DNA from: Paragordius varius | Lineage: Eukaryota > Animalia > Nematomorpha | Direction: 5' to 3' | Assembly: GCA_964247055.1 (NCBI GenBank) | Contig: OZ176053.1 | Location: 14,133,899-14,197,898, forward strand | Length of the DNA stretch: 64,000 bases | In this document: in pieces, positions 1 to 64,000 of the stretch | Layout: every line of letters begins with the position of its first letter | Position numbering within the stretch: the first letter of the stretch is position 1 | Made by a program: the position numbers and the translations under genes | Notes under the pieces: model-generated | Databases searched by the model: none | Told to the model about the DNA's origin: nothing | Seen by the model: only the letters and a program-made list of their open reading frames with translations

Positions 1-3000
1 AATCGTATAAAATAAATTTTTTAAATATTTAAAAAATTCATAAAAATTACATTTATACTCCGATCTCGAAAATATTTGGGGTGATGATGGAACTACCATA
101 GGGTTACCCAAAAAAAATTATGGTGACATAACCTGATCAAATTTGGATTTTAGGTAGCCATTTTTATTTTTAAAATCGTATAAAATAAATTTTTTAAATA
201 TTTAAAAACTTCAAAAAAATTACATTTATACTCCGATCTCGACAATATTTGGGGTGATGATGGAATTACCTTAGGGCTACCCAAAAAAAATTATGGTGAC
301 ATCACCTGATCAAATTTGGATTTTAAGTAGCCATTTTTATTTTTAATATCGTATAAAATAAATTTTTTAAATATTTAAAAAATTCATAAAAATTACATTT
401 ATACTCCGATCTCGACAATATTTGGGGTGATGATGGAACTACCATAGGGCTACCCAAAAAAATTATGGTGACATCACCTGATCAGATTTGGATTTTAGGT
501 AGCCATTTTTATTTTTAATATCGTATAAAATAAATTTTTTAAATATTTAAAAAATTCATAAAAATTACATTTATACTCCGATCTCGAAAATATTTGGGGT
601 GATGATGGAACTACCATAGGGCTACCCAAAAAAAATTATGGTGACATCACCTGATCAAATTTGGATTTTAGGTAGCCATTTTTATTTTTAAAATCGTATA
701 AAATAAATTTTTTAAATATTTAAAAAATTCATAAAAATTACATTTATACTCCGATCTCGAAAATATTTGGGGTGATGATGGAACTACCATAGGGCTACCC
801 AAAAAAAATTATGGTGACATCACCTGATCAAATTTGGATTTTAGGTAGCCATTTTTATTTTTAAAATCGTATAAAATAAATTTTTTAAATATTTAAAAAA
901 TTCATAAAAATTACATTTATACTCCGATCTCGAAAATATTTGGGGTGATGATGGAACTACCATAGGGCTACCCAAAAAAATTATGGTGACATCACCTGAT
1001 CAAATTTGGATTTTAGGTAGCCATTTTTATTTTTAAAATCGTATAAAATAAATTTTTTAAATATTTAAAAAATTCATAAAAATTATATTTATACTCCGAT
1101 CTCGAAAATATTTGGGGTGATGATGGAACTACCATAGGGCTACCCAAAAAAAATTATGGCGACATCACCTGATCAAATCTGGATTTTAGGTAGCCATTTT
1201 TATTTTTAAAATCGTATAAAATAAATTTTTTAAATATTTAAAAAATTCAAAAAAATTACATTTATACTCCGATCTCGACAATATTTGGGGTGATGATGGA
1301 ATTACCTTAGGGCTACCCAAAAAAAATTATGGTGACATCACCTGATCAAATTTGGATTTTAAGTAGCCATTTTTATTTTTAATATCGTATAAAATAAATT
1401 TTTTAAATATTTAAAAAATTCATAAAAATTACATTTATACTCCGATCTCGACAATATTTGGGGTGATGATGGAACTACCATAGGGCTACCCAAAAAAAAT
1501 TATGGCGACATCACCTGATCAAATCTGGATTTTAGGTAGCCATTTTTATTTTTAAAATCGTATAAAATAAATTTTTTAAATATTTAAAAAATTCAAAAAA
1601 TTACATTTATACTCCGATCTCGACAATATTTGGGGTGATGATGGAATTACCATAGGGCTACCCAAAAAAAAATTATGGTGACATCACCTGATCAAATTTG
1701 GATTTTAGGTAGCCATTTTTATTTTTAAAATCGTATAAAATAAATTTTTTAAATATTTAAAAAATTCATAAAAATTATATTTATACTCCGATCTCGAAAA
1801 TATTTGGGGTGATGATGGAACTACCATAGGGCTACCCAAAAAAAATTATGGCGACATCACCTGATCAAATTTGGATTTTAGTTAGCCATTTTTATTTTTA
1901 AAATCGTATAAAATAAATTTTTTAAATATTTAAAAAATTCAAAAAATTACATTTATACTCCGATCTCGACAATATTTGGGGTGATGATGGAATTACCATA
2001 GGGCTACCCAAAAAAAAATTATGGTGACATCACCTGATCAAATTTGGATTTTAGGTAGCCATTTTTATTTTTAAAATCGTATAAAATAAATTTTTTAAAT
2101 ATTTAAAAAATTCAAAAAAATTACATTTATACTCCGATCTCGACAATATTTGGGGTGATGATGGAATTACCATAGGGCTACCCAAAAAAAATTATGGTGA
2201 CATCACCTGATCAAATTTGGATTTTAGGTAGCCATTTTTATTTTTAAAATCGTATAAAATAAATTTTTTAAATATTTAAAAAATTCAAAAAAATTACATT
2301 TATACTCCGATCTCGACAATATTTGGGGTGATGATGGAATTACCTTAGGGCTACCCAAAAAAAATTATGGTGACATCACCTGATCAAATTTGGATTTTAA
2401 GTAGCCATTTTTATTTTTAATATCGTATAAAATAAATTTTTTAAATATTTAAACAATTCATAAAAATTACATTTATACTCCGATCTCGACAATATTTGGG
2501 GTGATGATGGAATTACCATAGGGCTACCCAAAAAAAATTATGGTGACATCACCTGATCAAATTTGGATTTTAGGTAGCTATTTTTATTTTTAAAATAGTA
2601 TAAAATAAATTTTTTAAATATTTAAAAAATTCATAAAAATTACATTTATACTCCGATCTCGAAAATATTTGGGGTGATGATGGAACTACCATAGGGCTAC
2701 CCAAAAAAAATTATGGTGACATCACCTGATCAAATTTGGATTTTAGGTAGCCATTTTTATTTTTAAAATCGTATAAAATAAATTTTTTAAATATTTAAAA
2801 AATTCATAAAAATTACATTTATACTCCGATCTCGAAAATATTTGGGGTGATGATGGAACTACCATAGGGCTACCCAAAAAAAATTATGGTGACATCACCT
2901 GATCAAATTTGGATTTTAGGTAGCCATTTTTATTTTTAAAATCGTATAAAATAAATTTTTTAAATATTAAAAAAATTCATAAAAATTATATTTATACTCC

Positions 3001-5099
3001 GATCTCGAAAATATTTGGGGTGATGATGGAACTACCATAGGGCTACCCAAAAAAAATTATGGCGACATCACCTGATCAAATCTGGATTTTAGGTAGCCAT
3101 TTTTATTTTTAAAATCGTATAAAATAAATTTTTTAAATATTTAAAAAATTCAAAAAAATTACATTTATACTCCGATCTCGACAATATTTGGGGTGATGAT
3201 GGAATTACCATAGGGCTACCCAAAAAAAATTATGGTGACATCACCTGATCAAATTTGGATTTTAGGTAGCCATTTTTATTTTTAATATCGTATAAAATAA
3301 ATTTTTTAAATATTTAAAAAATTCATAAAAATTACATTTATACTCCGATCTCGACAATATTTGGGGTGATGATGGAATTACCATAGGGCTACCCAAAAAA
3401 AATTATGGTGACATCACCTGATCAAATTTGGATTTTAGGTAGCCATTTTTATTTTTAAAATCGTATAAAACAAATTTTTTAAATATTTAAAAAATTCAAA
3501 AAAATTACATTTATACTCCGATCTCGACAATATTTGGGGTGATGATGGAACTACCATAGGGCTACCCAAAAAAAATTATGGCGACATCACCTGACCAAAT
3601 CTGGATTTTAAGTAGCCATTTTTATTTTTAATATCGTATAAAATAAATTTTTTAAATATTTAAAAAATTCATAAAAATTACATTTATACTCCGATCTCGA
3701 AAATATTTGGGGTGATGATGGAACTACCATAGGGCTACCCAAAAAAAATTATGGTGACATAACCTGATCAAATTTGGATTTTAGGTAGCCATTTTTATTT
3801 TTAAAATCGTATAAAATAAACTTTTTAAATATTTAAAAAATTCATAAAAATTACATTTATACTCCGATCTCGAAAATATTTGGGGTGATGATGGAACTAC
3901 CATAGGGCTACAAAAATTATGGCGACATCACCTGATCAAATTTGGATTTTAGGAAGCCATTTTAAAATCGTATAAAATAAATTTTTTAAATTTAAAAAAT
4001 TCATAAAAATTAAATTTATAGTCCGATCCCCAAAATATTTGGGGTGATGATGGAACTACCATAGGGCTACCCAAAATAAATTATGGTGACATCACATTGA
4101 TCAAATTTGGATTTTAGGTAGCCATTTTTATTTTTAAAATCGTATAAAATAAATTTTTTAAATATTTAAAAAATTCATAAAAATTACATTTAAAGTCCGA
4201 TCTCAAAAATATTTGGGGTTATGATGGAACTACCATAGGGCTACCCAAAAAAAATTATGGCGACATCACCTGATCAAATCTGGATTTTAGGTAGCCATTT
4301 TTATTTTTAAAATCGTATAAAATAAATTTTTTAAATATTTAAAAAATTCAAAAAAATACATTTATACTCCGATCTTGACAATATTTGGGGTGATGATGGA
4401 ATTACCATAGGGCTACCCAAAAAAAATTATGGCGACATCACCTGATCAAATTTGGATTTTGGGTAGCCATTTTTATTTTTAAAATCGTATAAAATAAATT
4501 TTTTAAATATTTAAAAAATTCAAAAAAATTACATTTATACTCCGATCTCGACAATATTTGGGGTGATGATGGAATTACCATAGGGCTACCCAAAAAAAAT
4601 TATGGTGACATCACCTGATCAAATTTGGATTTTAGGTAGCCATTTTTATTTTTAATATCGTATAAAATAAATTTTTTAAATATTTAAAAAATTCATAAAA
4701 ATTACATTTATACTCCGATCTCGACAATATTTGGGGTGATGATGGAACTACCATAGGGCTACCCAAAAAAAATTATGGTGACATCACCTGATCAAATTTG
4801 GATTTTAGGTAGCCATTTTTATTTTTAAAATCGTATAAAATAAATTTTTTAAATATTTAAAAAATTCATAAAAATTATATTTATACTCCGATCTCGAAAA
4901 TATTTGGGGTGATGATGGAACTACCATAGGGCTACCCAAAAAAAATTATGGCGACATCACCTGATCAAATCTGGATTTTAGGTAGCCATTTTTATTTTTA
5001 AAATCGTATAAAATAAATTTTTTAAATATTTAAAAAATTCATAAATATTACATTTATAGTCCGATCCCAAAGTATTTGGGGTGAAGATGGAACTACCAT

Positions 5100-8000
5100 T
5101 GGGCTACGCAAAAAAAATTATGGCGACATCACCTGATCAAATTTGGATTTTAGGTAGCTATTTTTATTTTTAAAATCGTATAAAATAAATTTTTTAAATA
5201 TTTAAAAAATTCAAAAAAATTACATTTATACTCCGATCTCGAAAATATTTGGGGTGATGATGGAACTATCATAGGGCTACGCAAAAAAAATTATGGTGAC
5301 ATCACCTGATCAAATTTGGATTTTAGGTAGCCATTTTTATTTTTAAAATCGTATAAAATAAATTTTTTAAATATTTAAAAAATTCAAAAAAATTACATTT
5401 ATACTCCGATCTCGACAATATTTGGGGTGATGATGGAACTACCATAGGGCTACCCAAAAAAGATTATGGTGACATCACCTGATCAAATTTGGATTTTAGG
5501 TAGCCATTTTTATTTTTAAAATCGTATAAAATAAATTTTTTAAATATTTAAAAAATTCATAAAAATTACATTTATACTCCGATCTCGAAAATATTTGGGG
5601 TGATGATGAAACTACCATAGGGCTACCCAAAAAAAATTATAGTGACATCACCTGATCAAATTTGGATTTTAGGTAGCCATTTTTATTTTTAAAATCGTAT
5701 AAAATAAATTTATTAAATATTTAAAAAATTCATAAAAATTACATTTATAGTCCGATCCCCAAAATATTTGGGGTGATGATGGAACTACCATAGGGCTACC
5801 CAAAAAAAATTATGGTGACATCACCTGATCAAATTTGGATTTTAGGTAGCCATTTTTATTTTTAAAATCGTATAAAATAAATTTTTTAAATATTTAAAAA
5901 ATTCAAAAAAATTACATTTATACTCCGATCTCGAAAATATTTGAGGTGATGATGGAACTACCATAGGGCTACCCAAAAAAAATTATGGCGACATCACCTG
6001 ATCAAATTTGTATTTTAGGTAGCCATTTTTATTTTTAAAATCGTATAAAATAAATTTTTTAAATATTTAAAAAATTCATAAAAATTACATTTATACTCCG
6101 ATCTCGAAAATATTTGGGGTGATTATGGAACTACCATAGGGCTACCCAAAAAAAATTATAGTGACATCACCTGATCAAATTTGGATTTTAGGTAGCCATT
6201 TTTATTTTTAAAATCGTATAAAATAAATTTTTTAAATATTTAAAAAATTCATAAAAATTACATTTATAGTCCGATCTCGACAATATTTGGGGTGATGATG
6301 GAACTACCATAGGGCTACCCAAAAAAAATTATAGTGACATCACCTGATCAAATTTGGATTTTAGGTAGCCATTTTTATTTTTAAAATCGTATAAAATAAA
6401 TTTTTTAAATATTTAAAAAAATTCAAAAAAATTACATTTATACTCCGATCTCGAAAATATTTGGGGTGATGATGGAACTACCATAGGGCTACGCAAAAAA
6501 AATTATGGTGACATCACCTGATCAAATTTGGATTTTAGGTAGCCATTTTTATTTTTAAAATCGTATAAAATAAATTTTTTAAATATTTAAAAAAATTCAA
6601 AAAAATTACATTTATACTCCGATCTCGAAAATATTTGGGGTGATGATGGAACTACCATAGGGCTACGCAAAAAAAATTATGGTGACATCACCTGATCAAA
6701 TTTGGATTTTAGGTAGCCATTTTTATTTTTAAAATCGTATAAAATAAATTTATTAAATATTTAAAAAATTCAAAAAAATTACATTTATAGTCCGATCTCG
6801 ACAATATTTGGGGTGATGATGGAACTACCATAGGGCTACCCAAAAAAAATTATAGTGACATCACCTGATCAAATTTGGATTTTAGGTAGCCATTTTTATT
6901 TTTAAAATCGTATAAAATAAATTTTTTAAATATTTAAAAAATTCAAAAAAATTACATTTATACTCCGATCTCGAAAATATTTGGGGTGATGATGGAACTA
7001 CCATAGGGCTACGCAAAAAAAATTATGGTGACATCACCTGATCAAATTTGGATTTTAGGTAGCTATTTTTATTTTTAAAATCGTATAAAATAAATTTTTT
7101 AAATATTTAAAAAATTCAAAAAAATTACATTTATACTCCGATCTCGAAAATATTTGGGGTGATGATGGAACTATCATAGGGCTACGCAAAAAAAATTATG
7201 GTGACATCACCTGATCAAATTTGGATTTTAGGTAGCCATTTTTATTTTTAAAATCGTATAAAATAAATTTTTTAAATATTTAAAAAATTCAAAAAAATTA
7301 CATTTATACTCCGATCTCGACAATATTTGGGGTGATGATGGAACTACCATAGGGCTACCCAAAAAAGATTATGGTGACATCACCTGATCAAATTTGGATT
7401 TTAGGTAGCCATTTTTATTTTTAAAATCGTATAAAATAAATTTTTTAAATATTTAAAAAATTCATAAAAATTACATTTATACTCCGATCTCGAAAATATT
7501 TGGGGTGATGATGAAACTACCATAGGGCTACCCAAAAAAAATTATAGTGACATCACCTGATCAAATTTGGATTTTAGGTAGCCATTTTTATTTTTAAAAT
7601 CGTATAAAATAAATTTTTTAAATATTTAAAAAATTCATAAAAATTACATTTATAGTCCGATCCCCAAAATATTTGGGGTGATGATGGAACTACCATAGGG
7701 CTACCCAAAAAAAATTATGGTGACATCACCTGATCAAATTTGGATTTTAGGTAGCCATTTTTATTTTTAAAATCGTATAAAATAAATTTTTTAAATATTT
7801 AAAAAATTCAAAAAAATTACATTTATACTCCGATCTCGAAAATATTTGAGGTGATGATGGAACTACCATAGGGCTACCCAAAAAAAATTATGGCGACATC
7901 ACCTGATCAAATTTGTATTTTAGGTAGCCATTTTTATTTTTAAAATCGTATAAAATAAATTTTTTAAATATTTAAAAAATTCATAAAAATTACATTTATA

Positions 8001-11000
8001 CTCCGATCTCGAAAATATTTGGGGTGATTATGGAACTACCATAGGGCTACCCAAAAAAAATTATAGTGACATCACCTGATCAAATTTGGATTTTAGGTAG
8101 CCATTTTTATTTTTAAAATCGTATAAAATAAATTTTTTAAATATTTAAAAAATTCATAAAAATTACATTTATAGTCCGATCTCGACAATATTTGGGGTGA
8201 TGATGGAACTACCATAGGGCTACCCAAAAAAAATTATAGTGACATCACCTGATCAAATTTGGATTTTAGGTAGCCATTTTTATTTTTAAAATCGTATAAA
8301 ATAAATTTTTTAAATATTTAAAAAAATTCAAAAAAATTACATTTATACTCCGATCTCGAAAATATTTGGGGTGATGATGGAACTACCATAGGGCTACGCA
8401 AAAAAAATTATGGTGACATCACCTGATCAAATTTGGATTTTAGGTAGCCATTTTTATTTTTAAAATCGTATAAAATAAATTTTTTAAATATTTAAAAAAT
8501 TCAAAAAAATTACATTTATACTCCGATCTCGAAAATATTTGGGGTGATGATGGAACTACCATAGGGCTACGCAAAAAAAATTATGGTGACATCACCTGAT
8601 CAAATTTGGATTTTAGGTAGCTATTTTTATTTTTAAAATCGTATAAAATAAATTTTTTAAATATTTAAAAAATTCAAAAAAATTACATTTATACTCCGAT
8701 CTCGAAAATATTTGGGGTGATGATGGAACTATCATAGGGCTACGCAAAAAAAATTATGGTGACATCACCTGATCAAATTTGGATTTTAGGTAGCCATTTT
8801 TATTTTTAAAATCGTATAAAATAAATTTTTTAAATATTTAAAAAATTCAAAAAAATTACATTTATACTCCGATCTCGACAATATTTGGGGTGATGATGGA
8901 ACTACCATAGGGCTACCCAAAAAAGATTATGGTGACATCACCTGATCAAATTTGGATTTTAGGTAGCCATTTTTATTTTTAAAATCGTATAAAATAAATT
9001 TTTTAAATATTTAAAAAATTCATAAAAATTACATTTATACTCCGATCTCGAAAATATTTGGGGTGATGATGAAACTACCATAGGGCTACCCAAAAAAAAT
9101 TATAGTGACATCACCTGATCAAATTTGGATTTTAGGTAGCCATTTTTATTTTTAAAATCGTATAAAATAAATTTTTTAAATATTTAAAAAATTCATAAAA
9201 ATTACATTTATAGTCCGATCCCCAAAATATTTGGGGTGATGATGGAACTACCATAGGGCTACCCAAAAAAAATTATGGTGACATCACCTGATCAAATTTG
9301 GATTTTAGGTAGCCATTTTTATTTTTAAAATCGTATAAAATAAATTTTTTAAATATTTAAAAAATTCAAAAAAATTACATTTATACTCCGATCTCGAAAA
9401 TATTTGAGGTGATGATGGAACTACCATAGGGCTACCCAAAAAAAATTATGGCGACATCACCTGATCAAATTTGTATTTTAGGTAGCCATTTTTATTTTTA
9501 AAATCGTATAAAATAAATTTTTTAAATATTTAAAAAATTCATAAAAATTACATTTATACTCCGATCTCGAAAATATTTGGGGTGATTATGGAACTACCAT
9601 AGGGCTACCCAAAAAAAATTATAGTGACATCACCTGATCAAATTTGGATTTTAGGTAGCCATTTTTATTTTTAAAATCGTATAAAATAAATTTTTTAAAT
9701 ATTTAAAAAATTCATAAAAATTACATTTATAGTCCGATCTCGACAATATTTGGGGTGATGATGGAACTACCATAGGGCTACGCAAAAAAAATTATAGTGA
9801 CATCACCTGATCAAATTTGGATTTTAGGTAGCCATTTTTATTTTTAAAATCGTATAAAATAAATTTTTTAAATATTTAAAAAAATTCAAAAAAATTACAT
9901 TTATACTCCGATCTCGAAAATATTTGGGGTGATGATGGAACTACCATAGGGCTACGCAAAAAAAATTATGGTGACATCACCTGATCAAATTTGGATTTTA
10001 GGTAGCCATTTTTATTTTTAAAATCGTATAAAATAAATTTTTTAAATATTTAAAAAATTCAAAAAAATTACATTTATACTCCGATCTCGAAAATATTTGG
10101 GGTGATGATGGAACTACCATAGGGCTACGCAAAAAAAATTATGGTGACATCACCTGATCAAATTTGGATTTTAGGTAGCTATTTTTATTTTTAAAATCGT
10201 ATAAAATAAATTTTTTAAATATTTAAAAAATTCAAAAAAATTACATTTATACTCCGATCTCGAAAATATTTGGGGTGATGATGGAACTATCATAGGGCTA
10301 CGCAAAAAAAATTATGGTGACATCACCTGATCAAATTTGGATTTTAGGTAGCCATTTTTATTTTTAAAATCGTATAAAATAAATTTTTTAAATATTTAAA
10401 AAATTCAAAAAAATTACATTTATACTCCGATCTCGACAATATTTGGGGTGATGATGGAACTACCATAGGGCTACCCAAAAAAGATTATGGTGACATCACC
10501 TGATCAAATTTGGATTTTAGGTAGCCATTTTTATTTTTAAAATCGTATAAAATAAATTTTTTAAATATTTAAAAAATTCATAAAAATTACATTTAACTCC
10601 GATCTCGAAAATATTTGGGGTGATGATGAAACTACCATAGGGCTACCCAAAAAAAATTATAGTGACATCACCTGATCAAATTTGGATTTTAGGTAGCCAT
10701 TTTTATTTTTAAAATCGTATAAAATAAATTTTTTAAATATTTAAAAAATTCATAAAAATTACATTTATAGTCCGATCCCCAAAATATTTGGGGTGATGAT
10801 GGAACTACCATAGGGCTACCCAAAAAAAATTATGGTGACATCACCTGATCAAATTTGGATTTTAGGTAGCCATTTTTATTTTTAAAATCGTATAAAATAA
10901 ATTTTTTAAATATTTAAAAAATTCAAAAAAATTACATTTATACTCCGATCTCGAAAATATTTGAGGTGATGATGGAACTACCATAGGGCTACCCAAAAAA

Positions 11001-12700
11001 AATTATGGCGACATCACCTGATCAAATTTGTATTTTAGGTAGCCATTTTTATTTTTAAAATCGTATAAAATAAATTTTTTAAATATTTAAAAAATTCATA
11101 AAAATTACATTTATACTCCGATCTCGAAAATATTTGGGGTGATTATGGAACTACCATAGGGCTACCCAAAAAAAATTATAGTGACATCACCTGATCAAAT
11201 TTGGATTTTAGGTAGCCATTTTTATTTTTAAAATCGTATAAAATAAATTTTTTAAATATTTAAAAAATTCATAAAAATTACATTTATAGTCCGATCTCGA
11301 CAATATTTGGGGTGATGATGGAACTACCATAGGGCTACCCAAAAAAAATTATAGTGACATCACCTGATCAAATTTGGATTTTAGGTAGCCATTTTTATTT
11401 TTAAAATCGTATAAAATAAATTTTTTAAATATTTAAAAAAATTCAAAAAAATTACATTTATACTCCGATTACGAAAATATTTGGGGTGATGATGGAACTA
11501 CCATAGGGCGCAAAAAAAATTATGGTGACATCACCTGATCAAATTTGGATTTTAGGTAGCCATTTTTATTTTTAAAATCGTATAAAATAAATTTATTAAA
11601 TATTTAAAAAATTCAAAAAAATTACATTTATAGTCCGATCTCGACAATATTTGGGGTGATGATGGAACTACCATAGGGCTACCCAAAAAAAATTATAGTG
11701 ACATCACCTGATCAAATTTGGATTTTAGGTAGCCATTTTTATTTTTAAAATCGTATAAAATAAATTTTTTAAATATTTAAAAAATTCAAAAAAATTACAT
11801 TTATACTCCGATCTCGAAAATATTTGGGGTGATGATGGAACTACCATAGGGCTACGCAAAAAAAATTATGGTGACATCACCTGATCAAATTTGGATTTTA
11901 GGTAGCTATTTTTATTTTTAAAATCGTATAAAATAAATTTTTTAAATATTTAAAAAATTCAAAAAAATTACATTTATACTCCGATCTCGAAAATATTTGG
12001 GGTGATGATGGAACTATCATAGGGCTACGCAAAAAAAATTATGGTGACATCACCTGATCAAATTTGGATTTTAGGTAGCCATTTTTATTTTTAAAATCGT
12101 ATAAAATAAATTTTTTACATATTTAAAAAATTCAAAAAAATTACATTTATACTCCGATCTCGACAATATTTGGGGTGATGATGGAACTACCATAGGGCTA
12201 CCCAAAAAAGATTATGGTGACATCACCTGATCAAATTTGGATTTTAGGTAGCCATTTTTATTTTTAAAATCGTATAAAATAAATTTTTTAAATATTTAAA
12301 AAATTCATAAAAATTACATTTATACTCCGATCTCGAAAATATTTGGGGTGATGATGAAACTACCATAGGGCTACCCAAAAAAAATTATAGTGACATCACC
12401 TGATCAAATTTGGATTTTAGGTAGCCATTTTTATTTTTAAAATCGTATAAAATAAATTTTTTAAATATTTAAAAAATTCATAAAAATTACATTTATAGTC
12501 CGATCCCCAAAATATTTGGGGTGATGATGGAACTACCATAGGGCTACCCAAAAAAAATTATGGTGACATCACCTGATCAAATTTGGATTTTAGGTAGCCA
12601 TTTTTATTTTTAAAATCGTATAAAATAAATTTTTTAAATATTTAAAAAATTCAAAAAAATTACATTTATACTCCGATCTCGAAAATATTTGGGGTGATGA
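5100..12700 (+). repeat. Higher-order repeat domain of 9-11 monomers (~1.56-1.9 kb)
   Basis: The rare variant atgaaact recurs at about 5606, 7511, 9069, 10626 and 12354 (spacings 1905, 1558, 1557, 1728). The ttgagg variant (linked to tttgtatttt) recurs at 5941, 7846, 9404 and 10961. The aaagattat variant follows the same spacing. Confidence 0.85.
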
Positions 12701-14699
12701 TGGAACTACCATAGGGCTACGCAAAAAAAATTATGGTGACATCACCTGATCAAATTTGGATTTTAGGTAGCCATTTTTATTTTTAAAATCGTATAAAATA
12801 AATTTTTTAAATATTTAAAAAATTCATAAAAATTACATTTATAGTCCGATCCCCAAAATATTTGGGGTGATGATGGAACAACCATAGGGCTACGCAAAAA
12901 AAATTATGGCGACATCACCTGATCAAATTTGGATTTTAGGTAGCCATTTTTATTTTTAAAATCGTATAAAATAAATTTTTTAAATATTTAAAAAATTCAA
13001 AAAAATTACATTTATACTCCGATCTCGAAAATATTTGGGGTGATGATGGAACAACCATAGGGCTACGCAAAAAAAATTATGGCGACATCACCTGATCAAA
13101 TTTGGATTTTAGGTAGCCATTTTTATTTTTAAAATCGTATAAAATAAATTTTTTAAATATTTAAAAAATTCAAAAAAATTACATTTATACTCCGATCTCG
13201 AAAATATTTGGGGTGATGATGGAACTACCATAGGGCTACGCAAAAAAAATTATGGTGACATCACCTGATCAAATTTGGATTTTAGGTAGCCATTTTTATT
13301 TTTAAAATCGTATAAAATAAATTTTTTAAATATTTAAAAAATTCAAAAAAATTACATTTATACTCCGATCTCGACAATATTTGGGGTGATGATGGAACTA
13401 CCATAGGGCTACCCAAAAAAAATTATGGTGACATCACCTGATCAAATTTGGATTTTAGGTAGCCATTTTTATTTTTAAAATCGTATAAAATAAATTTTTT
13501 AAATATTTAAAAAATTCATAAAAATTACATTTATAGTCCGATCCCCAAAATATTTGAGGTGAATGGAACTACCATAGGGCTACCCAAAAAAAATTATGGC
13601 GACATCACCTGATCAAATTTGGATTTTAGGTAGCCATTTTTATTTTTAAAATCGTATAAAATAAATTTTTTAAATATTTAAAAAATTCATAAAAATTACA
13701 TTTATACTCCGATCTCGAAAATATTTGGGGTGATGATGGAACTACCATAGGGCTACCCAAAAAAAATTATAGTGAGATCACCTGATCAAATTTGGATTTT
13801 AGGTAGCCATTTTTATTTTTAAAATCGTATAAAATAAATTTTTTAAATATTTAAAAAATTCATAAAAATTACATTTATAGTCCGATCTCGACAATATTTG
13901 GGGTGATGATGGAACTACCATAGGGCTACCCAAAAAAAATTATAGTGACATCACCTGATCAAATTTGGATTTTAGGTAGCCATTTTTATTTTTAAAATCG
14001 TATAAAATAAATTTTTTAAATATTTAAAAAATTCAAAAAAATTACATTTATACTCCGATCTCGAAAATATTTGGGGTGATGATGGAACTACCATAGGGCT
14101 ACGCAAAAAAAATTATGGTGACATCACCTGATCAAATTTGGATTTTAGGTAGCCATTTTTATTTTTAAAATCGTATAAAATAAATTTATTAAATATTTAA
14201 AAAATTCAAAAAAATTACATTTATACTCCGATCTCGACAATATTTGGGGTGATGATGGAACTACCATAGGGCTACCCAAAAAAAATTATGGTGACATCAC
14301 CTGATCAAATTTGGATTTTAGGTAGCCATTTTTATTTTTAAAATCGTATAAAATAAATTTTTCAAATATTTAAAATTCATAAAAATTACATTTATACTCC
14401 GATCTCGAAAATATTTGGGGTGATGATGGAACTACCATAGGGCTACCCAAAAAAAATTATAGTGACATCACCTGATCAAATTTGGATTTTAGGTAGCCAT
14501 TTTTATTTTTAAAATCGTATAAAATAAATTTTTTAAATATTTAAAAAATTCATAAAAATTACATTTATAGTCCGATCTCGAAAATATTTGGGGTGATGAT
14601 GGAACTACCATAGGGCTACGCAAAAAAAATTATGGCGACATCACCTGATCAAATTTGGATTTTAGGTAGCCATTTTTATTTTTAAAATCGTATAAAATA

Positions 14700-17600
14700 A
14701 ATTTTTTAAATATTTAAAAAATTCATAAAAATTACATTTATAGTCCGATCTCGAAAATATTTGGGGTGATGATGGAACTACCATAGGGCTACGCAAAAAA
14801 AATTATGGTGACATCACCTGATCAAATTTGGATTTTAGGTAGCCATTTTTATTTTTAAAATAGTATAAAATAAATTTTTTAAATATTTAAAAAATTCATA
14901 AAAATTACATTTATAGTCCGATCCCCAAAATATTTGAGGTGATGATGGAACAACCATAGGGCTACGCAAAAAAAATTATGGCGACATCACCTGATCAAAT
15001 TTGGATTTTAGGTAGCCATTTTTATTTTTAAAATCGTATAAAATAAATTTTTTAAATATTTAAAAAATTCATAAAAATTACATTTATAGTCCGATCTCGA
15101 AAATATTTGGGGTGATGATGGAACTACCATAGGGCTACGCAAAAAAAATTATGGTGACATCACCTGATCAAATTTGGATTTTAGGTAGCCATTTTTATTT
15201 TTAAAATCGTATAAAATAAATTTTTTAAATATTTAAAAAATTCAAAAAAATTACATTTATACTCCGATCTCGACAATATTTGGGGTGATGATGGAACTAC
15301 CATAGGGCTACCCAAAAAAAATTATGGTGACATCACCTGATCAAATTTGGATTTTAGGTAGCCATTTTTATTTTTAAAATCGTATAAAATAAATTTTTTA
15401 AATATTTAAAAAATTCATAAAAATTACATTTATACTCCGATCTCGAAAATATTTGGGGTGATGATGGAACTACCATAGGGCTACCCAAAAAAAATTATAG
15501 TGACATCACCTGATCAAATTTGGATTTTAGGTAGCCATTTTTATTTTTAAAATCGTATAAAATAAATTTTAAATATTTAAAAAATTCATAAAAATTACAT
15601 TTATAGTCCGATCCCCAAAATATTTGAGGTGATGATGGAACAACCATAGGGCTACGCAAAAAAAATTATGGCGACATCACCTGATCAAATTTGGATTTTA
15701 GGTAGCCATTTTTATTTTTAAAATCGTATAAAATAAATTTTTTAAATATTTAAAAAATTCAAAAAAATTACATTTATACTCCGATCTCGAAAATATTTGG
15801 GGTGATGATGGAACTACCATAGGGCTACCTAAAAAAAATTATGGCGACATCACCTGATCAAATTTGGATTTTAGGTAGCCATTTTTATTTTTAAAATCGT
15901 ATAAAATAAATTTTTTAAATATTTAAAAAATTCATAAAAATTACATTTATACTCCGATCTCGAAAATATTTGGGGTGATGATGGAACTACCATAGGGCTA
16001 CCCAAAAAAAATTATAGTGACATCACCTGATCAAATTTGGATTTTAGGTAGCCATTTTTATTTTTAAAATCGTATAAAATAAATTTTTTAAATATTTTAA
16101 AAATTCATAAAAATTACATTTATACTCCGATCTCGAAAATATTTGGGGTGATGATGGAATTACCATAGGGCTACCCAAAAAAAATTATGGTGACATCACC
16201 TGATCAAATTTGGATTTTAGTTAGCCATTTTTATTTTTAAAATCGTATAAAATAAATTTTTTAAATATTTAAAAAATTCATAAAAATTACATTTATAGTC
16301 CGATCCCCAAAATATTTGAGGTGATGATGGAACAACCATAGGGCTACGCAAAAAAAATTATGGCGACATCACTGATCAAATTTGGATTTTAGGTAGCCAT
16401 TTTTATTTTTAAAATCGTATAAAATAAATTTTTTAAATATTTAAAAAATTCATAAAAATTACATTTATAGTCCGATCTCGAAAATATTTGGGGTGATGAT
16501 GGAACTACCATAGGGCTACGGAAAAAAAATTATGGTGACATCACCTGATCAAATTTGGATTTTAGGTAGCCATTTTTATTTTTAAAATCGTATAAAATAA
16601 ATTTTTTAAATATTTAAAAAATTCAAAAAAATTACATTTATACTCCGATCTCGACAATATTTGGGGTGATGATGGAACTACCATAGGGCTACCCAAAAAA
16701 AATTATGGTGACATCACCTGATCAAATTTGGATTTTAGGTAGCCATTTTTATTTTTAAAATCGTATAAAATAAATTTTTTAAATATTTAAAAAATTCATA
16801 AAAATTACATTTATAGTCCGATCCCCAAAATATTTGAGGTGATGATGGAACAACCATAGGGCTACGCAAAAAAAATTATGGCGACATCACCTGATCAAAT
16901 TTGGATTTTAGGTAGCCATTTTTATTTTTAAAATCGTATAAAATAAATTTTTTAAATATTTAAAAAATTCAAAAAAATTACATTTATACTCCGATCTCGA
17001 AAATATTTGGGGTGATGATGGAACTACCATAGGGCTACCCAAAAAAAATTATGGCGACATCACCTGATCAAATTTGGATTTTAGGTAGCCATTTTTATTT
17101 TTAAAATCGTATAAAATAAATTTTTTAAATATTTAAAAAATTCATAAAAATTACATTTATACTCCGATCTCGAAAATATTTGGGGTGATGATGGAACTAC
17201 CATAGGGCTACCCAAAAAAAATTATAGTGACATCACCTGATCAAATTTGGATTTTAGGTAGCCATTTTTATTTTTAAAATCGTATAAAATAAATTTTTTA
17301 AATATTTAAAAAATTCATAAAAATTACATTTATAGTCCGATCCCCAAAATATTTGGGGTGATGATGGAATTACCATAGGGCTACCCAAAAAAAATTATGG
17401 TGACATCACCTGATCAAATTTGGATTTTAGGTAGCCATTTTTATTTTTAAAATAGTATAAAATAAATTTTTTAAATATTTAAAAAATTCATAAAAATTAC
17501 ATTTATAGTCCGATCCCCAAAATATTTGAGGTGATGATGGAACAACCATAGGGCTACGCAAAAAAAATTATGGCGACATCACCTGATCAAATTTGGATTT

Positions 17601-20600
17601 TAGGTAGCCATTTTTATTTTTAAAATCGTATAAAATAAATTTTTTAAATATTTAAAAAATTCATAAAAATTACATTTATAGTCCGATCTCGAAAATATTT
17701 GGGGTGATGATGGAACTACCATAGGGCTACGCAAAAAAAATTATGGTGACATCACCTGATCAAATTTGGATTTTAGGTAGCCATTTTTATTTTTAAAATC
17801 GTATAAAATAAATTTTTTAAATATTTAAAAAATTCAAAAAAATTACATTTATACTCCGATCTCGACAATATTTGGGGTGATGATGGAACTACCATAGGGC
17901 TACCCAAAAAAAATTATGGTGACATCACCTGATCAAATTTGGATTTTAGGTAGCCATTTTTATTTTTAAAATCGTATAAAATAAATTTTTTAAATATTTA
18001 AAAAATTCATAAAAATTACATTTATACTCCGATCTCGAAAATATTTGGGGTGATGATGGAACTACCATAGGGCTACCCAAAAAAAATTATAGTGACATCA
18101 CCTGATCAAATTTGGATTTTAGGTAGCCATTTTTATTTTTAAAATCGTATAAAATAAATTTTAAATATTTAAAAAATTCATAAAAATTACATTTATAGTC
18201 CGATCCCCAAAATATTTGAGGTGATGATGGAACAACCATAGGGCTACGCAAAAAAAATTATGGCGACATCACCTGATCAAATTTGGATTTTAGGTAGCCA
18301 TTTTTATTTTTAAAATCGTATAAAATAAATTTTTTAAATATTTAAAAAATTCAAAAAAATTACATTTATACTCCGATCTCGAAAATATTTGGGGTGATGA
18401 TGGAACTACCATAGGGCTACCTAAAAAAAATTATGGCGACATCACCTGATCAAATTTGGATTTTAGGTAGCCATTTTTATTTTTAAAATCGTATAAAATA
18501 AATTTTTTAAATATTTAAAAAATTCATAAAAATTACATTTATACTCCGATCTCGAAAATATTTGGGGTGATGATGGAACTACCATAGGGCTACCCAAAAA
18601 AAATTATAGTGACATCACCTGATCAAATTTGGATTTTAGGTAGCCATTTTTATTTTTAAAATCGTATAAAATAAATTTTTTAAATATTTAAAAAATTCAT
18701 AAAAATTACATTTATACTCCGATCTCGAAAATATTTGGGGTGATGATGGAATTACCATAGGGCTACCCAAAAAAAATTATGGTGACATCACCTGATCAAA
18801 TTTGGATTTTAGTTAGCCATTTTTATTTTTAAAATCGTATAAAATAAATTTTTTAAATATTTAAAAAATTCATAAAAATTACATTTATAGTCCGATCCCC
18901 AAAATATTTGAGGTGATGATGGAACAACCATAGGGCTACGCAAAAAAAATTATGGCGACATCACTGATCAAATTTGGATTTTAGGTAGCCATTTTTATTT
19001 TTAAAATCGTATAAAATAAATTTTTTAAATATTTAAAAAATTCATAAAAATTACATTTATAGTCCGATCTCGAAAATATTTGGGGTGATGATGGAACTAC
19101 CATAGGGCTACGCAAAAAAAATTATGGTGACATCACCTGATCAAATTTGGATTTTAGGTAGCCATTTTTATTTTTAAAATCGTATAAAATAAATTTTTTA
19201 AATATTTAAAAAATTCAAAAAAATTACATTTATACTCCGATCTCGACAATATTTGGGGTGATGATGGAACTACCATAGGGCTACCCAAAAAAAATTATGG
19301 TGACATCACCTGATCAAATTTGGATTTTAGGTAGCCATTTTTATTTTTAAAATCGTATAAAATAAATTTTTTAAATATTTAAAAAATTCATAAAAATTAC
19401 ATTTATAGTCCGATCCCCAAAATATTTGAGGTGATGATGGAACAACCATAGGGCTACGCAAAAAAAATTATGGCGACATCACCTGATCAAATTTGGATTT
19501 TAGGTAGCCATTTTTATTTTTAAAATCGTATAAAATAAATTTTTTAAATATTTAAAAAATTCAAAAAAATTACATTTATACTCCGATCTCGAAAATATTT
19601 GGGGTGATGATGGAACTACCATAGGGCTACCCAAAAAAAATTATGGCGACATCACCTGATCAAATTTGGATTTTAGGTAGCCATTTTTATTTTTAAAATC
19701 GTATAAAATAAATTTTTTAAATATTTAAAAAATTCATAAAAATTACATTTATACTCCGATCTCGAAAATATTTGGGGTGATGATGGAACTACCATAGGGC
19801 TACCCAAAAAAAATTATAGTGACATCACCTGATCAAATTTGGATTTTAGGTAGCCATTTTTATTTTTAAAATCGTATAAAATAAATTTTTTAAATATTTA
19901 AAAAATTCATAAAAATTACATTTATAGTCCGATCCCCAAAATATTTGGGGTGATGATGGAATTACCATAGGGCTACCCAAAAAAAATTATGGTGACATCA
20001 CCTGATCAAATTTGGATTTTAGGTAGCCATTTTTATTTTTAAAATAGTATAAAATAAATTTTTTAAATATTTAAAAAATTCATAAAAATTACATTTATAG
20101 TCCGATCCCCAAAATATTTGAGGTGATGATGGAACAACCATAGGGCTACGCAAAAAAAATTATGGAACATCACCTGATCAAATTTGGATTTTAGGTAGCC
20201 ATTTTTATTTTTAAAATCGTATAAAATAAATTTTTTAAATATTTAAAAAATTCATAAAAATTACATTTATAGTCCGATCTCGAAAATATTTGGGGTGATG
20301 ATGGAACTACCATAGGGCTACGCAAAAAAAATTATGGTGACATCACCTGATCAAATTTGGATTTTAGGTAGCCATTTTTATTTTTAAAATCGTATAAAAT
20401 AAATTTTTTAAATATTTAAAAAATTCAAAAAAATTACATTTATACTCCGATCTCGACAATATTTGGGGTGATGATGGAACTACCATAGGGCTACCCAAAA
20501 AAAATTATGGTGACATCACCTGATCAAATTTGGATTTTAGGTAGCCATTTTTATTTTTAAAATCGTATAAAATAAATTTTTTAAATATTTAAAAAATTCA

Positions 20601-23600
20601 TAAAAATTACATTTATACTCCGATCTCGAAAATATTTGGGGTGATGATGGAACTACCATAGGGCTACCCAAAAAAAATTATAGTGACATCACCTGATCAA
20701 ATTTGGATTTTAGGTAGCCATTTTTATTTTTAAAATCGTATAAAATAAATTTTTTAAATATTTAAAAAATTCATAAAAATTACATTTATAGTCCGATCCT
20801 CAAAATATTTGAGGTGATGATGGAACAACCATAGGGCTACGCAAAAAAAATTATGGCGACATCACCTGATCAAATTTGGATTTTAGGTAGCCATTTTTAT
20901 TTTTAAAATCGTATAAAATAAATTTTTTAAATATTTAAAAAATTCAAAAAAATTACATTTATACTCCGATCTCGAAAATATTTGGGGTGATGATGGAACT
21001 ACCATAGGGCTACCCAAAAAAAATTATGGTGACATCACCTGATCAAATTTGGATTTTAGGTAGCCATTTTTATTTTTAAAATCGTATAAAATAAATTTTT
21101 CAAATATTTAAAATTCATAAAAATTACATTTATACTCCGATCTCGAAAATATTTGGGGTGATGATGGAACTACCATAGGGCTACCCAAAAAAATTATAGT
21201 GACATCACCTGATCAAATTTGGATTTTAGGTAGCCATTTTTATTTTTAAAATCGTATAAAATAAATTTTTTAAATATTTAAAAAATTCATAAAAATTACA
21301 TTTATAGTCCGATCCCCAAAATATTTGGGGTGATGATGGAATTACCATAGGGCTACCCAAAAAAAATTATGGTGACATCACCTGATCAAATTTGGATTTT
21401 AGGTAGCCATTTTTATTTTTAATATCGTATAAAATAAATTTTTTAAATATTTAAAAAATTCAAAAAAATTACATTTATACTCCGATCTCGAAAGTATTTG
21501 GGGTGATGATGGAACTACCATAGGGCTACCCAAAAAAAATTATGGGGACACCACCTGATCAAATTTGGATTTTAGGTAGCCATTTTTATTTTTAAAATCG
21601 TATAAAATAAATTTTTTAAATATTTAAAAAAATTCATAAAAATTACATTTATACTCCGATCTCGAAAATATTTGGGGTGATGATGGAACTACCATAGGGC
21701 TACCCAAAAAAAATTATAGTGACATCACCTGATCAAATTTGGATTTTAGGTAGCCATTTTTATTTTTAAAATCGTATAAAATAAATTTTTTAAATATTTA
21801 AAAAATTCATAAAAATTACATTTATAGTCCGATCTCGACAATATTTGGGGTGATGATGGAACTACCATAGGGCTACCCAAAAAAAATTATAGTGACATCA
21901 CCTGATCAAATTTGGATTTTAGGTAGCCATTTTTATTTTTAAAATCGTATAAAATAAATTTTTTAAATATTTAAATATTCATAAAAATTACATTTATAGT
22001 CCGATCCCCAAAATATTTGGGGTGATGATGGAACAACCATAGGGCTACGCAAAAAAAATTATGGCGACATCACCTGATCAAATTTGGATTTTAGGTAGCC
22101 ATTTTTATTTTTAAAATCGTATAAAATAAATTTTTTAAATATTTAAAAAATTCAAAAAAATTACATTTATACTCCGATCTCGACAATATTTGGGGTGATG
22201 ATGGAACTACCATAGGGCTACCCAAAAAAAATTATGGTGACATCACCTGATCAAATTTAGATTTTAGGTAGCCATTTTTATTTTTAAAATCGTATAAAAT
22301 AAATTTTTTAAATATTTACAAAATTCATAAAAATTACATTTATACTCCGATCTCGAAAATATTTGGGGTGATGATGGAACTACCATAGGGCTACCCAAAA
22401 AAAATTATAGTGACATCACCTGATCAAATTTGGATTTTAGGTAGCCATTTTTATTTTTAAAATCGTATAAAATAAATTTTTTAAATATTTAAAAAATTCA
22501 TAAAAATTACATTTATAGTCCGATCCCCAAAATATTTGAGGTGATGATGGAACAACCATAGGGCTACGCAAAAAAAATTATGGCGACATCACCTGATCAA
22601 ATTTGGATTTTAGGTAGCCATTTTTATTTTTAAAATCGTATAAAATAAATTTTTTAAATATTTAAAAAATTCATAAAAATTACATTTATACTCCGTCGAA
22701 AATATTTGGGGTGATGATGGAACTACCATAGGGCTACCCAAAAAAAATTATAGTGACATCACCTGATCAAATTTGGATTTTAGGTAGCCATTTTTATTTT
22801 TAAAATCGTATAAAATAAATTTTTTAAATATTTAAAAAATTCAAAAAAATTACATTTATAATCCGATCTCGACAATATTTGGGGTGATGATGGAACTACC
22901 ATAGGGCTACCCAAAAAAAATTATAGTGACATCACCTGATCAAATTTGGATTTTAGGTAGCCATTTTTATTTTTAAAATCGTATAAAATAAATTTTTTAA
23001 ATATTTAAAAAATTCATAAAATTTACATTTATAGTCCGATCTCGAAAATATTTGGGGTGATGATGGAACTACCATAGGGCTACGCAAAAAAAATTATGGT
23101 GACATCACCTGATCAAATTTGGATTTTAGGTAGCCATTTTTATTTTTAAAATCGTATAAAATAAATTTTTTAAATATTTAAAAAATTCAAAAAAATTACA
23201 TTTATACTCCGATCTCGACAATATTTGGGGTGATGATGGAACTACCATAGGGCTACCCAAAAAAAATTATGGTGACATCACCTGATCAAATTTGGATTTT
23301 AGGTAGCCATTTTTATTTTTAAAATCGTATAAAATAAATTTTTTAATATTTAAAAATTCATAAAAATTACATTTATACTCCGATCTCGAAAATATTTGAG
23401 GTGATGATGGAACTACCATAGGGCTACCCAAAAAAAATTATAGTGACATCACCTGATCAAATTTGGATTTTAGGTAGCCATTTTTATTTTTAAAATCGTA
23501 TAAAATAAATTTTTTAAATATTTAAAAAATTCATAAAAATTACATTTATAGTCCGATCCTCAAAATATTTGAGGTGATGATGGAACAACCATAGGGCTAC

Positions 23601-24700
23601 GCAAAAAAAATTATGGCGACATCACCTGATCAAATTTGGATTTTAGGTAGCCATTTTTATTTTTAAAATCGTATAAAATAAATTTTTTAAATATTTAAAA
23701 AATTCAAAAAAATTACATTTATACTCCGATCTCGAAAATATTTGGGGTGATGATGGAACTACCATAGGGCTACCCAAAAAAAATTATGGCGACATCACCT
23801 GATCAAATTTGGATTTTAGGTAGCCATTTTTATTTTTAAAATCGTATAAAATAAATTTTTTAAATATTTAAAAAATTCATAAAAATTACATTTATAGTCC
23901 GATCCCCAAAATATTTGGGGTGATGATGGAATTACCATAGGGCTACCCAAAAAAAATTATGGTGACATCACCTGATCAAATTTGGATTTTAGGTAGCCAT
24001 TTTTATTTTTAATATCGTATAAAATAAATTTTTTAAATATTTAAAAAATTCAAAAAAATTACATTTATACTCCGATCTCGAAAGTATTTGGGGTGATGAT
24101 GGAACTACCATAGGGCTACCCAAAAAAAATTATGGGGACACCACCTGATCAAATTTGGATTTTAGGTAGCCATTTTTATTTTTAAAATCGTATAAAATAA
24201 ATTTTTTAAATATTTAAAAAAATTCATAAAAATTACATTTATACTCCGATCTCGAAAATATTTGGGGTGATGATGGAACTACCATAGGGCTACCCAAAAA
24301 AAATTATAGTGACATCACCTGATCAAATTTGGATTTTAGGTAGCCATTTTTATTTTTAAAATCGTATAAAATAAATTTTTTAAATATTTAAAAAATTCAT
24401 AAAAATTACATTTATAGTCCGATCTCGACAATATTTGGGGTGATGATGGAACTACCATAGGGCTACCCAAAAAAAATTATAGTGACATCACCTGATCAAA
24501 TTTGGATTTTAGGTAGCCATTTTTATTTTTAAAATCGTATAAAATAAATTTTTTAAATATTTAAATATTCATAAAAATTACATTTATAGTCCGATCCCCA
24601 AAATATTTGGGGTGATGATGGAACAACCATAGGGCTACGCAAAAAAAATTATGGCGACATCACCTGATCAAATTTGGATTTTAGGTAGCCATTTTTATTT
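14700..24700 (+). repeat. Higher-order repeat domain with a ~2.59-kb (15-monomer) period
   Basis: tagtata occurs at 14861, 17453 and 20045 (spacing 2592). The 1-bp-deletion marker actgatca occurs at 16371 and 18963. ttagccat occurs at 16221 and 18813. aaagtattt plus ggggacacc occurs at 21491 and 24081 (spacing 2590). Confidence 0.82.
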
Positions 24701-27700
24701 TTAAAATCGTATAAAATAAATTTTTTAAATATTTAAAAAATTCATAAAAATTACATTTATAGTCCGATCCCCAAAATATTTGAGGTGATGATGGAACAAC
24801 CATAGGGCTACGCAAAAAAAATTATGGCGACATCACCTGATCAAATTTGGATTTTAGGTAGCCATTTTTATTTTTAAAATCGTATAAAATAAATTTTTTA
24901 AATATTTAAAAAATTCATAAAAATTACATTTATACTCCGTCGAAAATATTTGGGGTGATGATGGAACTACCATAGGGCTACCCAAAAAAAATTATAGTGA
25001 CATCACCTGATCAAATTTGGATTTTAGGTAGCCATTTTTATTTTTAAAATCGTATAAAATAAATTTTTTAAATATTTAAAAAATTCAAAAAAATTACATT
25101 TATACTCCTATCTCGACAATATTTGGGGTGATGATGGAACTACCATAGGGCTACCCAAAAAAAATTATAGTGACATCACCTGATCAAATTTGGATTTTAG
25201 GTAGCCATTTTTATTTTTAAAATCGTATAAAATAAATTTTTTAAATATTTAAAAAATTCATAAAAATTACATTTATAGTCCGATCCCCAAAATATTTGAG
25301 GTGATGATGGAACAACCATAGGGCTACGCAAAAAAAATTATGGCGACATCACCTGATCAAATTTGGATTTTAGGTAGCCATTTTTATTTTTAAAATCGTA
25401 TAAAATAAATTTTTTAAATATTTAAATATTCATAAAAATTACATTTATAGTCCGATCCCCAAAATATTTGGGGTGATGATGGAACAACCATAGGGCTACG
25501 CAAAAAAAATTATGGCGACATCACCTGATCAAATTTGGATTTTAGGTAGCCATTTTTATTTTTAAAATCGTATAAAATAAATTTTTTAAATATTTAAAAA
25601 ATTCATAAAAATTACATTTATAGTCCGATCCCCAAAATATTTGGGGTGATGATGGAACTACCATAGGGCTACCCAAAAAAAATTATGGTGACATCACCTG
25701 ATCAAATTTAGATTTTAGGTAGCCATTTTTATTTTTAAAATCGTATAAAATAAATTTTTTAAATATTTACAAAATTCATAAAAATTACATTTATACTCCG
25801 ATCTCGAAAATATTTGGGGTGATGATGGAACTACCATAGGGCTACCCAAAAAAAATTATAGTGACATCACCTGAGCAAATTTGGATTTTAGGTAGCCATT
25901 TTTATTTTTAAAATCGTATAAAATAAATTTTTTAAATATTTAAAAAATTCATAAAAATTACATTTATAGTCCGATCCCCAAAATATTTGGGGTGATGATG
26001 GAATTACCATAGGGCTACCCAAAAAAAATTATAGTGACATCACCTGATCAAATTTGGATTTTAGGTAGCCATTTTTATTTTTAAAATCGTATAAAATAAA
26101 TTTTTTAAATATTTAAAAAATTCATAAAAATTACATTTATAGTCCGATCCCCAAAATATTTGAGGTGATGATGGAACAACCATAGGGCTACGCAAAAAAA
26201 ATTATGACGACATCACCTGATCAAATTTGGATTTTAGGTAGCCATTTTTATTTTTAAAATCGTATAAAATAAATTTTTTAAATATTTAAATATTCATAAA
26301 AATTACATTTATAGTCCGATCCCCAAAATATTTGGGGTGATGATGGCACAACCATAGGGCTACGCAAAAAAAATTATGGCGACATCACCTGATCAAATTT
26401 GGATTTTAGGTAGCCATTTTTATTTTTAAAATCGTATAAAATAAATTTTTTAAATATTTAAAAAATTCAAAAAAATTACATTTATACTCCGATCTCGACA
26501 ATATTTGGGGTGATGATGGAACTACCATAGGGCTACCCAAAAAAAATTATGGTGACATCACCTGATCAAATTTAGATTTTAGGTAGCCATTTTTATTTTT
26601 AAAATCGTATAAAATAAATTTTTTAAATATTTACAAAATTCATAAAAATTACATTTATACTCCGATCTCGAAAATATTTGGGGTGATGATGGAACTACCA
26701 TAGGGCTACCCAAAAAAAATTATAGTGACATCACCTGATCAAATTTAGATTTTAGGTAGCCATTTTTATTTTTAAAATCGTATAAAATAAATTTTTTAAA
26801 TATTTAAAAAATTCATAAAAATTACATTTATAGTCCGATCCCCAAAATATTTGAGGTGATGATGGAACAACCATAGGGCTACGCAAAAAAAATTATGGCG
26901 ACATCACCTGATCAAATTTGGATTTTAGGTAGCCATTTTTATTTTTAAAATCGTATAAAATAAATTTTTTAAATATTTAAAAAATTCAAAAAAATTACAT
27001 TTATACTCCGATCTCGAAAATATTTGGGGTGATGATGGAACTACCATAGGGCTACCCAAAAAAAATTATGGCGACATCACCTGATCAAATTTGGATTTTA
27101 GGTAGCCATTTTTATTTTTAAAATCGTATAAAATAAATTTTTTAAATATTTAAAAAATTCATAAAAATTACATTTATACTCCGATCTCGAAAATATTTGG
27201 GGTGATGATGGAACTACCATAGGGCTACCCAAAAAAAATTATAGTGACATCACCTGATCAAATTTGGATTTTAGGTAGCCATTTTTATTTTTAAAATCGT
27301 ATAAAATAAATTTTTTAAATATTTAAATATTCATAAAAATTACATTTATAGTCCGATCCCCAAAATATTTGGGGTGATGATGGAACAACCATAGGGCTAC
27401 GCAAAAAAAATTATGGCGACATCACCTGATCAAATTTGGATTTTAGGTAGCCATTTTTATTTTTAAAATCGTATAAAATAAATTTTTTAAATATTTAAAA
27501 AATTCAAAAAAATTACATTTATACTCCGATCTCGACAATATTTGGGGTGATGATGGAACTACCATAGGGCTACCCAAAAAAAATTATGGTGACATCACCT
27601 GATCAAATTTAGATTTTAGGTAGCCATTTTTATTTTTAAAATCGTATAAAATAAATTTTTTAAATATTTACAAAATTCATAAAAATTACATTTATACTCC

Positions 27701-30700
27701 GATCTCGAAAATATTTGGGGGGATGATGGAACTACCATAGGACTACCCAAAAAAAATTATAGTGACATCACCTGATCAAATTTGGATTTTAGGTAGCCAT
27801 TTTTATTTTTAAAATCGTATAAAATAAATTTTTTAAATATTAAAAAAATTCATAAAAATTACATTTATAGTCCGATCCCCAAAATATTTGAGGTGATGAT
27901 GGAACAACCATAGGGCTACGCAAAAAAAATTATGGCGACATCACCTGATCAAATTTGGATTTTAGGTAGCCATTTTTATTTTTAAAATCGTATAAAATAA
28001 ATTTTTTAAATATTTAAAAAATTCATAAAAATTACATTTATACTCCGTCGAAAATATTTGGGGTGATGATGGAACTACCATAGGGCTACCCAAAAAAAAT
28101 TATAGTGACATCACCTGATCAAATTTGGATTTTAGGTAGCCATTTTTATTTTTAAAATCGTATAAAATAAATTTTTTAAATATTTAAAAAATTCATAAAA
28201 ATTACATTTATACTCCGATCTCGAAAATATTTGGGGTGATGATGGAACTACCATAGGGCTACCCAAAAAAAATTATAGTGACATCACCTGATCAAATTTG
28301 GATTTTAGGTAGCCATTTTTATTTTTAAAATCGTATAAAATAAATTTTTTAAATATTTAAATATTCATAAAAATTACATTTATAGTCCGATCCCCAAAAT
28401 ATTTGGGGTGATGATGGAACAACCATAGGGCTACGCAAAAAAAATTATGGCGACATCACCTGATCAAATTTGGATTTTAGGTAGCCATTTTTATTTTTAA
28501 AATCGTATAAAATAAATTTTTTAAATATTTAAAAAATTCAAAAAAATTACATTTATACTCCGATCTCGACAATATTTGGGGTGATGATGGAACTACCATA
28601 GGGCTACCCAAAAAAAATTATGGTGACATCACCTGATCAAATTTAGATTTTAGGTAGCCATTTTTATTTTTAAAATCGTATAAAATAAATTTTTTAAATA
28701 TTTACAAAATTCATAAAAATTACATTTATACTCCGATCTCGAAAATATTTGGGGTGATGATGGAACTACCATAGGGCTACCCAAAAAAAATTATAGTGAC
28801 ATCACCTGATCAAATTTGGATTTTAGGTAGCCATTTTTATTTTTAAAATCGTATAAAATAAATTTTTTAAATATTAAAAAAATTCATAAAAATTACATTT
28901 ATAGTCCGATCCCCAAAATATTTGAGGTGATGATGGAACAACCATAGGGCTACGCAAAAAAAATTATGGCGACATCACCTGATCAAATTTGGATTTTAGG
29001 TAGCCATTTTTATTTTTAAAATCGTATAAAATAAATTTTTTAAATATTTAAAAAATTCATAAAAATTACATTTATACTCCGTCGAAAATATTTGGGGTGA
29101 TGATGGAACTACCATAGGGCTACCCAAAAAAAATTATAGTGACATCACCTGATCAAATTTGGATTTTAGGTAGCAATTTTTATTTTTAAAATCGTATAAA
29201 ATAAATTTTTTAAATATTTAAAAAATTCATAAAAATTACATTTATAGTCCGATCCCCAAAATATTTGGGGTGATGATGGAATTACCATAGGGCTACCCAA
29301 AAAAAATTATAGTGACATCACCTGATCAAATTTAGATTTTAGGTAGCCATTTTTATTTTTAAAATCGTATAAAATAAATTTTTTAAATATTTACAAAATT
29401 CATAAAAATTACATTTATAGTCCGATCTCGACAATATTTGGGGTGATGATGGAACTACCATAGGGCTACCCAAAAAAAATTATGGTGACATCACCTGATC
29501 AAATTTAGATATTAGGTAGCCATTTTTATTTTTATAATCGTATAAAATAAATTTTTTAAATATTTACAAAATTCATAAAAATTACATTTATACTCCGATC
29601 TCGAAAATATTTGGGGTGATGATGGAACTACCATAGGGCTACCCAAAAAAAAATTATAGTGACATCACCTGATCAAATTTGGATTTTAGGTAGCCATTTT
29701 TATTTTTAAAATCGTATAAAATAAATTTTTTAAATATTTAAAAAATTCATAAAAATTACATTTATAGTCCGATCCCCAAAATATTTGAGGTGATGATGGA
29801 ACAACCATAGGGCTACGCAAAAAAAATTATGGCGACATCACCTGATCAAATTTGGATTTTAGGTAGCCATTTTTATTTTTAAAATCGTATAAAATAAATT
29901 TTTTAAATATTTAAAAAATTCAAAAAAATTACATTTATACTCCGATCTCGAAAATATTTGGGGTGATGATGGAACTACCATAGGGCTACCCAAAAAAAAT
30001 TATGGCGACATCACCTGATCAAATTTGGATTTTAGGTAGCCATTTTTATTTTTAAAATCGTATAAAATAAATTTTTTAAATATTTAAAAAATTCATAAAA
30101 ATTACATTTATACTCCGATCTCGAAAATATTTGGGGTGATGATGGAACTACCATAGGGCTACCCAAAAAAAATTATAGTGACATCACCTGATCAAATTTG
30201 GATTTTAGGTAGCCATTTTTATTTTTAAAATCGTATAAAATAAATTTTTTAAATATTTAAAAAATTCATAAAAATTACATTTATACTCCGATCTCGAAAA
30301 TATTTGGGGTGATGATGGAATTACCATAGGGCTACCCAAAAAAAATTATGGTGACATCACCTGATCAAATTTGGATTTTAGGTAGCCATTTTTATTTTTA
30401 ATATCGTATAAAATAAATTTTTTAAATATTTAAAAAATTCATAAAAATTACATTTATAGTCCGATCCCCAAAATATTTGAGGTGATGATGGAACAACCAT
30501 AGGGCTACAAAAATTATGGCGACATCACCTGATCAAATTTGGATTTTAGGTAGCCATTTTTAATTTTAAAATCGTATAAAATAAATTTTTTAAATATTTA
30601 AAAAATTCAAAAAAATTACATTTATACTCCGATCTCGAAAATATTTGGGGTAATGATGGAACTACCATAGGGCTACCCAAAAAAAATTATGGTGACATCA

Positions 30701-33501
30701 CCTGATCAAATTTGGATTTTAGGTAGCCATTTTTATTTTTAAAATCGTATAAAATAAATTTTTTAAATATTTAAAAAATTCATAAAAATTACATTTATAC
30801 TCCGATCTCGAAAATATTTGGGGTGATGATGGAACTACCATAGGGCTACCCAAAAAAAATTATAGTGACATCACCTGATCAAATTTGGATTTTAGGTAGC
30901 CATTTTTATTTTTAAAATCGTATAAAATAAATTTTTTAAATATTTAAATATTCATAAAAATTACATTTATAGTCCGATCCCCAAAATATTTGGGGTGATG
31001 ATGGAACAACCATAGGGCTACGCAAAAAAAATTATGGCGACATCACCTGATCAAATTTGGATTTTAGGTAGCCATTTTTATTTTTAAAATCGTATAAAAT
31101 AAATTTTTTAAATATTTAAAAAATTCAAAAAAATTACATTTATACTCCGATCTCGACAATATTTGGGGTGATGATGGAACTACCATAGGGCTACCCAAAA
31201 AAAATTATGGTGACATCACCTGATCAAATTTACATTTTAGGTAGCCATTTTTATTTTTAAAATCGTATAAAATAAATTTTTTAAATATTTACAAAATTCA
31301 TAAAAATTACATTTATACTCCGATCTCGAAAATATTTGGGGTGATGATGGAACTACCATAGGGCTACCCAAAAAAAATTATAGTGACATCACCTGATCAA
31401 ATTTGGATTTTAGGTAGCCATTTTTATTTTTAAAATCGTATAAAATAAATTTTTTAAATATTAAAAAAATTCATAAAAATTACATTTATAGTCCGATCCC
31501 CAAAATATTTGAAATGATGATGGAACAACCATAGGGCTACGCAAAAAAAATTATGGCGACATCACCTGATCAAATTTGGATTTTAGGTAGCCATTTTTAT
31601 TTTTAAAATCGTATAAAATAAATTTTTTAAATATTTAAAAAATTCATAAAAATTACATTTATACTCCGTCGAAAATATTTGGGGTGATGATGGAACTACC
31701 ATAGGGCTACCCAAAAAAAATTATAGTGACATCACCTGATCAAATTTGGATTTTAGGTAGCTATTTTTATTTTTAAAATCGTATAAAATAAATTTTTTAA
31801 ATATTTAAAAAATTCATAAAAATTACATTTATAGTCCGATCCCCAAAATATTTGGGGTGATGATGGAATTACCATAGGGCTACCCAAAAAAAATTATAGT
31901 GACATCACCTGATCAAATTTGGATTTTAGGTAGCCATTTTTATTTTTAAAATCGTATAAAATAAATTTTTTAAATATTTAAAAAATTCATAAAAATTACA
32001 TTTATAGTCCGATCCCCAAAATATTTGAGGTGATGATGGAACAACCATAGGGCTACGCAAAAAAAATTATGGCGACATCACCTGATCAAATTTGGATTTT
32101 AGGTAGCCATTTTTATTTTTAAAATCGTATAAAATAAATTTTTTAAATATTTAAATATTCATAAAAATTACATTTATAGTCCGATCCCCAAAATATTTGG
32201 GGTGATGATGGAACAACCATAGGGCTACGCAAAAAAAATTATGGCGACATCACCTGATCAAATTTGGATTTTAGGTAGCCATTTTTATTTTTAAAATCGT
32301 ATAAAATAAATTTTTTAAATATTTAAAAAATTCAAAAAAATTACATTTATACTCCGATCTCGACAATATTTGGGGTGATGATGGAACTACCATAGGGCTA
32401 CCCAAAAAAAATTATGGTGACATCACCTGATCAAATTTAGATTTTAGGTAGCCATTTTTATTTTTAAAATCGTATAAAATAAATTTTTTAAATATTTACA
32501 AAATTCATAAAAATTACATTTATACTCCGATCTCGAAAATATTTGGGGTGATGATGGAACTACCATAGGGCTACCCAAAAAAAAATTATAGTGACATCAC
32601 CTGATCAAATTTGGATTTTAGGTAGCCATTTTTATTTTTAAAATCGTATAAAATAAATTTTTTAAATATTTAAAAAATTCATAAAAATTACATTTATAGT
32701 CCGATCCCCAAAATATTTGAGGTGATGATGGAACAACCATAGGGCTACGCAAAAAAAATTATGGCGACATCACCTGATCAAATTTGGATTTTAGGTAGCC
32801 ATTTTTATTTTTAAAATCGTATAAAATAAATTTTTTAAATATTTAAAAAATTCAAAAAAATTACATTTATACTCCGATCTCGAAAATATTTGGGGTGATG
32901 ATGGAACTACCATAGGGCTACCCAAAAAAAATTATGGCGACATCACCTGATCAAATTTGGATTTTAGGTAGCCATTTTTATTTTTAAAATCGTATAAAAT
33001 AAATTTTTTAAATATTTAAAAAATTCATAAAAATTACATTTATACTCCGATCTCGAAAATATTTGGGGTGATGATGGAACTACCATAGGGCTACCCAAAA
33101 AAAATTATAGTGACATCACCTGATCAAATTTGGATTTTAGGTAGCCATTTTTATTTTTAAAATCGTATAAAATAAATTTTTTAAATATTTAAAAAATTCA
33201 TAAAAATTACATTTATACTCCGATCTCGAAAATATTTGGGGTGATGATGGAATTACCATAGGGCTACCCAAAAAAAATTATGGTGACATCACCTGATCAA
33301 ATTTGGATTTTAGGTAGCCATTTTTATTTTTAATATCGTATAAAATAAATTTTTTAAATATTTAAAAAATTCATAAAAATTACATTTATAGTCCGATCCC
33401 CAAAATATTTGAGGTGATGATGGAACAACCATAGGGCTACAAAAATTATGGCGACATCACCTGATCAAATTTAGATTTTAGGTAGCCAGTTTTATTTTTA
33501 A

Positions 33502-36500
33502 AATCGTATAAAATAAATTTTTTAAATATTTAAAAAATTCAAAAAAATTACATTTATACTTCGATCTCGAAAATATTTGGGGTGATGGAACTACCATAGG
33601 GATACGCAAAAAAAATTATGGTGACATCACCTGATCAAATTTGGATTTTAGGTAGCCATTTTTATTTTTAAAATCGTATAAAATAAATTTTTTAAATATT
33701 TAAAAAATTCAAAAAAATTACATTTATACTCCGATCTCGAAAATATTTGGGGTAATGATGGAACTACCATAGGGCTACCCAAAAAAAATTATGGTGACAT
33801 CACCTGATCAAATTTGGATTTTAGGTAGCCATTTTTATTTTTAAAATCGTATAAAATAAATTTTTTAAATATTTAAAAAATTCATAAAAATTACATATAT
33901 ACTCCGATCTCGAAAATATTTGGGGTGATGATGGAACTACCATAGGGCTACCCAAAAAAATTATGGTGACATCACCTGATCAAATTTGGATTTTAGGTAG
34001 CCATTTTTATTTTTAATATCGTATAAAATAAATTTTTTAAATATTTAAAAAATTCATAAAAATTACATTTATAGTCCGATCCCCAAAATATTTGAGGTGA
34101 TGATGGAACAACCATAGGGCTACGCAAAAAAAATTATAACGACATCACCTGATCAAATTTGGATTTTAGGTAGCCATTTTTATTTTTAAAATCGTATAAA
34201 ATAAATTTTTAAATATTTAAAAAATTCAAAAAAATTACATTTATACTCCGATCTCGAAAATATTTGGGGTGATGATGGAACTACCATAGGGCTACCCAAA
34301 AAAAATTATGGGGACACCACCTGATCAAATTTGGATTTTAGGTAGCCATTTTTATTTTTAAAATCGTATAAAATAAATTTTTTAAATATTTAAAAAATTC
34401 ATAAAAATTACATTTATACTCCGATCTCGAAAATATTTGGGGTGATGATGGAACTACCATAGGGCTACCCAAAAAAAATTATAGTGACATCACCTGATCA
34501 AATTTGGATTTTAGGTAGCCATTTTTATTTTTAAAATCGTATAAAATAAATTTTTTAAATATTTAAAAAATTCATAAAAATTACATTTATAGTCCGATCT
34601 CGACAATATTTGGGGTGATGATGGAACTACCATAGGGCTACCCAAAAAAAATTATAGTGACATCACCTGATCAAATTTGGATTTTAGGTAGCCATTTTTA
34701 TTTTTAAAATCGTATAAAATAAATTTTTTAAATATTTAAATATTCATAAAAATTACATTTATAGTCCGATCCCCAAAATATTTGGGGTGATGATGGAACA
34801 ACCATAGGGCTACGCAAAAAAAATTATGGCGACATCCCCTGATCAAATTTGGATTTTAGGTAGCCATTTTTATTTTTAAAATCGTATAAAATAAATTTTT
34901 TAAATATTTAAAAAATTCAAAAAAATTACATTTATACTCCGATCTCGAAAATATTTGGGGTGATGATGGAACTACCATAGGGCTACCCAAAAAAAATTAT
35001 GGCGACATCACCTGATCAAATTTTTTAGGTAGCCATTTTTATTTTTAAAATCGTATAAAATAAATTTTTTAAATGTTTAAAAAATTCATAAAAATTACAT
35101 TTATAGTCCGATCCCCAAAATATTTGGGGTGATGATGGAATTACCATAGGGCTACCCAAAAAAAATTATGGTGACATCACCTGATCAAATTTGGATTTTA
35201 GGTAGCCATTTTTATTTTTAAAATCGTATAAAATAAATTTTTTTATTTAAAAAATTCATAAAAATTACATTTATACTCCGATCTCGAAAATATTTGGGGT
35301 GATGATGGAACTACCATAGGGCTACCTAAAAAAAATTATAGTGACATCACCTGATCAAATTTGGATTTTAGGTAACCATTTTTATTTTTAATATCGTATA
35401 AAATAAATTTTTTAAATATTTAAAAAATTCATAAAAATTACATTTATAGTCCGATCCCCAAAATATTTGGGGTGATGATGGAACTACCATAGGGCTACCC
35501 AAAAAAAATTATAGTGACATCACCTGATCAAATTTGGATTTTAGGTAGCCATTTTTATTTTTAAAATCGTATAAAATAAATTTTTTAAATATTTAAAAAA
35601 TTCATAAAAATTACATTTATAGTCCGATCCCCAAAATATTTGGGGTGATGATGGAACTACCATAGGGCTACCCAAAAAAAATTATGGTGACATCACCTGA
35701 TTAAATTTGGATTTTAGGTAGCCATTTTTATTTTTAAAATCGTATAAAATAAATTTTTTAAATATTTAAAAAATTCATAAAAATTACATTTATAGTCCGA
35801 TCCCCAAAATATTTGGGGTGATGATGGAACAACCATAGGGCTACGCAAAAAAAATTATGGCGACATCACCTGATCAAATTTGGATTTTAGGTAGCCATTT
35901 TTATTTTTAAAATCGTATAAAATAAATTTTTTAAATATTGAAAAAATTCAAAATAATTACATTTATACTCCGATCTCGAAAATATTTGGGGTGATGATGG
36001 AACTGCCATAGGGCTACCCAAAAAAAATTATAGTGACATCACCTGATCAAATTTGGATTTTAGGTAACCATTTTTATTTTTAATATCATATAAAATAAAT
36101 TTTTTAAATATTTAAAAAATTCATAAAAATTACATTTATAGTCCGATCCCCAAAATATTTGGGGTAATGATGGAACTACCATAGGGCTACCCAAAAAAAT
36201 TTATGGTGACATCACCTGATCAAATTTGGATTTTAGGTAGCCATTTTTATTTTTAAAATTGTATAAAATAAATTTTTTAAATATTTAAAAAATTCATAAA
36301 AGTTACATTTATAGTCCGATCCCCAAAATATTTGTGGTGATGATGGAACTACCATAGGGCTACCCAAAAAAAATTATGGTGACATCACCTGATCAAATTT
36401 GGATTTTAGGTAGCCATTTTTATTTTTAAAATCGTATAAAATAAATTTTTTAAATATTTAAAAAATTCAAAAAAATTACATTTATACTCCGATCTCGACA

Positions 36501-39500
36501 ATATTTGGGGTGATGATGGAATTACCATAGGGCTACCCAAAAAAAATTATGGTGACATCACCTGATCAAATTTGGATTTTAGGTAGCCATTTTTATTTTT
36601 AAAATCGTATAAAATAAATTTTTTAAATATTTAAAAAATTCATAAAAATTACATTTATAGTCCGATCCCCAAAATATTTGGGGTGATGATGGAACAACCA
36701 TAGGGCTACGCAAAAAAAATTATGGCGACATCACCTGATCGAATTTGGATTTTAGGTAGCCATTTTTATTTTTAAAATCGTATAAAATAAATTTTTTAAA
36801 TATTGAAAAAATTCAAAATAATTACATTTATACTCCGATCTCGAAAATATTTGGGGTGATGATGGAACTGCCATAGGGCTACCCAAAAAAAATTATAGTG
36901 ACATCACCTGATCAAATTTGGATTTTAGGTAACCATTTTTATTTTTAATATCGTATAAAATAAATTTTTTAAATATTTAAAAAATTCATAAAAATTACAT
37001 TTATAGTCCGATCCCCAAAATATTTGGGGTAATGATGGAACTACCATAGGGCTACCCAAAAAAAATTATAGTGACATCACCTGATCAAATTTGGATTTTA
37101 GGTAGCCATTTTTATTTTTAAAATCGTATAAAATAAATTTTTTAAATATTTAAAAAATTCATAAAAATTACATTTATACTCCGATCCCCAAAATATTTGG
37201 GGTGATGATGGAATTACCATAGGGCTACCCAAAAAAAATTATGGTGACATCACCTGATCAAATTTGGATTTTAGGTAGCCATTTTTATTTTTAAAATCGT
37301 ATAAAATAAATTTTTTAAATATTTAAAAAATTCATTAAAATTACATTTATACTCCGATCTCGAAAATATTTGGGGTGATGATGGAACTACCATAGGGCTA
37401 CCCAAAAAAAATTATAGTGACATCACCTGATCAAATTTGGATTTTAGGTAGCCATTTTTATTTTTAAAATCGTATAAAATAAATTTTTTAAATATTTAAA
37501 AAATTCATAAAAATTACATTTATAGTCCGATCCCCAAAATATTTGGGGTGATGATGGAACTACCATAGGGCTACCCAAAAAAAATTATAGTGACATCACC
37601 TGATCAAATTTGGATTTTAGGTAGCCATTTTTATTTTTAAAATCGTATAAAATAAATTTTTTAAATATTTAAAAAATTCAAAAAAATTACATTTATACTC
37701 CGATCTCGAAAATATTTGGGATGATGATGGAACTACCATAGGGCTACCCAAAAAAATTTATGGTGACATCACCTGATCAAATTTGGATTTTAGGTAGCCA
37801 TTTTTATTTTTAAAATTGTATAAAATAAATTTTTTAAATATTTAAAAAATTCATAAAAGTTACATTTATAGTCCGATCCCCAAAATATTTGTGGTGATGA
37901 TGGAACTACCATAGGGCTACCCAAAAAAAATTATGGTAACATCACCTGATCAAATTTGGATTTTAGGTAGCCATTTTTATTTTTAAGATCGTATAAAATA
38001 AATTTTTTAAATATTTAAAAAATTCAAAAAAATTACATTTATACTCCGATCTCGACAATATTTGGGGTGATGATGGAATTACCATAGGGCTACCCAAAAA
38101 AAATTATGGTGACATCACCTGATCAAATTTGAATTTTAGGTAGCCATTTTTATTTTTAAAATCGTATAAAATAAATTTTTTAAATATTTAAAAAATTCAT
38201 AAAAATTACATTTATAGTCCGATCCCCAAAATATTTGGGGTGATGATGGAACTACCATAGGGCTACCCAAAAAAAATTATAGTGACATCACCTGATCAAA
38301 TTTGGATTTTAGGTAGCCATTTTTATTTTTAAAATCGTATAAAATAAATTTTTTAAATATTTAAAAAATTCATAAAAATTTTATACTCCGATCTCGAAAA
38401 TATTTGGGGTGATGATGGAACTACCATAGGGCTACCCAAAAAAAATTATAGTGACATCACCTGATCAAATTTGGATTTTAGGTAGCCATTTTTATTTTTA
38501 AAATCGTATAAAATAAATTTTTTAAATATTTAAAAAATTCATAAAAATTACATTTATAGTCCGATCCCCAAAATATTTGGGGTGATGATGGAACTACCAT
38601 AGGGCTACCCAAAAAAAATTATGGTGACATCACCTGATCAAATTTGGATTTTAGGTAGCCATTTTTATTTTTAAAATCGTATAAAATAAATTTTTTAAAT
38701 ATTTAAAAAATTCATAAAAATTTTATACTCCGATCTCGAAAATATTTGGGGTGATGATGGAACTACCATAGGGCTACCCAAAAAAAATTATAGTGACATC
38801 ACCTGATCAAATTTGGATTTTAGGTAGCCATTTTTATTTTTAAAATCGTATAAAATAAATTTTTTAAATATTTAAAAAATTCATAAAAATTACATTTATA
38901 GTCCGATCCCCAAAATATTTGGGGTGATGATGGAACTACCATAGGGCTACCCAAAAAAAATTATAGTTACATCACCTGATCAAATTTGGATTTTAGGTAG
39001 CCATTTTTATTTTTAAAATCGTATAAAATAAATTTTTTAAATATTTAAAAAATTCATAAAAATTACATTTATACTCCGATCTCGAAAATATTTGGGGTGA
39101 TGATGGAACTACCATAGGGCTACCCAAAAAAAATTATGGTGACATCACCTGATTAAATTTGGATTTTAGGTAGCCATTTTTATTTTTAAAATCGTATAAA
39201 ATAAATTTTTTAAATATTTAAAAAATTCATAAAAATTACATTTATAGTCCGATCCCCAAAATATTTGGGGTGATGATGGAACAACCATAGGGCTACGCAA
39301 AAAAAATTATGGCGACATCACCTGATCAAATTTGGATTTTAGGTAGCCATTTTTATTTTTAAAATCGTATAAAATAAATTTTTTAAATATTGAAAAAATT
39401 CAAAATAATTACATTTATACTCCGATCTCGAAAATATTTGGGGTGATGATGGAACTACCATAGGGCTACCCAAAAAAAATTATGGCGACATCACCTGATC

Positions 39501-42500
39501 AAATTTGGATTTTAGGTAGCCATTTTTATTTTTAAAATCGTATAAAATAAATTTTTTAAATGTTTAAAAAATTCATAAAAATTACATTTATACTCCGATC
39601 TCGAAAATATTTGGGGTGATGATGGAACTGCCATAGGGCTACCCAAAAAAAATTATAGTGACATCACCTGATCAAATTTGGATTTTAGGTAACCATTTTT
39701 ATTTTTAATATCGTATAAAATAAATTTTTTAAATATTTAAAAAATTCATAAAAATTACATTTATAGTCCGATCCCCAAAATATTTGGGGTAATGATGGAA
39801 CTACCATAGGGCTACCCAAAAAAAATTATAGTGACATCACCTGATCAAATTTGGATTTTAGGTAGCCATTTTTATTTTTAAAATCGTATAAAATAAATTT
39901 TTTAAATATTTAAAAAATTCATAAAAATTACATTTATACTCCGATCCCCAAAATATTTGGGGTGATGATGGAACTACCATAGGGCTACCCAAAAAAAATT
40001 ATGGTGACATCACCTGATCAAATTTGGATTTTAGGTAGCCATTTTTATTTTTAAAATCGTATAAAATAAATTTTTTAAATATTTAAAAAATTCATTAAAA
40101 TTACATTTATACTCCGATCTCGAAAATATTTGGGGTGATGATGGAACTACCATAGGGCTACCCAAAAAAAATTATAGTGACATCACCTGATCAAATTTGG
40201 ATTTTAGGTAGCCATTTTTATTTTTAAAATCGTATAAAATAAATTTTTTAAATATTTAAAAAATTCATAAAAATTACATTTATAGTCCGATCCCCAAAAT
40301 ATTTGGGGTGATGATGGAACTACCATAGGGCTACCCAAAAAAATTTATAGTGACATCACCTGATCAAATTTGGATTTTAGGTAGCCATTTTTATTTTTAA
40401 AATCGTATAAAATAAATTTTTTAAATATTTAAAAAATTCAAAAAAATTACATTTATACTCCGATCTCGAAAATATTTGGGATGATGATGGAACTACCATA
40501 GGGCTACCCAAAAAAATTTATGGTGACATCACCTGATCAAATTTGGATTTTAGGTAGCCATTTTTATTTTTAAAATTGTATAAAATAAATTTTTTAAATA
40601 TTTAAAAAATTCAAAAAAATTACATTTATACTCCGATCTCGAAAATATTTGGGGTGATGGAACTACCATAGGGATACGCAAAAAAAATTATGGTGACATC
40701 ACCTGATCAAATTTGGATTTTAGGTAGCCATTTTTATTTTTAAAATCGTATAAAATAAATTTTTTAAATATTTAAAAAATTCAAAAAAATTACATTTATA
40801 CTCCGATCTCGAAAATATTTGGGGTAATGATGGAACTACCATAGGGCTACCCAAAAAAAATTATGGTGACATCACCTGATCAAATTTGGATTTTAGGTAG
40901 CCATTTTTATTTTTAAAATCGTATAAAATAAATTTTTTAAATATTTAAAAAATTCATAAAAATTACATATATACTCCGATCTCGAAAATATTTGGGGTGA
41001 TGATGGAACTACCATAGGGCTACCCAAAAAAATTATGGTGACATCACCTGATCAAATTTGGATTTTAGGTAGCCATTTTTATTTTTAATATCGTATAAAA
41101 TAAATTTTTTAAATATTTAAAAAATTCATAAAAATTACATTTATAGTCCGATCCCCAAAATATTTGAGGTGATGATGGAACAACCATAGGGCTACGCAAA
41201 AAAAATTATAACGACATCACCTGATCAAATTTGGATTTTAGGTAGCCATTTTTATTTTTAAAATCGTATAAAATAAATTTTTAAATATTTAAAAAATTCA
41301 AAAAAATTACATTTATACTCCGATCTCGAAAATATTTGGGGTGATGATGGAACTACCATAGAACTACCCAAAAAAAATTATGGGGACACCACCTGATCAA
41401 ATTTGGATTTTAGGTAGCCATTTTTATTTTTAAAATCGTATAAAATAAATTTTTTAAATATTTAAAAAATTCATAAAAATTACATTTATACTCCGATCTC
41501 GAAAATATTTGGGGTGATGATGGAACTACCATAGGGCTACCCAAAAAAAATTATAGTGACATCACCTGATCAAATTTGGATTTTAGGTAGCCATTTTTAT
41601 TTTTAAAATCGTATAAAATAAATTTTTTAAATATTTAAATATTCATAAAAATTACATTTATAGTCCGATCCCCAAAATATTTGGGGTGATGATGGAACAA
41701 CCATAGGGCTACGCAAAAAAAATTATGGCGACATCCCCTGATCAAATTTGGATTTTAGGTAGCCATTTTTATTTTTAAAATCGTATAAAATAAATTTTTT
41801 AAATATTTAAAAAATTCAAAAAAATTACATTTATACTCCGATCTCGAAAATATTTGGGGTGATGATGGAACTACCATAGGGCTACCCAAAAAAAATTATG
41901 GCGACATCACCTGATCAAATTTTTTAGGTAGCCATTTTTATTTTTAAAATCGTATAAAATAAATTTTTTAAATGTTTAAAAAATTCATAAAAATTACATT
42001 TATGGTCCGATCCCCAAAATATTTGGGGTGATGATGGAATTACCATAGGGCTACCCAAAAAAAATTATGGTGACATCACCTGATCAAATTTGGATTTTAG
42101 GTAGCCATTTTTATTTTTAAAATCGTATAAAATAAATTTTTTTATTTAAAAAATTCATAAAAATTACATTTATACTCCGATCTCGAAAATATTTGGGGTG
42201 ATGATGGAACTACCATAGGGCTACCTAAAAAAAATTATAGTGACATCACCTGATCAAATTTGGATTTTAGGTAACCATTTTTATTTTTAATATCGTATAA
42301 AATAAATTTTTTAAATATTTAAAAAATTCATAAAAATTACATTTATAGTCCGATCCCCAAAATATTTGGGGTGATGATGGAACTACCATAGGGCTACCCA
42401 AAAAAAATTATAGTGACATCACCTGATCAAATTTGGATTTTAGGTAGCCATTTTTATTTTTAAAATCGTATAAAATAAATTTTTTAAATATTTAAAAAAT

Positions 42501-45500
42501 TCATAAAAATTACATTTATAGTCCGATCCCCAAAATATTTGGGGTGATGATGGAACTACCATAGGGCTACCCAAAAAAAATTATGGTGACATCACCTGAT
42601 TAAATTTGGATTTTAGGTAGCCATTTTTATTTTTAAAATCGTATAAAATAAATTTTTTAAATATTTAAAAAATTCATAAAAATTACATTTATAGTCCGAT
42701 CCCCAAAATATTTGGGGTGATGATGGAACAACCATAGGGCTACGCAAAAAAAATTATGGCGACATCACCTGATCAAATTTGGATTTTAGGTAGCCATTTT
42801 TATTTTTAAAATCGTATAAAATAAATTTTTTAAATATTGAAAAAATTCAAAATAATTACATTTATACTCCTATCTCGAAAATATTTGGGGTGATGATGGA
42901 ACTGCCATAGGGCTACCCAAAAAAAATTATAGTGACATCACCTGATCAAATTTGGATTTTAGGTAACCATTTTTATTTTTAATATCGTATAAAATAAATT
43001 TTTTAAATATTTAAAAAATTCATAAAAATTACATTTATAGTCCGATCCCCAAAATATTTGGGGTAATGATGGAACTACCATAGGGCTACCCAAAAAAATT
43101 TATGGTGACATCACCTGATCAAATTTGGATTTTAGGTAGCCATTTTTATTTTTAAAATTGTATAAAATAAATTTTTTAAATATTTAAAAAATTCATAAAA
43201 GTTACATTTATAGTCCGATCCCCAAAATATTTGTGGTGATGATGGAACTACCATAGGGCTACCCAAAAAAAATTATGGTGACATCACCTGATCAAATTTG
43301 GATTTTAGGTAGCCATTTTTATTTTTAAAATCGTATAAAATAAATTTTTTAAATATTTAAAAAATTCAAAAAAATTACATTTATACTCCGATCTCGACAA
43401 TATTTGGGGTGATGATGGAATTACCATAGGGCTACCCAAAAAAAATTATGGTGACATCACCTGATCAAATTTGGATTTTAGGTAGCCATTTTTATTTTTA
43501 AAATCGTATAAAATAAATTTTTTAAATATTTAAAAAATTCATAAAAATTACATTTATAGTCCGATCCCCAAAATATTTGGGGTGATGATGGAACAACCAT
43601 AGGGCTACGCAAAAAAAATTATGGCGACATCACCTGATCAAATTTGGATTTTAGGTAGCCATTTTTATTTTTAAAATCGTATAAAATAAATTTTTTAAAT
43701 ATTGAAAAAATTCAAAATAATTACATTTATACTCCGATCTCGAAAATATTTGGGGTGATGATGGAACTACCATAGGGCTACCCAAAAAAAATTATGGCGA
43801 CATCACCTGATCAAATTTGGATTTTAGGTAGCCATTTTTATTTTTAAAATCGTATAAAATAAATTTTTTAAATGTTTAAAAAATTCATAAAAATTACATT
43901 TATACTCCGATCTCGAAAATATTTGGGGTGATGATGGAACTGCCATAGGGCTACCCAAAAAAAATTATAGTGACATCACCTGATCAAATTTGGATTTTAG
44001 GTAACCATTTTTATTTTTAATATCGTATAAAATAAATTTTTTAAATATTTAAAAAATTCATAAAAATTACATTTATAGTCCGATCCCCAAAATATTTGGG
44101 GTAATGATGGAACTACCATAGGGCTACCCAAAAAAAATTATAGTGACATCACCTGATCAAATTTGGATTTTAGGTACCCATTTTTATTTTTAAAATCGTA
44201 TAAAATAAATTTTTTAAATATTTAAAAAATTCATAAAAATTACATTTATACTCCGATCCCCAAAATATTTGGGGTGATGATGGAATTACCATAGGGCTAC
44301 CCAAAAAAAATTATGGTGACATCACCTGATCAAATTTGGATTTTAGGTAGCCATTTTTATTTTTAAAATCGTATAAAATAAATTTTTTAAATATTTAAAA
44401 AATTCATTAAAATTACATTTATACTCCGATCTCGAAAATATTTGGGGTGATGATGGAACTACCATAGGGCTACCCAAAAAAAATTATAGTGACATCACCT
44501 GATCAAATTTGGATTTTAGGTAGCCATTTTTATTTTTAAAATCGTATAAAATAAATTTTTTAAATATTTAAAAAATTCATAAAAATTACATTTATAGTCC
44601 GATCCCCAAAATATTTGGGGTGATGATGGAACTACCATAGGGCTACCCAAAAAAAATTATAGTGACATCACCTGATCAAATTTGGATTTTAGGTAGCCAT
44701 TTTTATTTTTAAAATCGTATAAAATAAATTTTTTAAATATTTAAAAAATTCAAAAAAATTACATTTATACTCCGATCTCGAAAATATTTGGGATGATGAT
44801 GGAACTACCATAGGGCTACCCAAAAAAATTTATGGTGACATCACCTGATCAAATTTGGATTTTAGGTAGCCATTTTTATTTTTAAAATTGTATAAAATAA
44901 ATTTTTTAAATATTTAAAAAATTCATAAAAGTTACATTTATAGTCCGATCCCCAAAATATTTGTGGTGATGATGGAACTACCATAGGGCTACCCAAAAAA
45001 AATTATGGTAACATCACCTGATCAAATTTGGATTTTAGGTAGCCATTTTTATTTTTAAGATCGTATAAAATAAATTTTTTAAATATTTAAAAAATTCAAA
45101 AAAATTACATTTATACTCCGATCTCGACAATATTTGGGGTGATGATGGAATTACCATAGGGCTACCCAAAAAAAATTATGGTGACATCACCTGATCAAAT
45201 TTGAATTTTAGGTAGCCATTTTTATTTTTAAAATCGTATAAAATAAATTTTTTAAATATTTAAAAAATTCATAAAAATTACATTTATAGTCCGATCCCCA
45301 AAATATTTGGGGTGATGATGGAACTACCATAGGGCTACCCAAAAAAAATTATAGTGACATCACCTGATCAAATTTGGATTTTAGGTAGCCATTTTTATTT
45401 TTAAAATCGTATAAAATAAATTTTTTAAATATTTAAAAAATTCATAAAAATTTTATACTCCGATCTCGAAAATATTTGGGGTGATGATGGAACTACCATA

Positions 45501-47470
45501 GGGCTACCCAAAAAAAATTATAGTGACATCACCTGATCAAATTTGGATTTTAGGTAGCCATTTTTATTTTTAAAATCGTATAAAATAAATTTTTTAAATA
45601 TTTAAAAAATTCATAAAAATTACATTTATAGTCCGATCCCCAAAATATTTGGGGTGATGATGGAACTACCATAGGGCTACCCAAAAAAAATTATAGTGAC
45701 ATCACCTGATCAAATTTGGATTTTAGGTAGCCATTTTTATTTTTAAAATCGTATAAAATAAATTTTTTAAATATTTAAAAAATTCATAAAAATTACATTT
45801 ATAGTCCGATCCCCAAAATATTTGGGGTGATGATGGAACTACCATAGGGCTACCCAAAAAAAATTATAGTTACATCACCTGATCAAATTTGGATTTTAGG
45901 TAGCCATTTTTATTTTTAAAATCGTATAAAATAAATTTTTTAAATATTTAAAAAATTCATAAAAATTACATTTATACTCCGATCTCGAAAATATTTGGGG
46001 TGATGATGGAACTACCATAGGGCTACCCAAAAAAAATTATGGTGACATCACCTGATTAAATTTGGATTTTAGGTAGCCATTTTTATTTTTAAAATCGTAT
46101 AAAATAAATTTTTTAAATATTTAAAAAATTCATAAAAATTACATTTATAGTCCGATCCCCAAAATATTTGGGGTGATGATGGAACAACCATAGGGCTACG
46201 CAAAAAAAATTATGGCGACATCACCTGATCAAATTTGGATTTTAGGTAGCCATTTTTATTTTTAAAATCGTATAAAATAAATTTTTTAAATATTGAAAAA
46301 ATTCAAAATAATTACATTTATACTCCGATCTCGAAAATATTTGGGGTGATGATGGAACTACCATAGGGCTACCCAAAAAAAATTATGGCGACATCACCTG
46401 ATCAAATTTGGATTTTAGGTAGCCATTTTTATTTTTAAAATCGTATAAAATAAATTTTTTAAATGTTTAAAAAATTCATAAAAATTACATTTATACTCCG
46501 ATCTCGAAAATATTTGGGGTGATGATGGAACTGCCATAGGGCTACCCAAAAAAAATTATAGTGACATCACCTGATCAAATTTGGATTTTAGGTAACCATT
46601 TTTATTTTTAATATCGTATAAAATAAATTTTTTAAATATTTAAAAAATTCATAAAAATTACATTTATAGTCCGATCCCCAAAATATTTGGGGTAATGATG
46701 GAACTACCATAGGGCTACCCAAAAAAAATTATAGTGACATCACCTGATCAAATTTGGATTTTAGGTAGCCATTTTTATTTTTAAAATCGTATAAAATAAA
46801 TTTTTTAAATATTTAAAAAATTCATAAAAATTACATTTATACTCCGATCCCCAAAATATTTGGGGTGATGATGGAACTACCATAGGGCTACCCAAAAAAA
46901 ATTATGGTGACATCACCTGATCAAATTTGGATTTTAGGTAGCCATTTTTATTTTTAAAATCGTATAAAATAAATTTTTTAAATATTTAAAAAATTCATTA
47001 AAATTACATTTATACTCCGATCTCGAAAATATTTGGGGTGATGATGGAACTACCATAGGGCTACCCAAAAAAAATTATAGTGACATCACCTGATCAAATT
47101 TGGATTTTAGGTAGCCATTTTTATTTTTAAAATCGTATAAAATAAATTTTTTAAATATTTAAAAAATTCATAAAAATTACATTTATAGTCCGATCCCCAA
47201 AATATTTGGGGTGATGATGGAACTACCATAGGGCTACCCAAAAAAAATTATAGTGACATCACCTGATCAAATTTGGATTTTAGGTAGCCATTTTTATTTT
47301 TAAAATCGTATAAAATAAATTTTTTAAATATTTAAAAAATTCAAAAAAATTACATTTATACTCCGATCTCGAAAATATTTGGGATGATGATGGAACTACC
47401 ATAGGGCTACCCAAAAAAATTTATGGTGACATCACCTGATCAAATTTGGATTTTAGGTAGCCATTTTTAT
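33502..47470 (+). repeat. Tandem duplication of a ~6.9-7.1-kb (40-41-monomer) satellite block, with a nested ~2.6-2.76-kb (15-16-monomer) repeat
   Basis: Private markers are paired at 6899-7072 bp: gatacgc 33601/40673, 4-bp-deleted caaattttttagg ~35021/41920, acatcccc ~34832/41731, attgaaaaaattcaaaat 35937/42836, 36802/43701 and 39389/46292, tttgtgg 36331/43230. The nested period is shown by ttcatta at 37331/40091 and gggatgat at ~37718/40478 (spacing 2760). Confidence 0.85.
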
Positions 47471-50400
47471 TTTTAAAATTGTATAAAATAAATTTTTTAA
47501 ATATTTAAAAAATTCATAAAAGTTACATTTATAGTCCGATCCCCAAAATATTTGTGGTGATGATGGAACTACCATAGGGCTACCCAAAAAAAATTATGGT
47601 GACATCACCTGATCAAATTTGGATTTTAGGTAGCCATTTTTATTTTTAAAATCGTATAAAATAAATTTTTTAAATATTTAAAAAATTCAAAAAAATTACA
47701 TTTATACTCCGATCTCGACAATATTTGGGGTGATGATGGAATTACCATAGGGCTACCCAAAAAAAATTATGGTGACATCACCTGATCAAATTTGAATTTT
47801 AGGTAGCCATTTTTATTTTTAAAATCGTATAAAATAAATTTTTTAAATATTTAAAAAATTCATAAAAATTACATTTATAGTCCGATCCCCAAAATATTTG
47901 GGGTGATGATGGAACTACCATAGGGCTACCCAAAAAAAATTATAGTGACATCACCTGATCAAATTTGGATTTTAGGTAGCCATTTTTATTTTTAAAATCG
48001 TATAAAATAAATTTTTTAAATATTTAAAAAATTCATAAAAATTTTATACTCCGATCTCGAAAATATTTGGGGTGATGATGGAACTACCATAGGGCTACCC
48101 AAAAAAAATTATAGTGACATCACCTGATCAAATTTGGATTTTAGGTAGCCATTTTTATTTTTAAAATCGTATAAAATAAATTTTTTAAATATTTAAAAAA
48201 TTCATAAAAATTACATTTATAGTCCGATCCCCAAAATATTTGGGGTGATGATGGAACTACCATAGGGCTACCCAAAAAAAATTATGGTGACATCACCTGA
48301 TCAAATTTGGATTTTAGGTAGCCATTTTTATTTTTAAAATCGTATAAAATAAATTTTTTAAATATTTAAAAAATTCATAAAAATTTTATACTCCGATCTC
48401 GAAAATATTTGGGGTGATGATGGAACTACCATAGGGCTACCCAAAAAAAATTATAGTGACATCACCTGATCAAATTTGGATTTTAGGTAGCCATTTTTAT
48501 TTTTAAAATCGTATAAAATAAATTTTTTAAATATTTAAAAAATTCATAAAAATTACATTTATAGTCCGATCCCCAAAATATTTGGGGTGATGATGGAACT
48601 ACCATAGGGCTACCCAAAAAAAATTATAGTTACATCACCTGATCAAATTTGGATTTTAGGTAGCCATTTTTATTTTTAAAATCGTATAAAATAAATTTTT
48701 TAAATATTTAAAAAATTCATAAAAATTACATTTATACTCCGATCTCGAAAATATTTGGGGTGATGATGGAACTACCATAGGGCTACGCAAAAAAAATTAT
48801 GGTGACATCACCTGATCAAATTTGGATTTTAGGTAGCCATTTTTATTTTTAAAATCGTATAAAATAAATTTTTTAAATATTTAAAAAATTCATAAAAATT
48901 ACATTTATACTCCGATCTCGAAAATATTTGGGGTGATGATGGAACTACCATAGGGCTACCCAAAACAATTTATGGTGACATCACCTGATCAAATTTGGAT
49001 TTTAGGTAGCCATTTTTATTTTTAAAATTGTATAAAATAAATTTTTTAAATATTTAAAAAATTCATAAAAGTTACATTTATAGTCCGATCCCCAAAATAT
49101 TTGTGGTGATGATGGAACTACCATAGGGCTACCCAAAAAAAATTATGGTGACATCACCTGATCAAATTTGGATTTTAGGTAGCCATTTTTATTTTTAAAA
49201 TCGTATAAAATAAATTTTTTAAATATTTAAAAAATTCAAAAAAATTACATTTATACTCCGATCTCGACAATATTTGGGGTGATGATGGAATTACCATAGG
49301 GCTACCCAAAAAAAATTATGGTGACATCACCTGATCAAATTTGAATTTTAGGTAGCCATTTTTATTTTTAAAATCGTATAAAATAAATTTTTTAAATATT
49401 TAAAAAATTCATAAAAATTACATTTATTGTCCGATCCCCAAAATATTTGGGGTGATGATGGAACTACCATAGGGCTACCCAAAAAAAATTATAGGGACAT
49501 CACCTGATCAAATTTGGATTTTAGGTAGCCATTTTTATTTTTAAAATCGTATAAAATAAATTTTTTAAATATTTAAAAAATTCATAAAAATTACATTTAT
49601 ACTCCGATCTCGAAAATATTTGGGGTGATGATGGAACTACCATAGGGCTACCCAAAAAAAATTATAGTGACATCACCTGATCAAATTTGGATTTTAGGTA
49701 GCCATTTTTATTTTTAAAATCGTATAAAATAAATTTTTTTAATATTTAAAAAATTCATAAAAATTACATTTATAGTCCGATCCCCAAAATATTTGGGGTG
49801 ATGATGGAACTACCATAGGGCTACGCAAAAAAAATTATGGCGACATCACCTGATCAAATTTGGATTTTAGGTAGCCATTTTTATTTTTAAAATCGTATAA
49901 AATAAATTTTTTAAATATTTAAAAAATTCAAAAAAATTACATTTATACTCCGATCGCGACAATATTTGGGGTGATGATGGAACTACCATAGGGCTACCCA
50001 AAAAAAATTATGGTGACATCACCTGATCAAATTTGGATTTTAGGTAGCCATTTTTATTTTAAAATCGTATAAAATAAATTTTTTAAATATTTAAAAAATT
50101 CATAAAAATATACATTTATAGTCCGATCCCCAAAATATTTGGGGTGATGATAGAACTACCATAGGGCTACCCAAAAAAAATTATGGTGACATCACCTGAT
50201 CAAATTTGGATTTTAGGTAGCCATTTTTATTTTTAAAATCGTATAAAATAAATTTTTTAAATATTTAAAAAATTCATAAAAATTTTATACTCCGATCTCG
50301 AAAATATTTGGGGTGATGATGGAACTACCATAGGGCTACCCAAAAAAAATTATAGTGACATCACCTGATCAAATTTGGATTTTAGGTAGCCATTTTTATT

Positions 50401-52912
50401 TTTAAAATCGTATAAAATAAATTTTTTAAATATTTAAAAAATTCATAAAAATTACATTTATAGTCCGATCCCCAAAATATTTGGGGTGATGATGGAACTA
50501 CCATAGGGCTACCCAAAAAAAATTATAGTGACATCACCTGATCAAATTTGGATTTTAGGTAGCCATTTTTATTTTTAAAATCGTATAAAATAAATTTTTT
50601 AAATATTTAAAAAATTCATAAAAATTACATTTATACTCCGATCTCGAAAATATTTGGGGTGATGATGGAACTACCATAGGGCTACGCAAAAAAAATTATG
50701 GTGACATCACCTGATCAAATTTGGATTTTAGGTAGCCATTTTTATTTTTAAAATCGTATAAAATAAATTTTTTAAATATTTAAAAAATTCATAAAAATTA
50801 CATTTATACTCCGATCTCGAAAATATTTGGGGTGATGATGGAACTACCATAGGGCTACCCAAAAAAATTTATGGTGACATCACCTGATCAAATTTGGATT
50901 TTAGGTAGCCATTTTTATTTTTAAAATTGTATAAAATAAATTTTTTAAATATTTAAAAAATTCATAAAAGTTACATTTATAGTCCGATCCCCAAAATATT
51001 TGTGGTGATGATGGAACTACCATAGGGCTACCCAAAAAAAATTATGGTGACATCACCTGATCAAATTTGGATTTTAGGTAACCATTTTTATTTTTAAAAT
51101 CGTATAAAATAAATTTTTTAAATATTTAAAAAATTCAAAAAAATTACATTTATACTCCGATCTCGACAATATTTGGGGTGATGATGGAATTACCATAGGG
51201 CTACCCAAAAAAAATTATGGTGACATCACCTGATCAAATTTGAATTTTAGGTAGCCATTTTTATTTTTAAAATCGTATAAAATAAATTTTTTAAATATTT
51301 AAAAAATTCATAAAAATTACATTTATAGTCCGATCCCCAAAATATTTGGGGTGATGATGGAACTACCATAGGGCTACCCAAAAAAAATTATAGGGACATC
51401 ACCTGATCAAATTTGGATTTTAGGTAGCCATTTTTATTTTTAAAATCGTATAAAATAAATTTTTTAAATATTTAAAAAATTCATAAAAATTACATTTATA
51501 CTCCGATCTCGAAAATATTTGGGGTGATGATGGAACTACCATAGGGCTACCCAAAAAAAATTATAGTGACATCACCTGATCAAATTTGGATTTTAGGTAG
51601 CCATTTTTATTTTTAAAATCGTATAAAATAAATTTTTTAAATATTTAAAAAATTCATAAAAATTACATTTATAGTCCGATCCCCAAAATATTTGGGGTGA
51701 TGATGGAACTACCATAGGGCTACCCAAAAAAAATTATGGTGACATCACCTGATCAAATTTGGATTTTAGGTAGCCATTTTTATTTTTAAAATCGTATAAA
51801 ATAAATTTTTTAAATATTTAAAAAATTCAAAAAAATTACATTTATACTCCGATCTCGACAATATTTGGGGTGATGATGGAATTACCATAGGGCTACCCAA
51901 AAAAAATTATGGTGACATCACCTGATCAAATTTGAATTTTAGGTAGCCATTTTTATTTTTAAAATCGTATAAAATAAATTTTTTAAATATTTAAAAAATT
52001 CATAAAAATTACATTTATAGTCCGATCCCCAAAATATTTGGGGTGATGATGGAACTACCATAGGGCTACCCAAAAAAAATTATGGCGACATCACCTGATC
52101 AAATTTGGATTTTAGGTAGCCATTTTTATTATTAAAATCGTATAAAATAAATTTTTTAAATATTTAAAAAATTCAAAAAAATTACATTTATACTCCGATC
52201 GCGACAATATTTGGGGTGATGATGGAACTACCATAGGGCTACCCAAAAAAAATTATGGTGACATCACCTGATCAAATTTGGATTTTAGGTAGCCATTTTT
52301 ATTTTAAAATCGTATAAAATAAATTTTTTAAATATTTAAAAAATTCATAAAAATTACATTTATAGTCCGATCCCCAAAATATTTGGGGTGATGATAGAAC
52401 TACCATAGGGCTACGCAAAAAAAATTATGGCGACATCACCTGATCAAATTTGGATTTTAGGTAGCCATTTTTATTTTTAAAATCGTATAAAATAAATTTT
52501 TTAAATATTTAAAAAATTCAAAAAAATTACATTTATACTCCGATCTCGACAATATTTGGGGTGATGATGGAACTACCATAGGGCTACCCAAAAAAAATTA
52601 TGGTGACATCACCTGATCAAATTTGGATTTTAGGTAGCCATTTTTTATAAAATCTAAATTTTTTAAATATTTAAAAAATTCAAAAAAATTACATTTATAC
52701 TCCGATCTCGAAAATATTTGGGGTGATGATGGAACTACCATAGGGCTACCAAAAAAAATTATGGTGACATCACCTGATCAAATTTGGATTTTAGGTAGCC
52801 ATTTTTATTTTTAAAATCGTAATTTTGTCAATATTTATAAAATTCATAAAAATAACATTTATATTCCGATCTCAAAAATAATTGGGGTGATGATGGAACT
52901 ACTAAAGGGCTA

Positions 52913-53943
52913 TTTTCTGCATTCCCCCTATCCGTCGTCTATCATTTTTCGGCATTCCTCCTATCCGTCGTCGGTCATTTTTTAGCAATCATCCTATCCG
53001 TCGTCAGTCTGCTTCTGTCCCTCACTTTCTAGCCGTCGTCAGTTGGTTTTCTGCATTCCCCCTATCCGTCGTCAGTCATTTTTCAACAATCATTCTATCC
53101 GTCGTCAGTCATTTTTCGGCATTCCTCCTATCTGTCGTCAGTCATTTTTCAGCAATTATTCTATCCGTCGTCAGTCTGTTTCTGTTCCTCACTTTCTAGC
53201 CGTCGTCAGTTGGTTTTCTGCATTTCCCCTATCCGTCGTCAGTCATTTTTCAACAATTATCCTATCCGTCGTCAGTCATTTTTTAGCAATCATCCTATCC
53301 GTCGTCAGTCTGTTTCTGTCCCTCACTTTCTAGCCGTCGTCAGTTGGTTTTCTGCATTTCCCCTATCCGTCGTCAGTTGGTTTTCTGCATTTCCCCTATC
53401 CGTCGTCAGTCATTTTTCAACAATCATCCTATCCGTCGTCAGTCATTTTTCGGAATTCCTCCTATCCGTCGTCAGTCATTTTTTAGCAATCATCCTATCC
53501 GTCGTCAGTCTGTTTCTGCCCCTCACTTTCTAGCCGTCGTCAGTTGGTTTTCTGCATTTCCCCTATCCGTCGTCAGTCATTTTTCAACAATCATCCTATC
53601 CGTCGTCAGTCATTTTTTAGCAATCATCCTATTCGTCGTCAGTCTGTTTCTGCCCCTCACTTTCTAGCCGTCGTCAGTTGGTTTTCTGCATTTCCCCTAT
53701 CCGTCGTCAGTCATTTTTCGGCATTCCTCCTATCCGTCGTCAGTCATTTTTTAGCAATCATTCTATCCGTCGTCAGTCTGTTTTTGTCCGTCACTTTCTA
53801 GCCGTCGTCAGTTGGTTTTTTGCATTCCCCCTATCCGTCGTCAGTCATTTTTCAACAATCATTCTATCCGTCGTCAGTAATTTTTCGGTATTTCCCTATC
53901 CGTCGTCAGTCATTTTTGAACAATCATCCTATGTGTCGTCAGT
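52913..53943 (+). repeat. 33/35-bp compound minisatellite with conserved core CCGTCGTCAGT, 31 units (left arm)
   Basis: Core (tat)ccgtcgtcagt alternates with five spacer types: tggttttctgcattcccc, catttttcaacaatcatc, catttttcggcattcctc, cattttttagcaatcatc, and ctgtttctgtccctcactttctag (35-bp unit). Units were counted by eye. Confidence 0.95.
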
Positions 53944-54341
53944 CTCTTCCTAGTCGCCAATTCGTTTGCATTACTCCTCTCGAGAGATATGAAGAAATAT
54001 TTTAAGAAATTGTTAGAAGATATTAAAAAGCATATTTAAACATTTCCACGGGAATTCACTTTTAATCACACTATTTTGTAGGGCATTAATATTTTCCAGA
54101 CAAATCACAAAATTAACAATTACACACCCAAATCAATATAAACACTAATTTCCAAATATACAAATGTTTAAGCTTTTTTATAAATGTTTTAGATACAAGT
54201 TTTCAATTATTATTTAATGGTATCTAAAAACTGAAAATATGTTTTTTTCTGTGTTTTATTGTAATAATTAATATGATAACCTAGTATGAATCTTAGCACT
54301 CCTTAATAATTATGATTATTTAAAATATCTATAAAATAATG
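53944..54341 (+). repeat. Left inverted-repeat arm, segment A (reverse complement of ~59960-60290)
   Basis: tgttagaagatattaaaaagcatatttaaacatttccacgggaattcacttttaatcacac (from 54011) is the reverse complement of gtgtgattaaaagtgaattccggtggaaatgtttaaatatgttttttaatatcttctaac (~60199-60258). agtctcttcctagtcgccaattcgtt mirrors aacgaactggcgactgctaggaagagact. Homology continues to ctagtatgaatcttagcactccttaataattatga (~54281-54315). Confidence 0.93.
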
Positions 54342-54389
54342 ATGTAGGAATCGTCGTAAAATAACGCAAATAATAAAAATATAATTTTT

Positions 54390-54428
54390 TAATTCTCAAA
54401 TTTTTGCCATAGCATCATCAGGAGATTA
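54390..54428 (-). ncRNA. Degenerate minimal type-I hammerhead-ribozyme-like motif near the 3' end of the PLE remnant
   Basis: The minus strand reads TAATCTC-CTGATGA-TGC-TATG-GCA-AAAA-TTT-GAGAATTA. It has the CUGAUGA core, a 3-bp stem II, and stem I pairing of TAATCTC with GAGAATTA (one bulge). The GAAA box reads AAAA and stem III is too short, so it is probably inactive. Confidence 0.4.
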
Positions 54429-54719
54429 GTTAAGAAAAATATATATAATATAAGAAAATAATAATTAAAAAAATGAACAAAATCATGGTTGATGTTATTA
54501 TATAGGAAAATAATCACAAACCGTTAGTGAACAAAAGAAAGAAAGATCACTTAGAAAACCGTTGTGATGTAAAAAATCAAATGTGTATTTTTTTCACAAA
54601 AATTAATTGTAAATAAATGTATAAGCGTAAAATTATTAAAATTTAAGTAATATCTACACTATAAAATGGTTTGTCATTAAAAATTCGATAATTTTTTATA
54701 AATGATTTAGTTTCAGAAT

Positions 54720-55140
54720 TTATAGCTTTCCACGGCGATTAAGCAAACCATCTTCTGCGCTCTGTATAAAGAGGGCTTTTTTTGTTATACTTGCGCTGTG
54801 TTTTCTTTCAACGAAAACGTCAATTCTGTTTGAGCATTCATGGTTGTTATCCACGCAATGCAGAAACATGGCCGAACTTTTGCTTTTTTAATGTTCCTTA
54901 TATCTTACCTTTAAGTTTGGCTTTGACTGGCCTATGTAAATTGCCGGGCAGTTCTTGCATCTCAACTTGTATATCGTGTTTTCCATTTCCACTTCCTTAG
55001 ACTTTAAACGTTTGATGTTGGTTTATAAACTACTTTTATGTTACACAACCATCTGGATTTGCCGAAATAAGAGATAGATTTCTTTTTAAAATTTTGTTTA
55101 CTGTTGTTGTAATCCATTCTTTTTGATAGCCTTGTTGCTA
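54720..55140 (-). pseudogene. GIY-YIG endonuclease pseudogene fragment of Penelope-like type
   Basis: Manual minus-strand translation from 55019 gives NIKRLKSKEVEMENTIYKLRCKNCPAIYIGQSKPNLKVRYKEH*KSKSSAMFLHCVDNNHECSNRIDVFVERKHSASITKKALFIQSAEDGLLNRRGKL*. This fits the PLE endonuclease pattern (V/I)Y.I.C..C...YIG.T...L..R..EH...S....H......H....ALFI.....LN. There is an in-frame stop at 54888-54890. Upstream, in another frame and with further stops, lies QQGYQKEWITTTVNKILKR, which resembles the NGY-type motif in the linker between RT and endonuclease. Confidence 0.85.
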
Positions 55141-55179
55141 AATACTGTACAATTTCATTTGTTTGATATATCTGCATTT

Positions 55180-55410
55180 AATAATGTTTGTTTAGTTATT
55201 TTAACTTACGCTTTGTTTGTGTGTTTTCATTGTTTGCAATATTGATATTTTTTATTTGGGCCATCAATGTTTTACTATGTTTTTTAGTACATTTCAAACT
55301 AATCATCCTTTTTTTGTTATCGTTTAAAACGGTACTTTTGCAGCCGATAACATGTTAAAATAAAAACAATTATATTTTTTTATAATCATGTTTGCATAGT
55401 TTGGTATTTT
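55180..55410 (+). repeat. Left inverted-repeat arm, segment B (reverse complement of 59384-59612)
   Basis: cgtttaaaacggtacttttgcagccgataacatgtt (55321-55356) is the exact reverse complement of aacatgttatcggctgcaaaagtaccgttttaaacg (59440-59475). Colinear homology runs from ataatgtttgtttagttatt to catagtttggtatttt. Confidence 0.93.
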
Positions 55411-57180
55411 AAAACATATCAAAAAAAAATATATGATGGCATCCCAACTTTTTATTACCTTTTTGGTGTTATATTCTGCCCACCTTTTCTTCCTTAAAAA
55501 ACTCTTATATGATGGTGATATGTCAGAAACTTTGAATGAAGTTTTGCCTCAAATATTAAAAATTGTTTGATGTTAATTTTAAGTTGTTTAGATAGGGTTT
55601 TTTAGGCTTATTCAAACCAATCAAGGCAAATAGAAACTAAATTATAGGCCAATTAAGATTGTAAATATATGTTAAAATTATTAATTTTAAAGCTGAGTTA
55701 TCATTTTTTACAAAATAAAGATCAATCAAAAGGATTATAAAAAACAAAGTGATATTGAGAGATCTATTTAAAATCAAAAAAATGTCAGTGGATTAACGAG
55801 TTTAGTAAAGTAAAAATCTAAACAACAAATATTCATTAATTAAAATAAATGCAAAGAGTGTCAATAACTTTTAAATTTAAATTAGCGTAAAAAGATATTT
55901 TTCAAAATTCTAACATTTATTAAATTTATGCTATAAACATATTCTAATATTGTTTTTTAAGCTACTTTTTTAACTTAAGTTGTTAACTTCAAAAATGTTT
56001 GCAAAAAATATTATTATTTATAAAAAGCATAAAATGATATGTTTAATCATTTATAAATTCGTATTAATAACATAACTTTTATAGTTTTTAAAATAAAAAA
56101 AAATTCCAAACATGGTTAAAATTTATATAACCTTGATTTTCTATATTTACAAAAAAATAATTTTTATATTTTATATTTTTTAATATAAATGTCAATTAAT
56201 TAATGCATAGAAATATTTAAATTAAAAAAATATCATAATTTATTTATTTGTAAATTGAAATATATAATATTATTGTTAACAATATTTTTTAATATTTTAT
56301 TTATTTTGAGCACAATCTGTAAAAATATATATACGTCAAATTTTTTTTATTAAACATTGTTTTTAACAATATAGTTCTCCTTTTTGTTAATTTAAACTGT
56401 TAATAATTATTTGTTTTGCGTTTTGCCTGTTTTATCTAGATATTTCATTAAAAAAAATAATCATTTATTATTTTTAAATAAAAAATGTTTGTTAGAAACA
56501 AATACTATAATTTTTTAATAATTACTCTCAAAAAGTAATTAAATATCAAAATGATTATATTGATGTATATCATTATCTGATAAAATATTTATAGCAATAG
56601 AAGAGCTTATTCAATTGATGATCTACATATTTTCGATTTATTTAACAGGCTTTATACGTTTTATCCTACTTTTTTTTCCATTTTGTGAGTTATCAAAATC
56701 ATTAAATTAACGTAACTAATAATATAATTTAATTATTTCAGTAAACCTAATAGAAAATGCTATTTAATTAATACACATAATTATTTATTAATTTTAGGTC
56801 ACACTTTACAACTAAATAGAATTATTATAGAAATAAATAAATATGGTTTGTACTCCATACCAACTATAATAAAAATATTTTAACCGAAAACACATGGTGC
56901 GTTCGCTAAGAACTAATTTATATAAAAAATTTTAGTGAACTATGTTTTAATAAAGTTAAATTCATGTACATTATTTATAAAGTGACAACATATTACAATA
57001 GCATATGTTAGTCAAGAAAAAATAAAAAAATATCTTTTTTAAAATTAGATAAGAATATTATTTTTTTAAAAAAACATGTTTCTGATCTTTATAAACCAAA
57101 AATGTTTTATGCTATACAAAAAAATGTTGTTTTATTTAGGTAAATATTTTAGCAATTAAAATATAAAAACATATCTTATA

Positions 57181-57276
57181 AATGGCACTATCATAGATGT
57201 TTTACCATAAAGAAAGTATTATGAAACAATGGCACTATCAAAGATGTTTTACCATAAAGAAAGTATTATGAAACAA
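57181..57276 (+). repeat. 47-bp tandem duplication with one mismatch
   Basis: aatggcactatcatagatgttttaccataaagaaagtattatgaaac at 57181 is followed by aatggcactatcaaagatgttttaccataaagaaagtattatgaaac at 57228. Confidence 0.95.
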
Positions 57277-57599
57277 AATAATTTTTTATAATTAAACTAC
57301 AGTTTAATACAAATTCTAATTTAGTTTTAGATGCGATTATAATTTAAAATAATAAATTTACTAAAAGAATTATTTTAATAATAATTAATTTTTGTATTCG
57401 TTAAACCTAGATAAAAGAATAGTTTTATGTTAACGCTTAGTCTTGTTTTAGGTCGATTAGATATTATTTTATCACAATTTATAATCAATATAATTGATAT
57501 AATTTTTATTAACAACATCTTGCACATAAAATTATTATTATTTTTATTTATTTAATTAGAAAAAATGATCAATACCAGATTTATTCATTATAATAAACA

Positions 57600-58040
57600 A
57601 TATACAAAATTTTTTATAATACTTTAATTGTAACACGTAATTACTGTGTTCTAATTCAAATATATAATAGGATATAAAAGACTTGCATTAAAAACATAAT
57701 AATAAATTCCAAATTCTCAATAATTTGATTATATATAATTCACGCTGTAGTTGAATGCGAAATATTTATCGGTTTTATGTAACAACTTATTAATAAAATT
57801 GATATAAAAATATTTATTTTTTTCAATATTAAAAAAAACTACCATATTTATTTATTATAATAATTATAGTAATATGCAAAATTTAGTTTAATACTTTTAT
57901 TGTAACACGTAATTTTACTCCAATATAAATAAATAATTTTATATAACATAGTCTTTTATTAAAAACATATTATAAAATGTAAAATTTAAATTTAAAATAT
58001 TTAAATTACATGCTGTAGTTGAATGCAAAATATTAATTAA
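57600..58040 (+). repeat. Diverged ~270-bp tandem duplication
   Basis: tgtaacacgtaatt occurs at 57629 and 57901. gctgtagttgaatgc(g/a)aaatatt occurs at 57744 and 58012. Confidence 0.75.
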
Positions 58041-58239
58041 GAAAGTTTATTAAATGATATTTAAAAAAACTGACTTTAATGGCTTGAAATTATCATTATT
58101 TATGCAATTCAACAAATATTATATTTCAAACATATATCTATAAAATCAAACTTTTTTATTATTCTTTTCTGTTCATTTGCCTTTTGGAAAGACTTATTAA
58201 TAAATTTTGTTAAAAAACATTTTGTTCAAATTACATATT

Positions 58240-59383
58240 TGTAACTGATAAAGATTAATCACGCATCAAATTTTAGCGGCAATTAAACAATCTATAGCTT
58301 AATACAATTACAAACTATGATGTTATAAAAAATATAAATAACAAAATTATAACATAAAAAACGCATAAGACAAAATAAGTAAACATCGGTAGAGACAAAT
58401 ATATAAACACATATATAGCCTAATGCATAATGACCACGTATAATAAACTATGAAAATCACATTCCTTTATCTTTAACATGTTATAAAGCTGCGTACGTAC
58501 TGTTTAAAACAATGACGAGAAATAAACGTTTTAAAATGTTGTAAAAAACCTGGTAAAACATTCATGTTTCTAATGCAAAATATCGATTGTGCAAACAAAG
58601 TCAACAGACAAAAAACGCATTAGAAATATAACGTAAGCATCAGGATACTATTTTAAAATATCATAATTATTTAGATGAGCTAAGATTCTTACTAGAATAT
58701 GATATTAATTATTTAAAAAGCCTGTACCATTAAACACAGAAAAATATATATTTTTATACTTTTGATAGAAACAGTTAATCATGCATCAATTAAGCGGAAA
58801 ATATAAAAACACATATATAGTGTAATGCATAATACCCCAAACAGTTAAACTAAAAAAATCACATAATTGTCAACAAAAATAGAATAATTATCTTTTGTAT
58901 TTAACATGTTATCCAGCTGCGAAAGTTCCAATTAAAACTATGATCAAAAAATAAAAATTGCTTTAAAATGTAAAAAAACATTAATGGTCCAATTTAAATA
59001 TCGATGTTGCAAAAAAAATCAACACACAAATAACGCAGAAGATAAAATAAAAACATTAATTCACTGATATATCGAAATTAGGGGCGGCAAGATTCATACT
59101 AGCTTAATACCCCAATCACATAATTGTCAACAAAAATAGAATAATTATCTTTCGTATTTATGATGCCAGCTGCCAAACTTATAACCCAAAAGGTAAAACA
59201 AGTAAACATGAATGCACTGATATATCAAAATATTATTTATATGCGGCAAGATTCATACTAGATTATTATAATTATTAATAAATAGCCTGTATAATAAAAC
59301 ACAGAAAAAAAAATATATTTTTATAATTTTGATACTATTAAAAAAAATAATCATACTCACATCTATAGCGTACATATTGGATC
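58240..59383 (+). repeat. Old, diverged ~0.4-0.5-kb tandem copies related to the inverted-arm sequence
   Basis: aacatgttat...gctgc occurs at 58475 and 58903, versus 59440 in the arm. aaacacatatatag..taatgcataat occurs at ~58405 and ~58807. aagatt(c/t)(a/t)tactag occurs at ~58682, ~59088 and ~59247, versus ~59651. atcacataattgtcaacaaaaatagaataattatcttt occurs at ~58858 and ~59115. Confidence 0.7.
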
Positions 59384-60290
59384 AAAATACCAAACTATGA
59401 AAACATGATTATAAAAAAATTATAATAGTTTTTATCTCTAACATGTTATCGGCTGCAAAAGTACCGTTTTAAACGATAACGAGAAAAGTATGATTAGTTT
59501 ATGTACTAAAAAACATAGTAAAACATTGATGGCCCTAATAAAAAATATCAATATTGCTAACAATTTAAACACACAAATAAAGCGTAAGTTAAAATAACTA
59601 AACAAACATTATATTGATATTTGTAAAAATCATAATTATTAAGGAGTGCTAAGATTTATACTAGGTTATCATATTAATTATTACAATAAAACACATAAAA
59701 AAGCATATTTTCAGTTTTTAGATACCATTAAATAATAATTGAAAACTCGTATTAAAAACATTTATTAAAAAGCTTAAACAATTGTATAGTTGGAAATATG
59801 TGTTTATATTAATTTGGGTGTGTAATTGTTAATTTTGTGATCCCTACATAATGGTGTGATTAAAAGTGAATTCCGGTGGAAATGTTTAAATATGTTTTTT
59901 AATATCTTCTAAAAACACACAAATAAAGCGTAAGTTAAAATAACTAAACAAACATTATATTGATATTTGTAAAAATCATAATTATTAAGGAGTGCTAAGA
60001 TTTATACTAGGTTATCATATTAATTATTACAAAAAACACATAAAAAAGCATATTTTCAGTTTTTAGATACCATTAAATAATAATTGAAAACTCGTATTAA
60101 AAACATTTATTAAAAAGCTTAAACAATTGTATAGTTGGAAATATGTGTTTATATTAATTTGGGTGTGTAATTGTTAATTTTGTGATCCCTACATAATGGT
60201 GTGATTAAAAGTGAATTCCGGTGGAAATGTTTAAATATGTTTTTTAATATCTTCTAACGATTTTAACGAACTGGCGACTGCTAGGAAGAG
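59384..60290 (-). repeat. Right inverted-repeat arm (segments B and A without the PLE insertion), including a 345/346-bp direct tandem duplication
   Basis: It is the reverse complement of 55410 to 55180 joined directly to 54341 to 53944. The internal direct copies are 59567-59910 and 59913-60255, with agtgctaaga at 59645/59991 and ttccgg at 59871/60216. Confidence 0.92.
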
Positions 60291-60646
60291 ACTGACGACA
60301 CATAGAATTCAAAATGACTGACGACGGATAGGGGAATGCCGAAAAATCACTGACGACGGATAGGATGATTGCTGAAAAATGACTGACGACGGATAAGAGG
60401 AATGCTTAAAACAAACTGACGACGGATAAGAACAGACTGACGACAGATAGGATGATTGTTGAAAAATGACTGACGACGGATTGGGAGAATGCAGGAAAAC
60501 CAACTGACGACGGATAGAAAAGGACGGACAAAAACAGACTGACGACGGATAGGGGGATGGCAAACCAACTGACGACGGCTAGAAAGTGACGGACAACGGA
60601 TAGAATGATTGCTGAAAAAATATGCTGAAAACGAACTGACGACGCC
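60291..60646 (-). repeat. Inverted, shorter and more degenerate copy of the CCGTCGTCAGT minisatellite, about 11 cores, abutting the telomere
   Basis: Repeated actgacgac(gg) cores carry spacers such as ataggggaatgccgaaaaa, ataggatgattgctgaaaaatg and gaatgcaggaaaacca, which are reverse complements of the left-arm spacer types. The innermost units mirror the innermost units of the left array. Confidence 0.93.
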
Positions 60647-60647
60647 G

Positions 60648-63600
60648 TTAGGGTTAGGGTTAGGGTTAGGGTTAGGGTTAGGGTTAGGGTTAGGGTTAGG
60701 GTTAGGGTTAGGGTTAGGGTTAGGGTTAGGGTTAGGGTTAGGGTTAGGGTTAGGGTTAGGGTTAGGGTTAGGGTTAGGGTTAGGGTTAGGGTTAGGGTTA
60801 GGGTTAGGGTTAGGGTTAGGGTTAGGGTTAGGGTTAGGGTTAGGGTTAGGGTTAGGGTTAGGGTTAGGGTTAGGGTTAGGGTTAGGGTTAGGGTTAGGGT
60901 TAGGGTTAAGGTTAGGGTTAGGGTTAGGGTTAGGGTTAGGGTTAGGGTTAGGGTTAGGGTTAGGGTTAGGGTTAGGGTTAGGGTTAGGGTTAGGGTTAGG
61001 GTTAGGGTTAGGGTTAGGGTTAGGGTTAGGGTTAGGGTTAGGGTTAGGGTTAGGGTTAGGGTTAGGGTTAGGGTTAGGGTTAGGGTTAGGGTTAGGGTTA
61101 GGGTTAGGGTTAGGGTTAGGGTTAGGGTTAGGGTTAGGGTTAGGGTTAGGGTTAGGGTTAGGGTTAGGGTTAGGGTTAGGGTTAGGGTTAGGGTTAGGGT
61201 TAGGGTTAGGGTTAGGGTTAGGGTTAGGGTTAGGGTTAGGGTTAGGGTTAGGGTTAGGGTTAGGGTTAGGGTTAGGGTTAGGGTTAGGGTTAGGGTTAGG
61301 GTTAGGGTTAGGGTTAGGGTTAGGGTTAGGGTTAGGGTTAGGGTTAGGGTTAGGGTTAGGGTTAGGGTTAGGGTTAGGGTTAGGGTTAGGGTTAGGGTTA
61401 GGGTTAGGGTTAGGGTTAGGGTTAGGGTTAGGGTTAGGGTTAGGGTTAGGGTTAGGGTTAGGGTTAGGGTTAGGGTTAGGGTTAGGGTTAGGGTTAGGGT
61501 TAGGGTTAGGGTTAGGGTTAGGGTTAGGGTTAGGGTTAGGGTTAGGGTTAGGGTTAGGGTTAGGGTTAGGGTTAGGGTTAGGGTTAGGGTTAGGGTTAGG
61601 GTTAGGGTTAGGGTTAGGGTTAGGGTTAGGGTTAGGGTTAGGGTTAGGGTTAGGGTTAGGGTTAGGGTTAGGGTTAGGGTTAGGGTTAGGGTTAGGGTTA
61701 GGGTTAGGGTTAGGGTTAGGGTTAGGGTTAGGGTTAGGGTTAGGGTTAGGGTTAGGGTTAGGGTTAGGGTTAGGGTTAGGGTTAGGGTTAGGGTTAGGGT
61801 TAGGGTTAGGGTTAGGGTTAGGGTTAGGGTTAGGGTTAGGGTTAGGGTTAGGGTTAGGGTTAGGGTTAGGGTTAGGGTTAGGGTTAGGGTTAGGGTTAGG
61901 GTTAGGGTTAGGGTTAGGGTTAGGGTTAGGGTTAGGGTTAGGGTTAGGGTTAGGGTTAGGGTTAGGGTTAGGGTTAGGGTTAGGGTTAGGGTTAGGGTTA
62001 GGGTTAGGGTTAGGGTTAGGGTTAGGGTTAGGGTTAGGGTTAGGGTTAGGGTTAGGGTTAGGGTTAGGGTTAGGGTTAGGGTTAGGGTTAGGGTTAGGGT
62101 TAGGGTTAGGGTTAGGGTTAGGGTTAGGGTTAGGGTTAGGGTTAGGGTTAGGGTTAGGGTTAGGGTTAGGGTTAGGGTTAGGGTTAGGGTTAGGGTTAGG
62201 GTTAGGGTTAGGGTTAGGGTTAGGGTTAGGGTTAGGGTTAGGGTTAGGGTTAGGGTTAGGGTTAGGGTTAGGGTTAGGGTTAGGGTTAGGGTTAGGGTTA
62301 GGGTTAGGGTTAGGGTTAGGGTTAGGGTTAGGGTTAGGGTTAGGGTTAGGGTTAGGGTTAGGGTTAGGGTTAGGGTTAGGGTTAGGGTTAGGGTTAGGGT
62401 TAGGGTTAGGGTTAGGGTTAGGGTTAGGGTTAGGGTTAGGGTTAGGGTTAGGGTTAGGGTTAGGGTTAGGGTTAGGGTTAGGGTTAGGGTTAGGGTTAGG
62501 GTTAGGGTTAGGGTTAGGGTTAGGGTTAGGGTTAGGGTTAGGGTTAGGGTTAGGGTTAGGGTTAGGGTTAGGGTTAGGGTTAGGGTTAGGGTTAGGGTTA
62601 GGGTTAGGGTTAGGGTTAGGGTTAGGGTTAGGGTTAGGGTTAGGGTTAGGGTTAGGGTTAGGGTTAGGGTTAGGGTTAGGGTTAGGGTTAGGGTTAGGGT
62701 TAGGGTTAGGGTTAGGGTTAGGGTTAGGGTTAGGGTTAGGGTTAGGGTTAGGGTTAGGGTTAGGGTTAGGGTTAGGGTTAGGGTTAGGGTTAGGGTTAGG
62801 GTTAGGGTTAGGGTTAGGGTTAGGGTTAGGGTTAGGGTTAGGGTTAGGGTTAGGGTTAGGGTTAGGGTTAGGGTTAGGGTTAGGGTTAGGGTTAGGGTTA
62901 GGGTTAGGGTTAGGGTTAGGGTTAGGGTTAGGGTTAGGGTTAGGGTTAGGGTTAGGGTTAGGGTTAGGGTTAGGGTTAGGGTTAGGGTTAGGGTTAGGGT
63001 TAGGGTTAGGGTTAGGGTTAGGGTTAGGGTTAGGGTTAGGGTTAGGGTTAGGGTTAGGGTTAGGGTTAGGGTTAGGGTTAGGGTTAGGGTTAGGGTTAGG
63101 GTTAGGGTTAGGGTTAGGGTTAGGGTTAGGGTTAGGGTTAGGGTTAGGGTTAGGGTTAGGGTTAGGGTTAGGGTTAGGGTTAGGGTTAGGGTTAGGGTTA
63201 GGGTTAGGGTTAGGGTTAGGGTTAGGGTTAGGGTTAGGGTTAGGGTTAGGGTTAGGGTTAGGGTTAGGGTTAGGGTTAGGGTTAGGGTTAGGGTTAGGGT
63301 TAGGGTTAGGGTTAGGGTTAGGGTTAGGGTTAGGGTTAGGGTTAGGGTTAGGGTTAGGGTTAGGGTTAGGGTTAGGGTTAGGGTTAGGGTTAGGGTTAGG
63401 GTTAGGGTTAGGGTTAGGGTTAGGGTTAGGGTTAGGGTTAGGGTTAGGGTTAGGGTTAGGGTTAGGGTTAGGGTTAGGGTTAGGGTTAGGGTTAGGGTTA
63501 GGGTTAGGGTTAGGGTTAGGGTTAGGGTTAGGGTTAGGGTTAGGGTTAGGGTTAGGGTTAGGGTTAGGGTTAGGGTTAGGGTTAGGGTTAGGGTTAGGGT

Positions 63601-64000
63601 TAGGGTTAGGGTTAGGGTTAGGGTTAGGGTTAGGGTTAGGGTTAGGGTTAGGGTTAGGGTTAGGGTTAGGGTTAGGGTTAGGGTTAGGGTTAGGGTTAGG
63701 GTTAGGGTTAGGGTTAGGGTTAGGGTTAGGGTTAGGGTTAGGGTTAGGGTTAGGGTTAGGGTTAGGGTTAGGGTTAGGGTTAGGGTTAGGGTTAGGGTTA
63801 GGGTTAGGGTTAGGGTTAGGGTTAGGGTTAGGGTTAGGGTTAGGGTTAGGGTTAGGGTTAGGGTTAGGGTTAGGGTTAGGGTTAGGGTTAGGGTTAGGGT
63901 TAGGGTTAGGGTTAGGGTTAGGGTTAGGGTTAGGGTTAGGGTTAGGGTTAGGGTTAGGGTTAGGGTTAGGGTTAGGGTTAGGGTTAGGGTTAGGGTTAGG
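60648..64000 (+). repeat. Telomeric (TTAGGG)n array, about 558 repeats, G-rich strand running 5' to 3' towards the window end
   Basis: TTAGGG is uninterrupted from 60648 to the end of the window, apart from one TTAAGG variant seen at 60906-60911. The orientation is that expected for a right chromosome end. Confidence 0.99.

What the first reader, a model, noticed from the sequence alone, without database searches (positions are those of the whole stretch)
52913..60646. A ~7.7-kb foldback-like element with minisatellite-tipped inverted arms forms the entire subtelomere
Seen in sequence: everything between satellite and telomere is bracketed by long inverted arms. Each arm has a 33/35-bp CCGTCGTCAGT minisatellite outermost and ~0.6 kb of AT-rich sequence inside it, around a ~4-kb spacer (55411-59383). 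Established knowledge: modular terminal inverted repeats built from ~30-bp tandem subunits are typical of Foldback-type DNA transposons such as Drosophila FB and Galileo. Inference: this is either a non-autonomous foldback element that landed at, or created, the chromosome end, or the scar of a fold-back/inverted-duplication repair event later capped by telomerase. No transposase is visible.
Basis: partly seen in the sequence, partly recalled or inferred. Interest (0 to 1): 0.78.

Follow-up and report, generated by a model that had tools for sequence, protein, structure and literature searches.

The report
Mirror-image subtelomere shared by seven ends
The 7.7-kb inverted-arm block between a large satellite and the telomere is real, but it is a chromosome-end module copied onto seven chromosome ends of this AT-rich animal genome, most likely the healed scar of one old fold-back duplication, not a jumping gene.

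Summary
Observation confirmed. Window 52913-60646 has mirrored arms. Each arm has a 33/35-bp minisatellite outermost and about 0.62 kb of AT-rich sequence inside, around a 3.97-kb spacer. It lies between a continuous 173-bp satellite (1-52912) and (TTAGGG)n running to the contig end.

New here:
- The same block sits at seven ends of the assembly (C4R, C3R, C1L, C2L, C5L, C7L and the 23.9-kb contig C28) and nowhere else. All 270 genome matches to the paired minisatellite core fall in those seven ends.
- All seven have the same telomere junction. Six have the same satellite junction.
- Left arms and right arms form two separate clades. Left versus right identity is 92.5-94.5% whichever ends are compared. 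Both clades show the same two subgroups.
- This means one old inverted duplication, later spread as a whole module, with no arm-to-arm homogenisation.
- There is no target-site duplication, no matching termini, no interstitial copy and no coding capacity.
- An 843-bp piece inside the left arm is one arm of a separate, genuine foldback-element family.

Verdict: a subtelomeric duplicon of fold-back origin. The transposon reading is rejected and an assembly artefact is unlikely. The scan noted the same unit before on another piece (s1-313190) and the telomere/minisatellite junction in this window (s1-299092). Whether the satellite is a centromere, making these ends telocentric, is untested.

The parts
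1..52912 (+). 173-bp AT-rich satellite (26% GC), continuous, at least 306 monomers, 95% matches. It abuts the module.
   Evidence: The same satellite lies in the terminal 0.01-0.83 Mb of the other module-bearing ends. At least 13,914 monomers genome-wide by an exact 19-mer.
52913..53944 (+). Proximal minisatellite array: 31 cores, five unit types (33 or 35 bp) forming a 167-bp higher-order repeat. Invariant core CTA[T/G]CCGTCGTCAGT. GC 45%, CpG o/e 1.5.
53945..54337 (+). Left arm, segment a (393 bp).
   Evidence: Mirrored at 59608-60310. Found only at the seven ends.
54338..55180 (+). Embedded 843-bp piece of a dispersed repeat, equal to one arm of a foldback-element family. Absent from the right arm, present in all seven left arms.
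55181..55410 (+). Left arm, segment b (230 bp). Homology to the right arm ends abruptly at its inner edge.
55411..58465 (.). Single-copy spacer, 16-23% GC, non-coding. Partly replaced or deleted in the second subgroup of ends.
58466..59382 (-). Decayed older copies of the arm unit in right-arm orientation: a' 58649-58767, b' 58875-59055, a' 59248-59345, at 70-74% identity.
   Evidence: Present at all seven ends.
59383..59612 (-). Right arm, segment b', 93% identical to b.
59608..60310 (-). Right arm, segment a'. It is present twice because of a 345-bp tandem duplication (59567-60257) specific to this end, and has a deletion of about 45 nt near its outer end.
60311..60646 (-). Distal minisatellite array (13 cores), the mirror image of the proximal array including unit order.
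60640..60652 (+). Telomere junction ...GACGACGC(C/G)G|TTAGGG inside a minisatellite core. It is the same at all seven ends.
60647..64000 (+). (TTAGGG)n, 3.35 kb, G-strand running 5'->3' to the end of the contig.

Best explanation
The block is a telomere-associated duplicon, not a mobile element. It is the common sequence between a large 173-bp satellite and the telomere at seven ends of this genome.

Shown:
- The same architecture at seven ends.
- The same telomere junction at all seven and the same satellite junction at six.
- No copy anywhere else in the assembly.
- Left and right arms diverged from each other before the ends diverged from one another.
- Both arms carry the same two subgroups.

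Inferred origin:
1. One ancestral end of the form satellite-minisatellite-a-b-spacer lost its distal part.
2. [quoted passage not shown]
3. Synthesis copied b, a and the minisatellite in reverse.
4. The resulting mirror chromosome broke inside the mirrored minisatellite.
5. Telomerase added TTAGGG at ...GACGACGC(C/G)G.

Inferred spread: recombination-dependent copying (break-induced replication or ectopic exchange) that starts in the shared satellite carries everything distal to it (module plus telomere) onto other satellite-bearing ends, giving two sequence subfamilies. Before that spread, a piece of a foldback element landed in the left arm.

Today the module most likely works only as buffer DNA between satellite and telomere. 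Its minisatellite core is the one part that looks constrained.
For: - Seven terminal copies and no other: arms, minisatellite, spacer. All 99 forward and 171 reverse genome matches of the paired core are accounted for by the seven ends.
- Identical telomere junction at all seven ends.
- Collinear satellite-to-module alignments. C3R and C28L align to this end as single 7-kb matches at about 96%.
- Identity matrix and ML tree: left and right arms are separated at 100/100 support. Left versus right is 92.5-94.5% regardless of end. The subgroups {C4R, C3R, C7L, C28L} and {C1L, C2L, C5L} are recovered in both arms with support of at least 99/95.
- The order of minisatellite unit types is mirrored. 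The distal arrays are shorter than the proximal ones at five of the seven ends (12-23 vs 21-55 cores overall; about equal at C2L and C5L), which partly fits truncation of the mirrored array.
- Decayed inverted arm copies sit at the distal spacer edge in all ends.
- The spacer of 3,972 bp is in the range of sequenced human fold-back duplications (766-70,466 bp, median 3,428 bp; PMC3907307).
- Inverted repeats up to about 25% diverged and kilobases apart fold back efficiently in single-stranded DNA at uncapped ends (PMC10164571).
- No ORF over 91 aa, no Pfam family and no Rfam family in the block.
Against: - The direction of the duplication (left arm as template) is not proven. The decayed b'a' copies could instead mean that the right side is an ordinary telomere-adjacent tandem array and that the left arm is the derived copy.
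- No microhomology can be recovered at the spacer/arm junction after 6-7% divergence. Identity along b shows no step.
- There is no outgroup or ancestral state.
- Read-level support for the assembly was not available.
- I could not fetch the remaining chromosome ends, so the statement that only this class of end carries the module rests on whole-genome searches that returned coordinates only.
Confidence: 0.7

Rival explanations
1. Same class of object (a subtelomeric duplicon) but a different origin. The ancestral end was satellite-spacer-(b'a')n-minisatellite-telomere, an ordinary telomere-adjacent tandem array that decays inward. The left arm is a later inverted copy of its outermost unit plus minisatellite, placed at the satellite boundary by template switching or an inversion.
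For: Older copies of the arm unit (70-74%) exist only in right-arm orientation and are in phase with the right arm. Tandem duplication is active on the right side, as shown by the 345-bp duplication private to this end.
Against: - There are no telomere repeats or other junction debris between satellite and left minisatellite.
- A simple end-to-end fusion would mirror the whole array and spacer, and that is not seen.
- This origin needs two breakpoints, where fold-back needs one.
Confidence: 0.15
2. A non-autonomous Foldback-type DNA transposon (like Drosophila FB, Galileo or Tetris) that inserts at, or creates, chromosome ends.
For: Long inverted arms with tandem subrepeats outermost and a non-coding middle resemble the foldback layout described in PMC4079207. 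A real foldback family does exist in this genome.
Against: - There is no interstitial copy. All seven copies have the same flanks: satellite on one side and telomere on the other.
- There is no target-site duplication and the outer termini do not match.
- The arms of one copy are no closer to each other than to arms at other ends.
- There is no transposase in the block.
Confidence: 0.03
3. An assembly artefact: palindromic chimeric long reads or mis-joins at contig ends.
For: Contig ends next to long satellites are error-prone. No reads were available to me.
Against: - The arms are 6-7% diverged and differ by an 843-bp insertion and a 345-bp duplication. There is also a 4-kb spacer between them.
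- Seven ends carry the structure with individual differences and a coherent phylogeny.
Confidence: 0.02
4. A maintained functional cap, not exclusive of the best explanation. The two outward-facing, CpG-rich minisatellite arrays are binding or promoter platforms: TERRA-like transcription into the telomere and transcription into the satellite. The module would be the whole short arm of telocentric chromosomes.
For: - An invariant 15-nt core is shared by five otherwise different unit types.
- The arrays have GC 45% and CpG o/e 1.5, against 20-26% GC around them.
- Arms and arrays are kept at all seven ends while the spacer is partly replaced.
- The satellite is confined, as far as scored, to the terminal 0.01-0.83 Mb of the same ends, with at least 2.4 Mb in total.
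- Human TERRA promoters are 61-29-37-bp CpG-rich repeats on about 20 subtelomeres (PMC6600276).
- Mouse telocentric ends have a conserved transition sequence between telomere and centromeric satellite (PMC12597820).
Against: - There are no expression, chromatin or binding data.
- Core invariance can come from array homogenisation alone.
- Only 40 of 1,048 satellite candidates were scored.
Confidence: 0.12

Closest known systems
Fold-back inverted duplications with a disomic spacer, healed by telomere addition (human inv-dup-del chromosomes; Hermetz et al. 2014, PMC3907307)
   Same: Mirrored arms around a single-copy spacer of a few kb (3,972 bp here; the human median is 3,428 bp). Telomere repeats are added directly to the inverted copy. 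Diverged inverted repeats lie at the spacer edge, as in 3 of 21 human junctions.
   Different: Here the duplicated arm is only 1-2.5 kb and ends in a minisatellite. The event is ancient (6-7% arm divergence), fixed, and has since been copied to seven chromosome ends. No ancestral state is available to show the terminal deletion.
Mouse telocentric chromosome ends: telomere, conserved truncated L1, TLC repeat arrays, minor satellite (Kalitsis et al. 2006, cited in PMC12597820)
   Same: A few kb of transition sequence between (TTAGGG)n and a large satellite. It is shared and homogenised among non-homologous chromosomes, with structural subtypes.
   Different: The sequence is unrelated. The module here is a mirror-image unit with two minisatellite arrays rather than an L1 plus TLC array. 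The centromeric nature of the 173-bp satellite is not shown. Only seven of roughly 27 telomere tracts carry it.
Foldback-type DNA transposons (Drosophila FB, Galileo, Tetris; PMC4079207, PMC3573991)
   Same: Long inverted arms whose outer domain is a tandem array of short units, with a non-coding middle domain and no transposase in the copy.
   Different: There is no target-site duplication, no matching termini and no dispersed copies. The arms are not more alike within a copy than between copies. All copies are bounded by satellite and telomere.
Human TERRA promoter repeats (61-29-37-bp CpG-island repeats on about 20 subtelomeres; PMC6600276)
   Same: Tandem repeats of about 30 bp that are GC- and CpG-rich compared with their surroundings. 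They lie next to the telomere at many ends and share conserved sequence.
   Different: Here the array touches the telomere directly and has a mirrored twin facing the satellite. Promoter activity is untested and there is no sequence similarity.

Membership tests
Foldback-type DNA transposon (FB / Galileo / Tetris) | Long terminal inverted repeats with internal tandem subrepeats around a middle domain | tested here: met
   mirrored arms with 33/35-bp arrays outermost and a 4-kb middle. This is a resemblance of layout only.
Foldback-type DNA transposon (FB / Galileo / Tetris) | Target-site duplication (7-10 bp) flanking the element | tested here: not met
   the left flank is the satellite end ...AAAGGGCTA and the right flank is (C/G)GTTAGGG. 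There is no direct repeat at any of the ends.
Foldback-type DNA transposon (FB / Galileo / Tetris) | Matching outer termini on the two arms | tested here: not met
   the left array starts in mid-unit (TTTTCTGCATTCC...) and the right array ends at a core (GGCGTCGTCAGT...). The arrays are cut at different phases.
Foldback-type DNA transposon (FB / Galileo / Tetris) | Copies dispersed at different, including interstitial, sites | tested here: not met
   the arms, spacer and all 270 paired-core matches lie only in seven terminal loci with the same flanks.
Foldback-type DNA transposon (FB / Galileo / Tetris) | A transposase, in the copy or in an autonomous partner | tested here: inconclusive
   No ORF over 91 aa and no Pfam family in the block. 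The rest of the genome was not searched for a partner.
Subtelomeric duplicon / telomere-associated sequence shared among ends | Lies directly next to a terminal telomere array | tested here: met
   TTAGGG tracts of 1.8-3.4 kb run to the contig end at all seven loci.
Subtelomeric duplicon / telomere-associated sequence shared among ends | Present at several non-homologous ends with high identity and absent from chromosome interiors | tested here: met
   seven ends, 87-98% identity over the module. The only stray piece is a 260-bp fragment on C8.
Subtelomeric duplicon / telomere-associated sequence shared among ends | Signs of exchange between ends (subfamilies, shared junctions) | tested here: met
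   identical telomere junction, and two subfamilies seen in both arms.
Fold-back inverted duplication healed by telomere addition | Inverted and non-inverted copies separated by a single-copy spacer of about 0.8-70 kb | tested here: met
   3,972-bp spacer. Compare PMC3907307.
Fold-back inverted duplication healed by telomere addition | Inverted homology or microhomology at the spacer / inverted-copy junction | tested here: inconclusive
   [quoted passage not shown] The exact junction shows no recoverable microhomology and no identity step.
Fold-back inverted duplication healed by telomere addition | Telomere repeats joined directly to the inverted copy | tested here: met
   TTAGGG starts inside a core of the mirrored minisatellite.
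Fold-back inverted duplication healed by telomere addition | Loss of the original distal sequence (terminal deletion) | not testable with these tools
   No ancestral or outgroup sequence is available. The genome has no relatives in the collections.
Telocentric chromosome end (mouse type) | Functional centromere satellite within a few kb of the telomere | not testable with these tools
   The satellite is 7.7 kb from the telomere and spans hundreds of kb at these ends. Centromere identity needs CenH3 mapping or cytology.
Telocentric chromosome end (mouse type) | Transition sequence conserved among chromosomes | tested here: met

The most novel reading that the evidence does not exclude
The seven ends are the centromeric ends of telocentric chromosomes. 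On this reading:
- The 173-bp satellite is the centromere. It totals at least 2.4 Mb and lies in the terminal 0.2-0.8 Mb of one end of each large contig.
- The 7.5-8.6-kb mirror module is the entire short arm.
- Its two outward-facing CpG-rich minisatellite arrays share an invariant 15-nt core. They are kept because they bind a factor or drive transcription outward into the telomere (TERRA-like) and into the satellite, or insulate the two chromatin domains.
- The mirrored arms could also yield hairpin RNA for small-RNA silencing.
Probability: 0.12. Interest if true: 0.7.

Novelty: new member of a known kind. Interest (0 to 1): 0.38.

Why it matters
- It gives a clean, datable natural example of three steps. 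One fold-back inverted duplication was healed by telomerase, became fixed, and was then propagated to many chromosome ends as a unit. The steps are ordered by three levels of divergence: arms 6-7%, subfamilies 3-4%, ends 0.2-1.5%.
- It defines one class of chromosome end, satellite plus mirror module, in a poorly studied, very AT-rich animal genome that earlier notes call hairworm-like.
- It provides a specific probe, the 15-nt minisatellite core, which exists nowhere else in the genome. The probe can be used for cytology, for testing whether these chromosomes are telocentric, and for asking whether telomere-adjacent minisatellites act as promoters outside vertebrates.
- It corrects a tempting mis-annotation as a Foldback transposon.

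Tried and rejected
I did not work around this and used coordinate-only searches afterwards.
- The metagenome scan for three spaced cores returned ten hits. All are unrelated tandem repeats (nine from GC-rich, microbial-looking contigs, one from a 38%-GC contig), with different inter-core sequence and no telomere repeats.
- Rfam at E<=0.1 over 52-61 kb found nothing.
- Pfam on the five non-minisatellite ORFs of 50-72 aa found nothing above noise.
- A looser self-comparison (word size 7, +1/-1 scoring), meant to find decayed arm copies on the left side of the spacer, gave only AT-rich pseudo-alignments at 55-60% identity. I take it as no evidence of mirrored relics there.
- A windowed identity profile along b, looking for a step that would mark a homeologous priming site, showed no step.
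- Literature searches for a description of this assembly's chromosome ends (Nematomorpha or hairworm plus telomere or chromosomes) found nothing relevant.
- I considered whether one module per chromosome is statistically supported. With six placed modules it is not (p about 0.15-0.5, depending on chromosome number), so I do not claim it.
- The organism was not identified by me. 'Hairworm-like' is an untested lead from earlier notes.
- The contig is not human-like.


Full report
WHAT IS IN THE WINDOW

The window is the right end of a 14,197,898-bp contig (C4) of a 110.56-Mb, 44-contig assembly. From left to right it holds the following.
- A continuous 173-bp satellite at 26% GC, from 1 to 52912, with at least 306 monomers at 95% matches.
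- A minisatellite at 52913-53944.
- AT-rich unique DNA.
- A second minisatellite in the opposite orientation at 60311-60646.
- (TTAGGG)n from 60647 to the last base.

The telomere G-strand runs 5'->3' to the end, as expected for a true terminus.

The inverted-repeat search and direct reading show mirrored arms.
- Segment a (53945-54337) matches 59608-60310.
- Segment b (55181-55410) matches 59383-59612.
- Stretches of 234 nt at 93% and 112 nt at 96% are complementary. BLAST E is about 1e-97 for a against a'.

The minisatellites are mirrored too.
- Both are built from five unit types of 33 or 35 bp that share an invariant core, CTA[T/G]CCGTCGTCAGT.
- Read from the outside toward the arm, both arrays show the same order of unit types, a 167-bp higher-order repeat.

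Four refinements apply.
1. The left arm is split by an 843-bp insert (54338-55180) that the right arm lacks.
2. The right arm has a 345-bp tandem duplication (59567-60257).
3. The right 0.9 kb of the 'spacer' contains 70-74% decayed copies of the arm unit in right-arm orientation (58649-58767, 58875-59055, 59248-59345).
4. The arms differ by 6-7%.

IT IS NOT UNIQUE TO THIS END

Whole-genome searches with the arm, the minisatellite and the spacer find the complete structure at seven places. All are terminal: C4 right (this window), C3 right, C1, C2, C5 and C7 left, and the left end of a 23.9-kb contig, C28. I fetched these ends and oriented them toward the telomere.
- All seven read satellite, minisatellite, a, insert, b, spacer, decayed b'a' copies, b'a', minisatellite, telomere.
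- The module is 7,475-8,578 bp long.
- The pattern of two cores spaced 15-30 nt has 99 forward and 171 reverse matches in the genome. The seven ends account for exactly 99 and 171. The minisatellite therefore exists nowhere else.
- The arms a and b have no interstitial copy. Of the spacer, only a 260-bp fragment on C8 lies elsewhere.

JUNCTIONS

- The telomere starts at the same point of a minisatellite core...GAACTGACGACGC(C/G)G|TTAGGG, at all seven ends.
- Six ends share the same satellite/minisatellite junction...AAAGGGCTA|TTTTCTGC.... C28 has a short deletion across it.
- Shared junctions mean inheritance of one event, not seven independent healings.

ORDER OF EVENTS

An identity matrix and a maximum-likelihood tree of a+b from both arms of all ends show the following.
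- Left arms and right arms sit on opposite sides of a 100/100 branch.
- Left versus right identity is 92.5-94.5%, whether or not the two arms come from the same end.
- Within each arm clade the same two groups appear with support of at least 99/95: {C4R, C3R, C7L, C28L} and {C1L, C2L, C5L}.
- The groups are 96-97% identical to each other and 98-99.8% identical within.
- The groups also differ in the spacer. Group 2 lacks 56342-57290 and has other DNA after b.
- The 843-bp insert is in all seven left arms and no right arm.

The order is therefore:
1. inverted duplication;
2. insertion into the left arm;
3. split into two subfamilies;
4. recent spread or homogenisation within subfamilies.

The two arms of one copy have not homogenised each other.

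WHY IT IS NOT A FOLDBACK TRANSPOSON

The layout resembles FB, Galileo and Tetris: tandem subrepeats in long inverted arms, a non-coding middle and no transposase (PMC4079207). The defining properties that can be tested fail.
- There is no target-site duplication.
- The outer termini are cut at different phases of the repeat.
- There are no dispersed copies.
- There is no coding capacity. The longest ORFs are minisatellite read-throughs of at most 91 aa, and five other ORFs of 50-72 aa have no Pfam family.

WHY IT IS NOT AN ARTEFACT

An artefactual palindrome would have near-identical, adjacent arms. Here the arms are 6-7% apart. They differ by an insertion and a duplication and are separated by 4 kb. 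Seven ends carry the structure with their own array lengths (proximal 21-55 cores, distal 12-23) and substitutions, and these fit a coherent tree. Read-level confirmation is still desirable.

MOST LIKELY ORIGIN (INFERRED)

The arrangement has minisatellites outermost, a single-copy spacer in the middle, and telomere added straight onto the mirrored copy. This is the signature of a fold-back inverted duplication.
- In 21 sequenced human cases the spacer was 766-70,466 bp, with a median of 3,428 bp. Some junctions lay in inverted repeats about 90% alike (PMC3907307). Here the spacer is 3,972 bp.
- In yeast, inverted repeats up to about 25% diverged and up to 30 kb apart fold back efficiently once an uncapped end is resected (PMC10164571).
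- Synthesis would then have copied b, a and the minisatellite in reverse. The mirror chromosome would have broken in the mirrored minisatellite and been healed by telomerase.
- The distal arrays are shorter than the proximal ones at five of the seven ends and about equal at C2L and C5L, which partly fits truncation.

The direction is not proven. The same decayed copies could mean that the right side is an ordinary telomere-adjacent array and the left arm the derived copy. Neither microhomology nor an identity step survives at the junction.

SPREAD (INFERRED)

The satellite next to the module is shared by the same ends.
- Every scored match lies in the terminal 0.01-0.83 Mb of C1 left, C2 left, C3 right, C4 right and C7 left.
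- It also adjoins the module at the C5 and C28 ends.
- It is in the same orientation relative to the telomere at all seven ends.

Recombination-dependent copying that starts in the satellite would carry the whole module and its telomere junction to another end. This explains the whole-module phylogeny. The best-known parallel is the homogenised transition sequence between telomere and centromeric satellite on mouse telocentric chromosomes (PMC12597820 and Kalitsis et al. 2006 cited there).

WHAT MIGHT BE FUNCTIONAL

- Only the minisatellite looks constrained. A 15-nt core is invariant across five otherwise different unit types. The arrays are GC- and CpG-rich islands: 45% GC and o/e 1.5, against 20-26% GC around them.
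- Human TERRA promoters are likewise CpG-rich tandem repeats of about 30 bp on about 20 subtelomeres (PMC6600276).
- Whether these arrays bind a factor or start transcription is untested. Homogenisation alone could keep the core.

THE TELOCENTRIC QUESTION

- An exact 19-mer of the satellite occurs 13,914 times, so the satellite is at least 2.4 Mb or 2.2% of the assembly.
- The monomer is nucleosome-sized and the arrays span hundreds of kb at one end of each of six of the seven largest contigs. That is what telocentric centromeres would look like.
- Against this, only 40 of 1,048 candidate matches were scored. The seven ends hold 2,576 of 10,089 telomere 36-mer matches, so roughly 20 further telomere tracts exist.
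- Earlier notes report ends of other kinds (s1-277343, s1-373570, s1-368101) and another centromere-like satellite near the other end of this contig (s1-257712). None of these were checked by me.
- I could not fetch the remaining ends. I leave this as the most novel reading not excluded.

SIDE FINDING

The 843-bp insert belongs to a dispersed family whose interstitial copies are true foldback elements. Examples are arms of about 447 nt at 97-99% with a 112-nt loop (L015, on C4 near 0.25 Mb) and arms of about 646 nt at 98-99% with a 225-nt loop (L008, on C5 near 6.76 Mb). The window copy is a single arm. A foldback transposon is therefore present, but nested inside the module, and it is not the cause of the module's symmetry.

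COMPARISON AND NOVELTY

- The object is a new sequence family. No relatives turned up in the metagenome scan, and nothing matched in Rfam or Pfam.
- Its kind is known: telomere-associated duplicons shared among ends.
- Its origin is of a known type: fold-back inverted duplication with telomere healing.
- What is unusual is how cleanly the history can be read, and that the mirror unit is the whole interval between a megabase-scale satellite and the telomere.
- The scan noted the same unit before on another piece of this genome (s1-313190).

Interest is moderate, 0.38.

Noticed in passing
window 54338-55180; L015:1055-2059; L008:764-2281; L012:1501-3527: The 843-bp insert in the left arm is one arm of a dispersed family whose interstitial copies are genuine foldback elements. 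Their arms are 0.45-1 kb, 94-99% complementary in three of the four copies examined, with loops of 110-230 nt and variable central deletions. No transposase or target-site duplication was worked out.
   Followed up: partly
window 1-52912 and the terminal 0.01-0.83 Mb of C1, C2, C7 (left) and C3, C4 (right): The 173-bp satellite has at least 13,914 monomers (at least 2.4 Mb). Among scored matches it is confined to the same ends that carry the module, in constant orientation relative to the telomere except for an inverted block on C1 at about 320-343 kb. It is a candidate terminal centromere satellite.
   Followed up: partly
G000:C8:4698363-4698622: This is the only interstitial relative of the module: a 260-bp stretch 88% identical to window 58978-59216, within the decayed-copy part of the spacer. 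It could be a relic of an old chromosome end or a stray fragment. The sequence could not be fetched.
   Followed up: no
window 59567-60257: A 345-bp tandem duplication (2.0 copies, 99% matches) of the b'/a' junction region, private to this end. The other six ends have one copy.
   Followed up: yes
G000:C28 (23,854-bp contig), L057/L058: An unplaced contig made only of telomere, module and satellite, probably the missing end of a chromosome or an alternative haplotype. Its satellite/minisatellite junction carries a deletion of about 60 bp relative to the other six ends.
   Followed up: partly
telomere junctions of the seven ends (window 60640-60652): The base before the first TTAGGG is C in subgroup 1 and G in subgroup 2. 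C3R has a TTAGCG variant as its first repeat. Telomere tracts in the assembly are 1.8-3.4 kb.
   Followed up: yes
window 57181-57276 and 57504-58020: Small internal repeats lie in the spacer: a 47-bp unit repeated twice at 97%, and a segment pair of about 250 bp at about 73% identity. There is no evident meaning.
   Followed up: no
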